IMG/VR virus record: IMGVR_UViG_3300046692_000091 | Coordinates: 248,001-312,000 of that record | Strand: one strand, 5' to 3' | DNA length: 64,000 nt | Shown here: positions 1 to 64,000 of the stretch, one piece after another | Position numbering within the stretch: position 1 is the stretch's first letter | How the letters are laid out: every line of letters starts with the position of its first letter | Program-made: the position numbers and the translations under genes | The notes under the pieces: generated by a model | What the model saw: only the letters and a program-made list of their open reading frames with translations | Databases searched by the model: none | Told to the model about the DNA's origin: nothing

Positions 1-62
1 GAAAAGTATCTGATGGAAAATCAATAAGGCCCCCATGTGGGGCTTTATGCCGTGAGGTGTAA

Positions 63-563
63 ATGGAACAATATGTGGTACCCTTCGAGAATGCCGTAGC
101 TATGTTCTCGATACCAGACTTCTATGGTTTTAATGAACCGCAGTATCTGGATGTCATCATGGAGTTTAATGATGAACGGGATAAGCTGACTGATCTAATT
201 GCCAATGCAATCGTACAAAGGAACGTATACGAGCCTGAGCAGTTCCGTGAGATGATTCACATGGGTTTAGGTTACATGGGGATCGATCCAGACGAAGAGA
301 CGTTCTATGCGACTATGGTTCAGTTTGTTCGAAGTATCTGTCTGAAGTGTTCCCCCTATATTCTCGGTACAGATCTAAAACTCATTGATGCGATTGAAGA
401 TGCGGATTGGGTTAACATCATCTACCGAGAAACTTCGGAACCACAACTATGCTCTATACAGCAGCCCAACGATTCGACAAGCTTGCCTGGTTCCCTGGCT
501 ATAGCAAAGCCCGTAAGTTGTATGGCAATCTCCACCGAGGCAAACCCAATCACAATGAGATAG
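63..563 (+). CDS. hypothetical protein (small-gene block upstream of the gp49/gp50-like genes)
   Basis: 166-aa ORF with GAGGTG RBS, directly after a hairpin-TATG element; the C-terminal ~38 codons overlap the next ORF. Confidence 0.75.
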   Translation: MEQYVVPFENAVAMFSIPDFYGFNEPQYLDVIMEFNDERDKLTDLIANAIVQRNVYEPEQFREMIHMGLGYMGIDPDEETFYATMVQFVRSICLKCSPYILGTDLKLIDAIEDADWVNIIYRETSEPQLCSIQQPNDSTSLPGSLAIAKPVSCMAISTEANPITMR

Positions 564-940
564 GGCCAGGTGGTTTCATGGATGATGTGTTTGAGTGGAT
601 ACTAGAAGCTCACGCACATTTCCTAGAAACTGGAGAGATCTTACAACTACATCACGTACCTCGCTTGACTCGATATAACAAGCAAGCCCTGGCATATGAG
701 ATCGAGTTCTTAAAGATAGCCGTGGTTTTATGGAAGCGCTTACCGAGAACGATTGGATCGATCTTCCCCGTCAACTTACAGGGGAATGCAATCTACCTGT
801 TGTTAGGGTATGATCCTAATCATAGAGACTTATCGATGCCTCCAGAGATCGTGAATGTCACTCCCGAGCAATTCCTACGCCCCAGCAAGAAAGTACGTGG
901 TGGTAAAAAGGATATGAAAACCACCCAAGGTGCCACATGA
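449..940 (+). CDS. hypothetical protein
   Basis: 163-aa ORF with ATGA overlap into the next gene; start uncertain (449 or the later MDDVF). Confidence 0.7.
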   Translation: MLYTAAQRFDKLAWFPGYSKARKLYGNLHRGKPNHNEIGPGGFMDDVFEWILEAHAHFLETGEILQLHHVPRLTRYNKQALAYEIEFLKIAVVLWKRLPRTIGSIFPVNLQGNAIYLLLGYDPNHRDLSMPPEIVNVTPEQFLRPSKKVRGGKKDMKTTQGAT

Positions 941-1446
941 CCCCATTCGTCCCTGATAACATTGCTGTACGTGTATCCTTCAACTCGGTAAGTATTCCGA
1001 TTAACAAGATGGTCAGCATCTTAGAAGGTACATCCAACAACACACCGTATCCGATGGAAGAAGATTCTATTCGTACGATTCTGTATGAGTGCTTGAATGA
1101 ATACCTACAATTCTCTCTGCCGAATGTACCGAATGGACAAAACTGTTCCTTCGAGCATTACTTAGATGATCGATTCAAAGCTCTGTCAGCCACGCTGAAC
1201 CCTCCTGAGCTAGAAGGCTACCCACCGCCAGATAAACGGATGATGATGTTCCTGAATGTCCAGTGGGCGATCGCAGTGGGTGAACTAGGGCGACAACTCT
1301 TACCGGGTATTCGTGATTTGAATGCACACAACCAAGACGTCGAGCAAATCCACATGTTTAAGTTGGATAACTACCAAACGGGCATGTACGTGTTGTCCGG
1401 CATTCTCTACGATACAGTTGATGCCGAATCGGAAGAGGGGCTATGA
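937..1446 (+). CDS. hypothetical protein
   Basis: 169-aa ORF with ATGA coupling at both ends. Confidence 0.75.
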   Translation: MTPFVPDNIAVRVSFNSVSIPINKMVSILEGTSNNTPYPMEEDSIRTILYECLNEYLQFSLPNVPNGQNCSFEHYLDDRFKALSATLNPPELEGYPPPDKRMMMFLNVQWAIAVGELGRQLLPGIRDLNAHNQDVEQIHMFKLDNYQTGMYVLSGILYDTVDAESEEGL

Positions 1447-1793
1447 GCTATAGCCTCCACACATACGACGTAGGTATGTTTGGAAATATCTATATCCCAG
1501 GGTTCCCGTTAGCATCAATCGGCATAAGCCATTGGATCATCTCCGTTGCTCTACAGAACCTTACTGCAGAAGAGGGTAAGGTAAAGTCGGCAGTAGATGA
1601 GATTGGCTATGCAATGGACCACTATTTGTATAAGCACTATAACACATTCACAGCTGAGGCTCTCCATTATTTTGAAGAGCAATGCATCTGTTATTATGTC
1701 ACGGTGGAAAATTACTTCGCCCAATTCCAATTAGCAGAACATGTCGATACTCCCGAAAAGAATAGAGGGGTAGCTATCGTATTCAAGGACTAA
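1443..1793 (+). CDS. hypothetical protein
   Basis: 116-aa ORF, GAGGGG RBS, ATGA overlap. Confidence 0.7.
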   Translation: MSYSLHTYDVGMFGNIYIPGFPLASIGISHWIISVALQNLTAEEGKVKSAVDEIGYAMDHYLYKHYNTFTAEALHYFEEQCICYYVTVENYFAQFQLAEHVDTPEKNRGVAIVFKD

Positions 1794-1794
1794 A

Positions 1795-2175
1795 ATGAAA
1801 CTCAACGAACCACAACTGATTTACTCCGTAATGGATTCGGCAGCAGGCATGAAGTTTGCTGCTCGATTCCTAGATGAGTCCACGCACAACCCCGAGAAAG
1901 ATTCCTGGGAAGAAAATGGAGTCCCTCTACGCAGGGCACTGGTGAATAAGTTCCAAAAGCTAGTGATGGATATATTCTGCGATGAATTATTCATGGAGAC
2001 TATTTTAGAGTCCCCTGATGAAGATCTCTCTCAAGACATGCTTGATACATTCGCGATTTATCAAGAGTTCATCACCATGTTTCCGCACTACGACGTTATT
2101 GGTATTGTGCCTATGAACCTAGCTGGAACAGTTGGCTTCGTAATTCAGGACAAACCTATGAGAAAACACTCATAG
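1795..2175 (+). CDS. hypothetical protein
   Basis: 126-aa ORF 1 nt after the previous stop, AAGGA RBS. Confidence 0.7.
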   Translation: MKLNEPQLIYSVMDSAAGMKFAARFLDESTHNPEKDSWEENGVPLRRALVNKFQKLVMDIFCDELFMETILESPDEDLSQDMLDTFAIYQEFITMFPHYDVIGIVPMNLAGTVGFVIQDKPMRKHS

Positions 2176-2185
2176 GAATTTTCCA

Positions 2186-2602
2186 ATGGCACTAATCACT
2201 GACATTGCCGAAGGTACACGGGTAAGCTTTGAAGTTTATCCGGTTGCATACTTAGCCAATGATTTCAAAGACGTAATCTTCGAAGGAGTTGTGACACCAG
2301 CAGTTGCACGTAAGCTGGGTCATGATCTGGATACCGCACACCAGAACGTATACCCTACGCTCATTGCTGCAGGTGTATCTGTACCAAACGATCCACGCCA
2401 ATACAACTACGCGTACGTCACGTTTAGTGGTGGTGACTCACTGTTTGTCGGTGTGCCTTGGATTCGTGCAGGAACGGTTGTATCGTCTGATGGTAAAACA
2501 TTAGGCCTAGTGTTCCAGAATCTAGATGATCGTAGACGTCGTCGGATCTTGGAAGCAATCTCCTCGATCAATGAAACACCCGATTCCCAAACCTGGGAAT
2601 AA
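2186..2602 (+). CDS. conserved Chimalliviridae protein, beta-rich (SH3-like), phiKZ gp49-like
   Basis: SFEVYP...HQNVYPTL...VPNDP..Y.Y pattern recalled from phiKZ-family core proteins; position upstream of the polymerase. Confidence 0.65.
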   Translation: MALITDIAEGTRVSFEVYPVAYLANDFKDVIFEGVVTPAVARKLGHDLDTAHQNVYPTLIAAGVSVPNDPRQYNYAYVTFSGGDSLFVGVPWIRAGTVVSSDGKTLGLVFQNLDDRRRRRILEAISSINETPDSQTWE

Positions 2603-2643
2603 CGAGCCTCCCCTAGTGGGAGGCTTTATGCCGGAGTTACCCG

Positions 2644-2790
2644 ATGAACATCATGATTCCACCTTTCATGCTTCCTTATAGACGCAAGACAAAAGAAGAG
2701 CTTGCTCTAGAAAAGAAACAAGCCATGGCCTCTAAGATTATGCAGTGCCTTACCCGCCACCAACCAAAAAAGAAACGGAAAAAGAAATGA
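2644..2790 (+). CDS. 48-aa basic microprotein (not in ORF track)
   Basis: GGAG RBS, ATG 2644, MNIMIPPFMLPYRRKTKEELALEKKQAMASKIMQCLTRHQPKKKRKKK, ATGA overlap with the next gene. Confidence 0.6.
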   Translation: MNIMIPPFMLPYRRKTKEELALEKKQAMASKIMQCLTRHQPKKKRKKK

Positions 2791-3143
2791 CCCAGTTTGA
2801 ACCTCAAGCAGTAATCGTACCGAAAAGCGAAACTCGATTCACCCCGACTGAGATCGGCGAGTTCCTGTTCCATCACACCAAGCGTGAACCAGCTCGTTTG
2901 GAAGGTTTGGTCATTACCTGGAACGTCGATGCCTCTAAGGCACGTACTGTCAACTTCAAACATGGCACGACACTCGACCTTACACTGTCAGCCCAAGTCC
3001 ACTGGAAAGAAGATGCGAACTTCGTGGATTTCTGGGTAGAGCAGAATATCAATGAACTTGCACACTTCGATGTCCAACGTTTGATTGCCTTCCATTTGAC
3101 TGACGCATACAAACAAAAGATCCAAGCGCTATGGGATCGATGA
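2787..3143 (+). CDS. hypothetical protein
   Basis: Start moved to ATG 2787 (MTQFEPQ), coupled to the upstream microprotein stop. Confidence 0.65.
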   Translation: MTQFEPQAVIVPKSETRFTPTEIGEFLFHHTKREPARLEGLVITWNVDASKARTVNFKHGTTLDLTLSAQVHWKEDANFVDFWVEQNINELAHFDVQRLIAFHLTDAYKQKIQALWDR

Positions 3144-3198
3144 AACAATACTGACGACCACAACACTCTGTGAATGTTTGTTGATGTGAAACTCTTGA

Positions 3199-3225
3199 AG
3201 TGCTACTTCGGTGGCACTATTTTTT
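3199..3225 (+). terminator. intrinsic terminator
   Basis: agtgctac-TTCG-gtggcact followed by a T run. Confidence 0.75.
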
Positions 3226-3258
3226 CCTGAGTATCCGTTGACGCCTACAGAGGTGTAT

Positions 3259-5406
3259 ATGGCACTACCAGAATTACCAAATCCTTTTATGTTGCCAACC
3301 AATGCGTACAAACGCGATCTGGACATCATTGAAGGGGCAATTGCCGACAACGCAAGGTACTTGCAATTAATGACCTTGGCTGACTACGATAAGTGTGCAG
3401 TCTGGGTACGGGATCAATTCCGGGCAACCGGTAAGTTCCCATTGGTCGATCCCAAGACATTCGTTCTCGATAAGAACATGAATGGTGATCGATCTAAGAA
3501 AACAACTTCGTTCATGGGCTTCATCAAACGAGTTGAGAAACAGAATCTATTGTTGTCACCATCATTGACAGCATATCTGCCAGAATCCGTTCGCCAATCT
3601 ACTCACGCTATCTACATCAAAGAAGGTGTAGCTAACCGTAAGAAGGTTAAAGGACAACAGATGGCAGCAGAACAAGATGGTGATTTCGAACTTGCTTCCG
3701 TCCGTAAGGGTGAGCAAGAGAACTTCAAAATTAACAATAACTCCTATTCAGGAGCTACGGTTAGTGCTGCCACCATTCTGTACTACAAGTCTACTCACTC
3801 TTCATTGACTTCGACCTGCCGTGTTGCAACGTCGTATGCTAACGCAAACAATGAAAAGTTCTTGATGGGTAACCGTCATTATTACAACCCGGAAATCACC
3901 AAGGCAAACTTGGTATCGATCATTAACAACACCGACTATGTTTTACTACAGACGGCGATCGATAAGTACGAACTAGTTTACCCCACAGCTGAAGACGTTG
4001 TAGAGATGTGTCTCTACTCGACTAAGCATTACTGGCAGAACCGTGTGTTCACTCAACACATCCGTCAGATGGCTATGGGTATGACTCCAATCCAACGTGC
4101 AGCTGTTATGTACGTAGGTGATCTGTATCACCTGAATAAACACAACCCAATCCCAACTCGTCGGTTCTTGGAATCGATTGCTCAGATTGGCGATAACACA
4201 AACACCATGTCCCAGGAAGAATACGATAGCATTCGCGATGGTGACTTGAAGTTGTTGGTCAAGTTTCTGTGTTTCGAACAAGTCCGTGGTCGTTCTGATG
4301 AACGTTTGGAGAAAGAGAACCCTGAGGTCTTCGATCTGTTGCGCTCAACCTGTAAGACGGTTGTAGACGGTCTAGACTATCATCGTGATCTGATCAACGC
4401 GTTGTATCTGACTAAGAACATTCCTCACTCGATTCATGCATTTAAAGACTCGTATCGTCGTGCTGCAGTTATCTCTGACACCGACTCTACAATGTTTACG
4501 ATGCAGTTCTGGGTAGAAGAGTTCCACGGTCGTATCTGCTTTACTCCAGAAGCTAAACGTCTGGTGTTTGGTCTAGTGTTCCTGGTATCTGAAGTTGTAA
4601 TGCACATCCTGGCGATTCAATCGGCCAACATGGGTGTGGGTGAAGACAAGCTTCGTCTGCTGGCGATGAAGAACGAATACTACTTTGCTGTGTTGTCATT
4701 GACGACTCGGTCGAAGCACTACTTTGCATCTCAGGATGCGGTAGAAGGTATCATGTTCGAAATCTCTCGAATGGAAGTTAAGGGCGTAGGTCTACGAGAT
4801 TCTAAGGTTCAGCCGTTCGTTAACAAAGCGGCTAAGAAACTGATGGGTCACATCATCGATTCGGTGAAGACTGAAACTCCGTTGGATTTGCCTTCGATCC
4901 TGAAAGACATCGCTGATATGGAACGTCGCATTTACGTTTCTGTTCGTACAGGTAAAGCAGAGTATCTGACCACTGGTCAGTGCAAACAAGCGAATGCCTA
5001 TAAGTCTGAAGAAGACAACGACACGTATAAGAAGTATCTGTTCTGGAAAGATGTATTCGGTCCATCGTACGGTGAAATCCCACCACCACCATATTCGTTT
5101 GTTAAGATCTCGCTTACGGCATCTAACCGAACGAAGATGAACGAGTGGTTCGATAGTATCGAAGACAAACGTCTTGGTATGCGACTGAAGGAATGGGCAC
5201 TGGCGAATAACAAGACAGGCTTGACCTCGATTAACGTTCCTGCTTCTGTTGTAGAAAACATGGGCGTGCCAGAAGCGATCACTCGTGTAGCTGACGTACG
5301 TACCATTATCTCTAACACCATGGGTGTGTTCTATCTCATCATGGAATCCCTGGGGATCTTCCTGATTGATGCGAATAACTCCCGTCTGATCTCGGATTTC
5401 TATTAA
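3259..5406 (+). CDS. family B DNA polymerase, catalytic (motif B/C) part, phiKZ gp50-like
   Basis: KINNNSYSG (motif B) and VISDTDSTMF (motif C); GAGGTG RBS before ATG 3259. Confidence 0.9.
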   Translation: MALPELPNPFMLPTNAYKRDLDIIEGAIADNARYLQLMTLADYDKCAVWVRDQFRATGKFPLVDPKTFVLDKNMNGDRSKKTTSFMGFIKRVEKQNLLLSPSLTAYLPESVRQSTHAIYIKEGVANRKKVKGQQMAAEQDGDFELASVRKGEQENFKINNNSYSGATVSAATILYYKSTHSSLTSTCRVATSYANANNEKFLMGNRHYYNPEITKANLVSIINNTDYVLLQTAIDKYELVYPTAEDVVEMCLYSTKHYWQNRVFTQHIRQMAMGMTPIQRAAVMYVGDLYHLNKHNPIPTRRFLESIAQIGDNTNTMSQEEYDSIRDGDLKLLVKFLCFEQVRGRSDERLEKENPEVFDLLRSTCKTVVDGLDYHRDLINALYLTKNIPHSIHAFKDSYRRAAVISDTDSTMFTMQFWVEEFHGRICFTPEAKRLVFGLVFLVSEVVMHILAIQSANMGVGEDKLRLLAMKNEYYFAVLSLTTRSKHYFASQDAVEGIMFEISRMEVKGVGLRDSKVQPFVNKAAKKLMGHIIDSVKTETPLDLPSILKDIADMERRIYVSVRTGKAEYLTTGQCKQANAYKSEEDNDTYKKYLFWKDVFGPSYGEIPPPPYSFVKISLTASNRTKMNEWFDSIEDKRLGMRLKEWALANNKTGLTSINVPASVVENMGVPEAITRVADVRTIISNTMGVFYLIMESLGIFLIDANNSRLISDFY

Positions 5407-6206
5407 TGGATTTTGAAACGCTGCATCCTTTGCCACAAGACATCTATGCACGGGTTGTTAAAGAACTTCGTCGTATCGAGACAGATTACAATGTGACTGT
5501 CTTGTACGCCTGTGAGTCTGGCAGTCGTGCATGGGGCTTTGCTTCCATCAACAGTGATTTCGATGTACGCTTTGTCTATGTGCCGAAGATTGACTGGCAC
5601 TTGGATATCGACAAGCAACGGAACGTGATCGATTCACAGATCCCAGAGTTCGATCTGGACATGAGTGGGTGGTCCTTGGGTAAAACCTTGGGCCTGTTGC
5701 GTAAGTCTAATCCAGCTCTACTGGAATGGTTGGGTTCACCGCTGGTGTACATGTACCGTCCAGAAAGACAGGATCTGAAAGAACTGGCTCTCCGTCAATT
5801 CAATCCTGATGCAGCATTCAACCACTACCTGAACCTGGCTAGTGGTACTTGGAAGCGTTTCATCTGGGATCATGATGACGTCATCTATAAGAAGTACTTC
5901 TACGCACTCCGTCCGTTGTTCGCAATCGAATGGGTGTTGAAGTATGGAATGATGCCTCCGACCGAATACGAGAAACTAGTTGCTGACTTCTCACCATCGC
6001 CAACATTGCAAGCCGCAATGGATGAACTGATGGCATTGAAGATGTCCGGTGATGAAACCCGTGTCGGCCCACGTATCCCAGAATTGGATAACTTCATCTG
6101 GAACCAGTTGGATAAGTTCAAAGGCATGTTGGTTAAAGCACCAGAAAAGCCTGACGATGAACCATTGAAAGAGTTCTTCCGTAAGACCGTTCGCAAATAC
6201 GATTGA
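5406..6206 (+). CDS. Pol-beta superfamily nucleotidyltransferase (YcgL/RlaP-like)
   Basis: YACESGSRAWGFASINSDFDVRFVY (GS..DxD), LLRKSNPALLEW, KKYFYALRP; TAATG coupling to the polymerase. Confidence 0.85.
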   Translation: MDFETLHPLPQDIYARVVKELRRIETDYNVTVLYACESGSRAWGFASINSDFDVRFVYVPKIDWHLDIDKQRNVIDSQIPEFDLDMSGWSLGKTLGLLRKSNPALLEWLGSPLVYMYRPERQDLKELALRQFNPDAAFNHYLNLASGTWKRFIWDHDDVIYKKYFYALRPLFAIEWVLKYGMMPPTEYEKLVADFSPSPTLQAAMDELMALKMSGDETRVGPRIPELDNFIWNQLDKFKGMLVKAPEKPDDEPLKEFFRKTVRKYD

Positions 6207-6253
6207 TTCATGGCCTCACCTTCGGGTGGGGCTTATGTCCACAAGGAAACAAC

Positions 6254-6658
6254 ATGCGACATTTTCCACCTGATGTAATCCTGCATGTCGGTGACAAAGT
6301 AAACTTCATTGTCAACGTGCAGATCAAACCAAATCTTGCTTTACCCTCAGAAGAACGTGACCATCACAATCATCTTACGGTAGGAAAGGCATACCCTGCG
6401 ATAGTCGTCACTTCGAATTACTATAACACAGAAGTCGAACTGGTAAATGACTTGGGGGAAAATGCCATCCACTGGGCCGGATATGGTATTTGCCACGAAG
6501 GCATGAAAACCGTAACATCACAAATGCCAGATGACATAATCCAAGCACGCAAGATTGTCTGGATTGATGGGATCGAAGAAAAGACCACCACCGAGTATAA
6601 ACGCGTACTGGCTTCATTGCAAGAACAACGTGATCAAATCAACAAAGGTGAAATATGA
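6254..6658 (+). CDS. hypothetical protein
   Basis: AAGGA RBS before ATG 6254 (the track start lies inside the upstream hairpin). Confidence 0.7.
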   Translation: MRHFPPDVILHVGDKVNFIVNVQIKPNLALPSEERDHHNHLTVGKAYPAIVVTSNYYNTEVELVNDLGENAIHWAGYGICHEGMKTVTSQMPDDIIQARKIVWIDGIEEKTTTEYKRVLASLQEQRDQINKGEI

Positions 6659-7059
6659 ACTATAACGTCATCTTTAAAGAAGGCGAGCCATGCAAGTGGC
6701 GTTGCATGGTAGATAACGAATGCCGTGATAATGCAGAGGAGATCATATCTGCAAAGTGGTATGATGTTATCGTGGCAGCCACGCATGGTACCGCTATGAC
6801 GCTCATGCTTACTAATGAACATGGCAAAGAACAACTTGTCCCACATTACGCTTATGGCACCTGGGCGGACTGTTCTCAAATCGGTATCCTTAATCCAGAA
6901 CTGGCTACTGAACGTATGCGCGCCTATGTTCAGAAACAAATTAACGAACAAAAAGCCCACCATCAAACTCGGATGAATAACCTGCGTCATGAGATGCGGA
7001 CTATCAACATTAAAGGATTCGTAGATGAGCCAGCTGTACTTGTGGAAACTAACGCGTAA
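6655..7059 (+). CDS. hypothetical protein
   Basis: 134-aa ORF, AAGGTG RBS, ATGA overlap. Confidence 0.7.
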   Translation: MNYNVIFKEGEPCKWRCMVDNECRDNAEEIISAKWYDVIVAATHGTAMTLMLTNEHGKEQLVPHYAYGTWADCSQIGILNPELATERMRAYVQKQINEQKAHHQTRMNNLRHEMRTINIKGFVDEPAVLVETNA

Positions 7060-7369
7060 AGGCGATGTAGATTACGATCAATTTCGTGGGATGGTTGTAT
7101 GTGCATCATCAGAAGACCTAGCACTGCATCATATCGCTCGTGAAGGACGTTGGTCTACTGATACCGATAGATCCCTGGCTGATAAAGTTTCAGACATCTT
7201 AGAAGTAGGTCTCCCTACCTCGGTTGAAGAATACCTGGCTTACGAAATGAGTGGGTTCGATGAAACGGATGAAATGTTTCCCCGTGCACACTGGACAGTA
7301 CAATGCATTGGTATAGTGATGACCGGTATAACACCAGGAATAATTCTCTCCGACATGCGCCACGGATAA
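7025..7369 (+). CDS. widespread phage hypothetical protein
   Basis: YD.F..MVVCA.SE..A...W...CIG.....GIIL pattern typical of small phage proteins. Confidence 0.65.
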   Translation: MSQLYLWKLTRKGDVDYDQFRGMVVCASSEDLALHHIAREGRWSTDTDRSLADKVSDILEVGLPTSVEEYLAYEMSGFDETDEMFPRAHWTVQCIGIVMTGITPGIILSDMRHG

Positions 7370-7413
7370 CTAAAGAAATACCCATAACCCCCATTTAATG
7401 TAAGAGGTTTGTT

Positions 7414-8595
7414 ATGCACGATCCAATCGACGATGTAACGGAAGATGAAGAACTACTTATCTTTCACGCATATCTCGACGAACAAAACAAACTACAATCA
7501 TCATTCGCAATAAATCATACACTCAAGGAAAATGGACTCATGCAATCCCTCAATGTAGAAACTGGTTCCCAAGCTGCAGAACTCGCTGGTATCTCGGCTA
7601 ACCAAATGCTGGAAACCAATGATGGCGATGGTTGGTTTGAAGGTCAAGACATGCTGGATATTCTGGCTCAACCTACCCCAGAACTCCAAGCCGCTAAAGT
7701 ACAAGAGATCCGTACTTCACGTCAAGCTGATGCAGAACTCAACGTAATGGATGGCGCACAGGCTGCAGAGTTCGCATCCATCTCAGCCAATCGGCCGATC
7801 ATTTCTTCCGGTGCTGTGCACGCATCAGTCCCGAAAGACTTCGTCTACGATACTGAAGGTACATTCCTTAAGCCTGTGGAAATTATCGGCATGACTGATG
7901 AGAAGAATTTCAGTGGTGCGTCACTGGCTGAAGCTTTCCTGCAAGCTAAAGAAAGCCTGGGTGGCGATGACGTAGTTAAAGAATCCCTGGAAGATGTAGT
8001 TGCTGCTACTGCAACTAACTCCACCATCAAGCCTCTGACTAAGAAACAGCTGAAGGCACAGAAGCACATGCAAAAGAACATGCAGGGTTACATGAAGAAA
8101 GCGCAAAAACAAGCGCAGACTCAGCATATCCTGAACAAGCTGTACACCCACTCGATCCGTACCCCTGAACAAGCTCGCCAGATCCATGCAGCTCAGTTGG
8201 CTAAAGCTGAAATCGTCTCGATCCTCGGTCAGCGTCAAGCAGATGCATTCTTCGCTGCTAAGCCTGGTACCAAGTGCCATGACTTCTTCCCGAAGGCTAC
8301 TGTTGCAGCTAACCCAACTCTGATGACTTCGGTACAAGGTGAATCCCGTACTCTGGAACAAGTCTACGAATACTTCATCTACAAGCACTTCATGCTGCTG
8401 AGCAAGAAAGCAGAAACCCCATTTGAAGGTGATCTGAATACTTCCGTAGATTGGGAGAACACTGAAGTTAAACCATACGTGGTTTACGAAGGTGCTGAAA
8501 CTACTCAAATCGATCCAGACGCAAAAGGTGATGACGTTGAAGAAGCACAGCCCGAAACCACAGAAAGTTCGTACGAAGAAGACCAAGCCGCTTGA
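7414..8595 (+). CDS. hypothetical low-complexity protein with an internal repeat
   Basis: 393-aa ORF, AGAGG RBS; alternative start at 7540; strong codon bias. Confidence 0.75.
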   Translation: MHDPIDDVTEDEELLIFHAYLDEQNKLQSSFAINHTLKENGLMQSLNVETGSQAAELAGISANQMLETNDGDGWFEGQDMLDILAQPTPELQAAKVQEIRTSRQADAELNVMDGAQAAEFASISANRPIISSGAVHASVPKDFVYDTEGTFLKPVEIIGMTDEKNFSGASLAEAFLQAKESLGGDDVVKESLEDVVAATATNSTIKPLTKKQLKAQKHMQKNMQGYMKKAQKQAQTQHILNKLYTHSIRTPEQARQIHAAQLAKAEIVSILGQRQADAFFAAKPGTKCHDFFPKATVAANPTLMTSVQGESRTLEQVYEYFIYKHFMLLSKKAETPFEGDLNTSVDWENTEVKPYVVYEGAETTQIDPDAKGDDVEEAQPETTESSYEEDQAA

Positions 8596-8632
8596 TACTT
8601 ACAGCCATCGCATTGGCCCAGGTAGTGGTTCA

Positions 8633-8785
8633 ATGATCGCCTCGAAGGTATGGGGTAGCATTAAACGTGCACAAGTCGGTCACAAAGAACGTACGTTCTC
8701 TGAGTCGATGGATCGCGCTAGTACATTGCCAACTTCTGGGATCTTCCATCCGGAATATGAAGCGCATGATTGCTTGACGGTTTAA
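8633..8785 (+). CDS. possible 50-aa protein
   Basis: ATG 8633 in the 97-aa track ORF; fills the gap before the convergent hairpin; weak RBS. Confidence 0.3.
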   Translation: MIASKVWGSIKRAQVGHKERTFSESMDRASTLPTSGIFHPEYEAHDCLTV

Positions 8786-8816
8786 CAGCATAAAGCCTTC
8801 CCCTAGGGGAAGGCGC

Positions 8817-9896
8817 TTATGTCAAGTCACGGATTAGGTCTTCTACATCTTTAACCAAACGTTGCATCATTGGCGATGAACCATTCATCTTAAGTGATTG
8901 CGAATGGATAGACTCACGGAGTTCATAAAGGATCTCGTTGGTCTGTGTCTTATCGTAACTGGGTGCTTGCTTTAAGCTATCTACTAGGTACTTGATGAAT
9001 GGAACTCGCGCTAATGCTAAGGCCCACTCGTTTTGCAGTGTCACAGGTCCCTTAGGGAGTTGTAGGACTTGATACAGAGAATCCTTAAGCAGCATAGGGG
9101 TCATCTGTGCAAGCTCTACCACCATGCCTGTACGCATTGTCCGTTGACTTAATGTATTCTTAGCCATGCCGTCTGTTACAGGGGTAAGGTCAGGAATATA
9201 GAAAGGATGCGGTAGTGGGTACTTGGTATTTGGCAACTTGTACGCCATGCGGGATAATCGGTTGAAATACGCAATCTCCAAATAGGATTCCAAGCAATTA
9301 ACCAAAGCGTAGGAGCCAATGAATTTGTACATGTTAATCGCTTCGGGTTCAACTGTGCCGAAGTTGCTAAACACCCAGTGTCGATATTGAACCATCAGCA
9401 TTGGAATGTTAATAAGCAGTACGCCATAGCCTTTACCCGGAGTACGGTTATTCATGATGGGTAAGTTGATATCACTACGAGAGTGATAAAGATAGCGTAA
9501 AGGTTTTAGATCCCTCCAACTAGCTTTCAAGTTAGTCGTAGGGAATCGTTCGATGGATGAGATCACCACTTCTTCACATTGTGGACCGAGTGTTGCTCCA
9601 GCCTCGAATATCTTTCCTCTATTAATAGCATCACATAGTCCAAGAGTTCGAGTCAGGCCTCTGGCTTGATCCTCTACCTTCTTGGCCCATGTGGCGTCAT
9701 CACTCCGAAACTCCAATACGAAATGATTAATAATCATTGCGAGAAGATTTTTGCTGTCCACTATCTTAGGGAAACGCCGATAGTAGTTTGTTACGTCCTG
9801 GATCTGCTGCTTTACTTGCCGCTGGATATAAGGACGTTTGGGATCATACGTGACCCCCTTGCTACCAATTGGGTCTTCTCTGAAGAGTGCGTACAT
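8817..9896 (-). CDS. conserved virion-associated protein, phiKZ gp52-like
   Basis: 359 aa from ATG 9896 (MYALF); minus-strand gene two genes before chimallin, matching family synteny. Confidence 0.65.
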   Translation of the reverse strand: MYALFREDPIGSKGVTYDPKRPYIQRQVKQQIQDVTNYYRRFPKIVDSKNLLAMIINHFVLEFRSDDATWAKKVEDQARGLTRTLGLCDAINRGKIFEAGATLGPQCEEVVISSIERFPTTNLKASWRDLKPLRYLYHSRSDINLPIMNNRTPGKGYGVLLINIPMLMVQYRHWVFSNFGTVEPEAINMYKFIGSYALVNCLESYLEIAYFNRLSRMAYKLPNTKYPLPHPFYIPDLTPVTDGMAKNTLSQRTMRTGMVVELAQMTPMLLKDSLYQVLQLPKGPVTLQNEWALALARVPFIKYLVDSLKQAPSYDKTQTNEILYELRESIHSQSLKMNGSSPMMQRLVKDVEDLIRDLT

Positions 9897-9912
9897 GTGA
9901 ATGTTCCATTGC

Positions 9913-9936
9913 AAAAAAAGTCAGATATATATCATT
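9913..9936 (+). promoter_or_regulatory. probable early (virion RNAP) promoter variant
   Basis: AAAAAAAGTCAGATATATATCATT resembles the AAAAAATCTCAGATCTATATTAC copies. Confidence 0.55.
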
Positions 9937-9967
9937 AAACTGCTAATCCCAGCTGTAAGGATTCTTG

Positions 9968-11164
9968 ATGTTTACAAATGCTTATAAAGCAGCATGTGCT
10001 AATGGCTTCGTCGGTGACGTTGACCAGTTCATTACCGCTCTTCGTCAATCCCCGAAAAAGGAACAAACCATGGACTACGGTCAAACCAAACTCTCTTCTG
10101 TCTCCGCTCAGGAACATGCTGTGAATAAAGTAACCCCTGGTAACGATTCCTTCATCCGCCTGTTGGCTAGCTTGTTTGGCCCAGAAATCTTCTCGAGTCT
10201 GCAGCCAGTTGAACTCGATGTTCCTCGTCCAACCATGCAAGGTGTTGAAGACATGGGTATGTACCAGTTGCATCCTGAGTTGTTCATGTCGGAAAAGAAC
10301 TATGAAATCCCGGAAAAGGTTGTTGCTTCTGGCCAACCAGAAACCATCCAGAACTACATCACCCTCAAGATGATTCCTGCCTTCCTGCAGAAACTGGCAG
10401 AAGCAATCGAGACACACAAAGGTAAGGGCTTCGATCTGCTGCGTGAACAACGTAAACTGATCAATCGCCTGAACAAGCTGATGAGCTACCAAGCTCGTCC
10501 AATGAGCATTATCCCAACTGCAATCCATGACGAATACGAACTGGCGATCTACAAGAACTATGTCGCTCAACAGATCTGTTCGACTAACTTGACCTTGGAC
10601 AAAGGCCTGGATCTGGTTAATGCCGCTGCAAACGGTCTGGCTGACCGTCAGGAAGCTTGCCGTATCAATGAAGAGAAGCAAGCAGCAGCCAAGTTCGATA
10701 AAGCCAAGCGCACGGCTACCGAAGAGGTACTGCGTGATCTGGTAAGTAATATTGGTTCTGTGCCAGCTGATGAACTGGCATTGCGTCTGCGTGGCATTGC
10801 TGAAGAGTTTGCTCCAGCCAAGCCAGTGGATGCCTTCAAACAAGGTTTCAAGGAAGTAATGGATGCAGCTGCCCCAAATCGTTCTGATGTAAAAATCAGC
10901 CTCGATCCAAGTGATAGTCGTCCACTGGATAAGATCGTGCCTTCGTTCCAACGTCAGCTCATGGGTAGTCTCCGTACCATGACACCAGAAGACATTGCTC
11001 GATTGGTAAATAGTTCTATTGTTCCTGAAGATATCCGTGGATGGAACCCAGGCAATCGCGGGCAAACTAACCTGGGTGGTTTTCTCTGCCGCCCAAGCTT
11101 GCATCCAATGGATGGCCCAATGGGTCAAGGCATGATGTCCCATCACTTCGCTAATCGGGATTAA
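9968..11164 (+). CDS. conserved chimallin-adjacent protein, phiKZ gp53-like
   Basis: ~398 aa, TAAGGA RBS, helical/coiled-coil composition, immediately upstream of chimallin. Confidence 0.7.
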   Translation: MFTNAYKAACANGFVGDVDQFITALRQSPKKEQTMDYGQTKLSSVSAQEHAVNKVTPGNDSFIRLLASLFGPEIFSSLQPVELDVPRPTMQGVEDMGMYQLHPELFMSEKNYEIPEKVVASGQPETIQNYITLKMIPAFLQKLAEAIETHKGKGFDLLREQRKLINRLNKLMSYQARPMSIIPTAIHDEYELAIYKNYVAQQICSTNLTLDKGLDLVNAAANGLADRQEACRINEEKQAAAKFDKAKRTATEEVLRDLVSNIGSVPADELALRLRGIAEEFAPAKPVDAFKQGFKEVMDAAAPNRSDVKISLDPSDSRPLDKIVPSFQRQLMGSLRTMTPEDIARLVNSSIVPEDIRGWNPGNRGQTNLGGFLCRPSLHPMDGPMGQGMMSHHFANRD

Positions 11165-11338
11165 AATACTGACAGCTATCATTTAATACAGGAGATTGCC
11201 GAAAGGTTCTCGAATGGTTAAGTGTATGGCCCGCACTCTAGGCGAGTTCACTTAAGTGTGTTAATGTGTGCTTATTATATAGCAGACAAACTCGTCTGAA
11301 ACCTTAGCGCTTATTGCGCTGTAGTTATAGCCTGAATA

Positions 11339-11368
11339 GAAAAAATCTCAGATCTATATTACTACTTT
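11339..11368 (+). promoter_or_regulatory. early promoter of chimallin (TATATTAC class)
   Basis: GAAAAAATCTCAGATCTATATTACTACTTT contains the phiKZ early consensus TATATTAC; exact 30-bp copy at 21564-21593. Confidence 0.85.
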
Positions 11369-11434
11369 GAATCTATCCAGCAATTGAATAGACTCTTCTT
11401 GATCAAGAAAACGAAATCGTAAAAGGAAAGCAAC

Positions 11435-13336
11435 ATGTCGGTAAATTCTAGCAAAACTGCAGCTCTGAACGTTCAGCCAACCATGGCTCCTGCTGCACCA
11501 GTAGTAACTCCACAATCCCAACCTGCTCAGGTAACACAAACAATGCAACCAGCTCTCCCAGTTTCCAATGGTATCGGTGGTCTCAACCGTACCTTCAGCC
11601 GTTCCGGTCGTGCCGATGGCAATGATGCCCGCACCACCAAGGCTTTCGTAGCATTCAGCGAAGCACAGAAAGAAGCAATCGAACAGCAAGACCTGTCGGA
11701 TACCTTCCACCTGTTCCGCTTCGACCGCACTGCTCACCAAGTAGCAATGGCGTCGATCCTGGTTCTGAAACTGGTTGATAACCGCGGTAAGCCAGCAATC
11801 CTGGTTAAAGCTCTGCCGATCGTCGATGCTTCCGCAATCGTCAAGCCGAAGACTTTCCAGATCGCTAACGGTTTCAGCACTTTCGACAAGTTCGAATCCA
11901 AGCCTGATTCCGGTGACATCTTCACTCCGCTGTACTGGGGTCGGATCGTTGCTCACGTTCGTCAAGTAACTGGTCACCCAGATGCTACCGTTTACAACGC
12001 TGGTCCACAGGACATCCACGCTGAGTTCGACTTCGAAGACAAGATTGCCGTGCGCAACCTGTTGATCAAAGCAGTTAACTCGGTTGAAGACACCATGGCT
12101 CGCCTGAGTGATGAGCGTCCGTTCTCCCTGGCTACCGACATGCAATCCGCTGACGAAATCCTGGCGGCTACCATCGACTATACCGGTACTCCGGTTGAAT
12201 CGAACACCGGTATCCCACAGCGTGCGGACATGGTCGTAAGCCTGCAGCGCCGTAAGAAGCACAGCAACCAACAGGTTCAGGAAAACGAGTACTACGATGC
12301 TGACTCTCAGCTGAACTCGGTTTCGATGTTCGTCGATCTGGAATACTCGCCTCAGCAAGTACAACAAGTCTTCGGCATGCCAGCTGGTCCACTGCCACCT
12401 CCGTTCATGCCAGCTCTGGTAATCACGGCTGTTAAGCAAGCGAACTGGATCATGGCTAACACCCCAGAAATGTACTTCTTCGCTCTGGGTAACGCATACC
12501 GTGCAACCAACGGTCAAGGCTGGGCTAAACAGTTCCTGCCAACCATCGGTCGTATCAAAGATCCACGTGACATCGGTGCTGTTGGTTACCTGACTGCAAA
12601 TGGTCTGAAAGTTGAGACCAAGTCCGAAACCTTCACCGAGCAAGACTTCGCTGGTCTGATGTTCTCCCAAGTTCAGCAGAACCCAGTCATCATGATCGAC
12701 CTGAACCGCATGGGTGATAACTCGTTCATCGAAACCATGATCATCGATTCGATGGGTGGTCCAAACGAGCAAGCTGCTAAAGCTGGCCTGGTACGTATCT
12801 TCTGCAACCTGTACGGTCGTGAGAACTTCACCTCGCTGTTCGATGTGAACAACGAATGGCTGTTCCGTCCATACGGCACCGACTTCCACCTGGGTTACTA
12901 CCCAGATGAGAATGGCGAGCGTCGTGACCGTCGTGATCTGGATACCCTGTACGCACTGAACGCATGTGATGGTGTTGTTGCAGAGTTCATGGATTGGTAC
13001 GCAGCTAAGTGCAACCCTAACGTCCACGCTGAAGTTCGTCTGAAGAAGTCGGAACAGTACGACAAGCAATACCTGGGTAACGTAACTTACGCTGGCCGTG
13101 TTACTCGTGCCATCGTCAACCCGAAACTGATCGCTGCTATGGATGCTGCACAAGCGAAAGCTGGTATCGCAGTCACCATGGACAACATCGGTTCCGTGTT
13201 CGGTGGTCAGCGCTTCCAGGGTAACGTTGGTCTGGTTGGCATGAACGTTCAAGGCATTGCCTCGGTCGCTTCCTACATCCAGAACCAAAACGTCTACGCT
13301 CCGGCAGTAGGTGGCATGACTGGTCTGATGTACTAA
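11435..13336 (+). CDS. chmA: chimallin, major phage nuclear shell protein
   Basis: 633 aa; GGLNRTFSRSG..G.DAR, FRFDR..HQV, RNLLIKAVN, TPEMYFFAL.NA, RDRRDLD, GQRF.GN align with recalled 201phi2-1 gp105/phiKZ gp54. Confidence 0.95.
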   Translation: MSVNSSKTAALNVQPTMAPAAPVVTPQSQPAQVTQTMQPALPVSNGIGGLNRTFSRSGRADGNDARTTKAFVAFSEAQKEAIEQQDLSDTFHLFRFDRTAHQVAMASILVLKLVDNRGKPAILVKALPIVDASAIVKPKTFQIANGFSTFDKFESKPDSGDIFTPLYWGRIVAHVRQVTGHPDATVYNAGPQDIHAEFDFEDKIAVRNLLIKAVNSVEDTMARLSDERPFSLATDMQSADEILAATIDYTGTPVESNTGIPQRADMVVSLQRRKKHSNQQVQENEYYDADSQLNSVSMFVDLEYSPQQVQQVFGMPAGPLPPPFMPALVITAVKQANWIMANTPEMYFFALGNAYRATNGQGWAKQFLPTIGRIKDPRDIGAVGYLTANGLKVETKSETFTEQDFAGLMFSQVQQNPVIMIDLNRMGDNSFIETMIIDSMGGPNEQAAKAGLVRIFCNLYGRENFTSLFDVNNEWLFRPYGTDFHLGYYPDENGERRDRRDLDTLYALNACDGVVAEFMDWYAAKCNPNVHAEVRLKKSEQYDKQYLGNVTYAGRVTRAIVNPKLIAAMDAAQAKAGIAVTMDNIGSVFGGQRFQGNVGLVGMNVQGIASVASYIQNQNVYAPAVGGMTGLMY

Positions 13337-13342
13337 GACCTG

Positions 13343-13452
13343 ATTAACCAGTTGGTAAATTGGTGTATTGCCGAAGCGTCACGATAAAGAGCGGAGGGAA
13401 GTTTCGTGAACGACAATACATCAGTCCAGGCTCCGTTGGTGGACTGGTTGAT
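13343..13452 (+). ncRNA. putative structured RNA element in the chimallin 3' UTR (multi-stem, possible kissing loop)
   Basis: Hand-derived pairings 13343-52/13443-52, 13362-70/13414-22, 13377-84/13404-12, 13425-28/13439-42, loop-loop 13390-96/13431-37; no family assigned. Confidence 0.5.
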
Positions 13453-13466
13453 AAGTTAGATAGGAA

Positions 13467-13502
13467 TGGCTCCCTTCGGGGAGCCACTCTTATTTCTTTT
13501 TT
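13467..13502 (+). terminator. chimallin terminator
   Basis: tggctccc-TTCG-gggagcca followed by a T-rich tract. Confidence 0.8.
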
Positions 13503-13525
13503 GTTAGTTTGTATCGAGGTATGAA

Positions 13526-15046
13526 TTGGGTCTACATGCTGAAATTGTCGATCACGATCAACTATTAGCGAGTCAACGAGGAATCGTAAAGTTCGCTAAC
13601 GATTACAATGCATCCAATACTGAGTCGAAAGAAGAGTTCCAACGAGCTCTATATTCTCACTTCGATAACGTAGATGCCATTGAAGTATCGGCTAGTTGTG
13701 AATGTGGTCATATGGACGAGGCTTATGACCTCGGCGTTGTGTGCAGTAACTGTAGTACACCTGTAGTATCCACAGCAAGCCAACCGATTGTGCCATCCAT
13801 GTGGATGCGTGCACCAGAAGGCGTTCGATCGATGATCTCTCCGGAGTTATTGATCATGTTGCTGGGACACATGCAGGGCAAGGAGTTCAACTTCCTAGCG
13901 TACTTCATGGATACGACGTATCAATTTGATGCTAATACCATTTCCTCTCGCGAAACAGATCGCAAGGTAAAGCGACTGCTGCAACAAAACATTCCACGGG
14001 GCTTGAACTATTTCATCGACAACTTCGATGCGATCATTAAGTTCTGTATGGACTGCGGTATCATTGGTACTGGCAAACATGAGTTCTATGAATTCTTGGT
14101 GCAGAATAAGCATGCCTTGTTCCCAACAGCTATTCCGATTCCAACCAAACTCTGCTTCGTCGTAGAATCCACAACATCGGGTTCCTATATCGACAAGCCT
14201 ATCGGTCCTGCGATCGATGCTGCTCTCACAATGGGTGGTATCCAACATAGCCCGATTCCACTGAAACCAATCACAGTACAGAACCGTACTGCGAAAGCAT
14301 TGTTACTCATGGCGATGTTCCATGAGAACTATAACAAGCAGCGTATCGCACAGAAGCCTGGTCTGGTTCGTCGACACGTATTGGGTGGCCGTCTCAACTT
14401 CACCGCTCGGGCAGTAATTACATCGATCAGTGCACCGCACCGTTATGATGAACTTCACATCCCATGGGGCGTTGCATGTCAGCTGTTTAAATATCACATC
14501 TTGAACAAGCTCAAGCGTCAAGGCATGACTACAATGGAAGCCCTGGGTTTCCTGTATTCGAATGTGTTGCAGTATAACGATCGGTTGAATAGTGTCTTCC
14601 TGGAACTCATCGCAGAAGCGAAAGAGATTGGTCCAGCATCCACCTTCCACCGAAATCCAACTCTGCAGCGTGGTTCTACTCAGCAGTTCTTCATCACGAA
14701 AATCAAGACAGACTTGACCGATAACTCGATCTCGATGTCCGTGCTGTGTTTGAAAGCACCTAACGCCGACTTCGATGGCGATCAGCTCAACCTGACCCTG
14801 ATGCCAGATAACTATCTGACTGATGCTACGGAACGAATCGCTCCACACACGTGGGTATTATCGATTGATGATCCACACGAAATCTCTGGTAACCTGGAAC
14901 TTCAAGGGCCAGTGGTAGAAACGATCGTGAACTATGCTCACGAAGATTATCTGGGTGCTCCTCCTGAAGCATACCGTCACTTGCTGGATGAGGAGTGGAC
15001 TGAGTTCGTTCCATTCAAGCAGGCCAAGTATGAATTCACTGGATAG
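13526..15046 (+). CDS. non-virion RNA polymerase beta'-like subunit, N-terminal/catalytic part (phiKZ gp55-like)
   Basis: NADFDGD catalytic motif, CxC...CxxC Zn site, FHRNPTLQRG; TTG start with GAGGT RBS; uninterrupted. Confidence 0.95.
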   Translation: MGLHAEIVDHDQLLASQRGIVKFANDYNASNTESKEEFQRALYSHFDNVDAIEVSASCECGHMDEAYDLGVVCSNCSTPVVSTASQPIVPSMWMRAPEGVRSMISPELLIMLLGHMQGKEFNFLAYFMDTTYQFDANTISSRETDRKVKRLLQQNIPRGLNYFIDNFDAIIKFCMDCGIIGTGKHEFYEFLVQNKHALFPTAIPIPTKLCFVVESTTSGSYIDKPIGPAIDAALTMGGIQHSPIPLKPITVQNRTAKALLLMAMFHENYNKQRIAQKPGLVRRHVLGGRLNFTARAVITSISAPHRYDELHIPWGVACQLFKYHILNKLKRQGMTTMEALGFLYSNVLQYNDRLNSVFLELIAEAKEIGPASTFHRNPTLQRGSTQQFFITKIKTDLTDNSISMSVLCLKAPNADFDGDQLNLTLMPDNYLTDATERIAPHTWVLSIDDPHEISGNLELQGPVVETIVNYAHEDYLGAPPEAYRHLLDEEWTEFVPFKQAKYEFTG

Positions 15047-15266
15047 GCTTAACAAATATGAACCCTACACAACAGGGTACGTGGTATTAGGGGACCGATG
15101 GAGTAGATGGTGGGTACCTGCAATTATCCTTGGTCGTGTAAACGGTCATCGGAGAGTTGTGGATTACGACGGTAACCATTGGTTCATTGATGTCGAAGAG
15201 CAATTCAGTCTGACCCAACCATGGCGTGGTAAGCGAACCAACTTATACTCCGTGAGCAAAATCTAA
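15030..15266 (+). CDS. small beta-rich hypothetical protein
   Basis: 78 aa from ATG 15030 (MNSLDRL) within the track ORF 14934-15266. Confidence 0.5.
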   Translation: MNSLDRLNKYEPYTTGYVVLGDRWSRWWVPAIILGRVNGHRRVVDYDGNHWFIDVEEQFSLTQPWRGKRTNLYSVSKI

Positions 15267-15280
15267 AGAGGAACAGGCTT

Positions 15281-15889
15281 ATGATGCAGGCACATGGTGT
15301 CGACCTTTTGGACATCTGTGCAGGTGGCCATTTGGATATGAATACCCAGTCTTGGCTGGGTGACAGATCTGATGCACTACGTGCAACAATCTCTACAACA
15401 GCTACAAACTTCTTTAACCAAGCAGCAACCCTGTACACCATGATCTCCACGAGCGATGCTGTACAAGCTCTGCGTAACCTCACGGTTAAGACAGAGAATG
15501 CATGGCAGTCTAACGTAGTGACGTATCTGCAGACAATCGAGCAAGTGCAGTGCGCACCGCTAGTGATGCAGCGATACATCATGGCTCAACCAGATATTCG
15601 TCAGATGTATCTGAATGGCGAAGTGTCTGGTTATGGCGAAAGCTATGAGAACCTGCATGGTGATGGAATTGCAGCGAAGCATTATGATTGGCGTCAAGTC
15701 ATGAGTGGCATTGCTGTAGTAGAAGACGACAGTTGGCAGCATACCACGTATGTAGAAGATACTCGTGACGACACAGAACTGACTGTGTTCGAGAAGGTGG
15801 ACATTCTCCGTACCTGGAACGTAGTGCAATCTGCGTTGAGTGCAGCTGAACAAGATCCAACTTCACCTGAAGGGTTGATGCTGGGTTAA
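15281..15889 (+). CDS. conserved Chimalliviridae core protein, probably phiKZ gp59-like (Imp3?)
   Basis: HGVDLLD...MQRYIMAQP..R..YLN..V.GY...Y...DPTSP; GAGGA RBS; synteny; gp number from memory. Confidence 0.6.
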   Translation: MMQAHGVDLLDICAGGHLDMNTQSWLGDRSDALRATISTTATNFFNQAATLYTMISTSDAVQALRNLTVKTENAWQSNVVTYLQTIEQVQCAPLVMQRYIMAQPDIRQMYLNGEVSGYGESYENLHGDGIAAKHYDWRQVMSGIAVVEDDSWQHTTYVEDTRDDTELTVFEKVDILRTWNVVQSALSAAEQDPTSPEGLMLG

Positions 15890-15900
15890 ACAACATAATC

Positions 15901-15924
15901 GCCTATCCTTCGGGATAGGCTTTT
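15901..15924 (+). terminator. intrinsic terminator
   Basis: gcctatcc-TTCG-ggataggc-TTTT. Confidence 0.75.
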
Positions 15925-15935
15925 GAGGGCTTCAT

Positions 15936-16217
15936 GTGGAACTGAAATATTCGAATCGGTTAGAACTGTTCGTGCATCAAACAGATGGTCGTCCAGTTAG
16001 TTTGGATCTGAGTAAGCTGGACCAACCAGGAAAAGCAAGTCTGCGGGATAGTGTTCGCACTTACCGTGTAGATGGATTGGAGCTGATCTGCGAACGCACT
16101 CGTGATGGCAATTGGCAACTCAGTGAAGCTATTAATAGCAAAGGCTTCATCTCTGATGTCCTTGTGGTTGCAGAAGACATGAAACTCCATGCGGCTATCC
16201 GAGGTACAGATGTTTAA
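15936..16217 (+). CDS. hypothetical protein
   Basis: 93 aa, GTG start after GAGGG. Confidence 0.6.
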   Translation: MELKYSNRLELFVHQTDGRPVSLDLSKLDQPGKASLRDSVRTYRVDGLELICERTRDGNWQLSEAINSKGFISDVLVVAEDMKLHAAIRGTDV

Positions 16218-16605
16218 TCCAATTCGTCACCCGTACCAAATCGGTGTAGAAGACGGCGGTGGTTCCATTCACTGCAATCGCATGTATTCGCCCCCAGAGA
16301 AACTGGTACAGCTCCGTTATCATGAAACCTTCCAACACTGGGTACATGGCCCAGAAGGTCGCATTGTTCTCGCATTCATGGGCGATGCACCAGAACCAGT
16401 TTGCGCAATCAATGAAGTGATCACTATTAAAATACGTGATTACGTTATTGAATGTAAGAAGACTGCCCCTGCACAGTTCATGATTCTAAAGATCAAAGCT
16501 AGCAATGGTGCACTTTTCAATACGTTGCAATTGCATCACACTGACCCACTCGTTAAAATGATTCGCGCCTTCGTGACGGTACCTGTCACTGACATGTATA
16601 AATGA
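16210..16605 (+). CDS. hypothetical protein
   Basis: GAGGT RBS before ATG 16210. Confidence 0.65.
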   Translation: MFNPIRHPYQIGVEDGGGSIHCNRMYSPPEKLVQLRYHETFQHWVHGPEGRIVLAFMGDAPEPVCAINEVITIKIRDYVIECKKTAPAQFMILKIKASNGALFNTLQLHHTDPLVKMIRAFVTVPVTDMYK

Positions 16606-17099
16606 TCATTGAGATCGACACGCATGGGCGTGAAACATATGTGATGCACAAAAACCCCGGTGCACTCTCAATCAAATTCGCTGATCAACAGGAAAGAAGA
16701 ATGACTACTCCAACCGCAGAACAAACCGTACCAACACCTGCCGCTAAACGGGGCCCTCGTTCTTTCGAAGGAGAAGTGTTCACTCTGGTCTACAATCCAG
16801 AAACCAGTCATTACGACCTGGCGTTTGAAGGTAAGCAATTCCCGATTCGTTTCCAAGCTCCTGAGGCATTCGGTGCTTTGATCAACCCACTGGCCGCTGG
16901 CATGAAGCACAAGTCGGGCCGCCATACCTTCAAGCTGGAATTCGAAGAAGATCGTCTGTCGTTGATCACCAATGATGATAACGTAGATGCCGATACTGCG
17001 TTGACTCGTTCGGTAACAGTTCGATTCGATTCGCCAATCAAAGAGTGGATTCGTGTAATCCTGGAACTGCCTGTTGAAAAGGCACTGCGCGCCAAGTAA
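16602..17099 (+). CDS. hypothetical protein
   Basis: ATGA-coupled start; second possible start at 16701 with AGGA. Confidence 0.7.
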   Translation: MIIEIDTHGRETYVMHKNPGALSIKFADQQERRMTTPTAEQTVPTPAAKRGPRSFEGEVFTLVYNPETSHYDLAFEGKQFPIRFQAPEAFGALINPLAAGMKHKSGRHTFKLEFEEDRLSLITNDDNVDADTALTRSVTVRFDSPIKEWIRVILELPVEKALRAK

Positions 17100-17105
17100 T
17101 ACATC

Positions 17106-17140
17106 GGGGACTTCGGTCCCCAACCCTTGTTTTTTCTTTC
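17106..17140 (+). terminator. intrinsic terminator
   Basis: ggggac-TTCG-gtcccc followed by a T-rich tract. Confidence 0.7.
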
Positions 17141-17179
17141 GGCTTACTCTATGACTCAATAAGAGAATAGGGTAATACC

Positions 17180-17587
17180 ATGGCCGAAAAATATATCCCC
17201 ACGATGAGTATCAAAGGTTGGATTGATCACCCTGAAGATAAAGCTGACTATGTCATCTCTTGCTTCATGGAATCGAACTATTCGATGTCTGTACTCCATC
17301 GTGACCAAAACATTTCATTACAATATCTGTTGAAGGTCTATGCTAACCGGATGTTAGATCTGGAAACTAGATTGCAAGATGAACTTGATGCCAAACTGAA
17401 AGCATCGTTTAATGAGCAGTCTAATGCAAACGTAACGGTTGTGGAAGATCCAGAGAATCCTAACCAATACACGATCAACTTTACAGGTTATGTAGTGACC
17501 GCTGAGAAAACGTTCACTGTGGGTTGGATGGTACAATTCCAAGACTCACGTGTACTCAAAATTGCCAAACTGAATAACGGTGTTTAA
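17180..17587 (+). CDS. conserved Chimalliviridae protein (gp62-like by synteny)
   Basis: IPTMS.KGW...P..K.D motif recalled from family core genes. Confidence 0.6.
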   Translation: MAEKYIPTMSIKGWIDHPEDKADYVISCFMESNYSMSVLHRDQNISLQYLLKVYANRMLDLETRLQDELDAKLKASFNEQSNANVTVVEDPENPNQYTINFTGYVVTAEKTFTVGWMVQFQDSRVLKIAKLNNGV

Positions 17588-18103
17588 ATGACTGATGCAG
17601 CTGTAGAACCAACCAGCCTGGAACAAGAAGAATCGCAAAACATGCGTATCCGTAATCTAGAGAAACGTATCCACCTGCTGGAAGAACGTCTCCTAGTAAC
17701 CGATTCTGCACTGGAACGCGTTATCTCCCTGGTGCGTGAGAATGCCCAAGCCCAAGCGCGTAAGATGCTGGAAACTCTGTCCGGCGTATTCCATGGTCTG
17801 TCTGATCAACTGTCCGCTATCTCCGCTATCCCAACTGTTGAACAATACGGTGTGCAGCGTGTAGATGAAGGTACTCCGGGTAGTGTAATCGTTTCCCGTA
17901 AAGGGGATGTCTACACCTTCGCTAATAGCGACGCTCCAGAAGTCCTGATCAACCAAGGTACTGAAATCCTGGTAGATGTATTCAATCGCAAACAATGTCT
18001 CGCTGATGGGGATACCGCTTGGTTTACCCTGTTCCTAGATAGCAAGGTGCCAAATGACGGAATTCCCGCAACCCCAGAAAGTGCAGACGAAGTCAGCGCG
18101 TGA
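17588..18103 (+). CDS. hypothetical protein with an N-terminal coiled coil
   Basis: 171 aa, heptad-rich IRNLEKRIHLLEERL; starts directly after the previous stop. Confidence 0.7.
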   Translation: MTDAAVEPTSLEQEESQNMRIRNLEKRIHLLEERLLVTDSALERVISLVRENAQAQARKMLETLSGVFHGLSDQLSAISAIPTVEQYGVQRVDEGTPGSVIVSRKGDVYTFANSDAPEVLINQGTEILVDVFNRKQCLADGDTAWFTLFLDSKVPNDGIPATPESADEVSA

Positions 18104-18701
18104 TGAACGCATTGCACGGGAACTAGGGGAGCGTCCGAAAGAATACGCTTCTAAGATCCTGGACTTCGTGGATGAGCATCTACCGACTATTAATGAATCG
18201 GCATTTATTAAGCAAGTAGTTCCATTGCTTGAGAAGATCCTGGTTCCGGCTAACCGCAAGGCGTATCAACGTTTTGTGGTTGACCTGATGATGCCTCTCA
18301 AAGTCGTGGATGACCATGACAAGACTAAAGTAGTACACGTCGTACCAGCTTTGTCTCGAACACCCCGCACTACGATCCCACAAGCGGATGGTGGCTTATC
18401 TGTGGGTGATGTCATCCACAACATGAACCGTTACCGGGATCTGCATCGGATAGATCTGATTGATGATACAATGCGAGGTTTCTTGCAGCGTATTACAATC
18501 CTACCCGACACCATCGACGATATTCTTTTACCTATCCACCGTATCTTACAGGTGTATGGCAGAGAACTCGATGTTACTGCAGATGCCAAAAACCCATTGG
18601 GTAAAGATGCACTTCCTCCGTCAGCGGATGTCAGGGGGGAGCTCGTCTCTACTCTGTCGCCACCATCCAGCTGTTTTACTGACGAAGAAGATGAAGACTG
18701 A
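18054..18701 (+). CDS. conserved hypothetical protein
   Basis: 215 aa, acidic C-terminus, precedes sbcD as in the family block. Confidence 0.7.
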   Translation: MTEFPQPQKVQTKSARDERIARELGERPKEYASKILDFVDEHLPTINESAFIKQVVPLLEKILVPANRKAYQRFVVDLMMPLKVVDDHDKTKVVHVVPALSRTPRTTIPQADGGLSVGDVIHNMNRYRDLHRIDLIDDTMRGFLQRITILPDTIDDILLPIHRILQVYGRELDVTADAKNPLGKDALPPSADVRGELVSTLSPPSSCFTDEEDED

Positions 18702-19830
18702 TAGAACCAAAATGCCAGGCGTCTTTCGTTATCTAAGTTTAGGCGATGTCCATCTCGGGCATCGTTCTACTCCAGCTAGTATGATTATCCGTAACTTGGA
18801 ACTTACCATTACGGATGAACTATTAAAAGAAGTAGACATGTTGATCATTACAGGTGACCTGTTCGATCGACAGCTGAACAATGGTGATGAAGTCGTACAC
18901 CAAATCAACCGTTGGATTACATTACTGATGCTGCGTTGTGCAGCGTACAAAGTAATGATCCGGATTGTTGAAGGTACACCAAGCCATGACCGTGAGCAAT
19001 CACGATTCTTCACCGAACAACGTATCAACGCAAACATCGACGTTGATCTGCACTATACCAAGAATCTGTCCATCGAATACATCGAGAGATTAGATTCATA
19101 TTTCCTTTATGTTCCCGATAAGCATAATCCGTCCACTGATGTGACACTGAAAGAAGTGAAGCAACAGATGGCTGAGCTAGGTATTGAGCAAGTTGACTTT
19201 GCAATCATGCATGGTGCTTTCTCTTATCAGCTCCCAGCTATCGTTCCTGAGCCGACTCACAACGAGGAAGAATACCTCAAGTTGGTTAAGCATCAGATCC
19301 TAATCGGCCATGTTCATTTAATGACCATCAACGAAAGGATTTTGGCAGCCGGTAGTTTTGATCGGATCTGTCACAATGACGAAATTGCTAAGGGGATGTT
19401 TAAAGTTACCGTTAAAGAAGACGGGACTTGGGAACGTGTGTTCATTGAAAACAGAGGGGCAAAGAAATACGTCACTCTAGAATGTCATGGCATGGATACC
19501 AAACAACTGAACTATGCGATTAGAGAATTCATCAAGGATCTGCCAAAAGGATCTTCGGTGCGTTTACGTTGCAATCCGAATGACGTAGCCAATGGCGACA
19601 TTGATACGTATCGGCGTGAATATGTTCAGTTGGATTGGCAAATCACAGTCGACAAAATAGAATCGAAAAAGAACTCGGTGGCTGAAACGTTCCAAGCCTT
19701 TGATATGGCTCAGTTCAAAGAAATCACTCGAGATTCTATCAAGGAACTCCTGGTACCCGCGTTGGCTAAGTTTGCTCCTGATGAAGCTGCCATCATGCGA
19801 TGCCTGCAACGACTGGACGGCTTAGCCTAG
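18691..19830 (+). CDS. sbcD: SbcD/Mre11-like metallophosphoesterase nuclease (phiKZ gp65-like)
   Basis: GDVHLG, ITGDLFD, EGTPSHD, MHG, IGHVH motifs. Confidence 0.9.
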   Translation: MKTDRTKMPGVFRYLSLGDVHLGHRSTPASMIIRNLELTITDELLKEVDMLIITGDLFDRQLNNGDEVVHQINRWITLLMLRCAAYKVMIRIVEGTPSHDREQSRFFTEQRINANIDVDLHYTKNLSIEYIERLDSYFLYVPDKHNPSTDVTLKEVKQQMAELGIEQVDFAIMHGAFSYQLPAIVPEPTHNEEEYLKLVKHQILIGHVHLMTINERILAAGSFDRICHNDEIAKGMFKVTVKEDGTWERVFIENRGAKKYVTLECHGMDTKQLNYAIREFIKDLPKGSSVRLRCNPNDVANGDIDTYRREYVQLDWQITVDKIESKKNSVAETFQAFDMAQFKEITRDSIKELLVPALAKFAPDEAAIMRCLQRLDGLA

Positions 19831-19839
19831 AGGCATTAA

Positions 19840-20673
19840 ATGGACATCATCGAAAGAGACGTAGGGCAGATACCGGTCAGTATCGGCACCTCTCTTGCAT
19901 TCGAAGGTTTACTGGGAATCCACCCGAACCAACCAATACAACCGACTAACGTCAAAACCATTCAGACCATCTGGGTTAACATCCGTACTCTTTCGCGAAA
20001 TCTGTTTCAGGCTGTGCCAACAGAGAAAGCGTTAGAGATGGATTATACCAACTCAGTGCAAGTGCTACTGAACGAGACTCAAGTTCTCCCAGTGGCACTT
20101 GCACAACAAGGGTATACCGGTAAGATCCGTTACTACCTAGCCTCTAAGGATGCAGTCAAATGGGCTTTCCCCAAGGCTAACTTCAAAGAGCTCAAGTCAC
20201 CTAAACAAATTGCATACGACATGTTCGAACGTTTTGTTAGCATTGAACTTTATCAACAGATGAAGGCTGCTAACATGGATGTGATGGAGATTGACCGTAA
20301 GCCTAAGTCTGGTGAAGGTATCGTAGCGATCTTAACGCATTACCCACATGAACTGTTGTGGAAGCCTCAGTTCAGCCGCCTGTTGCTATTGGAATCCCAC
20401 ACAGGGAAACTGAAGACTTACAACACGTGGTATACGAAGTTAAACGGCATCAGTGAAAACGAATACCCCATGCCATTCACCGAGTTTACACTACAAGTGT
20501 TCGGTGATGGCGAACTCATAGCTCCGCAACAACCACGTAAGATCCTGACAGAACTCAAACAGCTTTCTAAGGATAAGAAGTGGACAGGTATTACGACTCC
20601 AGACAAACTCTATCACGATGTCATGAGTTCGTCTAAGGAATTGAAAGACCTGTATAAGCTACTCAGGAAATAA
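19840..20673 (+). CDS. conserved Chimalliviridae core protein (phiKZ gp66-like)
   Basis: R.VGQIPVSIGTSLAFE, WVNIRTL.RN, LLLESHTGKLK; between sbcD and chmC. Confidence 0.7.
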   Translation: MDIIERDVGQIPVSIGTSLAFEGLLGIHPNQPIQPTNVKTIQTIWVNIRTLSRNLFQAVPTEKALEMDYTNSVQVLLNETQVLPVALAQQGYTGKIRYYLASKDAVKWAFPKANFKELKSPKQIAYDMFERFVSIELYQQMKAANMDVMEIDRKPKSGEGIVAILTHYPHELLWKPQFSRLLLLESHTGKLKTYNTWYTKLNGISENEYPMPFTEFTLQVFGDGELIAPQQPRKILTELKQLSKDKKWTGITTPDKLYHDVMSSSKELKDLYKLLRK

Positions 20674-20758
20674 TACTGGGTAGCCCAATGTTACGAGACT
20701 AAATCTGCATGCGCATGCAGCTAACTAAAAAAGCAAACATTCCGATCGGAGAAACACC

Positions 20759-21508
20759 ATGTCCCAAGGCAACATGCCAGCACCAATTCTGAACGCATTC
20801 TCGGTCATGTCGACCTGGCTGTACGCAGCTCCTGTTCAGGGTTCTACCAAACGTCCATCGATCCGCTTTGCTGTTCGTGGTAACGTACCGACGATCTTCA
20901 CCAAGACCGGGGTAGATGGCGATGAGAACCATGGCAAGATCGACTTCCGTATGGATCTCGCAACCTTCGCTGCGGCAATGCATTACATCAAGCAACTCGT
21001 GAACAAAGTTGAAGGTGTTCCAACCAAACGTATTTTCATCTATCAGGATGACTTCCTGGCAGGTAAGAAACTGGACAAAGTAATTCCTCTGTCCAAGTGG
21101 GAAATCGGTCGTGCACAAGACGGTCGTGTATACATGGCAGTGCTGTCTACCAAGACCAGTCGCCCACGTATCCCATTCTACTTCGGTCCATCCAAGTATC
21201 ACTCCATCCAGAATGGTGATGGTTCTGAGATCACCCCGGTAGAAATGTCTGAAGCCTATGCAATGGGTTTCATGGTCCCAGCTGAAGCAATCGTTTACAA
21301 CCTGATGGTTTCCTCGTTCGACGAGAATGCCAAGAACGTTGCTAACCCAGCCAACTTCGCTGGTGGTAGTGGCGGCGGTGGCGGTAATCGTGGCGGTAAC
21401 TTCGGTGGTGGTGGCCAACGTAGTGGCGGCAATAGCTACAGTGGCGGCGGTAGCAGCTCCCCTGCCCCAATGGCAGATGCTGGCTTCGGCGATGTAATGG
21501 ATTTCTGA
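20759..21508 (+). CDS. chmC: ChmC, phage-nucleus-associated RNA-binding protein (phiKZ gp67/PhiPA3 gp61-like)
   Basis: 249 aa, folded N-domain plus G/N/S-rich tail; directly upstream of the gp68/PicA block. Confidence 0.75.
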   Translation: MSQGNMPAPILNAFSVMSTWLYAAPVQGSTKRPSIRFAVRGNVPTIFTKTGVDGDENHGKIDFRMDLATFAAAMHYIKQLVNKVEGVPTKRIFIYQDDFLAGKKLDKVIPLSKWEIGRAQDGRVYMAVLSTKTSRPRIPFYFGPSKYHSIQNGDGSEITPVEMSEAYAMGFMVPAEAIVYNLMVSSFDENAKNVANPANFAGGSGGGGGNRGGNFGGGGQRSGGNSYSGGGSSSPAPMADAGFGDVMDF

Positions 21509-21563
21509 TAAAAGTATAAGGCGTCCTCATTAGAGGATGCTCTATGCCCCAACTGCGGGACTG

Positions 21564-21593
21564 GAAAAAATCTCAGATCTATATTACTACTTT
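21564..21593 (+). promoter_or_regulatory. early promoter (TATATTAC class) for the gp68-PicA-Nlp2 operon
   Basis: Exact 30-bp copy of 11339-11368. Confidence 0.85.
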
Positions 21594-21615
21594 AGATATC
21601 TGAAGAGTAAAAACG

Positions 21616-21786
21616 ATGGCAATGTCTGACTGTATCAAATGTTGGGAAACACCATGCTGCTGTGGCCACGAATACAAAACGTATCCGTTGTCTAAGCTGC
21701 TTGAGATCTACGATGTGGTAAAGAAAGAACTCGTCAGTCGGGGTAAACTTCCGGAAGAAGAGAATGTAACACCACCGCAACAATGA
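21616..21786 (+). CDS. 56-aa Cys-rich microprotein, probable Zn binder (not in ORF track)
   Basis: MAMSDCIKCWETPCCCGHEY...; first ORF after the early promoter, ending 7 nt before the gp68-like gene. Confidence 0.75.
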   Translation: MAMSDCIKCWETPCCCGHEYKTYPLSKLLEIYDVVKKELVSRGKLPEEENVTPPQQ

Positions 21787-21793
21787 GGGCTCC

Positions 21794-23368
21794 ATGCAAT
21801 TATTGGTTTCTGGTATTCAAGGTAGTGGCTTCACAGAAGTAACTGCAGAACACAAGGGTAAAAGGCTTGCGTTCACCACAAAGATCTACTGCAAGGTAAA
21901 ACTAGCAGATCAACAACGAGTCTTTAAGGAGATTAATAGTTACTGGGAATTCCTCGGTGAAGCGCCTCAAGAGAAGATCTGGGAATCTTATCAGAAGATC
22001 CATGAGATTCTGAACATGTCGTTGGATTCCATGCGAGTAGCAATGTCGCTGAGACATTACATTCGTGAACTATATACACACATGCCAATGAACGGCATGC
22101 GTCGTTGGTTGTCGACAATGGGTAACTTGTTTATCCCAGTTGAAATCGAACGTGTGATTACAGCTGAGTCCCGTTACAACAAGAAAGACCAGACGTATCT
22201 CGAGCACGAATATATCAACCTGGCAACTGTCTCGTTGGCTATCCGTCCGATGATTCCGATCTTTGGTGAGTATCTCGAAAGCAGTTCCGAGTATGACCAT
22301 AACAAAGAAACGGAAGTGTTGGGTCTGCTGCATGATTGTGAAGTAGCGAACTGGCCGTTGAATGAAGTTGGTCCTCATGGCGAGGAAGTTGATACCGCAT
22401 TCGATAAGCTTGCTGGTTATGTGCAGTTCTGTGTGGAAGATGAACCGACCACACTCGGTCGACTGTGGCGTGGGATGTCCTCGGTAGAAGTACCAGTACA
22501 CTTGCGATCCAAAGTTCTGGTTCGTCGATTGACGATTGTTCCTCTGGATGACATTACATCGTTCTCCATTGTAGCAAACGCATACCGCTACGTTCGTTCT
22601 ATCATCAACCCGAATGAACGAACCACAGCGGAACGAGTCAATGAAAAGAAACCCGAGTCTGGTGGAGATGAAGATGAAAAGACTTCCTTTCTCGAAGCGC
22701 ACAAAACCAAGCATCGGGTGCCACCAGGTGACATTGAAGCCTTCAACATCGACACTTACGATCATGTCAAACTCGCCCAGCGGGTTGATCCTACAGTTTG
22801 TCTGAAGAAGCTTCAGCAGTGCCTGAGTGCAATGAAGAATGTTCAAGGTGTGGCAATCAATCCACATCAAGTCAAGATTGCCCAATGGGTAATGGCGAAA
22901 GCATTCCCAGCCAAAGCATTCTATCACACCAACAAGATCGCTACGAACAACATGCTTGCAACTTCTCAAGCATTGCTCTGGCATTGGGGCTTCCTGGACA
23001 TCGCGGTGTTCCAGCAAGTTGAACTACTCAAGCAAGGTGAATCGGGTTCTCAATTCCAATTGGGTTCTACTCGAACGAACTCTCGCATTCCGAATCGTTA
23101 TAAAGACGAACTGAATGAACTGTTCCCTCACCAGAAGGCGCCACAGTATACCAATGCCGGTGTACCGATGCGTACTGAGAATATGGCAGGCACTGCAATC
23201 AGTACTGCTACCGCATCTATCCATGCTTCCAATTGGATCTATCGCGGACCGGATGAACTGTATAAAGAAGCTGGTCAAGTGACTAGCAACCAAGTGCTGG
23301 TGATTCCGCAGACAATCAAGGCTACGCTGACAGAACTCGTTCTGCATCTGGGCCGTCTTAATAAGTAA
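21794..23368 (+). CDS. nvRNAP promoter-specificity (sigma-like) subunit, phiKZ gp68-like
   Basis: 524 aa, LATVSLAIRPMIPIFGEY, directly upstream of PicA; size and synteny match. Confidence 0.85.
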   Translation: MQLLVSGIQGSGFTEVTAEHKGKRLAFTTKIYCKVKLADQQRVFKEINSYWEFLGEAPQEKIWESYQKIHEILNMSLDSMRVAMSLRHYIRELYTHMPMNGMRRWLSTMGNLFIPVEIERVITAESRYNKKDQTYLEHEYINLATVSLAIRPMIPIFGEYLESSSEYDHNKETEVLGLLHDCEVANWPLNEVGPHGEEVDTAFDKLAGYVQFCVEDEPTTLGRLWRGMSSVEVPVHLRSKVLVRRLTIVPLDDITSFSIVANAYRYVRSIINPNERTTAERVNEKKPESGGDEDEKTSFLEAHKTKHRVPPGDIEAFNIDTYDHVKLAQRVDPTVCLKKLQQCLSAMKNVQGVAINPHQVKIAQWVMAKAFPAKAFYHTNKIATNNMLATSQALLWHWGFLDIAVFQQVELLKQGESGSQFQLGSTRTNSRIPNRYKDELNELFPHQKAPQYTNAGVPMRTENMAGTAISTATASIHASNWIYRGPDELYKEAGQVTSNQVLVIPQTIKATLTELVLHLGRLNK

Positions 23369-23383
23369 TCAAGAGGTAGATCA

Positions 23384-25057
23384 ATGTACAACGCCATGAC
23401 TGGTATGGGCAACCCTAACGTTCGTATTGGTAATCTCGTTCTGGTTCAATCCGGTACTTACCAAGAGCAACACATGCGTCCATTCCAAATGAACGTGTCT
23501 AATGATGCAATCAATGCATTGCATTCTGCTACTCGGGGTGGTATGAACCTGGGTGTATCGGCAGTGCAGGATATTGCTGGCACGATCGTTCAGCCTGCAG
23601 CTATGACCGAAGGTGTCGTAGGCATCTGTGGTGAAGGTTGGCAGTCCCGTCGTTTCCGTGGTATGGTTCGTGTGCATGAAGAACACCCGATTGTTAAGGG
23701 TACTTCTACCCAGCGCATCTTCTTCATCTATACCGATCAGTGCGATGTGTCGTTGGGTAATCTGCTCGACCCACGCATGCGTGTCTATTTCAACTCCGAA
23801 ACTGTAATCGCTGAGAACGTGAAGCAAACCCCAATGGGACTGCAGAAGTTCGCGAAAGTAGTATCGGCTAACCAGATCGTAACTCCAGTTGACATGATGG
23901 CTGGTGGCAATGGTCTGTTCAGTGCTCCATCGTCTCACCTGATCCGTCCTGAAGATATCTTCTCGATCGGTCAGACTGGTGCTATCGTAGAACGTCTCCA
24001 GAACTCTGGTCGTTTCGCCGGTACTATCAACCGCATGCATGATCACCGGACTATGGTTGGTGAGTGCGGGGCTTATCAGTATTCCCATCGGCAGGATACT
24101 TCTCCAGTTCGTTATGTATCCAACACCCTGAGTGCATTCCAGCATTCCGTGCGTGAAGCAGACATGCTGGGTGATGATCAGTTCGGTAACACTGCAGCTA
24201 ACTCGAAAGAGCATCTGTATGGTGAAGCTCAAGCATTCTCCGCTAACCAGAACATTCACTCTAACTCCTTCTTGGCTATTCTGAAGGAACGTGCGAATTA
24301 CATGGAACGTGGTTTCGTGACTTGGGGTGAGCTGTGTGCATTGTTCCCAGAACTGGTACAGCAACACGGTTGCGCACAATGGTCGATGGACAATGGTCAG
24401 TCGATGCGGAAAGTGAACTTCGCTGATCACTCGATGCACTTCCATGGCGCAGACATGACTTCCATCGCGGCGTCTACTCTGGCTCAAACCATTCCATCGC
24501 TGATGATGGATACATTCCTGCGACATGTAAGTTTCGCAGTAACCAATGGTGACATGCCTGGGCAGTATCGTTTCGAGTTCCATGGTGAAGGCGTTAAGTC
24601 TATCATGGAAGGTGTAGACATGCGTCCGTATCTGGTAGAGTTCGAACGTCGTCTGGCAACAGATTGCTTAAACACTATCTCGATGAACAATCAGATCCCA
24701 TTCCAACTGTCCATGTCCTCCGACCTGGCTGGTGATTCGGTAATCGATATCTCGCTACAAGGTGAATCGATCATTCGCTATGTAGCTCCGACTTTCACCG
24801 ATGGTCTGTTCGCTCCAATCATTACCCGCGATCCTGCGAAGGCAAGCAAAATCGCATGCGACATGCTGTATCTGGTGTCGGAAGTTGTACCGAATGCTCC
24901 GAAGGCATCTGCGCTCCAAGCAATGGCTCAAGGTGGCGCAATGCAAGAACAGTTCATGGTTACGCCATACATGCATCCAACCATGCCAGCTGCTCAATAT
25001 AACCCTGCTCAAATTCAACAAGGTGCTCTGAATGCTGTCTCTTTCGAAGGTCTATGA
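23384..25057 (+). CDS. picA: PicA/Imp1 phage-nucleus protein import factor (phiKZ gp69-like)
   Basis: 557 aa, RPFQ...TRGG, GW...RFR, IRPEDIF; position between gp68-like and gp70-like genes. Confidence 0.8.
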   Translation: MYNAMTGMGNPNVRIGNLVLVQSGTYQEQHMRPFQMNVSNDAINALHSATRGGMNLGVSAVQDIAGTIVQPAAMTEGVVGICGEGWQSRRFRGMVRVHEEHPIVKGTSTQRIFFIYTDQCDVSLGNLLDPRMRVYFNSETVIAENVKQTPMGLQKFAKVVSANQIVTPVDMMAGGNGLFSAPSSHLIRPEDIFSIGQTGAIVERLQNSGRFAGTINRMHDHRTMVGECGAYQYSHRQDTSPVRYVSNTLSAFQHSVREADMLGDDQFGNTAANSKEHLYGEAQAFSANQNIHSNSFLAILKERANYMERGFVTWGELCALFPELVQQHGCAQWSMDNGQSMRKVNFADHSMHFHGADMTSIAASTLAQTIPSLMMDTFLRHVSFAVTNGDMPGQYRFEFHGEGVKSIMEGVDMRPYLVEFERRLATDCLNTISMNNQIPFQLSMSSDLAGDSVIDISLQGESIIRYVAPTFTDGLFAPIITRDPAKASKIACDMLYLVSEVVPNAPKASALQAMAQGGAMQEQFMVTPYMHPTMPAAQYNPAQIQQGALNAVSFEGL

Positions 25058-26465
25058 AGGTATCCTGAAGTCCATGCAATATGACGTGGACGAAACAGGA
25101 CTGGTGAGTATCATTACTCCCACAGGTACTAAGGCCGAAGCAACCGTAGGCGGCGCCCGTCTGGTAGTTCCAACTCAGAAGCGTCTGCGTGATGGCTTCA
25201 CGGAAGACCTGCAACCGTATCACCCATTGTGCGAGTCCATCTCGCGCCGTGGTACTTCCCCAGTACTGCAACACATGCAGCGTTCGGTAAAACAGCATCT
25301 GGGTTTCCTGGTGTCGTTCCTGGCCGATGCTTTGGTGAAGATGTCTCTGAATACCAGCATCCATAAAGACCTGCCACCCGACATGTCCGATGTGCTGATG
25401 AAGCTTACCGGTGTAACTGATAAGACTCAGTCGATCCTGGACAAGCTGATCCCTGCTGCACACAAACAGAATAAGCTGGTAACAGTTTATCTGAAAGGCG
25501 CTGGCACATTCCAAGGTCAGAAGGTTAATCGGATTGCTGTAATCCGTTTCCCGATCCTGGATGAGTTGGACAATGATTCTGATAAAGACATGGTCCTCGG
25601 TGTTAAGGTTCCAGCCAAGCAGCGTAAAGTGATCTCTGGTCTGCTGCGTCTGATCATTCCATTCGGTGATAGCCCTGAAGAATATTCGGCTGGTACCATC
25701 AGTCGTGTAGCTCCATTCTTCACAGCGTTCCTGCAGGCGTATCACAAGATCGCAACCCGCATGAACCAATCGATCAATCGTTTCGCTGGTCCTCTGGCAT
25801 TGCCTCTGAAACCAATCGAACTGTTCCCACTGGAATGGATCGACCAGTTCCCAGCAATCTACAACCAGATCCCATCGTTGAATGGTAATGATGGCGGTAC
25901 CGATGAAGTAGCTGAGGAAACTCAAGCAGCTCCACAAGTACAGCAACAGCGTCAATCACAGAACAATGTGGTTACTCCGACTCTGCAGAATACCATGCCG
26001 CAGATTGGTAGTCACATCGCTAACCAGTTCAACTTCAACCAGCAGCCAGTGGTTCCACAGAACCAACGACCAGCAGCAGCTTCTGCACCACAGAACCAGA
26101 AGCCTAAGCAAACCGTAGCTGATCTGATGCGTGGTACTACTCCACAAATGCCTCAGATGCCGCAGTATGCTCCACCGCAACAAATGTATCAGCAACAACA
26201 GCAATACCCACAACAGCAGATGGTTAACCAATATGGCCAGATCATCCAGCAGCAGATGCCTCAGATGCATGCAGGCGGTCAGGCTCAACTGCCATGGGTA
26301 ATGCAACAGCAACAACAGATGCAACCACAGAACCCGTACTTGCAAGTGTTCCAACAGCCTCAGATGCAACAGCAACAACCGCAGGTGATGCAGTACGGCC
26401 AATACCCACAACAACAGATGTTCCAACAACCACAACAAGTCCAATACGGAAGTAACGGACTGTAA
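25032..26465 (+). CDS. nucleus-localised protein Nlp2-like (phiKZ gp70-like) with a Q-rich tail
   Basis: 477 aa, LVVPT...L, YHPLCESI.R, APFF; ~170-aa Q/P-rich C-terminus; synteny. Confidence 0.7.
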   Translation: MLSLSKVYEGILKSMQYDVDETGLVSIITPTGTKAEATVGGARLVVPTQKRLRDGFTEDLQPYHPLCESISRRGTSPVLQHMQRSVKQHLGFLVSFLADALVKMSLNTSIHKDLPPDMSDVLMKLTGVTDKTQSILDKLIPAAHKQNKLVTVYLKGAGTFQGQKVNRIAVIRFPILDELDNDSDKDMVLGVKVPAKQRKVISGLLRLIIPFGDSPEEYSAGTISRVAPFFTAFLQAYHKIATRMNQSINRFAGPLALPLKPIELFPLEWIDQFPAIYNQIPSLNGNDGGTDEVAEETQAAPQVQQQRQSQNNVVTPTLQNTMPQIGSHIANQFNFNQQPVVPQNQRPAAASAPQNQKPKQTVADLMRGTTPQMPQMPQYAPPQQMYQQQQQYPQQQMVNQYGQIIQQQMPQMHAGGQAQLPWVMQQQQQMQPQNPYLQVFQQPQMQQQQPQVMQYGQYPQQQMFQQPQQVQYGSNGL

Positions 26466-26472
26466 CGGCATA

Positions 26473-26494
26473 TTGGGAGCCTTAGGGCTCCCAA
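26473..26494. terminator. bidirectional hairpin between convergent genes
   Basis: ttgggagcc-TTAG-ggctcccaa. Confidence 0.65.
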
Positions 26495-26497
26495 TTG

Positions 26498-26863
26498 CTA
26501 TTTAAATTTTCTACTCATATAGAGTCGAACGATGTTGTCAATCTGGTTTTGGTTAGGCCTGATCAACACTGGTCGAACCAATGGGTTACTCGGATCACGC
26601 ATTTCTTTAGCGAATTGATTCGGATTAGTCATTCCATTTATACGCAGATGAATGAAGTGGTATTCTGGAGGAATGCCCTTCTCCACTAGGTAACCGTAAA
26701 AATCACCTTCATACTGATAGAAGAGATCCAATGGGATGTCCTCTACTGCTGCGGCCCGGTTGATTAGTAAGTTGAGATGCGTCTCTAACACCAATCGGAA
26801 ATCCGAGTCGTAATATAATTCCGATCCCGGTTTAGCCATTTTGTTGAAAATCGTGAAGGCCAT
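26498..26863 (-). CDS. conserved small protein, LysM/gpX-like baseplate candidate
   Basis: YEGDFYGYL...IP...HFIHLRING..NP..F......L.RP pattern; antisense gene inside the early block. Confidence 0.6.
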   Translation of the reverse strand: MAFTIFNKMAKPGSELYYDSDFRLVLETHLNLLINRAAAVEDIPLDLFYQYEGDFYGYLVEKGIPPEYHFIHLRINGMTNPNQFAKEMRDPSNPLVRPVLIRPNQNQIDNIVRLYMSRKFK

Positions 26864-26888
26864 TGTAGTTTTCCTATTGCATTGGATT

Positions 26889-26903
26889 TCAGATATATAT
26901 CAC
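26889..26903 (+). promoter_or_regulatory. probable early promoter variant for nvRNAP beta/beta'
   Basis: TCAGATATATATCAC, same core as 9921-9935. Confidence 0.5.
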
Positions 26904-26927
26904 ACTATTGCTAACCAAACAGGAGCA

Positions 26928-29075
26928 ATGCCAACAGTGTATCAAGTCTCTGAAGCATATCAACAAAAACTGCGTGATCGTAACATTGATGAAACGCTAT
27001 TGGGTAATGCGTGTCTCGATCCGTTTTATGGAACGACATCGTCTGCACGTGGTGCCATGTTCTTGTCGCACATTGGCCAATCCCCAGAGTCTGAAGGTTG
27101 TGAACCTCGCCGATTCCAGGCTGGTATGGAAATGCAGTTTGGTGAATACACATTCGATGTGAAGTTCCCAGTAGACTGTGTGATCCTGAACGTTATTCGT
27201 AAGTATCCTACCTCGGGTATGGGTTCTGCGATTCGACGTAACCCAGTGACTACAATCATCTTCGAACATTATTACGATAAGCATAAGACGAAAGATGTCT
27301 TGCATATCAGTGACTATTGCTCGATGCACCAGGACTTCGGTTTCAAGCTCGAAAAGAACAAGAAGGTAATGGAGAACCTGGTCCCAGGCCAGATGTTTGC
27401 CAAAGGTACTGTCATCGCACAAACCCGTGCTGTTCGTGAAGACGGAATGTGGGGTGGCGGTGTAAACATGAATGCCATGTTCATGTCGATGCCTGGTACT
27501 ATTGAAGACGGATTCGTGTTCTCTGATCGTGCATTGGAGAAGCTCAGTCCCCGCATCTATAACGATGCGATCGGTAACGCTGGTCGTAAAGCATTCTTCC
27601 TGAACATGTATGGCGATGAGAATCTCTATAAGCCATTCCCAGACATCGGTGATAAGATCCGTCCTGACGGTGTGGTCTTCGCTCTACGGGATCTTGATCC
27701 AGATCTGTCTCCAGCAGACATGACTTCTCGGGCACTGATGACACTCGACCGAACATTCGATCGGGCTACTATCGGTATCCCAGGTGCAACTGTAGTTGAT
27801 ATCAACATCTATCGTGATGATCGGGTTAACCCATCGCACACACCACTCGGTATGGATGAACAGCTCGTTAAGTATCACACGGCGCTGTCGAACTATTATC
27901 GAGAGATCATGAAAGTCTATCAAGGACTCTATGGTCGTTGGAAAGAATCGCTACGGATCACTCCAGCATTCCACCAACTGGTAGTAGAAGCTCAGATCCA
28001 TCTACCTGTTAAACAAGAACAGCGTAAGCTCAGCCGGATGTATCGTCTGGAGCCATTGGATGAATGGCGTGTAAGTCTCACCTATGAAGCTATCAAGATG
28101 CCTGGTGGTGCTTATAAAGCTACCGACTGGCACGGTGGTAAGGGTGTAGTCTGTGAAGTGAAGCCATGGCAGGATATGCCAGTAGACCAATGGGGTAACT
28201 ATGCCGACGTTGTGATCTTCGGTGGCTCTACCATGCGACGGTCGAACTATGGTCGACTGTATGAACAAGGTCTAGGTGCAGCTGCACGAGATCTGGTACA
28301 GCGTCTGCGTGTAGAGAAAGGCCTGGATCGTCATGAGACTCCAACTGAAGCCCAGTTGAAAGCAGTAATGGCAGATCGGGAATGGGTTGACTATGCTTTC
28401 AAAGAGCTGATCGACTTCTATCACATCGTAGCGCCATCGATGCCAGAGATCTTGCTGGATCAACCTGAACCTGCACAGCATGTGTATCACGTATTGCGCG
28501 ATCAGTATTATCTGTTCACCCCGGTAACAGATCAGGTAAGTCTGATGGAGTGCGTTAACAAGATCACGAACTCTCGGTTCTGCCCGAACTTCGGTCCTGT
28601 AACATATCGAGATCAAGCTGGGCGTGTAGTGACTACGGTCAAGAACGTCTTGAGTGGTTATCTGTATATCATGCTGCTGGAGAAGATCGGTGAAGACTGG
28701 TCCGCTGTAGCTTCTGTGAAAACACAACCATTCGGTCTGCCATCGAAATTGAATAACTCTGACCGGGCATCTACTCCTGGTCGTGAAACAGCTATTCGTT
28801 CTCTTGGTGAATCGGAAACCCGCTCGTATAACTCGGTAGTCGGTCCAGAGCCTACTAACGAACTGGTAGATCAAACCAACAACCCACAAGCGCACATCGC
28901 GGTAGTTAACTCTATCCTGACTGCGGACATGCCAACCAACATCGCCAGAGCAGTTGACCGTAAGGTAATCCCATTCGGTAACTCTCGACCAGTTGCATTG
29001 CTGAATCACTTACTGGAATGTCGAGGTCTGCGCCTCGTCTATAAACCAGACTCCGAAATCCGTTACGCTGCTTGA
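26928..29075 (+). CDS. non-virion RNA polymerase beta-like subunit, C-terminal part (phiKZ gp71-73-like)
   Basis: SSAR..MF.SH, EDGFVFS, KATDWHGGKGVV, LEKIG, IRSLGESETR; AGGAG RBS before ATG 26928; one uninterrupted ORF. Confidence 0.95.
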   Translation: MPTVYQVSEAYQQKLRDRNIDETLLGNACLDPFYGTTSSARGAMFLSHIGQSPESEGCEPRRFQAGMEMQFGEYTFDVKFPVDCVILNVIRKYPTSGMGSAIRRNPVTTIIFEHYYDKHKTKDVLHISDYCSMHQDFGFKLEKNKKVMENLVPGQMFAKGTVIAQTRAVREDGMWGGGVNMNAMFMSMPGTIEDGFVFSDRALEKLSPRIYNDAIGNAGRKAFFLNMYGDENLYKPFPDIGDKIRPDGVVFALRDLDPDLSPADMTSRALMTLDRTFDRATIGIPGATVVDINIYRDDRVNPSHTPLGMDEQLVKYHTALSNYYREIMKVYQGLYGRWKESLRITPAFHQLVVEAQIHLPVKQEQRKLSRMYRLEPLDEWRVSLTYEAIKMPGGAYKATDWHGGKGVVCEVKPWQDMPVDQWGNYADVVIFGGSTMRRSNYGRLYEQGLGAAARDLVQRLRVEKGLDRHETPTEAQLKAVMADREWVDYAFKELIDFYHIVAPSMPEILLDQPEPAQHVYHVLRDQYYLFTPVTDQVSLMECVNKITNSRFCPNFGPVTYRDQAGRVVTTVKNVLSGYLYIMLLEKIGEDWSAVASVKTQPFGLPSKLNNSDRASTPGRETAIRSLGESETRSYNSVVGPEPTNELVDQTNNPQAHIAVVNSILTADMPTNIARAVDRKVIPFGNSRPVALLNHLLECRGLRLVYKPDSEIRYAA

Positions 29076-29082
29076 GGTATTA

Positions 29083-31056
29083 ATGAATCATTACAAAGCC
29101 CGTGACTTGCTGAATCTGTCTTATGAACAGCTATGGGCACTGCCCTCGGAATGGCACGTCATTGAGTTTGATGATGGAAAGCAGTTACTAGCTCGGGATC
29201 GGATCACTAAGCTGTCCGTTCTGAACTGGTATCCGCTGAAAGCGTATCCAGATGTACCGATCTTGAAAGAGTATCACATGGGTTCGAAGCGAGTGACTGC
29301 AAAGTCACTCATCACCCACCTGAACAAAGTCATCTGGGGTATTCACGATCATACCAACGAAGAAGCTGATCCAGAGCACCTGGCTCGGTTAGCAATCGAA
29401 GCAACTAACTGGTTGTATAACGAATGTACGGTGAATCTATCCCCGTATGTAGCAACGCTGTCGATGTTCGATATCGCTGAAGTATATAACCACCCAGCAA
29501 TCCGGGAAGCAAACGAGAACGTAGAAGAATCCACCTATGGCATTGAATCCGTCGCGTACAAAAAGATCGGTGCAGCGTTCGATGACATTGCGAACTTTCG
29601 TGGTAACTCCATCATTGAAGGTTATCGGTCTGGCACTCAGAAGCTGGAACAACTGCTGCAAGCATTTGGTCCACGGGGTTATCCGACTGACATCAACTCG
29701 GACATCTTCGCACATCCGGTAACAGTTGGCTATGTAGATGGTATCTGGGATCTCTATGGTTCCATGATCGAATCTCGTTCAGGTACCAAAGCGTTGCTCT
29801 ATAACAAAGAGCTGCTGCGGGTAACTGAATATTTCAACCGGAAGTCTCAGCTGATCGCTCAGTATGTACAGCGTCTCCACAAAGGTGATTGCGGTACTCC
29901 AATCCTCATCGACTTCCCGGTCCTGAAGAACACACTCAAAGCTCTGCGCGGTAAGTATTATCTGCGTGAAGATGGCGTGATGGATTGGATGCGCGGTGAT
30001 GAAACGCACATGATCGGTAAGATGATCAAGATGCGTTCGGTACTGGGTTGTACTCACCCAGACCCGGCCGGTGTATGTTCTCGTTGTTATGGTCGGTTGG
30101 CATTCTCGATCATGCGTGGGACTAACATCGGTCAGGTATCTGCCGTATCGATGGGCGATAAGATTACCTCATCGGTATTGTCCACTAAACACACCGACGC
30201 AACCTCTGCGGTAGAGCAGTTCCAAATCACTGGTGCCGTAGCACGATATCTCCGTGATGGCGATCAAAGTGAAACGTTGTATTTGAAGAAAGACTTGGCT
30301 AACCAAGGATATAGACTAATCATCAAGACAGCTGAAGCAACATCTCTAGCCGACGTACTGATGATCAAAGACCTATCGGCATATCCAGCTGAAAGTGCAT
30401 CTGAACTGACACACATCGGTTTGATTCGCACTGTCGAAGGAGAAGATCTGGGTGACATTCTCCCAGTGTCGTTGTATAACCGTAAGGCAAGTCTCTCCAC
30501 TGAAATGCTATGTCACGTACAACGAGTAGGCTGGATCACAGACAACCGCGATAACATCGTGATTGATCTGACAGGGTTCGACTTCGAACAACCATTCCTG
30601 ACGTTGCCTTATAAGCACGTGAACATGTACGAGTTCATGAAGCGCGTACAATCGTTCCTGCACTCCGGTGACAATGGCGATGGTTCTAAGTTGTCCTCAG
30701 ACAAGGTTGGCTTCACTAGCAAAACCTATCTGAAGAACTATAAAGATCCAGTCGATGCTATTGCTGCATTCGCTGCATTGATCAATGAGAAGATTCGTCT
30801 GAACATCGTTCATTGTGAAGTTCTGGTATACGCTATGATGATCGTATCGGCGTCTGCTAAGGATTACAACTTGCCAATCCCAGGTATCACGGGTTCATTC
30901 GAGAAGTATAACAAAGTAATGGACAACCGTAGTCTTGCTGGCAAGCTGGCTTTCGAGAAGCAGCATGAGCCACTTAATAACCCAGGCAGCTTCCTGTATA
31001 AAAACAGGATCAACCACCCTTACGATACAGCTGTAATGGGGGGTTGCATGTCCTAA
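29083..31056 (+). CDS. non-virion RNA polymerase beta'-like subunit, C-terminal part (phiKZ gp74-like)
   Basis: ESRSG.KALLYN...L...EYF.RK.QL, DCG, RSVLGC...GVC.RCYG, TSSVLSTKH. Confidence 0.92.
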   Translation: MNHYKARDLLNLSYEQLWALPSEWHVIEFDDGKQLLARDRITKLSVLNWYPLKAYPDVPILKEYHMGSKRVTAKSLITHLNKVIWGIHDHTNEEADPEHLARLAIEATNWLYNECTVNLSPYVATLSMFDIAEVYNHPAIREANENVEESTYGIESVAYKKIGAAFDDIANFRGNSIIEGYRSGTQKLEQLLQAFGPRGYPTDINSDIFAHPVTVGYVDGIWDLYGSMIESRSGTKALLYNKELLRVTEYFNRKSQLIAQYVQRLHKGDCGTPILIDFPVLKNTLKALRGKYYLREDGVMDWMRGDETHMIGKMIKMRSVLGCTHPDPAGVCSRCYGRLAFSIMRGTNIGQVSAVSMGDKITSSVLSTKHTDATSAVEQFQITGAVARYLRDGDQSETLYLKKDLANQGYRLIIKTAEATSLADVLMIKDLSAYPAESASELTHIGLIRTVEGEDLGDILPVSLYNRKASLSTEMLCHVQRVGWITDNRDNIVIDLTGFDFEQPFLTLPYKHVNMYEFMKRVQSFLHSGDNGDGSKLSSDKVGFTSKTYLKNYKDPVDAIAAFAALINEKIRLNIVHCEVLVYAMMIVSASAKDYNLPIPGITGSFEKYNKVMDNRSLAGKLAFEKQHEPLNNPGSFLYKNRINHPYDTAVMGGCMS

Positions 31057-31071
31057 GCGGAGGACGAAGTT

Positions 31072-31109
31072 TGGAGGGCTTCGGCCCTCCATTACTCGTT
31101 AATTTTTTT
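31072..31109 (+). terminator. intrinsic terminator
   Basis: tggagggc-TTCG-gccctcca followed by a T-rich tract. Confidence 0.65.
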
Positions 31110-32636
31110 ATGGAACCACTGATTACAGCCGAGAGGTATACCCATGGGGTACGCCTATCTGGTTATTCCAGGGAGACACTGTATAAACTACAGCGCTTCT
31201 TGGATACGTTACTGTTACGGGAACCAACTAAAGTCCAAGGCCGTATGGTCATGGTTACTAAGAAGAAGTACTATGGCATAACGGAAGACAACCGAAGCAT
31301 CTTTATCCATCGAAACTCTTACCCCGCTCTGGTTAAGCATCTAGCAAATGTACAAATCCCAGAAGAACGGATCAGGGTAATTGATATCGTGGTGCCTACT
31401 GCTGCACCGGCTAGGTTCGTGGTAAAAGAAAAGTTCTCAATGCGGGACTACCAGGAAACAATCCTGGAAGATATCTTGAGACCACATCTCCATTCGGCTC
31501 GGGTAGACCTGCAAACGGGTAAAGGGAAAACGTACACAAGTCTGGAAGCTCAATCGTCTCTGGGGTGTCGTACCGTTATCATGGTTCCGCCTAAGTACTT
31601 CGGTATCTGGGAAGAAGCATTGAAAGACGTCTACGAAGATATTGACTTGCGTTACGTTCGTGTGAGTGGATCTGCAGAATTGCAAATGATGATCAACCGT
31701 GGCATCGAGAATGACCTTGATGGTATCGATGTTATATTGATCTCTAACGTTACCTATCGTGCGTATATTGATACGTTCGAGCGCCTGGGTGACAAGATCG
31801 ACACTGTTGGCTATAATGCTCCTCCGCCTCGTTTCCACGAAGCGTTGAAAGTAGGCTTGCAGATCAACGACGAAATCCAAGAAGACCCAGGTCTGTTGTT
31901 CCGTACGGACATGTACACCAACGTTGCAAAACAGATCTATCTGTCGGCTACTCCTTTCACGGGGAATGACTACGTTACAAAGATGATCGACTTGATGCTC
32001 CCTCCAGAGACATGCTGTCGGTTACCTAGTTACGATTCGTATATCAACGTGGTTGGTGTGCTGTACAGCGAGCCTGCAATTCAGTCTCGTGATTATCTGA
32101 CTCCGTTTAAGAACACGTATAACCATGCGCGTTACGAAACGCAGATGATGAAATCGAAGAAACGTCTGGAAGCTTACAACCTGATGGTTTCTCGAATTCT
32201 CTATGGTCAGTATATCTCGGATCGTATTCAGGAACAGAAAGCCCTAGTACTATGTGCTACGGTTGCTTTCATTGATCAACTTGTTAAGTACTTGAAGGTT
32301 AAGTATCCCGATATACAGATCAATGAACACGTAGCTGGTTCTCCTTACGCACGATTGATGTTGAACGATGTAACGGTATCGACTATTAAGTCATCCGGTA
32401 CTGGTGTTGACATTCCTAACTTGCGTGAAGTGATCCTGTTACAAGCAACGGACTCGAAGAAGGATAACATCCAGATCCTAGGCCGCCTGCGTAAGTTGAA
32501 GCTGTTTGCTGACGTGGTCCCACGTATGACATACCTGGTGTGTCAACACATCCCACAACACGTCAAGTACCACAAGAACAAGGCTGACCACTTCGCTGGT
32601 AAGATCTTGAACATGGTTCTCAGAAAAATTAGCTAG
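31110..32636 (+). CDS. SF2 (UvsW-like) helicase, phiKZ gp75-like
   Basis: MRDYQ, LQTGKGKT (Walker A), INDEIQE, LSAT, TGVDIPNL, QILGRLR; start set to ATG 31110. Confidence 0.9.
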   Translation: MEPLITAERYTHGVRLSGYSRETLYKLQRFLDTLLLREPTKVQGRMVMVTKKKYYGITEDNRSIFIHRNSYPALVKHLANVQIPEERIRVIDIVVPTAAPARFVVKEKFSMRDYQETILEDILRPHLHSARVDLQTGKGKTYTSLEAQSSLGCRTVIMVPPKYFGIWEEALKDVYEDIDLRYVRVSGSAELQMMINRGIENDLDGIDVILISNVTYRAYIDTFERLGDKIDTVGYNAPPPRFHEALKVGLQINDEIQEDPGLLFRTDMYTNVAKQIYLSATPFTGNDYVTKMIDLMLPPETCCRLPSYDSYINVVGVLYSEPAIQSRDYLTPFKNTYNHARYETQMMKSKKRLEAYNLMVSRILYGQYISDRIQEQKALVLCATVAFIDQLVKYLKVKYPDIQINEHVAGSPYARLMLNDVTVSTIKSSGTGVDIPNLREVILLQATDSKKDNIQILGRLRKLKLFADVVPRMTYLVCQHIPQHVKYHKNKADHFAGKILNMVLRKIS

Positions 32637-32656
32637 TCCTTCGGGGCTAGCTTTAT
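32631..32656 (+). terminator. hairpin after the helicase
   Basis: agctagtcc-TTCG-gggctagct-TTA. Confidence 0.6.
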
Positions 32657-32673
32657 TCCGTCTAGAGGTTTAA

Positions 32674-32877
32674 ATGCAATACGCTTACTTCGCTTTTCTA
32701 ATAGCTATCGTCATAACGCTAGGTGCCGTCTGGTACCGTGATTGGAAGTATCCATTCATGCAGCGTACCCCACACTGGACAAAGTCCCTGTCGCACAAGA
32801 TCGCTAAGATTGCATTCTGTGTAGCCTTGGTGTTTATGGCTACCTTCCTTTATATGTACTTCAAGGAAATGATTTAA
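32674..32877 (+). CDS. small membrane protein (2 TM)
   Basis: 67 aa, two hydrophobic segments, GAGGT RBS. Confidence 0.75.
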   Translation: MQYAYFAFLIAIVITLGAVWYRDWKYPFMQRTPHWTKSLSHKIAKIAFCVALVFMATFLYMYFKEMI

Positions 32878-32916
32878 ATAATCTAAAGGACTATATTACA
32901 ATCGTGAATATAGTCC
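32878..32916 (+). promoter_or_regulatory. probable early promoter embedded in a 10-bp inverted repeat
   Basis: TATATTAC at 32892-99 preceded by AATAATCT; GGACTATATT-N9-AATATAGTCC. Confidence 0.6.
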
Positions 32917-32934
32917 AACATAAGGAGCTCCATC

Positions 32935-33138
32935 ATGTATTGGGCACTCGTCTTCTTTGGTCCTGTTATACTCATGCTAGTTGGCTTGGGTGCAGCAGGT
33001 TCAGCTATTGCAATGATCGCTGATAAACCACGTCGTACAATGACCTGGATTATTAGTCCGGTGATGGTTGCACTGGGTGTTGGCATCTTCTTCAGTGGTA
33101 TCACACTGTTTGATTTCGTACTCACAAGTATCAAATAA
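32935..33138 (+). CDS. small membrane protein (2 TM)
   Basis: 67 aa, TAAGGAG RBS. Confidence 0.75.
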   Translation: MYWALVFFGPVILMLVGLGAAGSAIAMIADKPRRTMTWIISPVMVALGVGIFFSGITLFDFVLTSIK

Positions 33139-33147
33139 GGAACAATA

Positions 33148-33387
33148 ATGCTTTTCGCAATTATGACATTATACGCTGCCTACCGTGGTATCTGGTGGAT
33201 AGTTGACTGGCAACAAGGTAAGTTCACTGCTACTACATTTTCATGGGCGGTCAATTGCGTCATGGCATGTGTTGCAACAATTTGTGTTGTTGCAATTATC
33301 TTCTCGACCAGTATCAACATGACCGCAGGTGAATCTGGTTTTGGTATTAACATCGTCTTCGCATATGAATTAAAAGCTAAGGAGTAA
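33148..33387 (+). CDS. small membrane protein (2-3 TM)
   Basis: 79 aa, TAAGGA RBS. Confidence 0.75.
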   Translation: MLFAIMTLYAAYRGIWWIVDWQQGKFTATTFSWAVNCVMACVATICVVAIIFSTSINMTAGESGFGINIVFAYELKAKE

Positions 33388-33389
33388 TC

Positions 33390-33626
33390 ATGATTACCGT
33401 TCTAGGCATGCTAATGGTTGTACTCGCTTTCTGTTTGCTGTTAGCATACCTACAAGGCTATCTGTGGCACGGACTGCCAACAGCTATACTCTGCGTTACC
33501 TTTATGGTTATCAGCTGTGGTGTGCTGGTATACGGTCTTGAAAGTGAGACTCCAGGTGGCCTCTATTATAAATCCGATCACCCACAGCTAAAGGAGGTAA
33601 AAAATGGAATACTTGTCCGTAGTTGA
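33390..33626 (+). CDS. small membrane protein (2 TM)
   Basis: 78 aa, TAAGGAG RBS. Confidence 0.75.
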   Translation: MITVLGMLMVVLAFCLLLAYLQGYLWHGLPTAILCVTFMVISCGVLVYGLESETPGGLYYKSDHPQLKEVKNGILVRS

Positions 33627-33843
33627 TTACTTTCATGGTGCTGGTGGGATGCTGTTGATCGGTATCCTAGTAATGGTTGTCGCTTTCGTAATGCATGTTA
33701 GTGAGAACAACATGAACCATGCAGTTTATGAGTTCGTTGCTCTCATTTACATAGGTGGGACCTTAGGGTTAACCTTGTTCTTCATCGCAATTCCTACACT
33801 CTGTTTTATCCGTCCAATCTTGATGTGTTATCGGGTGATGTAA
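33604..33843 (+). CDS. small membrane protein (2 TM)
   Basis: 79 aa, AAGGAGG RBS. Confidence 0.75.
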   Translation: MEYLSVVDYFHGAGGMLLIGILVMVVAFVMHVSENNMNHAVYEFVALIYIGGTLGLTLFFIAIPTLCFIRPILMCYRVM

Positions 33844-34067
33844 TGCTTTTGAATATGGCTACATTTGTATTGATGCTGATGTTTTGTCTAACTCTGCCTG
33901 GTGGGGTCTGGTTAGTCTATCGTCGTGAGTATGAACCTGAATTCATAACACGGCATCGTAAACTACTATTGTGGATTCTCTCCACAGTGACTATCCTTAC
34001 GGTGGTATCAACAGGGATCTGTATGTATGAGATCTCTTTGATTCAGGAACGCTTACTTTTACCATAA
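33843..34067 (+). CDS. small membrane protein (2 TM)
   Basis: 74 aa from a TAATG-coupled ATG at 33843. Confidence 0.7.
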   Translation: MLLNMATFVLMLMFCLTLPGGVWLVYRREYEPEFITRHRKLLLWILSTVTILTVVSTGICMYEISLIQERLLLP

Positions 34068-34070
34068 CGG

Positions 34071-34117
34071 CATAAAGCCTCCACCTTCGGGTGGAGGCAA
34101 TATGTTATTTTTTTTTT
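34071..34117. terminator. bidirectional terminator
   Basis: CATAAA-gcctccacc-TTCG-ggtggaggc-AATATG plus a long T run; between convergent genes. Confidence 0.8.
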
Positions 34118-34583
34118 ACTTCGTCTGACGATTCATGTCCCGAATATCTCGATTCATATCACGTAGAGCCCTGCTCTGCTCATCTACCTTACGCATCATG
34201 TCTGTTTCACCGATCTCTAGAATGAATGTGGCTTCGTCATATGGGAGTTCTTTAAACTCGTTATAACTAATACCCCACTGTTCTTTGACATTGTAACGAA
34301 CATACTTGCGCATTAATGAACGTACCGATCCACCTTCTACTGTATCCTCTTTGTCGAACATACGAACAACATCTAGAGGGTGCTTAGGGTGATCAGGTGG
34401 ACGAATACCATAGTCGTCCAAATAAGCTTCGCGCAGAAGTATCTCTGCAGTCGATGGTCTTATGGCTCCTACCTCAGCATAAAGCTTATCCAACTTACCC
34501 CCACGGGGGCGACGCTGATGGCCGAAGCTATACTGCGTCACGTGCCCATTGGGATCAGACAGATCAACTGCCAGGCGTGTCAT
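34116..34583 (-). CDS. conserved protein, possible tail/baseplate assembly chaperone
   Basis: 155 aa, WGISYNEFKELPYDEATFILE C-terminal pattern; cotranscribed with the 547-aa gene. Confidence 0.6.
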   Translation of the reverse strand: MTRLAVDLSDPNGHVTQYSFGHQRRPRGGKLDKLYAEVGAIRPSTAEILLREAYLDDYGIRPPDHPKHPLDVVRMFDKEDTVEGGSVRSLMRKYVRYNVKEQWGISYNEFKELPYDEATFILEIGETDMMRKVDEQSRALRDMNRDIRDMNRQTK

Positions 34584-34606
34584 CTGTGGGTCTTTGTTCT
34601 TATGAC

Positions 34607-36250
34607 CTACTGGTTGACTTTCTGGCCCGCCAAGGTAAAAAATGTCGATACGATATCAAGAGGAATCAAGTGATCGAAACGTTCATGGAACTTCTCGGCC
34701 ATTGCTGATTCACACACGGAACAGTTCCACGAAGGAATAGCAACCATGCACAGGATAGTATCGTCGATGAATTGCAGTACAGCTGCTTCGAAAGCAGAAG
34801 CGTACTTCTTATCCGACATTACGTTGGACAGGTATTCATCAATGACTTCTTCGTTCTCGGTCAAGAGCTCTTCAGTAGAATGAGCATCTTCACGTTGATA
34901 GATAGCGTCTACCCAATGAGAGTACTGTCGTGCGCCCGTGATAGAGCCCAGGCGATCGATGTAAGCATTACGGTTAGCGTCACCAGGGGCTTCGTTAAAA
35001 GCGCTGTGTGAAGCATCTACTACGCCGTCAATCCATCGGTTGCCAGCATCCCGTCGCTCAGCAATCGAAGGTACACGGAGACGAATGCCAATATCATCAA
35101 ACCATTTGATAGGCTTTCGACCCAGAGTGGTGTCTTGTGCATATTGATCCAATTCCTCTGCGCGTAATTGACGACCGAATCGAACGTGTAGTAAATCTTT
35201 CTGACGTTCTACGAGTTGTGTGATATCGAACCAGGTAAGCGAGAACATGTCCAGCTTAGCTTCTTCAACATGGGTACACTTGGATGGATCAGCGATGCAG
35301 GTATGGCGGTAGTTAAAACCACCTGGATACATAGTCGATGCCAAACCGTGGTGCAGAATCGGTTCGTCCAATGCAGACAGACGGTGTTCGATGTCACCAG
35401 GAGAAGTAGCAGCCATGTTAGTGTGTGTTACACACTGCAGAGCCAGATCCGTGAGAGCGTTGTTATAAACAGCAATCCGGTTAGAGAAACCTTGCCCTTT
35501 GGTAGCACGACCCAAACGAACTGCAACGTTCTGCAGTCGTTGAATCATGTTGGCTACTTCTGTGTTAGTCGGAGTACGCAACCGAATCCAGATACCAGTG
35601 TGAGGCATAGGGAATTCATGAGTGGCACCCATACCCGATTTACGGGTAAGATATGCGAGCATATCCGATTTAGCAGGTTTGTCTGACAGTTTGATCTTCG
35701 GACGGGATGGACCGATCTTACGACCGTTGTGTTCAAAGAACTGTACCCATTCAGAACCTTCGCGATGCGTAGCACGACGCGGTGTGGTGTTCATGTCGAC
35801 GTGTTCGATAGCGGACTGGAGTGTCTCCAGCCAATCGAGGTCGCGTTGCTCTGTGGTGATCTCACCGCCTTCAATGTCCGAGAACAAGCGGTTGTGTACA
35901 CGCAATACTTCTTCAAACGTTTCAGGGTTTTCACGCATGAACGAAATGATAGAAGCCATTGCTGGAATCTTTTCCGAATCAACTGGACGGTCGATACGGA
36001 AGTTTACTTTTGGTTGCTTGGGTGTGAACGGTACCAAGACCTCTTCATCACCCGGATCAACTGGATCGTCATCACCATCTGGCGATGTAACCGGAGCAGG
36101 GACTACCGGATCGGTAGCCTCTACTTCAATAACCTTTTGCTCTGGTGCTATTTCATAAACTGGAGCAGCAACAGTTTGCGCGAAGTGAACGGCTAGTTCA
36201 GCAGGGATCTCTTCGGCGAATTCTTCATCATCTTGAATATGTTGGGACAT
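34607..36250 (-). CDS. conserved Chimalliviridae protein (phiKZ gp77-like), possible baseplate hub chaperone
   Basis: 547 aa, acidic N-terminus, FPMPHTGIWIRLRTP, YP.GF.Y...C, C-terminal CSVC. Confidence 0.65.
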   Translation of the reverse strand: MSQHIQDDEEFAEEIPAELAVHFAQTVAAPVYEIAPEQKVIEVEATDPVVPAPVTSPDGDDDPVDPGDEEVLVPFTPKQPKVNFRIDRPVDSEKIPAMASIISFMRENPETFEEVLRVHNRLFSDIEGGEITTEQRDLDWLETLQSAIEHVDMNTTPRRATHREGSEWVQFFEHNGRKIGPSRPKIKLSDKPAKSDMLAYLTRKSGMGATHEFPMPHTGIWIRLRTPTNTEVANMIQRLQNVAVRLGRATKGQGFSNRIAVYNNALTDLALQCVTHTNMAATSPGDIEHRLSALDEPILHHGLASTMYPGGFNYRHTCIADPSKCTHVEEAKLDMFSLTWFDITQLVERQKDLLHVRFGRQLRAEELDQYAQDTTLGRKPIKWFDDIGIRLRVPSIAERRDAGNRWIDGVVDASHSAFNEAPGDANRNAYIDRLGSITGARQYSHWVDAIYQREDAHSTEELLTENEEVIDEYLSNVMSDKKYASAFEAAVLQFIDDTILCMVAIPSWNCSVCESAMAEKFHERFDHLIPLDIVSTFFTLAGQKVNQ

Positions 36251-36255
36251 TGGTA

Positions 36256-36813
36256 TTACTCCGATGCCACCTGACCAGCTGCGAATGTTTTGTACAGGAT
36301 GTCTGCGCCTACACCGCCTGCTTCCAGGATGGACATTTGCTTCATCAGCTCAGGGCCGACTTGGGTTTCCATTTGAGTTTGAATCTTGCTATACCCCATG
36401 GTCAGTTCAGCAACCAGGGTCTGTTCATCTTCAGTTACCGCGCCTTCTTTACCTTCGTGTCGTTTCGACAGAGCAAGCAGTACAGAGGACATGGTGGCCA
36501 GGTCTTCTTTCAGAGCGTCGAAGCCCTTTGCGAATTCCTCGTAGTATTCACCCAGTTTGGTACGAACCAGTTCTTCTTCAGCAATAACTGGCAGAACAAA
36601 CAGCTGTGTGGTTTGCAGTGCTTCACTGTTCAGCAGGAACAATTGTTTCAGGATCGACCAGCCTTCAGTAGCGAGCAAAGTCTGTGCTATAAAGGATTGG
36701 GTTTCCAGAGCTTGTTCTTTAGTCATAGCGTCACCGATTTCCACGTTGAGGGTAGTACCTTCACGAGTAACGGATTGAGCAGGAACGATCACTTCGGACA
36801 TTGGGAGATTCAT
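36256..36813 (-). CDS. conserved helical hypothetical protein
   Basis: 185 aa, AAGGA RBS. Confidence 0.7.
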   Translation of the reverse strand: MNLPMSEVIVPAQSVTREGTTLNVEIGDAMTKEQALETQSFIAQTLLATEGWSILKQLFLLNSEALQTTQLFVLPVIAEEELVRTKLGEYYEEFAKGFDALKEDLATMSSVLLALSKRHEGKEGAVTEDEQTLVAELTMGYSKIQTQMETQVGPELMKQMSILEAGGVGADILYKTFAAGQVASE

Positions 36814-36843
36814 GTTGTTTCCTTAGGCAAATTTGCGGATTGT

Positions 36844-36913
36844 TAACATAGTATCACCCACTCAGTATTTTACTTCCAAGGTAAAGATCAACTCATAACG
36901 CAACACTATGTTA
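36844..36913. promoter_or_regulatory. divergent late-type promoters (TATG)
   Basis: ACTATGTTA on both strands (36844-52 minus, 36905-13 plus) between divergent genes; TATG is the phiKZ late consensus. Confidence 0.5.
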
Positions 36914-36940
36914 CTAAAATCAAAGGAAGAGGGCTTTTTA

Positions 36941-37801
36941 ATGCAATTCATTATAGACAGTGTACTTACACCACTGATCACAGAAGAGCGTAAGGAGACA
37001 ATCCTTAGCTGTGTAGCATCACTGGAGTCACTGGACTACCAGGCAGCACTGGATGAGCTCCACCAAGTTGTAGAGATGTCAGATGGCACTGTAGATAATG
37101 CGACTATGATCGCACGTATTGACGATGTGATCTGGAATGCTCATGAAACTATTTTCAAACAACATGAAGTACAGGTATCGATGGAGGCTTCACAAGAAGT
37201 CCGACAATCTATCGTGGAAGTGTTGTCCAGTTTCAACAAGTATGTAATCCCCGATCAACTATTAATGTTGTTCGAAGGTGGGTTCATGCCAGAAGAGATA
37301 CTAGCCCATATGTGTCAACTCTTTACTTCGGTGAAGGTAGATGAAGTGTGGCCAGAGATCAAAGATGTTTCTCCTAACCTCATGCGCACAATGCGGGATG
37401 AGATTGAACGACAAGTTCGTTATCGTGGGTTAGAAGACACTGAGACTTCCCCAGTACTGCGTGTCAAGATGGTTAACGACTACATTCGTGTATGTGGTGC
37501 AGAAACATTCTCTATGCTCTTAGACCTGTCTAATGCTGGTGTCCGTATCGGTACCCGTGAGATCGGTCCTCTTATTCAACAATCACTGGAAGCTCTGGAT
37601 CGTAAAGAGCCAGAACACGCAGCCCTGGAAATCTTTGGATTAGTATTGATGTCTAATACTCCAGTCGCAGAGATCGAAAAGAAGGTACGTGATTTGATCG
37701 GTGATTACACAGATAACAACATGGACAATTCCCGAATGCTTGAATCTGTCAAGCCTTTGGTGAAGCTCCTTAGCGAGTACAAAGAAGATGCAAATTCGTG
37801 A
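36941..37801 (+). CDS. conserved virion protein (phiKZ gp79-like)
   Basis: Start set to ATG 36941; directly upstream of the vRNAP subunit as in phiKZ. Confidence 0.65.
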   Translation: MQFIIDSVLTPLITEERKETILSCVASLESLDYQAALDELHQVVEMSDGTVDNATMIARIDDVIWNAHETIFKQHEVQVSMEASQEVRQSIVEVLSSFNKYVIPDQLLMLFEGGFMPEEILAHMCQLFTSVKVDEVWPEIKDVSPNLMRTMRDEIERQVRYRGLEDTETSPVLRVKMVNDYIRVCGAETFSMLLDLSNAGVRIGTREIGPLIQQSLEALDRKEPEHAALEIFGLVLMSNTPVAEIEKKVRDLIGDYTDNNMDNSRMLESVKPLVKLLSEYKEDANS

Positions 37802-39134
37802 GTACTTCATGAAAGGTCTAGAACTAGGCCTTCATAAGAAACGACAATGGATGAACTGTTTGTTCTCAGTGGTGTACAACATCAACGAGTTCGAGCACCA
37901 CTACGACTATCGACTTTATAAGGACGAACAAGGTTTATTCTTTTTCGTTCCTGGTTCCAAAGATCAGAAGGATTATATCGAAGGTTGGAAAGAAGACGTA
38001 GCGCTGCTGCACTTCCGGGACGAGTTCATCCTACAACCCAATGAGCTAATCAACTATAAAGGGCAGGGGCCACTAAAGACCTGTTATGGTAACGTATTCG
38101 TTAACCACCTGTGTCTGATTCTACCGTTCGGTGATATCTTCGAATTCCAAGACGGGTTGTTTAACCTGGGTAAGCTGGAAGCCGAGATCCTGAAACGAAT
38201 GATCGATGATCCACCGGGTAACGAAGATCCCACTATTCGTGCCACTGACGGTAAGTTGTACGTTAGTCAGTACTTGATGTTCTCGGAACACATCCTGACT
38301 CTTCCAGCTTATTCCGACGGCTTGGTTACAGCTACGACTAAGAAGTCCCTAATGGCTTCTCCTGATCGTAACCGCGTACGCGATGCTTGGATTGCACAGA
38401 ACCCTGATCGACTAACTGACCCTGCCGCAGTAGCCGAACTCAGTAACGTACTGAAGAAGCTCGATGACGAATATCTATCCGGTGATGAATCGGAAGAGTT
38501 CTATCGTTCTAAGAAGAAGCTCGAAGGTGCACGTAAGAAAGTACATTACATGTTCGGTGCTGAATCTGCATTCTCTGATGGCACTAAAGTAGAGCTGATT
38601 GCTAAGTCGTTGGAAGAAGGCATTGACATGGATAAACTTCCGGTCATGTTTAACTCTCTACGAGCTGGTTCTTATAACCGTGGCAAACAAACAGCATTGG
38701 GTGGTGAATCGACTAAAACGATTTATCGGATGGTTGGTACTGCACGAATCGTTGAACACGACTGCAATACCCATATCGGTGTTCCTACTACGTTGTATCC
38801 ATTCATTGCTAAAGACCTTGTTGGTTATGGCATGGTTAAGGATGGGAAGACCACAGTACTTACGCCTGAGTTGATTCATCAGCTTATGTTTAAGACTGTC
38901 GATATCCGTGGCCCAATGTCTTGTAAGACTGGTCGTGATGTAGACAAAGGGATTCTCGGTAAAGGTAAGAACGTTTGCGCTGTATGTGCTGGTTCTGCTT
39001 TGGCTGAAAACCCTAACGGTATTCCTGCAGCTGCTGCTGGGGTAGGTGGACGATTCCTCTCCCTCTTTCTTGCAAAAATGCATGCCACGGTACTCCGGAC
39101 CGTACAGTGGGATATGCAAACTCGCATCACCTAA
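37788..39134 (+). CDS. virion RNA polymerase beta'-like subunit (phiKZ gp80-like)
   Basis: SLEEGID...LP.MFNSLRAGSYNRG..TALGG, DC, RGP..CK, CAVCAG, LAKMH. Confidence 0.88.
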   Translation: MQIREYFMKGLELGLHKKRQWMNCLFSVVYNINEFEHHYDYRLYKDEQGLFFFVPGSKDQKDYIEGWKEDVALLHFRDEFILQPNELINYKGQGPLKTCYGNVFVNHLCLILPFGDIFEFQDGLFNLGKLEAEILKRMIDDPPGNEDPTIRATDGKLYVSQYLMFSEHILTLPAYSDGLVTATTKKSLMASPDRNRVRDAWIAQNPDRLTDPAAVAELSNVLKKLDDEYLSGDESEEFYRSKKKLEGARKKVHYMFGAESAFSDGTKVELIAKSLEEGIDMDKLPVMFNSLRAGSYNRGKQTALGGESTKTIYRMVGTARIVEHDCNTHIGVPTTLYPFIAKDLVGYGMVKDGKTTVLTPELIHQLMFKTVDIRGPMSCKTGRDVDKGILGKGKNVCAVCAGSALAENPNGIPAAAAGVGGRFLSLFLAKMHATVLRTVQWDMQTRIT

Positions 39135-39189
39135 ATAAAAGGGGACTTCGGTCCCCTATGCTCTGATCTATAATCGATGAGGCTTTACA

Positions 39190-40527
39190 ATGAGCAAGAA
39201 CATCAAGCGGCAAGCATTTCAAACTCAACCACTAGTGAAACCAGCCATGCCCTTACCAGTAACAGAACATGTCGATCCAACCACTCTCCCAACTGTTGAT
39301 ACCAGTGCAGTTGCAGATATAATGGAACAAGCACTGCCGGAACTTACTTCCGAGGAAACCAAATATGAAACTACCGAAGCGGCGCCAGGGGGTGATGACT
39401 CACTCGCAGTGGAACAAACCGATAGTGGAAGCAGTGAAACGCCGGCGGAGCCAGAGTTCGACTACGCTGGGTTCCGACTCTCCCATGGAATCCCTGATAC
39501 TTGGACAGATGAACACATCGACGGATGGATCGTCGCAGGTGGAAATGTCGTAGAGCATACCGAACGTGGTAGTATCGTAGTCGACGTTACTCGTAAAGAA
39601 CGCGAGATCTCTACTTGGGGCGTTGATGAAATCCTCGATGCCTTCGAAGGTAAACTGAATGGCGTAGACGAAGGTCAATACGGTGCACTGGCAAAAGCTT
39701 ATCGCCAACTGGCTCCAGTAGATGCAGCTTGGTCTGTTCGTGATCTTATCGACTTCCTCACCCAAGGTCTGGAACCATCGAAGACTACTAACGGTGCTTG
39801 GAAACAAGACGTTACTCGTGCACGTCGCCCTGCTCAAGATTGGACTACCCAAGAACTGGTAGCCTGGGCACTCGGTGAGATCCGTGCAGTTGGTGAAGCT
39901 ACGGATCAGAAGATCGCTATCGAGATGAACAAGCGTCTGGATCTGTGTTCCCAATCGAACAAGCCAGAAGATATCATCCGTACTTACCGGAAAATGCAGA
40001 GCAATTCTGTGAAGGTCGTGGGTGTACAACCTACTGCACCTACCCCACAGGCTACGCTTCCAGAAGCAGAGCCACAAACAGAAACACCAATCCCACAAGG
40101 GCTGAATGCAATGAATGTAGCATACCTGAAAACACAAACTGAACGTTACCTGAAAGCCTGTGCACCTAACACCCCGATTACTCCTGAGATCGGTGCTACT
40201 GAACAACGTCAACTGGACAACCTGTTCCGCTATATCCTGAAACTGGATGACCCAGCTGGATTCTGTGGAGCAATGGGTTACTTCCGTGACTTCTATGCCA
40301 AGCATCGTGATGGTTTGTTTGAACCGACCTACGCTAGTCGTTACACTGGTTCGCTCCGTACCGAAGGCGACCTGCAAGAAACACACATCAATCTGCTGGC
40401 TATTTTCCACGTCTATACCGACTTGAACAAAGCTGCACGCAAACAGATCGATCTCCCATTCCTACTGCGTAAGTTTCCATCTGATCGTCAAGCCTGGCTG
40501 CTGGAATTCTTCCAACGGTATTGCTAA
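39190..40527 (+). CDS. conserved hypothetical protein with Trp-containing internal repeats
   Basis: 445 aa; acidic N-terminus; four W(T/G/S)xx(E/D)(L/I) units. Confidence 0.7.
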   Translation: MSKNIKRQAFQTQPLVKPAMPLPVTEHVDPTTLPTVDTSAVADIMEQALPELTSEETKYETTEAAPGGDDSLAVEQTDSGSSETPAEPEFDYAGFRLSHGIPDTWTDEHIDGWIVAGGNVVEHTERGSIVVDVTRKEREISTWGVDEILDAFEGKLNGVDEGQYGALAKAYRQLAPVDAAWSVRDLIDFLTQGLEPSKTTNGAWKQDVTRARRPAQDWTTQELVAWALGEIRAVGEATDQKIAIEMNKRLDLCSQSNKPEDIIRTYRKMQSNSVKVVGVQPTAPTPQATLPEAEPQTETPIPQGLNAMNVAYLKTQTERYLKACAPNTPITPEIGATEQRQLDNLFRYILKLDDPAGFCGAMGYFRDFYAKHRDGLFEPTYASRYTGSLRTEGDLQETHINLLAIFHVYTDLNKAARKQIDLPFLLRKFPSDRQAWLLEFFQRYC

Positions 40528-40597
40528 CATAAGTGCCTGCCTTTGGGGCAGGCTTTATGCCGTTATCTTTTGTATATGAATAATAAATGAGGCAGAT

Positions 40598-41836
40598 ATG
40601 TTCGAACTTCTCTTATCAACGATGTACCTTATCGAAGAAGAGGATGACCACACTTTACCATTTCCCGAAGGGACTCCATATAAAGGAGTGGTGCAGTCAA
40701 AGAATTTCATTAATGGTACATCCTTAGCATCTCGATTAGATTTGATTGAAGGTATGCCTATTAATAATGACTGTGGTTGGCTTCACTTCGTTGAGGATAA
40801 TGGATACAACATTTATATCGCTAAGAAACCACTGCGATATAATGTCACATGGAATGGAATCAATGCTGCACAAACAGGTAAAGAACTTACCATTGACGGT
40901 AAGACATTCGTGGTTGAATTCATGTCTGGCATGAAAACCAATGGGTTAAGTGCTGTCCCTGCTAACGCTGGTGGTGCCTGGAACAGATACATTTACAATC
41001 TTTACGCCGGTGAGCGTGCAGCTGAATTACCTGTCTCTCGATTGAACTGGGGATCATACACCGAAACAATGTTAGGTGTTCCTCTAGAGTCTTTAGGAAG
41101 TGTTCCCAGGGCATCCTTTAGCTTGGTTAAAGAATCTGTAGCACAGGGTGGTTATGCTACCCGTGGTGTCAGTTATGTTAACGCGAGTGTCCCTAACGTG
41201 ATGGGTGTTTGGTATGGTATTCCGACTGATCCAGGTGAGCATTACGCATGGCGTCCAATGCTGGTAGAAAAGGGAACTGTTCCCCCTGCACCAGTGACAC
41301 CATTCAAAGGTGAAATCACTCAGGCTGACTTCATCACGTTCGATGCATTGGCTACAGCGGTAGGCATCACAACGGGTAACCCACTCAATATAACAGCCCC
41401 ATGGTTGAAGATTGTTGAGAACGGTAAAACGTTCTATTGGCCTAAAGCTTCTATTCGTGGCAGTGTATTACGTGAAACACTTAATGATAGTAATTTGGTA
41501 ACTGGTGATACAACAACAGTTATTGGCGGACTCACTTACAAGGTGCGTCTGATTACCGGTCGAGCTACATCAGAATCTGGTGACATCGGCGGTGAGTGGT
41601 TGGATTGGATGACTAACCTAACTAATGGAGAATGGGCATTCTATACTCCAGCAGATTTCGTTACAGGTACAGGTGGTACTGGTAACGGCGAACTTGTCTT
41701 GGTACAAGAACTGCATGCTAATGGTAGTTGGGCAACTAACGGCTATCCTAACTTGTTAGACTCTGGTTGGTATCAAGCAGCTAACGCTACCCATGATGGT
41801 TATGGCTGGCGTCCAGTATTGGAACTCGTTCCATAA
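40598..41836 (+). CDS. putative virion structural protein with a tandem duplicated domain (phiKZ-family paralog class)
   Basis: Two ~190-aa halves, each (Y/F)KG....FI...L...G..IN...W...GG.W...W RP(M/V)L. Confidence 0.7.
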   Translation: MFELLLSTMYLIEEEDDHTLPFPEGTPYKGVVQSKNFINGTSLASRLDLIEGMPINNDCGWLHFVEDNGYNIYIAKKPLRYNVTWNGINAAQTGKELTIDGKTFVVEFMSGMKTNGLSAVPANAGGAWNRYIYNLYAGERAAELPVSRLNWGSYTETMLGVPLESLGSVPRASFSLVKESVAQGGYATRGVSYVNASVPNVMGVWYGIPTDPGEHYAWRPMLVEKGTVPPAPVTPFKGEITQADFITFDALATAVGITTGNPLNITAPWLKIVENGKTFYWPKASIRGSVLRETLNDSNLVTGDTTTVIGGLTYKVRLITGRATSESGDIGGEWLDWMTNLTNGEWAFYTPADFVTGTGGTGNGELVLVQELHANGSWATNGYPNLLDSGWYQAANATHDGYGWRPVLELVP

Positions 41837-41839
41837 CGG

Positions 41840-41872
41840 CATAAACGGCTTCCCTGAGGGGAAGCCAATATG
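41840..41872. terminator. bidirectional hairpin element
   Basis: CATAAAC-ggcttccc-TGAG-gggaagcc-AATATG; 31/33 identical to 47883-47915. Confidence 0.7.
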
Positions 41873-41877
41873 TTGTC

Positions 41878-42180
41878 TCAGTACTTGACGTCCATTTTAA
41901 GGATGTGTTTCTTCAGTGCAGGGCAATAGATGTCAACGTAATAAATATCTACGTCTACAGTGATCTCCATGTTGCCATGTAGACACGGCGCATGAATTGT
42001 AATCGCCCCGGTAGTCTGCAGGGACATCTCACATTCCCGGTTATACAACTTATAACTGTTGTATAGTTCTTTTGCTTTCTCACGAGAGTGATAGACAACA
42101 GCACATGAACTATGTCCATCCCAACCTACATGAGAAGCAAAGTCTAACAGACCACCGAACTCTACATCAAAATCTTTCAT
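41878..42180 (-). CDS. hypothetical protein
   Basis: 100-aa ORF overlapping the upstream stop. Confidence 0.6.
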   Translation of the reverse strand: MKDFDVEFGGLLDFASHVGWDGHSSCAVVYHSREKAKELYNSYKLYNRECEMSLQTTGAITIHAPCLHGNMEITVDVDIYYVDIYCPALKKHILKMDVKY

Positions 42181-42547
42181 TTAGTAACTCACAAAGGGCG
42201 CGTGCTTGTGATATATCAGTGGAGGCAAACTTATCAGACAACGTGTAGTCCATTAATGCGCAAGCTTCTGAGAGCTCACGCATGAGGTCCGGATTAAGAT
42301 CCGCCCAGATGGTCCATAGCTTCTTGTATTCGCCCCATGTGTCAATAGACTTGTCCACAGGGGGCTTTCCTTTACCTAGCTTCCAATCACTGGAGCCAGG
42401 GGCTATTCCTTTCACGTCACATTGATAATGTGCTTCGATGGTGCGTCCATCTGGCATAAGAGCGAACATCGCAGAGTACCGCTTATCTCCTTGCGATGAA
42501 CACTCATACCCATCATACCGCTTCCACTGATACAGTCTTCTTTTCAA
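42167..42547 (-). CDS. conserved phage protein, NADAR-like candidate
   Basis: YECSSQGDKRYSAMFA..DGRTIEAHYQ..VK...GKG...Y..LW..W...NP.L..L...L.D.FA; start uncertain (TTG 42547). Confidence 0.65.
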   Translation of the reverse strand: MKRRLYQWKRYDGYECSSQGDKRYSAMFALMPDGRTIEAHYQCDVKGIAPGSSDWKLGKGKPPVDKSIDTWGEYKKLWTIWADLNPDLMRELSEACALMDYTLSDKFASTDISQARALCELLNERF

Positions 42548-44468
42548 CAGGTACCGATGCTGCAATAGCTTGATCCAGAGTTGGTTCAGCCATACCGATG
42601 TCTTGCATGAATGCCAACAGCATTGTATCCAAACGAGGAGCTGACATGATCTTCTGTGTAATCTCAACACAGTTGACTCGACCAGCTGTCAAGTTAACAC
42701 CAGCTTCACGACGCCACAGTTCCGACACACCTTGAATCGCTGAGAATTCCATTACCGTGGTTTCACGTGCAATGTTCAGAATCTGCGATACGTTAGGATA
42801 AGTCGATACGATGTCCAAGTCAGCTACGTGAACGTAAATCAGCGTGTGGTAGTTTGGTAGATCCTTAACACACTTAATACCGTGTTGCCCTGCCATAAAC
42901 GAAGGCAGTGTAATAATCCAGTCTCTATGCGATACCACATACTGGTCGAGTTCATGAACCATCTGATCTGAAGACGAACCGATTACTTGGCCACGTTTCA
43001 AATACCAGAAGTGCATGTCATCGACAAGACGCTTAGGGTTAGATGCGAAGTTCTTATAATCCGAAGACTTCGAGAACAAAGTAATCGAACGACCTAAGTC
43101 ATTGATCTTCTCGTCCAGTTGTTCCAGACGCATGCTGTCGATGATGTTGTAAAGACCATATTTGATCTTGTGCTTGGTTTGCATCTCACGGTGCCATTCG
43201 ATACCGTTGAGGTTAGCCACTGCCTCGAACTCCAGCTTACCAAAGTCAACCTTCAAACAAACAACATCACCAATCTTCGCTTCATCTAAAGTGTGAGCTC
43301 GCTCATCATTAATGAACCAGTGTGGAAATGAACCCGGTGTCTCATTCAGTTTCTTCTCACACTTCTTCAAGAATGCTAAAAGATCACCTTCTTTCTTCAG
43401 CTCGGTTTCTTCATTAACACTAAGCTCTTTACCCAAGATGTAGTTCAGGGCATATGAAGCTTCTTTACCCTTCGCCAAACGCGTTACACGATACGTTGAC
43501 ATCGAGTCGATACATTGGAACGTAGCTGGAGCTGTAATCCAATGCCATTGATCCTGAGGGCCACGAGACTTCGATACACCCGAAGCCGTAGTCATCATTG
43601 CAGCATCTTTCTTGAAATGGAAATGACGATAGTTCTTTGGTACGTCAGCATCCGAAAATACATCTTTCGGATCGATACCGTAATCATCCAGTGCTTTCAG
43701 AATTCGAGTCATGTCGAACTCCATGTTCCAGAAAGCAAAGAAATCAGGCTTCCATTCATGCAGTCGTTTAAAACACTGAATCACAATATCAGCTGGAGTC
43801 TTAACAACTTCAACTTCAATCTTGAGATTACGGCCATGCATCAAAGCTTTCAGCTCTGGGATAGATTCCATCTCACGGTAAGTCTCACCCACCGGATCAG
43901 CAATATCATGAACCCAGTCACCTAGATAAGCCAGATACACATTCTCTTTATGTGTAACAGACATACAGATGATCTGACCATCCTTATCGGATTCGTACAC
44001 GTTAGTTTCGATGTCACCACCGGCTACCGAGTTACGAGAGATCAGACCTGGATAACGTTGCTGATAATCATTCTTTAAGCAGCATGATGAACTAACGTCA
44101 GAACCGTACAGGTATGGACTACGTGATAGGTTACGCAGACGTGGATTAGGGCCTTGTGAATAGTCCCCTAACGTCTTAGCGATATTACGTGCTAAGTTTA
44201 CCTGAGTCGACTTATAACGCTGTAGGTTCTCAAGTACCTCATAATCTTTCTTCTCGGTATGGTTACGACGACCCTTCTGAGTAACAAAGTAAGTACGTTC
44301 ATAATCCTCCCACTTCACCAGACGACTAAAATTCTTGCCGCCCTTTAAATGAATTACTTCTTTAACAAAGTGAGCATCATGTTGTTTGCCGAACTGATCC
44401 GGTACGTACGTGATGTGCTTTGCTTCACGCCCGATAACGTCTTCCGGATTAAACTCAATCGCCGACAT
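42513..44468 (-). CDS. family B DNA polymerase, 3'-5' exonuclease plus motif A part (phiKZ gp82-like)
   Basis: DIET (ExoI), FWNMEFD (ExoII), YNIIDS (ExoIII), DLDIVSTYPN (motif A); AAGGAG RBS before ATG 44468. Confidence 0.9.
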   Translation of the reverse strand: MSAIEFNPEDVIGREAKHITYVPDQFGKQHDAHFVKEVIHLKGGKNFSRLVKWEDYERTYFVTQKGRRNHTEKKDYEVLENLQRYKSTQVNLARNIAKTLGDYSQGPNPRLRNLSRSPYLYGSDVSSSCCLKNDYQQRYPGLISRNSVAGGDIETNVYESDKDGQIICMSVTHKENVYLAYLGDWVHDIADPVGETYREMESIPELKALMHGRNLKIEVEVVKTPADIVIQCFKRLHEWKPDFFAFWNMEFDMTRILKALDDYGIDPKDVFSDADVPKNYRHFHFKKDAAMMTTASGVSKSRGPQDQWHWITAPATFQCIDSMSTYRVTRLAKGKEASYALNYILGKELSVNEETELKKEGDLLAFLKKCEKKLNETPGSFPHWFINDERAHTLDEAKIGDVVCLKVDFGKLEFEAVANLNGIEWHREMQTKHKIKYGLYNIIDSMRLEQLDEKINDLGRSITLFSKSSDYKNFASNPKRLVDDMHFWYLKRGQVIGSSSDQMVHELDQYVVSHRDWIITLPSFMAGQHGIKCVKDLPNYHTLIYVHVADLDIVSTYPNVSQILNIARETTVMEFSAIQGVSELWRREAGVNLTAGRVNCVEITQKIMSAPRLDTMLLAFMQDIGMAEPTLDQAIAASVPVEKKTVSVEAV

Positions 44469-44571
44469 TAGATACTCCTTGAATATGGGTTGAACACGTA
44501 GGATTAGGAACGCGAGTATTTCCTCCAAAGCCTTATCTTTATGATTAATCAACCACCCATGGAAGCGCACC

Positions 44572-45807
44572 ATGTTAAGACAAGTAACAATCGCGAATGA
44601 GGCCATCTCCGTAGATGTGTCCCGCGAGCTGGGCAAAATGATCCTTGCCCAAGTAAAAGAAATGCAGGAAGAATACGGTCGCTCCAGATCGTTCTCCGGC
44701 AAAGATGCAATCGGTAAACTGAATGACATTATCAACTCGACAGGTATGAAATTTAACCTACGTGTTACCAGTGACAATTTCCTGAATGCAATGTTGATCG
44801 TACCGGCCTTTGAAGGTCATCGTGGTACAGGCTTTACAACACGTGGCCCGTATACCGCATTGATTGCTGGCGGCCTACAAGAATTCATTAAGATGGATTT
44901 GGAGAAGTTACAGTTCTCGGGTAAGATGATCGATGATCACCCAATGGATCTGTATGTAACAGGTGCATGCTTCGATATTAACCGCGCAACTGCCGAAGAG
45001 ACTACTGGTCTGCTATTGCATGAGATCGGCCACAGCATCGACGTATGGGCTACACTGGGCGACTATATCTATCTCAACTACATGTTGACTGAGGGTATTG
45101 ATGTACTGCTGGGTAATAAGCGTAACGTACAGAAACTAGAGATCCTCGATCAGAACTGGTTAGAGAAGAATCTTGATCCTGTAGAACGTGATGCCTTTAT
45201 TAACCACCGTACTGTAGATGGTGCACGTCGTGCTATTATCTCAGCTTGGAAGAAAGCCCCACGCGGTTATCTGTTCGAGAACAACATGGCCTCTCACAAA
45301 CGTGATGAGCAATTCGCTGACTGGTTTGCTGCACGTATGGGCTTTGCTCGTGCGCTAGTTACACTCAACTACAAAGCAGATAAAGAAGGTCAGTGCAATG
45401 CCCTGCGGAAAAGTTTGGTATCTGTTAACGTTGCGCATCTAGCAACGATGGTTGTCTTCTTACCATTCACCATTCTCTGGATGTTGATGGTGGGTGAAAC
45501 CACCGAACTTGATTATGGCGCTCGTTATGATTCGCCATTTGATCGTCCTAACCGACTACGTCTGGAATTGATTGCACAACTTAAGTCGATCAAAGATACT
45601 TCGCTACATGCAGGTATCATGCGTGACATCGAGATCATTGATGACATCCTGAAACAGTATAACAAAGATCGTACGCTGATGGATTTTATGGCTGACCTAT
45701 CGTCACCAGTAAGACGCCGTGAGAAAGATCAACTGCGCCATGAACAGAATTTAGAATCGCTACTCAACAATGATTTGTTTGTAGCTGCCAAACGTTTCAA
45801 CTCTTAA
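44572..45807 (+). CDS. putative virion Zn-metalloprotease-like protein (HEXXH)
   Basis: LLHEIGH plus DEQFAD.FA...G, followed by a hydrophobic segment; first gene of a late structural operon. Confidence 0.7.
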   Translation: MLRQVTIANEAISVDVSRELGKMILAQVKEMQEEYGRSRSFSGKDAIGKLNDIINSTGMKFNLRVTSDNFLNAMLIVPAFEGHRGTGFTTRGPYTALIAGGLQEFIKMDLEKLQFSGKMIDDHPMDLYVTGACFDINRATAEETTGLLLHEIGHSIDVWATLGDYIYLNYMLTEGIDVLLGNKRNVQKLEILDQNWLEKNLDPVERDAFINHRTVDGARRAIISAWKKAPRGYLFENNMASHKRDEQFADWFAARMGFARALVTLNYKADKEGQCNALRKSLVSVNVAHLATMVVFLPFTILWMLMVGETTELDYGARYDSPFDRPNRLRLELIAQLKSIKDTSLHAGIMRDIEIIDDILKQYNKDRTLMDFMADLSSPVRRREKDQLRHEQNLESLLNNDLFVAAKRFNS

Positions 45808-45818
45808 GGTAAAAGACA

Positions 45819-46259
45819 ATGAGAACTGGTTTCCTTATCGCGCGCATCATGAAAGAACTGAGCGCACCATCCAACAACGATCGTCTGGCCCGTGCCATGT
45901 TCGTTGCCTCCGCTGTTGGTTATCACGTGCCACTGTGCATGGATAAAACTGCAGCCGAATGTGCCGACTCGCACATGAAAACTTTCCGTGACATCTGTGG
46001 TTCTGTAAATGAGAACCTGGCACTGGACACCAAGAAAGCACAAGACATTTTCCGTGAAGTTATCCGTATCCGTTTTGAACTGGTTAATGGTGTAATCGAT
46101 CCGGCCATCGTTCAAGCTGCACTGTGCTCTAGCTCCGCTGAAGATGGTCTGACTCGTCAAGAGTTCGCCATGTCCGAGTGGTTGTCTTCGCGTCCAGACT
46201 TTATCCGTTGCCAACTCGAAATTGCTGACGTGCTGAAACAGTCTACCGCTGAGGATTGA
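45819..46259 (+). CDS. conserved hypothetical (probable virion) protein
   Basis: 146 aa, AAGG RBS, in the structural operon. Confidence 0.65.
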   Translation: MRTGFLIARIMKELSAPSNNDRLARAMFVASAVGYHVPLCMDKTAAECADSHMKTFRDICGSVNENLALDTKKAQDIFREVIRIRFELVNGVIDPAIVQAALCSSSAEDGLTRQEFAMSEWLSSRPDFIRCQLEIADVLKQSTAED

Positions 46260-46561
46260 TGATGGTTGTCGCAAACGGAATCCCTCGCATTAATAAAGCA
46301 CATGCTGAGGCACTAATTGTTGATGAACATGTTCGCTACATTAGTGAGACACGTACAACGATTTGTTCAGTCCGTTTGATAAACGAACAGACAGTCACTG
46401 AGTTCGCTACTTGTGGTGTGGACCAAACATTCGACCCCATTAAGGGTCGAACTATTGCCCGCAAGAAAGTACTGAACGAAATCATCAAACACGAACACTA
46501 CCTATTACGGCAACGTCTCTACGAAGCCAAGAAGGAAAAAGAAAATGGATCAAGAACTTGA
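46259..46561 (+). CDS. N4 gp49/Sf6 gp66-family protein (Acb4-like nucleotide-sponge candidate)
   Basis: PRI....EALI......TTIC...L.N...V....C.....FD...GR.IAR......I...E.YLL..RLY matches the family pattern as recalled. Confidence 0.7.
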   Translation: MMVVANGIPRINKAHAEALIVDEHVRYISETRTTICSVRLINEQTVTEFATCGVDQTFDPIKGRTIARKKVLNEIIKHEHYLLRQRLYEAKKEKENGSRT

Positions 46562-47882
46562 GACTGGCCAACCCGCCACCTTTAAGGATATCTTTGCTGA
46601 AGCCACTGATGGCCTGCAGCAGATTGCACCAACCACTACCCCTGATGAGGAAGTCTCTTCTGATCTGTTAGAAGATCCTATCGATTACCCAATCGAGAAT
46701 CAGGCTGAGATGGTTACACTGATCGAAGAGCCTGCCCCAATGACAACAGACGTTATTGATGGCAACCTCCAACCAGAACTAGCGATCGCTGTAGAAGCGA
46801 TTAATGATCTGCTGGATCTGCATAGCACTATTAAAGTACACGGTGTTAGTTCTCATGACATGGCTGGTCTGGTGACTATTCAGAAGCGCATGATCGACAA
46901 CAACATCGCTTTACCTAAAGCATCCTTAGAAGAGTTCACTGGTTACTTTACTCCTGAACGCTCTCTGCTAAACCAAAAGGTCAGCTTGGAGAACATCGGT
47001 AAGGTTATCCTGGACACTATCAAGGCTTGGCTGAAGAAACTGATTGACCTGGTCATGTCTGGTTATCGTTGGGTTAAAGGTCTGAAGCAGAAACACGCTG
47101 TGCTAGATGCGCAACTGGTTAAAGCTCGTGACGTACTGATGAATGTACGTAAGATCTACATCAAGATGAAAACTCTGAATGGTGTACTGGGTAGCGAAGC
47201 AGCTAAAACAATGGCCGAGCTATCGGATACCATGTTACTGACTTCCTCATTGGAACGTAACCGTGTAACACTGTATGGTTTCTCTGATGACGCAGCTCTT
47301 AAGCAAGTGAAAGGCTTGTTCGAAGAAGCTCGTACCACCAGTAAAGCAGTTGCTGCTAAGATCACACAACTCGGTTCATTGATGGGTAACCAAGAGACTC
47401 CATCGGAAGATGATCTGAATACGTTGCATGATGTTGCTCTGGTATTGAGCGGCACTGAAGAAATGCTAGCTATCTCTGATGATCCTAATTATCTCCTGAC
47501 TAACCTCGGTAGTGACTTCTGGGATAAAGTAGAGAAGTTCCGTAGTGCCCAGATTATCGACTTCGATGACATGGTTAAACATTACGGTTCTGCTGCTGAT
47601 GCACTGGCTCGTATTCGTTCGATCAAAATCGAAGACCCACAACAAGCAGAATTTGCTCAGTCGGTTATCGATTCTATCACGACTGCGGTTGGTCGGTTGA
47701 ATACTATCATTAGTTTCTTCAACACAGCTGCCCAGTCACAAGTACGTGCCGCCAAGACTTATCGCGAGTACTACTCTAGCGCTATCGAGATCTTGCTGTT
47801 GGACTTCAAATCTAAGTCTCCTTCATCGGATTCTGTAAAAGAGATGAAGAAGATGATTGCTGAACTGCAATTGTTGAAATGA
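46545..47882 (+). CDS. inner-head protein paralog (phiKZ internal-protein-like)
   Basis: Acidic propeptide, ASLEE/VSLEN cleavage-type motifs, amphipathic IK.W.KKLI helix. Confidence 0.65.
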   Translation: MDQELETGQPATFKDIFAEATDGLQQIAPTTTPDEEVSSDLLEDPIDYPIENQAEMVTLIEEPAPMTTDVIDGNLQPELAIAVEAINDLLDLHSTIKVHGVSSHDMAGLVTIQKRMIDNNIALPKASLEEFTGYFTPERSLLNQKVSLENIGKVILDTIKAWLKKLIDLVMSGYRWVKGLKQKHAVLDAQLVKARDVLMNVRKIYIKMKTLNGVLGSEAAKTMAELSDTMLLTSSLERNRVTLYGFSDDAALKQVKGLFEEARTTSKAVAAKITQLGSLMGNQETPSEDDLNTLHDVALVLSGTEEMLAISDDPNYLLTNLGSDFWDKVEKFRSAQIIDFDDMVKHYGSAADALARIRSIKIEDPQQAEFAQSVIDSITTAVGRLNTIISFFNTAAQSQVRAAKTYREYYSSAIEILLLDFKSKSPSSDSVKEMKKMIAELQLLK

Positions 47883-47915
47883 CATAAACGGCTTCCCCTA
47901 GGGGAAGCCAATATG
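47883..47915. terminator. bidirectional hairpin element
   Basis: CATAAAC-ggcttcccc-TA-ggggaagcc-AATATG between convergent genes. Confidence 0.7.
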
Positions 47916-47920
47916 CCGTG

Positions 47921-50821
47921 TTATTCAGAAACTTTGTGTTCCAAGAAGTTAACAGTTACGTCATCTTCAATGGTCAACAATTGGTTAGCCAATACTACCA
48001 TCTTCTTACGGATAGACAACCGTACAGCATCGTCTTCTACCGTGATGATAGGATAATTCTCTGCACCACCCAAACCACTCAGTTCGTTAGCCAATACGTC
48101 ATCACCACTAGTGTCATCCAAACGGGTAACCATATTGGAACGCGAGATTGTCTTCAGCGAGATCTGATCATCCAAGATTTGTTTATCGTTATCAATCAAC
48201 GAAGGACGAATTGTAGAGTTAGTGTAAGCAGCAGGTTTCAACCAGTGGGTAATCGCAAAGGCTTGATCGATCTGAATCGTGGCACGTTGACCGTCACGTA
48301 CACTCACCACCGTATCACCGAAGGTTTGTGTTGGGTATACGAACAACTTAGCTTTCTCCAGTAGTCGGTTACCAATCTCTTCGATGTCTGAACGCAACCA
48401 GCTTACGAATTCCATTGGGATTTCTTTGCGGTATGATACAGCTGCTGTTTCAGTAGCGAAGTAGAACAAGCCATCGACCATCAAGATAGTTACTTCACGC
48501 AACAGTTTACGTGGAGCTACCAGGACTGGTTTATCATTCAACATGACTGGATCATACTTCATGTGAAGCCATTCTTGCACACCTTCTGCATTCAGTACAG
48601 GTGTACCTTTGGCATGGATCAAGTTCATAATGACTTCGCCATTAGGGCCGATGTCTATGACAGTGTTACCATTCTCATCTGTTTCGTAAATGTTCTCAGT
48701 CCAGATCTTAGGAACGTTCTCAGTCCATTTCTGGTAGTCTTCCTCACCCAACACAGAACGGTTACGACGCCAGATACGCGTCATGTCATAGCCCAGTGTA
48801 ATCTCCAGCCGTTCACGGGTTACCAGCATCCATTGGTTAGGCAACAGATGTGATTCAACCATGGCATCGATCTCGTTAGGCATATACCCAGGAGTCATCG
48901 AATCTACAACCAGAATCGAGATATCGAACTCGTTAGCTAGTTTGGTCTTGAAGTTAGTTTGAGCCGAAGAGAAGATCGACATGTTCGTAGTGAACAGCTC
49001 ACCACCAGTATCAAGATCGTAACTGGTATCGATATTGAATTCGAATACCCGTTCATTATTCTCAATGGCTACTTGGTGACCATTCACGGAAGCGAAGATA
49101 TTCTCGCCAGTAGGACGATAACCAATCTGACAAACAATCTGCGAGTCATCCAGTGACTGGAACTGTGCAGATGAACTCAAACGAATACGTACCAGATAAC
49201 CAGTAGGAGTCCGAGAGATTTCATAAGCATCTACAGTTGCCTGTAAGTTCGAGGTGTCGTTCTCACCTACGAAAGTCTTCTCGGTGATGACAGGACTATC
49301 GAGGTAATAAGGACGGAAGTCAAAGTTACCATCAGTAGCATCCATCACATAGTGGAATGGCGAATACACAAACCGCGATTCGTTAACCAAACGAGAGATG
49401 TCTTCTGGATCGGAAGCAATGATGCTTGCAAGTTCTGAATCGGGAACCATAGAAACTTTACCACTGGCGAATCGATATAACATCGACGGCAGGATAGTAA
49501 TACGTTCACCGTTGTCTGCAGTATGTGCAGAAGCGGCAATAGATTCCATGTTGATACGTAGCTGAGACATTACACAACCCGCACCAGACACTACGTCAAG
49601 AGCTTGAGGCTTACCCAAACGGCGAGAGGCCAGGAATTGTCGATCGGTAATGTTGTCGATGTTGGATACCAGCGTGTACCCACGTTGATCGAGTTTCGCC
49701 ACCATCTGTACATCAGTAATGGGTAGATCCGGATCGCCCATTGTGTTGTCAATGGCACGATCTCGAAGAGTAACGAAATCCAAGGCATTGGCCCCACCTG
49801 TCACGCGGTTAAGGTTCAGTGCTTGCTTGATACTGAATGTGTTAAGTGGAGATACGTAAGTAGTGTCATCATCGATAGGGTTAAACATCGCCTGGAATTG
49901 ATCAGGACGGAAGTCGGCCATCGATACATCTAATGCACCTTGTGAGGTATAGATGTCAACTCGGATCTTACCTGTAGCCATACCAGTGTTAGTATAGACC
50001 GTAGGGATAGCTACCTGTAGTGATTGACCAACCACACGCAGAACAGCAGTAACCTTCAATGGGTTGTATACTTGATCAGTGTGAGTAGTTAGGATTTCAA
50101 CCCAAGGGGAATTGGTACCACCATCATTCAGGTATACCCGAGCAAAGTAAAACTTATCACTGAAAGCATAAGCGTGTTCAAACAGAGTCGCTGGGCTTAG
50201 TGCATCGGTATTCGTTTGAATACGGAATTGCTTAACCGGGATCTTCAGACGAACCACTCGGTTCCGCTGCATGCGCAACATGTCCCACTTAACTTGGTTG
50301 GTCTTCAATGTTTCTACAGGAGATACCGAAGTGCCATCGTAGACGATCTGTAAGCCACCATGACGTAGTACCCGTAGTTCAATCGGATATTGCATAGTGA
50401 ATGGAATCGTACCACCCAGGAATTGAGTCAAGCGAGGAATGACTAGTTTACGTGCACCTTGATCACCATAAGGAACAGCTTTCTGAATGATCTCTTCATA
50501 ACCGAGATACAGTTGGAACTCAGTTGTTGCAGGCGTACTGAATCGACCGATGTAATCATCCGACGACATGTGGTAATAAGTCTCTTCCTGGGTCAAAGCC
50601 ATCCGTGCGTTTAGTTTACGCATCTGGGCTTCCATCTCAGTAATGGCCATGGTCACACCGAGCGTACCGCATTCCATAGAAGCTACGAATGGGATAGTCG
50701 CATCAGGGACATCGTAAATACCTTTGCCTTGGAGTTGTTGATCGAGTTCCTCCAGAGCAATCTGCTGCATCTGGCTAGGGTTACGTCGAGCATTATAAAT
50801 CCGATCTTTATATTGACTCAT
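47921..50821 (-). CDS. virion structural protein, phiKZ gp87-like (baseplate wedge gp6/J-like by inference)
   Basis: 966 aa; GGANALDFVTLRDRAI resembles the baseplate J motif; synteny. Confidence 0.7.
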   Translation of the reverse strand: MSQYKDRIYNARRNPSQMQQIALEELDQQLQGKGIYDVPDATIPFVASMECGTLGVTMAITEMEAQMRKLNARMALTQEETYYHMSSDDYIGRFSTPATTEFQLYLGYEEIIQKAVPYGDQGARKLVIPRLTQFLGGTIPFTMQYPIELRVLRHGGLQIVYDGTSVSPVETLKTNQVKWDMLRMQRNRVVRLKIPVKQFRIQTNTDALSPATLFEHAYAFSDKFYFARVYLNDGGTNSPWVEILTTHTDQVYNPLKVTAVLRVVGQSLQVAIPTVYTNTGMATGKIRVDIYTSQGALDVSMADFRPDQFQAMFNPIDDDTTYVSPLNTFSIKQALNLNRVTGGANALDFVTLRDRAIDNTMGDPDLPITDVQMVAKLDQRGYTLVSNIDNITDRQFLASRRLGKPQALDVVSGAGCVMSQLRINMESIAASAHTADNGERITILPSMLYRFASGKVSMVPDSELASIIASDPEDISRLVNESRFVYSPFHYVMDATDGNFDFRPYYLDSPVITEKTFVGENDTSNLQATVDAYEISRTPTGYLVRIRLSSSAQFQSLDDSQIVCQIGYRPTGENIFASVNGHQVAIENNERVFEFNIDTSYDLDTGGELFTTNMSIFSSAQTNFKTKLANEFDISILVVDSMTPGYMPNEIDAMVESHLLPNQWMLVTRERLEITLGYDMTRIWRRNRSVLGEEDYQKWTENVPKIWTENIYETDENGNTVIDIGPNGEVIMNLIHAKGTPVLNAEGVQEWLHMKYDPVMLNDKPVLVAPRKLLREVTILMVDGLFYFATETAAVSYRKEIPMEFVSWLRSDIEEIGNRLLEKAKLFVYPTQTFGDTVVSVRDGQRATIQIDQAFAITHWLKPAAYTNSTIRPSLIDNDKQILDDQISLKTISRSNMVTRLDDTSGDDVLANELSGLGGAENYPIITVEDDAVRLSIRKKMVVLANQLLTIEDDVTVNFLEHKVSE

Positions 50822-51897
50822 TGTGGTGTCTCTTGAGTAGGATTCTGGGTAGTTGTAGGAGCCGGAGCTTGTTTAACGTTGCCCGCTTTCAAAGCTTCGT
50901 ATTCATCCTTAGGTACCCACCATTCCAGTTCCATGTTGATTGGATTGATACGGGGATAAGCCCGATAGTTGAAGTATGCTTTCTCCCAAGGGAATAATAG
51001 ATGCATCACGTTATCGCGATTGTCATCATTCATTGCCGGGTTAAAGTCTTGCTGTAAATCGTTAAACTCAAAGATCAGAATGTGGTCGTAAGTAGTAACA
51101 CCATTACAACGGTAACTAAAGTTTAACTGGCTTGAGATAACTTGTGAACCTGTTTCAGAACCATCACCTGTGTAGTTAGCAATCTCACCGGTAGGAGCAT
51201 TCTCAGGGGTAGCTGCACCACAAGCAAAGATACGTGTAACGTAAGTACGAGTCTGGTCCATAACCAGTCGGTAGATCCGAGTATCGTAATCACGTTCATT
51301 CATCATTACCAATTCTGGGTAAGGCATCGTACGACCTTCCTTACCTAGACCCTGTGCCAACAACCACATGTAATGCATCAATGTTACAGGGTCACCTTCA
51401 ATGTTACGATACGTCGCTTGGAGCGTAAACGTTTCGTATTGGTATGGTACGTCATCTACATAAGCCATCGAGTCACGGTAGATACCAGCGGTGGTTGTAG
51501 ACATGTTAATAGTGAAGTCTGGCCAACCATTTAAAGAAATAAGGTTGTTAGACAGAATGGGAATAAAAGGAGACAGTGGATCGACCAAAGAACTTTTAAG
51601 TCTGTTTTCTACTTGAGTAGCAGACCATGGATCAAGCGTTACCCGTACTAATCTTTCAAGGCAATCTTGGTCTTCCCGTAACAACATAGACAACCTTCGG
51701 TCAACCATGCAGTTATCGTATGATAAATTGAACAGCGGTTTCGTAAAGAACGTATAACCATGGTTCTCAGTGTTTTGTAGGAGCGGAGCATTTCGCCCTA
51801 AGATGTTGATGCCGAACGCCGCGTTGCTCAGTGCCTGGTTGCGTGGGACTTGTCCAATATTTTGTGCAATTTTCTCGATGTAACTATTTACTGACAT
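50818..51897 (-). CDS. virion structural protein, phiKZ gp88-like
   Basis: 359 aa, N.ENHGYTFFT.P..NLS.DN; ATGA coupling to the gp87-like gene. Confidence 0.7.
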   Translation of the reverse strand: MSVNSYIEKIAQNIGQVPRNQALSNAAFGINILGRNAPLLQNTENHGYTFFTKPLFNLSYDNCMVDRRLSMLLREDQDCLERLVRVTLDPWSATQVENRLKSSLVDPLSPFIPILSNNLISLNGWPDFTINMSTTTAGIYRDSMAYVDDVPYQYETFTLQATYRNIEGDPVTLMHYMWLLAQGLGKEGRTMPYPELVMMNERDYDTRIYRLVMDQTRTYVTRIFACGAATPENAPTGEIANYTGDGSETGSQVISSQLNFSYRCNGVTTYDHILIFEFNDLQQDFNPAMNDDNRDNVMHLLFPWEKAYFNYRAYPRINPINMELEWWVPKDEYEALKAGNVKQAPAPTTTQNPTQETPQ

Positions 51898-51932
51898 TTT
51901 AATACTCTCTATTTTCTAAAAGGAAGAGACAC

Positions 51933-53207
51933 ATGGTAGCTCCAGTTTTAGCTGCTGCAGCCGCAGTCGCTACGTCATCCGCTGCTCAGATCGCCGGTAA
52001 CGCGCTGATGCAGACTGTATTAAACCTGGCTAAGAATGGCCTGCAAGTTTCTTCGCTTGCCGATCTTACCAAACCAGCACGTGTAGAACCGCTAGCAATC
52101 GTTGACTCAACTTTGATTGAACAGCCCTACATGGTTTCATTACTGAAGCTGGCAACATCTAATTTTGCAGGTTACTACCTGCAGGCAGTAAACATGATCC
52201 TGGGCGTAGGCCGGATCGATACCCTTAAGGTATTGGACTCTCTAAACCCTGATCGTACCCTGGGTTTCGACATCAGCAAGATGTCGACTAAGGGCACACC
52301 TAGTAATGAATGCTACGTTGCTTCTGCTTATGATCCTCGCGTCTATGCTAATGGCTTACCTTCGCTCGAAAGCTTCTCTCGCCGTATTCGGCCATCACTT
52401 CTGTTTTCATTGGAAGCCTATGGTGATGAAGACATCAAGAAAGTTGAAGAGTTCGCAGGCAAAGCAGTAGACGCCGCAGATAAGAAAGCCGCTGAAGCAG
52501 CCAAGGCTGGTTGGGGTGAAGGTACTGGTTCGCCTAAGAGCGGAATGTCGGCTGGCGATAACAAGATCCATGAGATCGAAAACCTGGCTGTTGGTAAACT
52601 GTTGAACGTCGAAATCACTGACGGTACTAAGACAGCTAAGCTTCCAGTTCTGATTCGTATGATCCCGGCAGCTGTTCCACCTGCGTCGTTGGTTCATATG
52701 TTTAGTGCTGGCGGACGCGATAGCTGGGCTCAGCGTATGTTCATGGTACAAACTGGTCAGATCAAATTCTGGCGTGACTTTGTACTGGGTCAGGATATGA
52801 TCGATGAGCATTTCCGTGCTTTGATGAACGATAAGTCTGGCGTGTTCAAGATGATCACTGACCGTCGTCGTAATAACTCGCAGAAAGCTTTGCAGACTGG
52901 CCGTGTATCGATTGCTGATGCTTCTAACGTTGCTATCGTTTCTACCGAAACCCTGAAGATGGCTACCGGTAAGTTGTTCGGTAAGATCGAACAAGAATCC
53001 GTACGTAAGGCTATCTTCGATAACAGCTACCTGCTGATGCTGATCGTTGTTGACGAACGCTGGCAGCGTGTGCAGATCTGGCACCGTGGTGTTGATCTGG
53101 CTACTACACACAAGTTCGATGAAATCGAACGGATGGAAAAATCGAAAGGCCCTGACATCACTGAAATGTTCAAGATGTTCAGTCGCTCCATGCAAACCAA
53201 TCTGTAA
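51933..53207 (+). CDS. inner body/head protein, phiKZ gp89-like
   Basis: SLADLTKPARVEP, ENLAVGKL, PSLES/FSLEA cleavage-type motifs. Confidence 0.75.
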   Translation: MVAPVLAAAAAVATSSAAQIAGNALMQTVLNLAKNGLQVSSLADLTKPARVEPLAIVDSTLIEQPYMVSLLKLATSNFAGYYLQAVNMILGVGRIDTLKVLDSLNPDRTLGFDISKMSTKGTPSNECYVASAYDPRVYANGLPSLESFSRRIRPSLLFSLEAYGDEDIKKVEEFAGKAVDAADKKAAEAAKAGWGEGTGSPKSGMSAGDNKIHEIENLAVGKLLNVEITDGTKTAKLPVLIRMIPAAVPPASLVHMFSAGGRDSWAQRMFMVQTGQIKFWRDFVLGQDMIDEHFRALMNDKSGVFKMITDRRRNNSQKALQTGRVSIADASNVAIVSTETLKMATGKLFGKIEQESVRKAIFDNSYLLMLIVVDERWQRVQIWHRGVDLATTHKFDEIERMEKSKGPDITEMFKMFSRSMQTNL

Positions 53208-53222
53208 TAAAGGACAGCCACA

Positions 53223-54113
53223 ATGAGACTGCTCGAATATGTCGGTTCCTTAGCTCCATTCAAAGAGCGTAAGGACCTGCTTAACCAAATCGCTGACCTG
53301 GAAGATGAATATGATTCCACGGTAGCTCCCCTGCTTTCTGAAGTCCGTGACCTGATCCTGTCTGTTGAAGTTAAATCCCAGATTGGTCAGAAGTACATTG
53401 GTGCGATGCAACGTGCGGTTAACTACCGTGGTAACTTTCTAGAACTGTTCTTCAAGTCGATGGAAACCGTTCGCGGTAACCTAGGCATGGTCGTACAAGA
53501 AATCCGCCGTCTGTTTGCTTTCCAGTTTACCAACACCAATCTGACTATTAACCGTGCCAACATTCTGAAGTACGTTGATGCTCTGAGTTTTTACATCCGT
53601 TGGGGTCGTAAGTTCATGTTGTTCTTGGTTACTCAAGAATCGCAAGCTCGTGGTAAAGCGGCACCGTCGCATTGGTCCCCTGCTGAAACCGATTGGGTTC
53701 AGTCTAACATGGATCAATTCATCGGTCTGTATCCAGCAATGATTCTGACTCCTAATGAACTGAAACAAAAGTTCAATCAGGCTTCGGATGCTGAGATCAA
53801 TGCAGAGACCTACGATCTGGCTACCCGTTCGTTGGGTGATGCTAAGATGGACCCACTACGGATGTCTGGCTTCTCCCCACAACAGAACCCGTTCTTAACA
53901 CTCGGTAAGTATATTGCTGAATGGCGTATTGCTCGGTACAAGGCTGCTCAAGAAGAGTACCATGCACTGCAACACCGTCTGTTGGAACTACGTGGTCAAC
54001 TGCAAGGCGATCCAGCTTCTCCAGTTCTACAACGTCAGATCAAGATGTACGAAGAGCGTCTGTCCGAGTACGAATTTGACATCAACGCTACCGAAGCGGA
54101 TGCTCGCGGTTAA
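53223..54113 (+). CDS. inner body/head protein, phiKZ gp90-like
   Basis: 296 aa, downstream of the gp89-like gene; C-terminal coiled coil. Confidence 0.7.
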   Translation: MRLLEYVGSLAPFKERKDLLNQIADLEDEYDSTVAPLLSEVRDLILSVEVKSQIGQKYIGAMQRAVNYRGNFLELFFKSMETVRGNLGMVVQEIRRLFAFQFTNTNLTINRANILKYVDALSFYIRWGRKFMLFLVTQESQARGKAAPSHWSPAETDWVQSNMDQFIGLYPAMILTPNELKQKFNQASDAEINAETYDLATRSLGDAKMDPLRMSGFSPQQNPFLTLGKYIAEWRIARYKAAQEEYHALQHRLLELRGQLQGDPASPVLQRQIKMYEERLSEYEFDINATEADARG

Positions 54114-54124
54114 GGGGTATCACC

Positions 54125-54646
54125 ATGGGTACGAATTCAGTTAAAATGAATAACGAATACTCTGGTGGCCAGGCACAATCACAACGTCGCTACATCACAA
54201 GTGTACGCGACGAACGTGTGCGTGATCTGTTCCAAGAGTATACCACTTTCCCTACACGCGCTGTGTGCTGGGAATTCCGTCGTCGAGTAATCCTCGAAGC
54301 GAAACGTTTGTTCGGGGGTAACTATAACTGGTTCATCCTGCAGGACAATAACGCACAACGGATCGACTGGAACTACAAGTTCCTATTGGATACCATTCGC
54401 TTCATTGCCACTGGCCGTCGTGAACTGAGCATCCATAGCTGGCCGATGATGTTGTCTGATGAACCACCTACCGGTTTGCAACTCATCGGTGGTCGTTCTG
54501 ATGTGCAAGACCTTTTCAAACAACTGGCACTGTCTACCTCTATTGAAGCAATGCTTCAGTCCTGGTGCATGCAGCCAAAAGGCTTTGACGATTTGATGTT
54601 CACCTTACACATGCTGTTTGGTAAAGCAACCGTCCGAGTCAAATAG
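54125..54646 (+). CDS. conserved hypothetical protein (gp91-like by synteny)
   Basis: 173-aa ORF in the head operon. Confidence 0.65.
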   Translation: MGTNSVKMNNEYSGGQAQSQRRYITSVRDERVRDLFQEYTTFPTRAVCWEFRRRVILEAKRLFGGNYNWFILQDNNAQRIDWNYKFLLDTIRFIATGRRELSIHSWPMMLSDEPPTGLQLIGGRSDVQDLFKQLALSTSIEAMLQSWCMQPKGFDDLMFTLHMLFGKATVRVK

Positions 54647-54655
54647 GAGTCAACA

Positions 54656-55999
54656 ATGGTTGGTGCAACCAATGCGATTGCTCCAGAGACCCCTAAATCA
54701 GTCGACGGGGTAGAACCCGTCGATATGATCGCCTCGCTCGAACATCAGTTCGATTCTCTGGAAGAACGCACAGAGGCAACGCTACGTAAGTTAGCCCAAA
54801 GCTTGTCCTTCGGTGTTGCGTTGGAAGCTCAACGGTTAGACCCCGATGCTGGAATGTTCCAATATGCCCTGGAAAAGTATTCGACTGTAGCTCCTAATGA
54901 GTACCTCTCAATGGAGGACATTTCGAATGCGTCTAAGAAAGTATGGGACAAATCAGTAGAGTCATTAAAGCAACTACAAGCTGAAACAATCGAGTATGCC
55001 CGAGTGATTAACTTAGGTAGTGATCGATTGGTTGAAAAGACCAACATGTTGTACGAGCAATCAACTGCGATTAAAACCCCTCCTTATAAGACCGAGTTTA
55101 CTCTGAAGTCCCCTAAGAAGTTCGTGATCGATGGCCGATATGAACCGAAGGATGTCACACGAATTATTTCGTTGGCTAACTCGGCATTTGCTTTCCACGA
55201 TAAGATCTTTATCCAGTTCATGGAAACGGTAGCTAAGATCTTTGACAAGCTTTCATTCAACAGTGACTTCGCTGAGGAAGAAGGTATTGACTTTGCTAAG
55301 TTCTCTACGATCTCTTGGATGACTAAAGCTGAGCCTATCGAGAAAGATGATCGTTTCCGTGTGGGTTCTCCTTTGTTCCGTACTCCTGCTGTACAAGGCA
55401 ATAAAGCCCTGTATGCTTCGGGTCCGGGTGAAGCAAAAGAGAATGAACTACAGAACTGGACATATCTGGTTAATACTGTTCGAGACTTCTCGTTCCGTTA
55501 TTACACTGTGCGTGAACTCAAGCCTGCTAACCAAGAAGCTCTGATTGTTGAAGTTAAGTCTATTGACGATGTACGTAAACGACTAAGCCAATTGTTAGCT
55601 ATCTCGAAACGATTCCAGTCACGGAAAGGTTACGAGTCTAAGCTAGCCCAAGCACTCCGTCGGATTCAGATCACAGGTGAGAAGGTTCGTACTAAAGCTG
55701 GCCAGTTCAAAGTTGAAGAAGAAGATACACCCACGGACGATAAACCAAAAGACGACATAAAAGAAAAATCGACGAAAGGGCGTCCACCTATCTCGGATAT
55801 TATCCAGTCGATTACTTTGATGATTAACAACGTCGCTCGGATGGTCACTGATTACAACAACGCCATGGCTGGTATTCTTAGGACGCTTGGTGGATTAACG
55901 TATGTTGCTGAATTGGAACTAAGGGCTTTCCAACCTCCACTTCGCAAACCTACTCCAAATGAAATTGAAGGTACACCAAATGCACAACCTCGAACTTGA
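54656..55999 (+). CDS. head protein, phiKZ gp92-like
   Basis: 447 aa, ASLEH/VALEA/LSMED motifs, TAGGAG RBS. Confidence 0.7.
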   Translation: MVGATNAIAPETPKSVDGVEPVDMIASLEHQFDSLEERTEATLRKLAQSLSFGVALEAQRLDPDAGMFQYALEKYSTVAPNEYLSMEDISNASKKVWDKSVESLKQLQAETIEYARVINLGSDRLVEKTNMLYEQSTAIKTPPYKTEFTLKSPKKFVIDGRYEPKDVTRIISLANSAFAFHDKIFIQFMETVAKIFDKLSFNSDFAEEEGIDFAKFSTISWMTKAEPIEKDDRFRVGSPLFRTPAVQGNKALYASGPGEAKENELQNWTYLVNTVRDFSFRYYTVRELKPANQEALIVEVKSIDDVRKRLSQLLAISKRFQSRKGYESKLAQALRRIQITGEKVRTKAGQFKVEEEDTPTDDKPKDDIKEKSTKGRPPISDIIQSITLMINNVARMVTDYNNAMAGILRTLGGLTYVAELELRAFQPPLRKPTPNEIEGTPNAQPRT

Positions 56000-57080
56000 A
56001 CGGATTCGACTGCAGCGTAAACTAAGCACGCTGGGCGAGATGTTGGTTTCCCTAGAATCCTATCAGACTCTTGCTAAAACAGGATTGTCTAAACAAACGG
56101 CAGCCGTAGTACAACACGACCTGTTATGTATCGCTCGACACATCGGTAGCATGATCGTTGTTTCTCAAGAAGATGCAACCCAGATGGAAGACATAGCTGT
56201 TCAGGCTTCCAAGGAAACCGATAGCAAGTCATTAGGCGATAAGGTATTGTCTGCCATTAAGACGTTTAAAGAATGGCTGGTAAAGGCTTACAAGATGGTT
56301 AAAGACCAAGTAGGTGCTTTGCTTACTTCCTTTACTGCTCTGCGGGCTAAAGTAGATGTGTTACGAGGTGCAGTTAAGGCAGTACCTGAGAACAAGACTG
56401 AAGTTCATATCCCAGCTAAGCTCGCTAACCAAGTGTCTATCTCCGGTGATATGGGCGATGGCCATTTCCAAGCTCTGCGTAGTATTGCTAACTTTGGTGC
56501 AGTCGCTTATCCAGAAGCGATCAGTGAGTTCTACCAAGAGATTGCTGCCGTAGTGAAGAACTTCGATCCAGCATATGAAGCTTCTGGTATGGTCTCTGCT
56601 ATCGAGCAGGCACTAACACCATTGAACTTCTCTAATGTCGATACTGAAACTTATCCTGGTAACGTAATGATCAGTCATGACGAAACTGGGTACAACTATA
56701 CCGTCGCTGAAGTTGAAGCACGTATTGTTGAAGAAGACGTAGTCCGCCAAGTTCGTAGTTCCGCTGAACTTACTGCTGCTCTTAATAACATCGTGCGAGT
56801 CATTGAACTAGCAGAGAAGATTGAAGGCACATCCGTACAGATTGAAACAGCTATTGATAAAGTAGTTGAATTTTCTGATGCTCTGGTCGCTAAAGTAAAA
56901 GACCGAGACGAAGATCATAAGAAGAATGCCAGTGCCATGGTAACGAGTGTATTGGCAACTACCTCAAAGGTATCCACTAACACAGCGGGTATCATCCGTT
57001 ATTTGGGTCGTGTATTGAGTGCACACTTGCAGATCATCGACCATGAAGTTAAAACCGCAACCAATTCACAGCGAGCTTAG
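55980..57080 (+). CDS. internal head protein paralog (phiKZ_IP family, gp93-97-like)
   Basis: VSLES...GLS...AA, IKTFKEW, PGNV; start set to ATG 55980. Confidence 0.8.
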   Translation: MHNLELERIRLQRKLSTLGEMLVSLESYQTLAKTGLSKQTAAVVQHDLLCIARHIGSMIVVSQEDATQMEDIAVQASKETDSKSLGDKVLSAIKTFKEWLVKAYKMVKDQVGALLTSFTALRAKVDVLRGAVKAVPENKTEVHIPAKLANQVSISGDMGDGHFQALRSIANFGAVAYPEAISEFYQEIAAVVKNFDPAYEASGMVSAIEQALTPLNFSNVDTETYPGNVMISHDETGYNYTVAEVEARIVEEDVVRQVRSSAELTAALNNIVRVIELAEKIEGTSVQIETAIDKVVEFSDALVAKVKDRDEDHKKNASAMVTSVLATTSKVSTNTAGIIRYLGRVLSAHLQIIDHEVKTATNSQRA

Positions 57081-57082
57081 AT

Positions 57083-58243
57083 ATGACATTCGAACAAGAT
57101 TTCCTCCAGGTTAAAGGTATCACTGGTACCGAAGAAGTTTTTGGTACTGTTGATCCAGTAACTGAAGAAAAGAAAGATATGGTGCCGATCGACATGCTCG
57201 GTGCTGAGATGGGTGAGATTCAACATGAACTCGAAAACGTAGAAGATGCACGTACCTCTTTGGAGGCTTACGACAAGTTCTTGACTCAGGCTGGTCCTGA
57301 TGGTATCTCTCGTCAAACTGCAGCCGCCATGTATATTGGTCTAGCTCGCATTGACCGTCAACTGAACCAGCGTTCTAATCTGGTCGCTTCCATGGAAGAT
57401 AATGATCTAGCTGAAGTAGACAACCGTAACAAGATGGCTGTCGCTAAAGGCGTCGATAACAAAGGTATTGCTGGCCGTGGTCGTCAACTCTTCGAGAAGC
57501 TGAAAGAGATTGTAGCCAAGTTGATGGAGAAACTTAAGAAGGCTTGGGCTTTCTTCACCAGCAAAGTTAAAGAAGCGAAAGACAAAGCCACAGAAGTTGG
57601 CCAAAGCCTGAAGACCTGGGCTGGTCCGAATGGTCCTAGTGGTGGTCGTAAGATCGACGTCTCCGGTGAAATTGCTACGTTCGTATTCAAGGACGGAAAG
57701 GTAATGTCTCCATCTGAACTGCAACCACTTCTGAAGTTTGCTTTCGAAGAATATCCAGGCTTCTTGATGAAGCAATTCGAACAAGTCAAAGCTGCTGTTG
57801 CTAAAGGTGGTGACTATCCTGAGGTCGAAACCTTCTTGGCGTATGAAGGTGCGCTCCCAGATGGCTGGTCCATTGAAGATGATGGTTCGAAACGTCCTAA
57901 TCCAAGATACGCTGGTGAATCCAATGCTATTGTGAAACATCAGGTTCGGGATAAGTCCACTATCGATAAAGCGATGCATGAAGTAATCGCTAACTGTGAG
58001 TACATTGGTTCCAAGATCAATGAGAATTCTGTTATCGGTAAACTCAGTAGCTCGATGCAACAGTTGTTTGATTCTACCCCTGATGATGACAGTGGTATGG
58101 AGGCATGGAACTATCTGTTGAAAGTTAACGGTAAGTTTGCTGCCGCTTCAGGTGCCGCTGCTGACCTGGAACGAGTTGGTACTTTGGCTAACCTGGCACA
58201 TACACGGCTTGCTGGTCTGGAAGTTGGACAGAAAGTAGAATAA
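57083..58243 (+). CDS. internal head protein paralog
   Basis: TSLEAY...AGPDGISRQTAA, ASMED, amphipathic LKK.W helix. Confidence 0.8.
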   Translation: MTFEQDFLQVKGITGTEEVFGTVDPVTEEKKDMVPIDMLGAEMGEIQHELENVEDARTSLEAYDKFLTQAGPDGISRQTAAAMYIGLARIDRQLNQRSNLVASMEDNDLAEVDNRNKMAVAKGVDNKGIAGRGRQLFEKLKEIVAKLMEKLKKAWAFFTSKVKEAKDKATEVGQSLKTWAGPNGPSGGRKIDVSGEIATFVFKDGKVMSPSELQPLLKFAFEEYPGFLMKQFEQVKAAVAKGGDYPEVETFLAYEGALPDGWSIEDDGSKRPNPRYAGESNAIVKHQVRDKSTIDKAMHEVIANCEYIGSKINENSVIGKLSSSMQQLFDSTPDDDSGMEAWNYLLKVNGKFAAASGAAADLERVGTLANLAHTRLAGLEVGQKVE

Positions 58244-58300
58244 TACTTGATCGGGGCTTGTCCCCGATCTTATGTATCTTTTAACCTGAGGAAACCTGCC

Positions 58301-58978
58301 ATGTTGAATGTCAGAAAATATCTCCCTTCTATGGAAGACTTCGATAGTCTCCCAGATACCCTAGCAAACGACATCTCCACCGATGGTGAGAACACATACG
58401 TCGCAGGTATCCCAGAAGATCTAATTAAACCTGCTGAGAAAACTGAGCAGGATGAAGAACAAGAAGCATCTGTCTCCGGTATGGTCCATGCCCAGAAGGT
58501 TGCCCAAGACACTCGTGAGAAATTCGAGGAGTCAGATGAAAAGAAATTTGAGGAAGAGCATCCAGACGAAGAATCTACCGAAGCTGATGTAGGTGGTGAT
58601 GCTAATACAGATGACGAGTCTCAAGGTGCGGAAGATGAATCTACTGATTCAACGCAAGTTGAAGAAGAGACACCGAAGTCCACCGATGAAGAATCAACTG
58701 ATGACGATGAGGATGATAAAGAAGCCACTGAAATTAATTATGCCATCGAATCGTATTCGAAACTATTGATTAATGCTGGTAACAATCTTTCCCATCAATC
58801 AGTAGAAATGTTGACCGTAGGTTTGGTGCGTCTCCATAAACAAGTAGCTGTTCCAATGGTATCGAATGAGTCATTTGAATCTGGTCCTGTTGCTGCTCGA
58901 ACGATGACCTCTGCTGAATCATTTCTTAAGCAACTACAGCTATTGAAAGAATCCCTTGGATCGACTACAAATCTATGA
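58301..58978 (+). CDS. short, very acidic internal head protein paralog
   Basis: MLNVRKYLPSMED; D/E-rich; YAIESYSKLL; start at ATG 58301 with GAGGA. Confidence 0.75.
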   Translation: MLNVRKYLPSMEDFDSLPDTLANDISTDGENTYVAGIPEDLIKPAEKTEQDEEQEASVSGMVHAQKVAQDTREKFEESDEKKFEEEHPDEESTEADVGGDANTDDESQGAEDESTDSTQVEEETPKSTDEESTDDDEDDKEATEINYAIESYSKLLINAGNNLSHQSVEMLTVGLVRLHKQVAVPMVSNESFESGPVAARTMTSAESFLKQLQLLKESLGSTTNL

Positions 58979-59017
58979 TCCATTTAGCTCTACCCATTTC
59001 ATTTAAAGGAACACAAC

Positions 59018-61432
59018 ATGCTTAACCTCTCGACTTACATCCCTTCCCTGGAAGAATTTGAAGAAGTTCCTTCTCCGTTGATGGATGGTGACGTTGCTCC
59101 TGTAGTAGAGGGTGGAATCGTTGGTCAATTGCCAACTGAAGGTTTCCCCGTAGAACAATCCGTAGTAGAGCTGCCACCTGCACTCGACCCAACACCACTG
59201 CAACCTTTGGAAGCAGGTATTATCCAGGAAGAAGTAATCGCCGAGAACCTGGACGCTGAAGCTGGTCAACTGATGGGGGCACAAATTGCCCTGGAAGGTT
59301 ACAGCAAACTGCTGCGTAGTGCCGGCAAGAACATGACTCGACAATCTGCAGCTTTCATGGCTGTTGGTATGCAACGTGCAAACCGTATCCTCGGTGTAAC
59401 TGCTCTTGGCCTGGAAAGCGATGACTCCGGTACACAGGTCATGGCTATGCAAACATCTAAAGTAGATGAGAAAGGCCTGGGTAGCAAGCTTAAAGAAGTG
59501 GCCGGTAAGATCTGGGAATGGCTGAAGCAGAAGTGGTCTCAGTTGGTTGCATTCGCTCGTAAGCTGTCCGGTAATAAGGAAGCTGAGAAACAGAAAGTAA
59601 CTTTCCTGATTGCCGCTACTAAGCCTGGTAAGACTGCTCAACTGGAAGCACCTAAAGGTCTGAAAACTGCCCAAGTACTCGACGCGATTCATGGTGAAGA
59701 GAAACGTGGCAAACCAGTAGCCAAGACGATTATGCTTCCAGCTGCTTTAGCTGAAGGTATGGTATCTAACGGTAAGCTCGATCTCAATCTGGCCACCATT
59801 AGTCAACTGCGTTCGAAAGATGGCTTGGACTACGTTAAAGATTCCGTCGCTATGATGAAGGATCTTAAAGAGTTCATGTTGAAGATGACCAAGGACACCA
59901 CTCCAGAAGAAGCTGCCGATACCGTTAACGACTTAGCTAAGAAGCACATGAGTGGTAAGAGTGCTAAACTCGTATTGCCTGGTGGCGTTGGTTTCGAACG
60001 CAGCGAAGGTAAAATTACTTTCACTCGCTCTGAACCAGGTGAGTCCGAAGTTACTCTGCCAAGTCTGCCTGAAATTGCACAGTACTTGGAAGGTCTCAAC
60101 AAGATTCTGAATGAAAATGATCTTCAAGAAGAACCAGCATTTGATGACCTAGAAAAAATGATGCAGTTCTTTACCGGTGACGAAGCGGAAAAAGCTGACC
60201 AACGTCTTCGTGCTTCTGGTAAGTCTGATGAAGACATGGATGCCATCAACCGCGAAATCGGCAAAGTACTTAGTGCTTTACCATTGGCGGATAACATCAA
60301 AGCTATCGTAACGTTCATGATGGCCTGGCGCCGTGCAGCTGTCGCTACAATGGACCACCTGATTGCAGCTCATGGCGGTATGGATGGTACCATCTCGCAA
60401 GAAGACTATGAAGCTCTTCCTTCCCGTGGTCTGTCTGTGATCCCTGGTCAAGCAGGTGGTAAGCAAGGCATTGGTGCCGCTGTTAAAGCAGCATGGGCTA
60501 AGACAAAAGAATTCTTTGCACGTCTGTGGGCACAGTTCTCGGAATGGGTAGCTAAGATCTGGGCACGTATCTTCGGAGAAGAGAAGAAAGTTGATATGCT
60601 GTTGCTGACTAACGAAGCCATCCCGGAAGAAGATGGTGCACCAAGTGGTCAACCTTTGGCTCTGCCACCGGGTACTGGTTTGAAATCTGTTGCTGCTGCC
60701 AAATCCTTGTCTGGCCCTAGTGCTCCAGGTGAAGCACCAGTCGATGTTACACCGGAACCAGTTGTCGAGACTAGTGCTTCATTACCTGCCGGTTTCATTT
60801 ATACTGATGCCCTGAAGAAACTGAAACTCAGTTCAGGTTACGCTTTTGAACCGACCATTGAGGAATCCCTCATTACTTGGTTTACCGGCACCTATAACCC
60901 AGCTGTGATCAAAATGTGGCGTGACGTTACTAGCATGACTAATAGTAACTTTGACGTTGGTGCTTTTGATGCCTGGGGTAAGGTATTGACTGACATGGCC
61001 GCTAAGGTAATGGCTGGCGCTCCGGTTGGAGAAATTCCAGGTGGTCAATCATTAGTACTCAATGAAGGGACAATTGCTTTCTCCTTCGGTGGTGGTAGTG
61101 GCACTGATTCTGAACCAGTTAAAGCGTTGAACAAGCGTCAGATTGCACAGATCTTGGCCCGCCAGAAACGTGCTTTCCGAGGTCTGGAACTTGCACAGAA
61201 ATCTACCGATGAACAAAACCGACTACATGAGCAATTCTCTCAGGTAATCGAACGTCTGATCGATAGTGCTGATGAAGCGAAAGGTCAAGAGTATTCCGCA
61301 TTCTACACCGCCGTTAATCGACTGATGTGTAATACAGCGGTGCGTCAACTGGCCACTACAATCGGTTCCCGTTTTACTGCGCGTACCGACGTTATGGATG
61401 AGATGATCGCAGCTCGTGCTAAACGTGGCTAA
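59018..61432 (+). CDS. double-length internal head protein (two paralog units)
   Basis: 804 aa; ALEGY...GLES...KIWEWLK unit, then a second ISQED...KAAWAKTKEFF unit. Confidence 0.8.
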   Translation: MLNLSTYIPSLEEFEEVPSPLMDGDVAPVVEGGIVGQLPTEGFPVEQSVVELPPALDPTPLQPLEAGIIQEEVIAENLDAEAGQLMGAQIALEGYSKLLRSAGKNMTRQSAAFMAVGMQRANRILGVTALGLESDDSGTQVMAMQTSKVDEKGLGSKLKEVAGKIWEWLKQKWSQLVAFARKLSGNKEAEKQKVTFLIAATKPGKTAQLEAPKGLKTAQVLDAIHGEEKRGKPVAKTIMLPAALAEGMVSNGKLDLNLATISQLRSKDGLDYVKDSVAMMKDLKEFMLKMTKDTTPEEAADTVNDLAKKHMSGKSAKLVLPGGVGFERSEGKITFTRSEPGESEVTLPSLPEIAQYLEGLNKILNENDLQEEPAFDDLEKMMQFFTGDEAEKADQRLRASGKSDEDMDAINREIGKVLSALPLADNIKAIVTFMMAWRRAAVATMDHLIAAHGGMDGTISQEDYEALPSRGLSVIPGQAGGKQGIGAAVKAAWAKTKEFFARLWAQFSEWVAKIWARIFGEEKKVDMLLLTNEAIPEEDGAPSGQPLALPPGTGLKSVAAAKSLSGPSAPGEAPVDVTPEPVVETSASLPAGFIYTDALKKLKLSSGYAFEPTIEESLITWFTGTYNPAVIKMWRDVTSMTNSNFDVGAFDAWGKVLTDMAAKVMAGAPVGEIPGGQSLVLNEGTIAFSFGGGSGTDSEPVKALNKRQIAQILARQKRAFRGLELAQKSTDEQNRLHEQFSQVIERLIDSADEAKGQEYSAFYTAVNRLMCNTAVRQLATTIGSRFTARTDVMDEMIAARAKRG

Positions 61433-61438
61433 ATAGAT

Positions 61439-61463
61439 GGGAGCCTTCGGGCTCCCTTTATTT
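61439..61463 (+). terminator. intrinsic terminator
   Basis: gggagcc-TTCG-ggctccc-TTTATTT. Confidence 0.75.
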
Positions 61464-61525
61464 CGATCTGTCCAATGCTATGTTAATTGCAATTAGCACA
61501 GAATAAATTCCTTGAGGAACAAAAC

Positions 61526-63043
61526 ATGAAATTGTCGAAACTGCTTAAGGCCATGGAAAACTATGAGGAAGCTCCGATTTCGGAGTCCGTAGTTGCTATC
61601 GCTGAAGGTAACACCGTTGATCCACAAATCGTAGATATCCAAGCGCCTGTCAATGAGCCTTCCACCATCCCTGATGCTGGCGAGATGCCTGCAGGCGTAC
61701 CAGAAGTATCGCCGCTACCAATTATCGAAGAAGCGCCAATCGTCGCTGCGCCGATCCCTGCACCAGCTGCAATCGAAGGCGAAGGCCCTGTAATTGCAGA
61801 GATGCCGCTGGAAGCTAGTGGTCAACTGATTATCGAATCCCCTATGGATCACGATAACACCATGGACATGATGGATCAGACTATCGTTGAATCCACGGCG
61901 ATGGGTAATGACCTTACTGAAATCGTTGAAGTACAAACTGCTTTGGAATGCTACGCTAAGCTCCTGCGTCAAGCTGGACCAGATGGTATTACCCGTCAAG
62001 CTGCTGGCTTCATGCGTGTAGGCTTGGAACAATTCCAACATGACGGTCACGTCGATCTTTCTGGTCTGATCGGTTCCATGGAAGAAATGGGCGATGGCGA
62101 GAAACAACACCTATTGCCATCCAAAGTTAAATCCGGTGGCATCGGTGATAAGATCAAAGAAGTAGCTGGGAAGATCTGGGAATGGCTGAAAGGTCTGTGG
62201 GAGAAATCCAAGACGTTCGTACAACAGCTACTGCAAGGTGTTGTTGGCCTGGAACGTAAGCTGAACAAAGCCAAAGAAGCTGCTGCGAAAGCCGGTTCTA
62301 CTGCCGGGGGCGAATTCCAGGTACCTAACCCAGAACGCATCATGATTGGTTCGAAGATCTCGATCAATTATCCAGGTGAACTGAAAGCTGTTACCATGCT
62401 GGCTTGCAATGTTTATCCTGAGCGCATGACCCAGTTCTACAACGCTATTGCTTCCGCCATCGGTAACTTTGATCCAGCTCATGGTGATTCCCAAGAAGTA
62501 ATGGGTTTGCTAGAGAAAGCGAAAGAAGTTCTGAATGATGTTAAAACATCTGACCAAGTTCTTCCGGGTAACGTTAAGATCGATGTTGGCGATGACGGTA
62601 TCTCTTATGGTATCACTGAAGCTGGCGATTCAGAGAAACCTGAATCAGTAACTTCGAAGGCTCGTTCTGGTTCGACTATCCAATCTGATCTGACTACCAT
62701 GTTCGCGGTGCTGGAAGGTCTGAAGGGTTATGGCAAGCATCACGAAAGCATGGCACAAGCTGCTGGCAAAGTTGGTCAAGCTCTGGAACACCTGAAGAAA
62801 GCTTCCGCTGGTGAAGGTATGGAAGACGGCGCTGCTCAGACTGCATCTGATCTGGAATCAGCAGTAGGTAAGCTGTTGCACTCGGCTAACCCACGTGGTA
62901 ATGAGATCGTTCGTTATCTGGCACGCACCACTTCGGCTTACGCAGATGTGATCCTGGCCGAATTGAATGTAGAAGGTACCGGTTCGGATGGCGGTAAGCC
63001 TAAACAACTCGGTAACGATTCGAAAGAAGTAGCTACCCAATAA
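61526..63043 (+). CDS. internal head protein paralog
   Basis: GAGGA RBS; ALECY...AGPDGITRQAA, GSMEE, KIWEWLK, PGNV. Confidence 0.82.
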   Translation: MKLSKLLKAMENYEEAPISESVVAIAEGNTVDPQIVDIQAPVNEPSTIPDAGEMPAGVPEVSPLPIIEEAPIVAAPIPAPAAIEGEGPVIAEMPLEASGQLIIESPMDHDNTMDMMDQTIVESTAMGNDLTEIVEVQTALECYAKLLRQAGPDGITRQAAGFMRVGLEQFQHDGHVDLSGLIGSMEEMGDGEKQHLLPSKVKSGGIGDKIKEVAGKIWEWLKGLWEKSKTFVQQLLQGVVGLERKLNKAKEAAAKAGSTAGGEFQVPNPERIMIGSKISINYPGELKAVTMLACNVYPERMTQFYNAIASAIGNFDPAHGDSQEVMGLLEKAKEVLNDVKTSDQVLPGNVKIDVGDDGISYGITEAGDSEKPESVTSKARSGSTIQSDLTTMFAVLEGLKGYGKHHESMAQAAGKVGQALEHLKKASAGEGMEDGAAQTASDLESAVGKLLHSANPRGNEIVRYLARTTSAYADVILAELNVEGTGSDGGKPKQLGNDSKEVATQ

Positions 63044-63088
63044 AACAATGGACGGGGCCTAGTGCCTCGTCTTATGTTAGGAGGTCCT

Positions 63089-64000
63089 ATGGACTTTAAA
63101 GAAAAGCTCCAGCGATTGGAAGAACGTCGGGGTGAATCAAGTGCAGAGTGGATGGCCAAATTACAGAACACCACACAAGCCGATGGCAATGAAGAGATCC
63201 TGCGTTTAGCTGAAGCTCTCGCTAATGCAGATGAGACAATGTCTGAAGAGATCGTTGACTTAGTGGGTGGCTTAGAAACTTATCGACCTTATGAATCAAT
63301 TGGTGACATTCCATTCTTTACAACTGGGCTGGAAAATGTCAGTGATACCATCGTAAGGATCTTTGACCGAATCATTGCTTTTATTAAGCGATGGATTAAA
63401 GTGTTAGCCGATGCTGACTTTAAATTATCTTTGCATACGGCTTTGCACAGTCACTCGTTAGAGAACATCCGTACAGCCATGCGTGCAACCAGTCGCCCAC
63501 CTAGGCAGAATCCACGATTCCAAGTTTCCACCCGTATTCAGAATCTGTCTGTTAACTTTCGTCCGGTATCAACTGCCGTGGCATTGATTAATGCATTGAC
63601 TGTTCTGCGCACTGTGGCAACTGCTTACTTTGATGTCCATTCGGATAAAGTGTTATCTCAAGTTCGTCGGGTAATGGAAGGTGTTTCAGAACAACGCAGC
63701 TCGGATTACTTGGCTGACTTAATGTCAGTATCTAGTCCATTAAACATCACGCAACAAGCTATCTTCCGGCCGCAAGACTTACATGTTGAATCCCCACACT
63801 TGTTGGGTAACCATCGATTCGTTATCACCAACAACAATGCTGCATCGAATAGCCCAACTGATCGTGTACAGGGCGTTCGTGTTAAACTGGAACCTTCTCA
63901 AATTACTCCAGCGGAAGCTCCTACTTATGTAAACTTCGAATACTTCGATACTAACATGATGGAAGCAGTTCTAGTTAAATGTGATGATGTCTTGCGTGTA
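63089..64000 (+). CDS. virion protein, 3'-truncated by the window end (not in ORF track)
   Basis: AGGAGG RBS, ATG 63089, open to the end; GGLET/TGLEN motifs and IIAFIKRWIK helix. Confidence 0.75.
   Translation, partial: MDFKEKLQRLEERRGESSAEWMAKLQNTTQADGNEEILRLAEALANADETMSEEIVDLVGGLETYRPYESIGDIPFFTTGLENVSDTIVRIFDRIIAFIKRWIKVLADADFKLSLHTALHSHSLENIRTAMRATSRPPRQNPRFQVSTRIQNLSVNFRPVSTAVALINALTVLRTVATAYFDVHSDKVLSQVRRVMEGVSEQRSSDYLADLMSVSSPLNITQQAIFRPQDLHVESPHLLGNHRFVITNNNAASNSPTDRVQGVRVKLEPSQITPAEAPTYVNFEYFDTNMMEAVLVKCDDVLRV

What the first reader, a model, noticed from the sequence alone, without database searches (positions are those of the whole stretch)
13343..13452. Pseudoknot-capable ~110-nt RNA element between the chimallin stop codon and its terminator
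In an otherwise tightly packed genome, ~130 nt are kept before the terminator, and they fold by hand into a closed multi-stem structure. P1 is ATTAACCAGT/ACTGGTTGAT (10 bp). P2 is GGTGTATTG/CAATACATC (9 bp). P3 is CGTCACGA/TCGTGAACG with a 19-nt purine-rich loop. P4 is (CAG)TCCA/TGGA(CTG). The P3 loop AGCGGAG (13390-96) is complementary to the P4 loop CTCCGTT (13431-37), giving a kissing-loop pseudoknot. The extended P4 competes with P1 for 13443-45, so it could act as a switch. It matches no RNA family I can place. Hypothesis: a cis 'zip code' or stability element that directs chimallin mRNA to the growing shell (for example via ChmC), a processed sRNA, or a new ribozyme or riboswitch class.
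Basis: partly seen in the sequence, partly recalled or inferred. Interest (0 to 1): 0.75.

Follow-up and report, generated by a model that had tools for sequence, protein, structure and literature searches.

The report
Conserved folded RNA after chimallin gene
The ~110 bases between the phage-nucleus shell gene (chimallin) and its terminator encode a genuinely conserved, folded non-coding RNA that is also present in phiKZ, belongs to no described RNA family, and has no demonstrated function.

Summary
The element (13343-13452, + strand) is homologous to the 3'-most domain of the chmA/RNA-polymerase-beta intergenic RNA of phiKZ-like and PS119XW-like Pseudomonas jumbo phages.

- **Covariation:** in 12 distinct copies, P1, P2 and P3 stay paired (95% of cells) through 16 pairs changed on both sides. 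Between the window and phiKZ the stems are only 44% identical, but loops and junctions are 84% identical.
- **Strand:** the G-U pattern points to the chmA-sense RNA.
- **Pseudoknot:** P4 and both "kissing" loops are invariant. Their 7-bp complementarity beats about 99.3% of shuffles, but covariation cannot test it.
- **Identity:** no Rfam family, no tRNA, no conserved ORF, and one copy per genome.
- **Relatives:** D6 and RVTF4 keep only a mini hairpin. Other close relatives carry unrelated, equally well-folded three-way-junction modules at the same site.
- **Expression:** phiKZ RNA-seq contigs contain the element. A published PhiPA3 ChmC eCLIP study noted peaks in this intergenic region.

Function is unproven. 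My best guess is a cis-acting structural module at the leaky terminator between chmA and the polymerase gene. The rivals are a protein-bound RNA and a switch.

The parts
11435..13336 (+). chmA (chimallin / nuclear shell protein) CDS, stop TAA 13334-36
   Evidence: PHROG phrog_4795 'nuclear shell protein', E 1.3e-146. ORF list.
13343..13352 (+). P1 5' strand (ATTAACCAGT)
   Evidence: Pairs with 13443-52. 8 of 10 pairs changed on both sides across lineages.
13353..13361 (+). Junction J1/2. TGGTAAA (13353-59) is invariant in all 15 copies.
   Evidence: Alignment A5.
13362..13370 (+). P2 5' strand (GGTGTATTG)
   Evidence: Pairs with 13414-22. Four pairs are swapped with full compensation in the 92%-identical relative L098. 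The window-type register was checked.
13371..13376 (+). Asymmetric internal loop (CCGAAG) opposite A13413
   Evidence: Sequence is variable apart from the C at 13372.
13377..13384 (+). P3 5' strand (CGTCACGA)
   Evidence: Pairs with 13404-12 with one bulged A. 100% paired; 3 pairs changed on both sides.
13385..13403 (+). P3 apical loop L3. GAGCGGAGG (13389-97) is invariant. 13390-96 is the proposed kissing strand and contains a Shine-Dalgarno-like GGAGG.
13404..13412 (+). P3 3' strand (TCGTGAACG)
13414..13422 (+). P2 3' strand (CAATACATC)
13426..13442 (+). P4 hairpin CCA/TGG with 11-nt loop L4. The whole 17-mer CCAGGCTCCGTTGGTGG is invariant. 13431-37 is the proposed kissing strand.
   Evidence: RNAalifold picks the alternative register CCAG/TTGG. 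A possible extension 13423-25 / 13443-45 competes with the top of P1.
13443..13452 (+). P1 3' strand (ACTGGTTGAT)
   Evidence: This strand survives in phage D6, where the interior of the element is absent.
13458..13503 (+). Intrinsic terminator: outer stem 13458-65 / 13488-95, core stem 13467-74 / 13479-86 with a TTCG loop, then a T-run
   Evidence: The core is conserved in all relatives whether or not they carry the element.
13526..15046 (+). Non-virion RNA polymerase beta-subunit gene (TTG start, GAGG Shine-Dalgarno at 13516-19). It starts about 23 nt after the T-run, with no room for a promoter of its own.
   Evidence: PHROG phrog_2987, E 3.2e-168. No sigma-70-like promoter found. The start is conserved in relatives.

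Best explanation
Shown: the element is an autonomously folding, about 110-nt non-coding RNA domain on the chmA-sense strand. It is a P1-closed three-way junction carrying one long arm (P2-P3) and one short hairpin (P4). It sits in the chmA 3' UTR, 5 nt upstream of the extended intrinsic terminator. It is one lineage-specific member of a set of interchangeable structured modules that occupy this site in phiKZ-related Pseudomonas jumbo phages.

Inferred:
1. The invariant loops L3 and L4 form a 7-bp kissing interaction. Together with the invariant junction strand UGGUAAA, this locks the domain into a compact tertiary fold.
2. The domain acts in cis on the chmA / polymerase-beta early transcript. 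It is a stable structural block next to a leaky terminator. It protects and defines the 3' end of the very abundant chmA message. It also keeps terminator folding, and decay of the two cistrons, independent of each other. This helps set a high ChmA to low polymerase-subunit expression ratio.
3. Because any compact stable fold can do this job, modules are lost, shrunk to a mini hairpin, or swapped by recombination between the two conserved flanking genes.

My confidence that the structured RNA is real and conserved is about 0.9. The 0.4 given as confidence refers to the cis-structural function.
For: Anatomy:
- The stems are present.
- Covariation is strong in P1, P2 and P3.
- Stems are 44% identical and loops/junctions 84% identical between the window and phiKZ.
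- 43 G-U cells make the + strand 93.5% paired, against 84% for the - strand.
- A 1-nt indel in L3 among near-identical phages rules out the overlapping ORFs.
- There is one copy per genome, always at this site.

Kissing loops: -11.3 kcal/mol, matched by 0.6-0.7% of controls.

Cis-structural role:
- Every relative examined has some stem-loop at this position, from 4-5 bp mini hairpins (D6, RVTF4, L035, L061) to 100-500-nt modules.
- The unrelated modules of phages that are 93-99% identical in the polymerase subunit mostly fold as P1-closed three-way junctions with z -3.6 to -6.4.
- No conserved trans target was found in either the window's genome or phiKZ.
- The polymerase gene starts about 23 nt after the T-run with no promoter.
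- In 201phi2-1 no promoter was found for the homologous subunit. The nearest early promoter lies about 3 kb upstream (PMC11512511).
- phiKZ gene 54 is described as part of a six-gene operon (PMC8244752).
- phiKZ RNA-seq contigs from four studies run from chmA through the element and terminator into gene 55.
Against: - No stability, processing or termination data exist for this element. The RNA-seq evidence is at contig level only, and DNA carry-over cannot be excluded.
- A generic roadblock would not need invariant loops and an invariant junction strand over a divergence that has scrambled the stems. That pattern also fits a specific partner, either protein or RNA.
- D6, RVTF4 and more distant relatives do without any large module, so the effect must be dispensable or modest.
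- Frequent cassette replacement among near-identical phages could instead reflect diversifying selection, for example an arms race.
Confidence: 0.4

Rival explanations
1. It is a protein-binding RNA, either within the mRNA or as a stable 3'-UTR-derived small RNA. The invariant loops and junction are the recognition surface for a phage or host protein: ChmC, another nucleus- or ribosome-associated factor, Hfq or RsmA. Possible roles are mRNA export or localisation, translation control or sequestration.
For: - L3, L4/P4 and J1/2 are invariant while the stems diverge.
- PhiPA3 ChmC eCLIP shows high coverage peaks between chmA (gp53) and gp54. The authors read these as a small regulatory RNA bound by ChmC (PMC11077065).
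- phiKZ is known to make a 3'-UTR-derived ncRNA from gene 298 (PMC8545117).
- L3 carries GGAGG/GGA, and a long U-tail follows the terminator.
- The window encodes a ChmC homologue at 20759-21508.
Against: - ChmC showed no sequence motif and bound mostly near start codons.
- PhiPA3 does not carry this module, only a P2/P3-like hairpin elsewhere in its intergenic RNA.
- Close relatives carry unrelated modules or none, so a dedicated partner would have to be dispensable or co-vary.
- Grad-seq inspection of phiKZ did not flag this region.
- The complex prediction was not folded.
Confidence: 0.25
2. It is a conditional attenuator or riboswitch-like switch. Alternative junction or loop pairings, with or without a ligand or factor, change termination efficiency and hence read-through into the polymerase beta-subunit gene.
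For: - It is a three-way junction with a loop-loop contact directly upstream of an intrinsic terminator, followed by a promoter-less essential gene. This is the same overall layout as purine riboswitches.
- Columns 13443-45 can pair with 13350-52 (P1) or 13423-25 (extended P4). Both partners co-vary with them, and the two conformers are within 1.4 kcal/mol of each other in the window.
- The L4 sequence GGCTCC equals the terminator's 5' arm, so it could in principle pair with the 3' arm.
Against: - The forced L4/terminator antiterminator costs about 18 kcal/mol.
- P1 sequences differ completely between lineages, with no conserved complement in the terminator.
- The middle pair of the extended P4 is broken in 4 of 12 sequences, and the covariation rests on one split.
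- There is no Rfam aptamer match.
- D6 and RVTF4 have the same terminator and gene without the element.
Confidence: 0.1
3. It is a cassette under diversifying selection or selfish turnover. The structured modules at this site would be RNA decoys or triggers in phage-host or phage-phage conflict, or mobile or neutral insertions whose structure serves their own persistence rather than chmA expression.
For: - Six or more unrelated contents occur at this one site among phages 93-99% identical in the flanking polymerase gene.
- A 330-nt non-coding module is shared at this site between a P. syringae phage (Psa21) and a P. aeruginosa phage (phiHQ).
- The element has a patchy distribution across lineages.
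- The site lies on the earliest, most abundant transcript.
Against: - There is one copy per genome, with no repeats or target-site duplications and no associated mobility gene.
- Stems have diverged to the level of the flanks (44% identity), which argues for old vertical inheritance rather than recent transfer.
- There is no match to known RNA anti-defence elements in Rfam.
- Modules B and C have no matches elsewhere.
Confidence: 0.1
4. It is a tRNA-like or RNase-recognition signal. P1 stacked on P4 would mimic an acceptor/T-arm minihelix, or the junction would be an RNase E/III/P site. Cleavage there would separate the chmA message from the downstream cistron.
For: - The topology resembles a tRNA without a D stem: P1, an 8-9-nt strand with an invariant GG, a long arm, a 3-nt linker, a short arm, and then the P1 3' strand with no linker.
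- In one phiKZ RNA-seq run the assembly breaks at the 5' edge of the element.
Against: - ARAGORN finds no tRNA or tmRNA.
- There is no T-loop or CCA sequence.
- The P4 loop is 11 nt and its stem 3-4 bp.
- The contig break occurs in one of four runs and has other possible causes.
Confidence: 0.05
5. It is a self-cleaving ribozyme.
For: Only the compact pseudoknotted architecture and the phage context.
Against: No hit to any ribozyme family in Rfam 15, even at E<=10. RNA-seq contigs run through it uninterrupted in three of four runs.
Confidence: 0.02

Closest known systems
The uncharacterised chmA(gp53)-gp54 intergenic RNA peak in PhiPA3 ChmC eCLIP (Enustun et al. 2024, PMC11077065)
   Same: Same genomic position: chmA 3' UTR upstream of the polymerase beta-subunit gene. 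PhiPA3's intergenic RNA shares its 5' domain with phiKZ and contains a P2/P3-like hairpin with the same internal-loop sequence.
   Different: PhiPA3 lacks this module as such; the covariance model finds only the hairpin (19 bits). The paper gives no structure, family or function.
Purine-riboswitch-type three-way-junction aptamers (Rfam RF00167 and relatives)
   Same: A P1-closed three-way junction whose two hairpin loops can kiss, a conserved junction strand, and a position directly upstream of an intrinsic terminator and a gene.
   Different: No covariance-model match. The arms are very unequal. There is no conserved P1/terminator alternative pairing. It lies in a 3' UTR or intercistronic position, and close relatives lack it.
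3'-UTR-derived small RNAs, e.g. the ~100-nt PHIKZ298 3'-UTR ncRNA (Gerovac et al. 2021, PMC8545117)
   Same: A structured RNA between a stop codon and the gene's own terminator in a phiKZ-type phage, with no promoter of its own.
   Different: No evidence yet that this one accumulates separately. It has a much more elaborate fold, and no conserved single-stranded seed or trans target.
Intercistronic or 3' mRNA stabiliser structures (REP/BIME elements such as malE-malF) and viral exonuclease-resistant RNAs (flavivirus xrRNA)
   Same: Stable structures in a 3' UTR or between cistrons that set differential mRNA stability. xrRNAs are also three-way junctions locked by pseudoknots. This comparison rests on established knowledge of those systems, not on a test here.
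   Different: Single copy, whereas REPs are repeated. No sequence or model similarity. xrRNAs block a 5'-3' exonuclease, an enzyme type not known in Pseudomonas. Nuclease resistance was not tested.

Membership tests
Any Rfam 15 family (4227 covariance models) | Score at or above the family's gathering threshold | tested here: not met
   The best hits are L20_leader at 18.4 bits (threshold 58.7) and ToxI at 17.1 bits (threshold 50), with E 0.8-3.3. Nothing better appears in the phiKZ-like, PS119XW, Psa21 or Phabio intergenic regions. No gathering-level hit anywhere in the window.
tRNA / tmRNA / tRNA-like structure | Cloverleaf with T-loop and anticodon arm detectable by ARAGORN | tested here: not met
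   0 genes in the 64-kb window.
Riboswitch (aptamer plus expression platform) | Conserved mutually exclusive pairing between aptamer and terminator | tested here: not met
   P1 strands differ completely between lineages, with no terminator complement. The forced L4/terminator pairing is 18 kcal/mol worse than the MFE.
Riboswitch (aptamer plus expression platform) | Ligand-dependent structural change | not testable with these tools
   Needs in-line probing or ITC.
Self-cleaving ribozymes / group I intron | Match to a catalytic-core model; self-cleavage or splicing | tested here: not met
   No Rfam hit. The chmA C-terminus and stop codon are identical in phages with and without the element. RNA contigs retain it. 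Cleavage itself was not assayed.
3'-UTR-derived regulatory sRNA | Lies between a stop codon and the gene's own intrinsic terminator | tested here: met
3'-UTR-derived regulatory sRNA | Accumulates as a discrete processed species with a conserved seed and targets | tested here: inconclusive
   Only contig-level RNA-seq was available. No conserved target was found in the window's genome or phiKZ. Host targets were not searched.
Proposed new family: chmA 3'-UTR three-way-junction element (window, L019, L098, PS119XW group, phiKZ group) | P1, P2 and P3 maintained by compensatory changes | tested here: met
   8, 5 and 3 pairs changed on both sides. 94.7% paired, against 24-51% for slid controls. Independent RNAalifold prediction agrees.
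Proposed new family: chmA 3'-UTR three-way-junction element | Invariant UGGUAAA junction, GAGCGGAGG loop and CCAGGCUCCGUUGGUGG hairpin; position immediately 5' of the chmA terminator | tested here: met
Proposed new family: chmA 3'-UTR three-way-junction element | L3-L4 kissing pseudoknot | tested here: inconclusive
   7 bp, invariant in all copies. The complementarity is matched by 0.6-0.7% of controls. No covariation is available.

The most novel reading that the evidence does not exclude
The chmA 3' UTR of nucleus-forming jumbo phages is a dedicated, fast-evolving slot for compact RNA modules, and these modules act as specific signals rather than passive structure. One possibility is that they are recognised by the nucleus-associated RNA-binding protein ChmC or by the shell/export machinery, to route or anchor the chimallin message. 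Another is that they serve as RNA decoys against host RNA-sensing defences. In either case the invariant kissing-loop surface of this element would be the recognition site, and cassette swapping would reflect an arms race.
Probability: 0.15. Interest if true: 0.9.

Novelty: new variant of a known kind. Interest (0 to 1): 0.62.

Why it matters
Chimallin is the first and most abundant product of nucleus-forming jumbo phages, and its dosage and timing decide whether the infection is protected. A conserved folded RNA attached to its message is present in the model phage phiKZ and in therapy-related phages such as OMKO1 and PA7. It is absent from Rfam and has been overlooked in four phiKZ-type transcriptome studies, so it adds an RNA layer to this biology.

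phiKZ is now genetically tractable (Cas13a selection, antisense oligomers, Tn-seq), so the element can be deleted, swapped or mutated directly. Nature has already supplied controls: relatives with no module, a mini hairpin, or unrelated modules at the same site.

The work also corrects annotation. Several GenBank records place hypothetical proteins on this RNA.

Tried and rejected
- **Rfam** at permissive E-values on the window region and on four relatives' intergenic regions, and at gathering level on the whole window: nothing.
- **ARAGORN:** nothing.
- **Pattern scans** of viral, metagenome and genome collections with the two invariant loops. These gave mostly chance hits in coding DNA (L010-L018, L099-L112). 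The true members were L014, L016/L019 and L098.
- **Covariance model with filters off** on Psa21, Phabio, D6, RVTF4, 201phi2-1, L020, L027, L028 and L068. No member was found, only the PhiPA3 hairpin.
- **Exact-pattern search for phiKZ itself** in viral contigs: absent.
- **Trans-target search** with both loops against the window's genome and phiKZ: only the self-antisense, with no shared target.
- **RNA-seq for the window's own phage:** only metagenomic DNA runs exist. phiKZ runs are held as contigs, so no ends or local depth were available.
- **Supplementary tables** of the transcriptome papers are not held.
- **BLAST of modules B and C** against GenBank phages: no match.
- **Stop-codon read-through or frameshift stimulator:** rejected, because the element lies 6 nt from the stop here, about 80 nt in L019 and about 210 nt in phiKZ.
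- **Small ORFs** 13360-13524 (+) and 13344-13487 (-): rejected because of the 1-nt indel among close relatives and the non-coding substitution pattern.
- **A first gene-gap script** timed out.

Full report
**Context.** The window is part of a 314.8-kb virus record. ORF 11435-13336 (+) is the nuclear shell protein chimallin (PHROG E 1e-146). ORF 13526-15046 (+) is the non-virion RNA polymerase beta subunit (E 3e-168). Between them lie 189 nt. The terminator has an extended stem (13458-65 / 13488-95), a core stem (13467-74 / 13479-86) with a TTCG loop, and a T-run. The nearest GenBank relatives are Pseudomonas phages Psa21 and D6 (83-86% nt identity), then RVTF4, the PS119XW group, Phabio and phiKZ-like phages. 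The source is a rhizosphere metagenome.

**Check of the observation.** Every stem and the loop-loop complementarity is present at the coordinates given. The MFE fold reproduces P1, P2, P3 and a P4. On its own this is weak, with z = -1.64 for the element (z = -3.7 once the terminator is included). No Rfam family matches, and there is no tRNA.

**Homologues.** BLAST with the element alone hit the same intergenic position in phiKZ-like and PS119XW-like phages. Alignment showed that the element corresponds to the 3'-most ~120 nt of their ~390-nt chmA/polymerase-beta intergenic region. I built a covariance model from six copies. It finds exactly one copy per genome, always here:
- the window;
- L019, an IMG/VR genome 99% identical in the polymerase subunit;
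- L098, a metagenome contig 92% identical;
- the PS119XW group (PS119XW, phiHQ, HPP-Temi);
- the phiKZ group (phiKZ, KTN4, SL2, PA7, W10-2, 124.01, FBPa36, PA02, LC).

The polymerase subunit of the window is only 58% identical in protein to that of SL2, so these lineages are far apart.

**Covariation.** On the 12 distinct sequences, 94.7% of pair cells are standard pairs, against 24-51% when the 3' partners are slid. 16 pairs show changes on both sides, and 0 of 500 shuffles reach the observed score.
- P1 has 8 of 10 pairs changed on both sides, P2 has 5 of 10, and P3 has 3 of 8.
- RNAalifold, which did not know my structure, recovers P1, inner P2 and P3, and adds two pairs to P3.
- L098 differs from the window at 13 of 110 element positions. 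Eight of these are four fully compensated pairs in P2 (13366-69 with 13415-18).
- Within the phiKZ group one P2 pair runs U-A, G-U, G-C.
- Window and phiKZ are 44% identical in the P1-P3 stems but 84% identical in loops, junctions and P4. This is the classic signature of a structural RNA.
- 43 G-U cells make the + strand 93.5% paired, against 84% for the complement. The functional molecule is therefore the chmA-sense RNA.
- A 1-nt indel in L3 between the window and its closest relatives excludes the overlapping small ORFs.

**What is not settled in the anatomy.** Three segments never vary: UGGUAAA in J1/2, GAGCGGAGG in L3, and the 17-mer CCAGGCUCCGUUGGUGG (P4 plus L4). The proposed 7-bp L3-L4 kissing helix is thus always possible but never tested by evolution. 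Its stability (-11.3 kcal/mol) is matched by only 0.6-0.7% of shuffled or random loop pairs. I rate it likely but unproven. Columns 13443-45 can pair with 13350-52 or with 13423-25, and both partners co-vary with them. The two conformers differ by 1.4 kcal/mol in the window. However, this rests on one lineage split, and the middle pair fails in 4 of 12 sequences.

**Surroundings and relatives without the element.**
- D6 and RVTF4 go from the stop codon through a mini hairpin straight to the same terminator. D6 has ACCA-ATAG-TGGT, reusing the P1 3' strand. RVTF4 has TAATC-TTCG-GATTA.
- More distant Pseudomonas relatives (L031-L037, L061) have only 20-40 nt there. Several of them (L033, L035, L036, L061) show a small hairpin.
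- Phages 93-99% identical to the window in the polymerase subunit carry unrelated sequences at the same spot. L019 has an extra 72-nt hairpin. L020-23 and L026 carry 'module B', L025 'module C', and Psa21 a 350-nt 'module D'.
- Module D is shared at about 70% identity with the P. aeruginosa phage phiHQ, where it replaces the phiKZ-type 5' domain.
- 201phi2-1, Phabio, L028 and L068 share yet another motif.
- These modules are all strongly folded (z -3.6 to -6.4) and mostly P1-closed three-way junctions. The phiKZ 5' domain also shows compensatory pairs.
- PhiPA3 has a P2/P3-like hairpin with the same internal loop but a different apical loop, placed in its 5' domain.

The site is therefore a slot that always holds some stem-loop, from 4 bp to about 500 nt, with modules lost, expanded or exchanged. 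Because the element's stems have diverged as far as the flanking genes, I read it as old and vertically kept in three lineages, not recently transferred.

**Expression.** No RNA-seq exists for the window's phage. For phiKZ, Logan contigs from four RNA-seq runs in four studies span chmA, the intergenic RNA with the element, the terminator, and the start of gene 55. In three runs this is a single contig. In the fourth the assembly breaks at the 5' edge of the element. This shows presence in RNA libraries, but not ends or abundance, and DNA carry-over cannot be excluded.

**Literature.**
- phiKZ gene 54 is described as part of a six-gene operon with early and middle promoters (PMC8244752).
- In 201phi2-1 no promoter was found for the homologous polymerase subunit, and the nearest early promoter lies about 3 kb upstream (PMC11512511).
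- Gene 55 is essential (bioRxiv 10.1101/2025.11.23.690004).
- Grad-seq found two other phiKZ ncRNAs but not this one (PMC8545117).
- ChmC eCLIP in PhiPA3 noted unexplained high-coverage peaks between chmA and gp54 and suggested a small RNA bound by ChmC (PMC11077065).
- I found no paper that describes the structure.

**Mechanism.** Shown: a conserved, autonomously folding three-way-junction RNA on the chmA transcript, immediately 5' of a terminator that must be read through to express an essential polymerase subunit. Inferred: the loops kiss to give a compact fold, and the domain works in cis as a structural block. It protects and defines the 3' end of the abundant chmA message. It also insulates terminator folding and cistron decay.

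The main argument is that unrelated modules of mostly the same topology, or a mini hairpin, substitute for it in close relatives. In addition, no trans target is conserved. The main counter-argument is the invariance of loops and junction, which equally fits a specific partner. I therefore give the cis-structural role 0.4, an RNP or sRNA role 0.25, a switch 0.1, a conflict or selfish cassette 0.1, a processing signal 0.05 and a ribozyme 0.02. A riboswitch-type platform is disfavoured. There is no conserved P1/terminator alternative, and an L4/terminator antiterminator costs 18 kcal/mol.

**Comparison and novelty.** Functionally it resembles 3'-UTR or intercistronic stabiliser structures and, in topology, purine-riboswitch-type junctions and xrRNAs. 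It is a member of none of them: the Rfam, ARAGORN and alternative-pairing tests were not met. It is best filed as a new structured-RNA family, restricted so far to Phikzvirus, Pawinskivirus-like and Tepukevirus-like phages. It is also part of a previously undescribed variable RNA-module slot in the chimallin 3' UTR.

Noticed in passing
L019:2245-2316; L020:2315-2436; L025:2296-2434; L026:2336-2436; L001:938-1372; L002:938-1024 (all homologous to window 13337-13457): The chmA 3' UTR is a hypervariable slot. Phages 93-99% identical to the window in the flanking polymerase gene carry at least six unrelated contents there. All are strongly folded (z -3.6 to -6.4) and most are P1-closed three-way junctions.
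   Followed up: partly
L001:938-1290 (Psa21) and L115:72-400 (phiHQ): A ~330-nt non-coding module is shared at about 70% identity between a P. syringae phage and a P. aeruginosa phage at the same site. The minus-strand 'hypothetical protein' annotated on it in Psa21 (gp057) has no conserved ORF in phiHQ and is probably spurious.
   Followed up: partly
L114:444-632 (HPP-Temi HSP1_CDS0381); several phiKZ-like records: GenBank records annotate 'hypothetical protein' CDSs directly on the conserved RNA element. The compensatory substitution pattern and indels argue that they are not genes.
   Followed up: partly
L113:211-417 (phiKZ 47529-47735) and homologues in SL2, PS119XW and PhiPA3: The 5' two-thirds of the phiKZ intergenic RNA also fold into conserved domains: a multi-stem domain plus the hairpin GATCAC...GTGATC. 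Five pairs are compensated between the phiKZ and PS119XW groups. PhiPA3 has an expanded version.
   Followed up: partly
L073:1628-1790 (201phi2-1), L030, L028, L068: A further shared 3'-UTR motif, CCTAAATACTGG(A/C)TAAA, together with the hairpin GGGATCGAAAGGTCCC, follows chimallin in the 201phi2-1 and Phabio-like phages.
   Followed up: no
L014:173-200 (phiKZ-type, run X34): In one of four phiKZ RNA-seq runs the Logan assembly breaks exactly at the 5' boundary of the element. This could be a variant, or an abundant RNA end.
   Followed up: no
window 13467-13486 vs L098: The terminator stem also shows changes on both arms between the window and L098 (13467 with 13485-86). Its outer stem, AGATAGGA/TCTTATTT, explains the conserved 'AGATAGG' spacer.
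   Followed up: partly
window 11354-13288 (-): A 644-aa shadow ORF antisense to chimallin is longer than chimallin itself (633 aa). A naive longest-ORF caller picks the wrong strand.
   Followed up: yes
window 20759-21508 (+): Homologue of the nucleus-associated RNA-binding protein ChmC, 69% identical to PhiPA3 gp61 over residues 7-200, with a Gly-rich tail.
   Followed up: partly
window 13526: The polymerase beta-subunit gene uses a TTG start in the window, Psa21, D6 and RVTF4, where phiKZ-type phages have ATG. It lies about 23 nt after the chmA terminator's T-run, with no promoter-like site.
   Followed up: partly

What the first reader, a model, noticed from the sequence alone, without database searches (positions are those of the whole stretch)
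32674..34067. Array of six two-TM microproteins, five of them behind a probable early promoter
Six consecutive 67-79 aa, very hydrophobic ORFs, mostly with strong RBSs, sit between core genes and are bounded by hairpins. They share a size and helical-hairpin layout but not sequence. A TATATTAC early-type motif lies before the last five, pointing to expression in the first minutes, not at lysis time. Candidate roles are remodelling of the early infection vesicle or inner membrane, superinfection exclusion, or blocking membrane-bound defence effectors. They could be a hetero-oligomeric membrane system or a fast-turnover anti-defence cassette.
Basis: partly seen in the sequence, partly recalled or inferred. 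Interest (0 to 1): 0.65.

Follow-up and report, generated by a model that had tools for sequence, protein, structure and literature searches.

The report
Phage early two-helix membrane-protein cassette
A giant nucleus-forming Pseudomonas phage carries six real but unrelated genes for tiny two-helix membrane proteins, five of them behind a conserved early promoter; the matching genes of model phage phiKZ are switched on in the first minutes and are dispensable in the laboratory, so this is an accessory early membrane cassette of unknown job, not a lysis system.

Summary
Window 32674-34067 carries six consecutive + strand ORFs of 67-79 aa. Each has two hydrophobic segments (the first in m3 is weaker). 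Most have good ribosome-binding sites, and terminator hairpins bound the array. The window lies in a 314.8 kb phiKZ-like (Chimalliviridae) Pseudomonas phage close to Psa21 and D6.

The slot sits between the gp75-type helicase and a convergent gene. It holds 2-7 small two-TM ORFs in every phiKZ/201phi2-1/phiPA3/Psa21-type relative examined, including phiKZ gp76-76.3. Noxifer, RAY, Goslar and OBP carry soluble proteins there instead.

All six genes show purifying selection (pN well below pS) yet diverge far faster than their neighbours. They come and go between close relatives and share no detectable homology with each other or with any library family.

The TATATTAC site at 32892 belongs to a family of about 27 sites in this genome, all on the + strand. 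The same element lies inside the array in 16 relatives. Published phiKZ data show early kinetics and transposon tolerance for gp76-76.3.

The best reading is a clade-specific, dispensable, fast-evolving cassette of early inner-membrane proteins. Its role is probably protective (exclusion or counter-defence), but this is untested. Holin and obligate-complex readings are not supported.

The parts
31110..32636 (+). Context: SF2/RAD2-type DNA helicase, homolog of phiKZ gp75 and 201phi2-1 gp131. It marks the upstream edge of the slot.
   Evidence: phrog_16 DNA helicase, E 1.5e-35. 92% aa identity to Psa21 and 67% to phiKZ PHIKZ075. Annotation in relatives.
32631..32660 (+). Terminator-like hairpin after the helicase: 9-bp stem, UUCG loop, UUUAUU tail. 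It overlaps the helicase stop codon.
   Evidence: -14.6 kcal/mol centroid, z -2.35. A GC-rich hairpin followed by TTTAT lies at the same place in nearly all 16 loci examined, with different stem sequences.
32674..32877 (+). m1: 67-aa two-TM protein with a basic loop (5 K/R). It is the only array member upstream of the early promoter. It belongs to family F1, which has a conserved WYRD-x-KYP motif after TM1.
   Evidence: Hydropathy. 11 family members in the Psa21 clade and RVTF4. pN 0.27-0.41 against pS 0.65-0.90. Charge distribution.
32860..32913 (+). Early (virion-RNA-polymerase type) promoter element. The core TATATTAC is at 32892-32899, with an upstream ATTTAAA block and a downstream GTGAAT. 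It lies inside an inverted repeat at 32888-32916.
   Evidence: 36.5 bits on a leave-one-out PWM. About 27 sites score 29-56 bits, all on the + strand. 43 nt to the m2 ATG, as at the other sites. Conserved in 16 relatives. Literature consensus. Inverted repeat -12.9 kcal/mol.
32935..33138 (+). m2: 67-aa, very hydrophobic two-TM protein (GRAVY 1.35) with a short basic loop (DKPRR). It is the first gene after the promoter.
   Evidence: Only one diverged ortholog (L017, 49% aa; pN 0.34, pS 0.73) plus a near-identical strain copy. Relatives carry a different 58-aa two-TM family (F3) in this position.
33148..33387 (+). m3: 79-aa protein with one strong and one weaker hydrophobic segment and a 24-aa C-terminal tail.
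   Evidence: Orthologs only in L017 (59% aa) and one compost-metagenome protein. pN 0.24, pS 0.73.
33390..33626 (+). m4: 78-aa two-TM protein with a 28-aa charged C-terminal tail. Its 3' end carries the Shine-Dalgarno sequence of m5 and overlaps m5 by 23 nt.
   Evidence: Family F4 is present in L005, L008, L009 and D6 but absent from the closest relative L017, which indicates gene gain or loss. pN 0.44-0.55 against pS 0.69-0.76.
33604..33843 (+). m5: 79-aa two-TM protein and the most conserved member (family F0). It has an N-terminal LS-x3-YF-x-G-x-GG motif, a G-x2-LGL motif in TM2, and a C-terminal tail with two invariant Cys (C67, C75).
   Evidence: Alignment A1, 18 invariant columns. Only 5 true members among 1.84 billion representatives. 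All members found lie in this same slot. AF2 pLDDT 82.7 with helices 6-11, 13-34, 40-69 and 73-78.
33843..34067 (+). m6: 74-aa two-TM protein (80 aa if read from the GTG at 33825). It has a basic loop and a conserved amphipathic C-terminal helix (YEI-x-QIQ-x-RL). Its start overlaps the m5 stop as TAATG.
   Evidence: Alignment A2. Family F2 occurs in 10 loci, always downstream of the m5 family. pN 0.14-0.48 against pS 0.42-0.90.
34077..34098 (.). Bidirectional intrinsic-terminator hairpin (9 bp, 7 GC, UUCG loop) between the array and the convergent gene. On the + strand a T10 run follows.
   Evidence: -24.2 kcal/mol (z -7.1) on the + strand and -23.0 (z -6.55) on the - strand.
34116..34583 (-). 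Context: convergent 155-aa gene of unknown function (phrog_12109). It marks the downstream edge of the slot and is followed by the phiKZ gp77 and gp78 homologs.
   Evidence: Homologs bound the slot in 19 of 20 loci. Annotation in relatives.

Best explanation
**What it is.** This is a lineage-specific accessory cassette of small integral inner-membrane proteins. Each is a two-helix hairpin, and they belong to six unrelated families. The cassette sits in a fixed slot between the essential nvRNAP/helicase block and the essential gp77-type block of phiKZ-like Pseudomonas phages.

**How it is expressed.**
- Five genes (m2-m6) form one tightly packed, partly translationally coupled operon. It runs from a conserved early promoter of the type read by the injected virion RNA polymerase to a bidirectional terminator.
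- These five are therefore made in the first minutes of infection.
- m1 lies between the helicase terminator and that promoter. It can only be made by read-through from the helicase transcript.

**What it probably does (inferred, not shown).**
- The proteins insert into the host inner membrane, from which the early infection vesicle is derived.
- Each acts largely on its own, through its short conserved loop or tail, on host or competitor membrane machinery.
- The likely role is conditionally useful and protective: excluding secondary infections and/or blunting membrane-acting host defences.
- This would explain why the set is dispensable in the laboratory, evolves several times faster than its neighbours, and is reshuffled between close relatives.
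- It is not a lysis timer and not a core part of the vesicle or nucleus machinery.
For: **Shown here**
- Six ORFs with two-TM hydropathy and ribosome-binding sites.
- Purifying selection in all six, with pN 0.14-0.55 against pS 0.42-0.90.
- The same slot holds 2-7 small two-TM ORFs in all phiKZ/201phi2-1/phiPA3/Psa21-type loci.
- Against the nearest relative the six are 49-75% identical in aa and m4 is absent. The helicase is 92.5% and the convergent gene 90.6% identical in the same comparison.
- DNA of the array does not align to D6 or Psa21 while the flanks do.
- No homology among the six or elsewhere in the genome. No Pfam, PHROG or NCBIfam family.
- Promoter: 36.5-bit member of a family of about 27 sites, all on the + strand, with typical spacing, conserved inside the array in 16 relatives.
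- Terminators at both ends.

**From the literature**
- phiKZ and 201phi2-1 promoter consensus (PMC7058600; PMC11512511).
- phiKZ gp76, 76.1 and 76.3 transcripts peak at the first two time points and fall 3-7 fold. They persist when nucleus formation is blocked, as the authors describe for early classes (PMC12571901).
- phiKZ TnSeq: gp62-74 have 0 insertions. gp76, 76.1, 76.2 and 76.3 have 3, 2, 4 and 2 insertions with 116-5481 reads. gp76.4 and gp77 have 0 (PMC12676376).

**Inferred**
- Membrane insertion and topology. Basic loops in m1, m2 and m6 suggest loop-in. A basic C-tail in m5 suggests N-in/C-in.
- Independent action and a protective role.
Against: - There is no direct evidence of translation, membrane location or any phenotype for these six proteins. 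No RNA run was listed for this phage.
- Early timing is measured only in phiKZ, whose slot proteins are not detectably homologous to these.
- phiKZ gp76.2 also rises late: 1428 at the first time point, 3868 at the last.
- Fast divergence of hydrophobic hairpins can reflect weak constraint rather than an arms race.
- m5 and m6 are adjacent, coupled and co-conserved in the Psa21 clade, which would also fit a small complex.
- Nothing links the set to a particular defence system or receptor.
Confidence: 0.55

Rival explanations
1. The proteins, or a core subset such as m5 and m6, assemble into one hetero-oligomeric membrane complex such as a channel or scaffold. The array would then be a single machine rather than a collection of independent factors.
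For: - m5 and m6 families are adjacent in all 10 loci that have m6. The m5 stop overlaps the m6 start as TAATG, and the m4 3' end carries the m5 ribosome-binding site.
- m5 has small-x3-small glycine motifs and two invariant Cys.
- All five genes sit in one operon.
Against: - Membership varies between close relatives. m4 is absent from the nearest relative, and m2 and m3 are replaced by other families in Psa21 and D6.
- The m5 family occurs without m6 in L010, RVTF4 and L028.
- An extra gene (family F10) is inserted between the m5 and m6 families in D6 and L008.
- phiKZ members individually tolerate insertions.
Confidence: 0.15
2. They are phage-encoded components of the early infection (EPI) vesicle membrane. 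They would be needed to shape it, to move nucleotides or mRNA across it, or to hand the genome to the nucleus.
For: - Early promoter and early kinetics in phiKZ.
- The vesicle derives from the inner membrane and is the site of early transcription, with polysomes at its surface (PMC13282480; bioRxiv 10.1101/2023.09.20.558163).
- No phage membrane protein of the vesicle is named in the reviews searched.
Against: - phiKZ gp76-76.3 tolerate transposon insertions, while the flanking genes do not.
- The vesicle-forming chimalliviruses Goslar and RAY, and also Noxifer and OBP, have no such array in this slot.
- The vesicle forms at injection, before any of these proteins can be made.
- No family is conserved across the clade.
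Confidence: 0.08
3. They are holins, antiholins or pinholins that set lysis time.
For: - Size and two-TM layout resemble class II holins (own knowledge).
- m6 has a weak PHROG holin hit (phrog_6384, E 0.2).
- phiKZ gp76.2 RNA rises late.
Against: - The PHROG hit is not significant, and no holin family in Pfam or NCBIfam matches.
- No endolysin or spanin gene lies next to the array. The neighbours are RNAP, helicase and gp77-type genes.
- The promoter is of the early class, and the phiKZ counterparts peak early.
- The phiKZ counterparts are dispensable for plaque-forming growth.
- m1, m2 and m6 have basic loops, which suggests N-out/C-out rather than the N-in/C-in of class II holins.
Confidence: 0.05
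4. Some or all are not functional genes: chance hydrophobic ORFs in T-rich spacer DNA, or decaying remnants.
For: - The region is T-rich and low in GC (0.432; AT skew -0.112).
- m2 and m3 have almost no relatives.
- No family annotation exists.
Against: - pN is well below pS in every ortholog pair.
- Frames, starts, ribosome-binding sites and overlaps are conserved.
- The array has its own promoter and terminator.
- The syntenic phiKZ ORFs are transcribed.
- The T-richness is what hydrophobic coding produces.
Confidence: 0.03

Closest known systems
phiKZ PHIKZ076, 076.1, 076.2 (076.3), 201phi2-1 gp132-gp133, and the unnamed 'hypothetical proteins' of Psa21 gp078-082 and D6 in the same slot
   Same: - Same slot between the gp75-type helicase and the convergent gp76.4/gp77-type genes.
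- Same size and two-TM layout.
- Same embedded or preceding TATATTAC element and the same bounding terminators.
- m1, m4, m5 and m6 are true orthologs of Psa21-clade genes.
   Different: - No detectable sequence homology to the phiKZ or 201phi2-1 members.
- m2 and m3 are nearly orphan.
- The count and order of genes differ in each phage.
- None of these has an assigned function. Only the phiKZ genes have expression and Tn-seq data.
T4 Imm, the early small inner-membrane superinfection-immunity protein (Pfam Imm_superinfect; recalled from own knowledge)
   Same: It is a small phage protein of about 80 aa with two hydrophobic helices. It is made early, is non-essential, and acts at the inner membrane. 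This is a working analogy for function.
   Different: No sequence match to any Pfam family at a significant level. Imm is a single gene, not an array. No exclusion phenotype has been tested here.
Class II holins and pinholins, for example lambdoid S21 (own knowledge)
   Same: About 70 aa, two TM helices, phage-encoded.
   Different: Holins are late genes next to an endolysin. Here the promoter is early, there is no lysis neighbour, the phiKZ counterparts are dispensable, and no holin HMM matches.
Host-takeover and 'hyperplastic' early gene clusters of large lytic phages, such as the SPO1 host-takeover module and T4 early small-ORF regions (own knowledge)
   Same: Runs of small, fast-evolving, mostly non-essential early genes with strong ribosome-binding sites and early promoters. 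Several encode membrane proteins.
   Different: This block is exclusively two-TM hairpin proteins. It sits in one fixed slot between essential core genes and is driven by a virion multisubunit RNAP promoter. Homology is absent.

Membership tests
phiKZ-type early (virion RNAP) promoter class | AT-rich consensus with TATATTAC core, an upstream TTTaaA block and a downstream GTG | tested here: met
   36.5 bits on a leave-one-out PWM of this genome's sites, with background below 25. It matches the published 201phi2-1 and phiKZ consensus.
phiKZ-type early (virion RNAP) promoter class | Same strand as the early genes, with a short leader to the first gene | tested here: met
   All of the about 27 sites are on the + strand. 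Motif-to-start distance is 43 nt here, against mostly 35-50 nt at the other sites.
phiKZ-type early (virion RNAP) promoter class | A mapped transcription start and early, rifampicin-independent transcription | not testable with these tools
   No RNA run was listed for this phage. Only indirect support exists: phiKZ gp76, 76.1 and 76.3 show early kinetics.
gp76-slot small-TM cassette of phiKZ-like Pseudomonas phages (defined here by synteny) | Lies between the gp75-type helicase and the convergent gp76.4/gp77-type genes | tested here: met
gp76-slot small-TM cassette of phiKZ-like Pseudomonas phages (defined here by synteny) | Consists of proteins of 50-90 aa with two hydrophobic helices | tested here: met
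   The first helix of m3 is marginal.
gp76-slot small-TM cassette of phiKZ-like Pseudomonas phages (defined here by synteny) | Sequence homology to the phiKZ members | tested here: not met
   Iterated HMM searches of each family against all ORFs of 27 loci do not reach the phiKZ or 201phi2-1 members. Membership is therefore positional, not homologous.
Holin (class II / pinholin) | Match to a holin family model | tested here: not met
   The best hit is phrog_6384 at E 0.2 for m6. Nothing was found in Pfam or NCBIfam.
Holin (class II / pinholin) | Late expression and linkage to endolysin or spanin genes | tested here: not met
   Early-class promoter. Neighbours are RNAP, helicase and unknown core genes. 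The phiKZ counterparts are early.
Holin (class II / pinholin) | Membrane permeabilisation on expression | not testable with these tools
   This needs expression in the host.
T4 Imm superinfection-immunity family | Match to the Pfam family model | tested here: not met
   No such family appears among Pfam hits, even at E up to 1.
T4 Imm superinfection-immunity family | Blocks DNA entry of a second phage | not testable with these tools
   This needs a superinfection assay.

The most novel reading that the evidence does not exclude
The cassette could be a dedicated counter-measure module aimed at immune effectors that attack the membrane of the early infection vesicle or the inner membrane, such as pore-forming JukB-type or other TM effectors. 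Each hairpin protein would neutralise a different effector, or plug or mask the vesicle membrane. That would make it the first anti-defence locus made of integral membrane proteins, and the first set of phage-encoded membrane proteins acting at a bacterial-virus organelle.
Probability: 0.1. Interest if true: 0.8.

Novelty: new member of a known kind. Interest (0 to 1): 0.45.

Why it matters
- Nucleus-forming jumbo phages are a main model for viral organelles in bacteria. No phage-encoded integral membrane protein has been assigned a role in their early, membrane-bound stage in the reviews searched.
- This work defines a fixed, promoter-equipped slot that every phiKZ-, 201phi2-1-, phiPA3- and Psa21-type phage fills with its own set of early two-helix membrane proteins.
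- In phiKZ the slot is expressed early and is dispensable, so it is easy to delete or swap.
- That gives a concrete, small target for asking what these phages do to the host membrane in the first minutes: exclusion of competitors, defence evasion or vesicle biology.
- If the role proves to be ordinary superinfection exclusion, the finding is a useful annotation rather than a surprise.

Tried and rejected
- **Family scans.** Pfam, PHROGs and NCBIfam scans of all six gave only sub-threshold compositional hits to unrelated membrane families. PADLOC was not run.
- **Paralogy.** BLASTP among the six, tblastn against the whole phage genome, and hhalign between 14 slot families, with a reversed-sequence null, showed no relationship. 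The one exception is a marginal F6-F13 signal (49%) between adjacent genes in two distant relatives.
- **m5 and phiKZ gp76.** I suspected by eye that the m5 family extends to phiKZ gp76, because of a similar N-terminal motif and a C-x7-C tail. Iterated HMM searches, and a profile search of 1.84 billion representatives, did not connect them, so I dropped the idea.
- **Word-index searches** for m2, m3 and m5 found only orthologs from the same phage clade.
- **ESM Atlas** feature search for m5 scored 0.80, which is chance level.
- **Foldseek** of the m5 model against BFVD returned only its Psa21 ortholog (E 0.058). Everything else had E above 2.
- **Co-fold of m5 with m6** scored 0.01 against a mark of 0.32. 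The verdict was 'no answer', so it is neither support nor evidence against binding. The tool had been busy on six earlier tries.
- **Expression data.** No public RNA run was listed for this stretch.
- **TATATTAC count in the window alone** is weak: 4 sites against 1.22 expected, and 2 of 100 shuffles reach 4. The case rests on the whole-genome matrix and on conservation instead.
- **Promoter hairpin.** The idea that the hairpin around the promoter is a general feature of early promoters was rejected. Only 3 of 27 sites have one.
- **Rfam** gave no match in 30000-37000.
- **Literature.** No paper found discusses these genes' function.
Full report
**What the window is.** The window is bases 248001-312000 of a single 314,814-bp contig. 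Its DNA and proteins match phiKZ-like, nucleus-forming Pseudomonas jumbo phages. The closest are Psa21 (Tepukevirus) and D6. Over window 32000-35000 only the flanks align at DNA level: 80-82% identity over 52-53% of the query.

The genes around the finding are as follows.
- An nvRNAP beta-type subunit at 29083-31056 (phrog_3015, E 1.6e-228).
- An SF2 helicase at 31110-32636 (phrog_16). It is 92% identical to Psa21, 67% to phiKZ PHIKZ075 and 65% to 201phi2-1 gp131.
- On the other strand, three genes of unknown function that correspond to 201phi2-1 gp135-137 and phiKZ gp77-78.

**The observation.** All six ORFs exist as described.
- Sizes are 67, 67, 79, 78, 79 and 74 aa.
- m6 most likely starts at the ATG at 33843, which overlaps the m5 stop as TAATG. 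The in-frame GTG at 33825 would give 80 aa.
- GRAVY is 0.62-1.35, and each protein shows two hydrophobic stretches of about 20 residues. The first stretch of m3 is marginal.
- Five genes have AGGA/GGAG-type ribosome-binding sites. m6 has a weak one but is coupled to m5. m4 overlaps m5 by 23 nt and carries the m5 ribosome-binding site in its last codons.
- An AlphaFold2 model of m5, built with 12 homologs, is a confident helical hairpin: pLDDT 82.7, helices 13-34 and 40-69, plus short terminal helices.
- The array is bounded by two hairpins. One lies at 32631-32652 directly after the helicase stop. A strong one at 34077-34098 folds on both strands.
- In the whole phage genome a simple census finds 20 small non-nested ORFs with at least two hydrophobic segments. 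Five of them (six with m3) are this array, which is the largest run. This is not a chance pattern.

**They are genes.** Every ORF has at least one diverged ortholog in related loci. In every pair non-synonymous differences are far rarer than synonymous ones: pN 0.14-0.55 against pS 0.42-0.90. Synonymous sites are mostly saturated. Starts, overlaps and ribosome-binding sites are conserved.

**They are six unrelated families.**
- BLASTP among the six gives nothing below E 0.017. tblastn against the genome finds no paralog.
- Profile-profile comparison of the slot families gives probabilities under 2%, below a reversed-sequence null.
- Pfam, PHROGs and NCBIfam give only sub-threshold compositional hits.

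**The slot is conserved but its contents are not.** I fetched 18 IMG/VR loci through the helicase, one JGI metagenome locus found through an m5 relative, and annotated records of D6, Psa21, 201phi2-1, phiKZ, RVTF4, Noxifer, RAY, Goslar and OBP.

In every member of the phiKZ / 201phi2-1 / phiPA3-size / Psa21 group, the space between the helicase and the convergent gene is filled with 2-7 ORFs of 50-90 aa with two hydrophobic helices.
- phiKZ has gp76, 76.1 and 76.2, plus the one-TM gp76.3.
- 201phi2-1 has gp132 and gp133.
- Psa21 and D6 have five.
- RVTF4 has seven.

Noxifer (helicase 52% identical), RAY, Goslar and OBP, and two distant metagenomic relatives, carry soluble proteins there instead.

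Family distribution within the Psa21 clade is uneven.
- The families of m1, m5 and m6 are shared.
- m4 is present in some relatives but absent from the window's closest relative.
- m2 and m3 occur only in that closest relative. Elsewhere a different 58-aa family replaces them.
- Other relatives have extra families inserted.

Against the closest relative the helicase is 92.5% and the convergent gene 90.6% identical. The small proteins are 49-75% identical.

m5 is the best-conserved member. It has 18 invariant positions, including a glycine-rich N-terminal motif and two cysteines in the C-terminal tail. Even so, a profile search of 1.84 billion representatives finds only five true members. Those whose genomic context I looked at lie in this same slot. 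m2 and m3 are near-orphans.

**The promoter.** TATATTAC alone is weak evidence within the window: 4 sites against 1.2 expected. Genome-wide the picture is clear.
- There are 32 copies, 30 of them on the + strand. Most sit in a long shared context, with an ATTTAAA-like block about 20 nt upstream and GTG about 5 nt downstream.
- A matrix built from the other sites scores the site at 32892 at 36.5 bits. That falls inside a group of about 27 sites at 29-56 bits, all on the + strand. Everything else in either strand scores below 25.
- The motif-to-ATG distance of 43 nt is typical of the family.
- The same element lies inside or at the head of the array in 16 relatives, spanning at least four genera. 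In phiKZ it precedes gp76. In 201phi2-1 it precedes gp133.
- The consensus equals the published predicted promoters of phiKZ and 201phi2-1 (PMC7058600).
- It fits the AT-rich early motif about 10 bp upstream of mapped starts in 201phi2-1 (PMC11512511).

m1 lies upstream of this element. Only about 20 nt separate it from a hairpin that recurs after the helicase in nearly all of the 16 loci, with different stem sequences and a TTTAT tail. m1 therefore has no room for its own promoter and must depend on read-through from the helicase transcript.

**Experimental data from phiKZ for the same slot.**
- *Time course (Gerovac et al., PMC12571901, source data of Fig. 3b).* Five time points, control ASO (replicate 1):
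  - PHIKZ076: 792, 840, 363, 229, 284.
  - 076.1: 754, 798, 371, 272, 454.
  - 076.3: 4144, 3862, 1277, 575, 606.
  - When the nucleus is blocked by chmA knock-down, the three stay high (for example 076.3: 4488, 5362, 3874, 3329, 2588). This is the behaviour the authors describe for early, vRNAP-driven classes.
  - The major head gene rises from 21026 to 121458.
  - 076.2 starts like the others but also rises late, to 3868.
- *Transposon library (PMC12676376, supplement 2).*
  - PHIKZ062-074 have no insertions.
  - The helicase has 2 insertions with 15 reads.
  - 076, 076.1, 076.2 and 076.3 have 3, 2, 4 and 2 insertions with 1656, 116, 1527 and 5481 reads.
  - 076.4 and 077 have none.
  - In phiKZ the cassette is thus an early-expressed, dispensable island between essential blocks.

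**Interpretation.** The solid part is a clade-specific, fast-turnover operon of early small membrane proteins in a fixed slot.

The functional part is inference.
- Positive-inside counting suggests m1, m2 and m6 have cytoplasmic basic loops with both ends outside. m5 has both ends inside.
- Conservation in m1, m5 and m6 is concentrated in short loop or tail motifs. This is how small membrane proteins that bind larger partners usually look (own knowledge).
- Dispensability, rapid divergence and gene-by-gene replacement fit proteins that face a variable outside world: competitor phages and host defences.
- I therefore favour independent protective factors at the inner membrane, acting in superinfection exclusion and/or against membrane-acting immunity.

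The alternatives fare as follows.
- A core vesicle function is unlikely, given dispensability in phiKZ and the array's absence from other vesicle-forming chimalliviruses.
- A holin role is unlikely, given the promoter class, early kinetics, neighbours and lack of any holin match.
- An obligate complex is unlikely for the whole set because membership varies. An m5-m6 pair remains possible. The single co-fold I could run returned no verdict and is not used either way.

**Novelty.** The orthologs and positional counterparts are deposited as 'hypothetical proteins'. I found no paper that discusses them. Clusters of small, fast-evolving early genes, some membrane-bound, are a known feature of large lytic phages (own knowledge). 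I therefore rate this a new member of a known kind, with moderate interest. Its value is that it defines a small, deletable, promoter-equipped locus for studying what these phages do at the membrane in the first minutes.

**Limits.**
- There is no expression or protein evidence for this phage. None was listed.
- TM prediction is by hydropathy and one AlphaFold model, not a dedicated predictor.
- Timing and dispensability are transferred from phiKZ by synteny and promoter conservation, not by homology of the proteins.

Noticed in passing
window 11355-11362, 21580-21587 and 32892-32899 (+); whole genome G000: The genome holds a sharply defined family of about 27 early-promoter-like sites (29-56 bits), all on the + strand. 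This is close to the 28-32 early promoters reported for phiKZ. Two further members lie in this window. The TATATTAC at 26810 (-) does not fit the extended consensus.
   Followed up: partly
genome G000 5370-10974 and 93046-93307 (outside the window): Several other early-promoter operons open with small one- or two-TM ORFs, for example at 7139-7315 and 93083-93307. Small membrane proteins may be a general feature of this phage's early gene set.
   Followed up: partly
genome G000 150386-150916 (outside the window): A second run of three consecutive small two-TM ORFs (48, 58 and 71 aa) ends just before the early promoter at 150935.
   Followed up: no
window 6634-6990 (-): A 118-aa non-nested ORF with two hydrophobic segments lies on the minus strand. 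It was not examined further.
   Followed up: no
window 32888-32916: The array's promoter core sits in the 5' arm of a 12-13 bp inverted repeat (-12.9 kcal/mol, z about -6.5). Its arms are conserved in Psa21-clade relatives. Only 3 of 27 early promoters in the genome have such a hairpin, so it is specific to a few promoters and remains unexplained.
   Followed up: partly
window 32631-32660 and the same place in L001-L023: The hairpin after the helicase recurs in nearly all of the 16 loci examined. Stem sequences differ, the loop is usually a UUCG-type tetraloop, and a TTTAT(T/G)(T/C)CG tail follows. The same 'CTTTATGCCGT'-like tail is seen just upstream of many early promoters. This suggests a phage-specific terminator signature.
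   Followed up: partly
L018, L019 and L021; PA1C/phiHQ-type records: The helicase homolog matches in two separated pieces in several relatives. In PA1C-type P. aeruginosa phages it is annotated as two CDSs. This may reflect an intron or insertion in the gene.
   Followed up: no
window 33390-33626 versus L017:8285-8311: m4 is present in the window but missing from its closest relative, where only 26 nt separate the m3 and m5 orthologs. m4's relatives occur in more distant members of the clade. This looks like recombinational mosaicism within the array.
   Followed up: partly
phiKZ PHIKZ076.2 (L022:5741-5935): Unlike its neighbours, the 076.2 RNA rises again at the last time point (1428 to 3868), and the rise is lost when the nucleus is blocked. 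This hints at an additional nvRNAP-dependent late signal over that gene.
   Followed up: no
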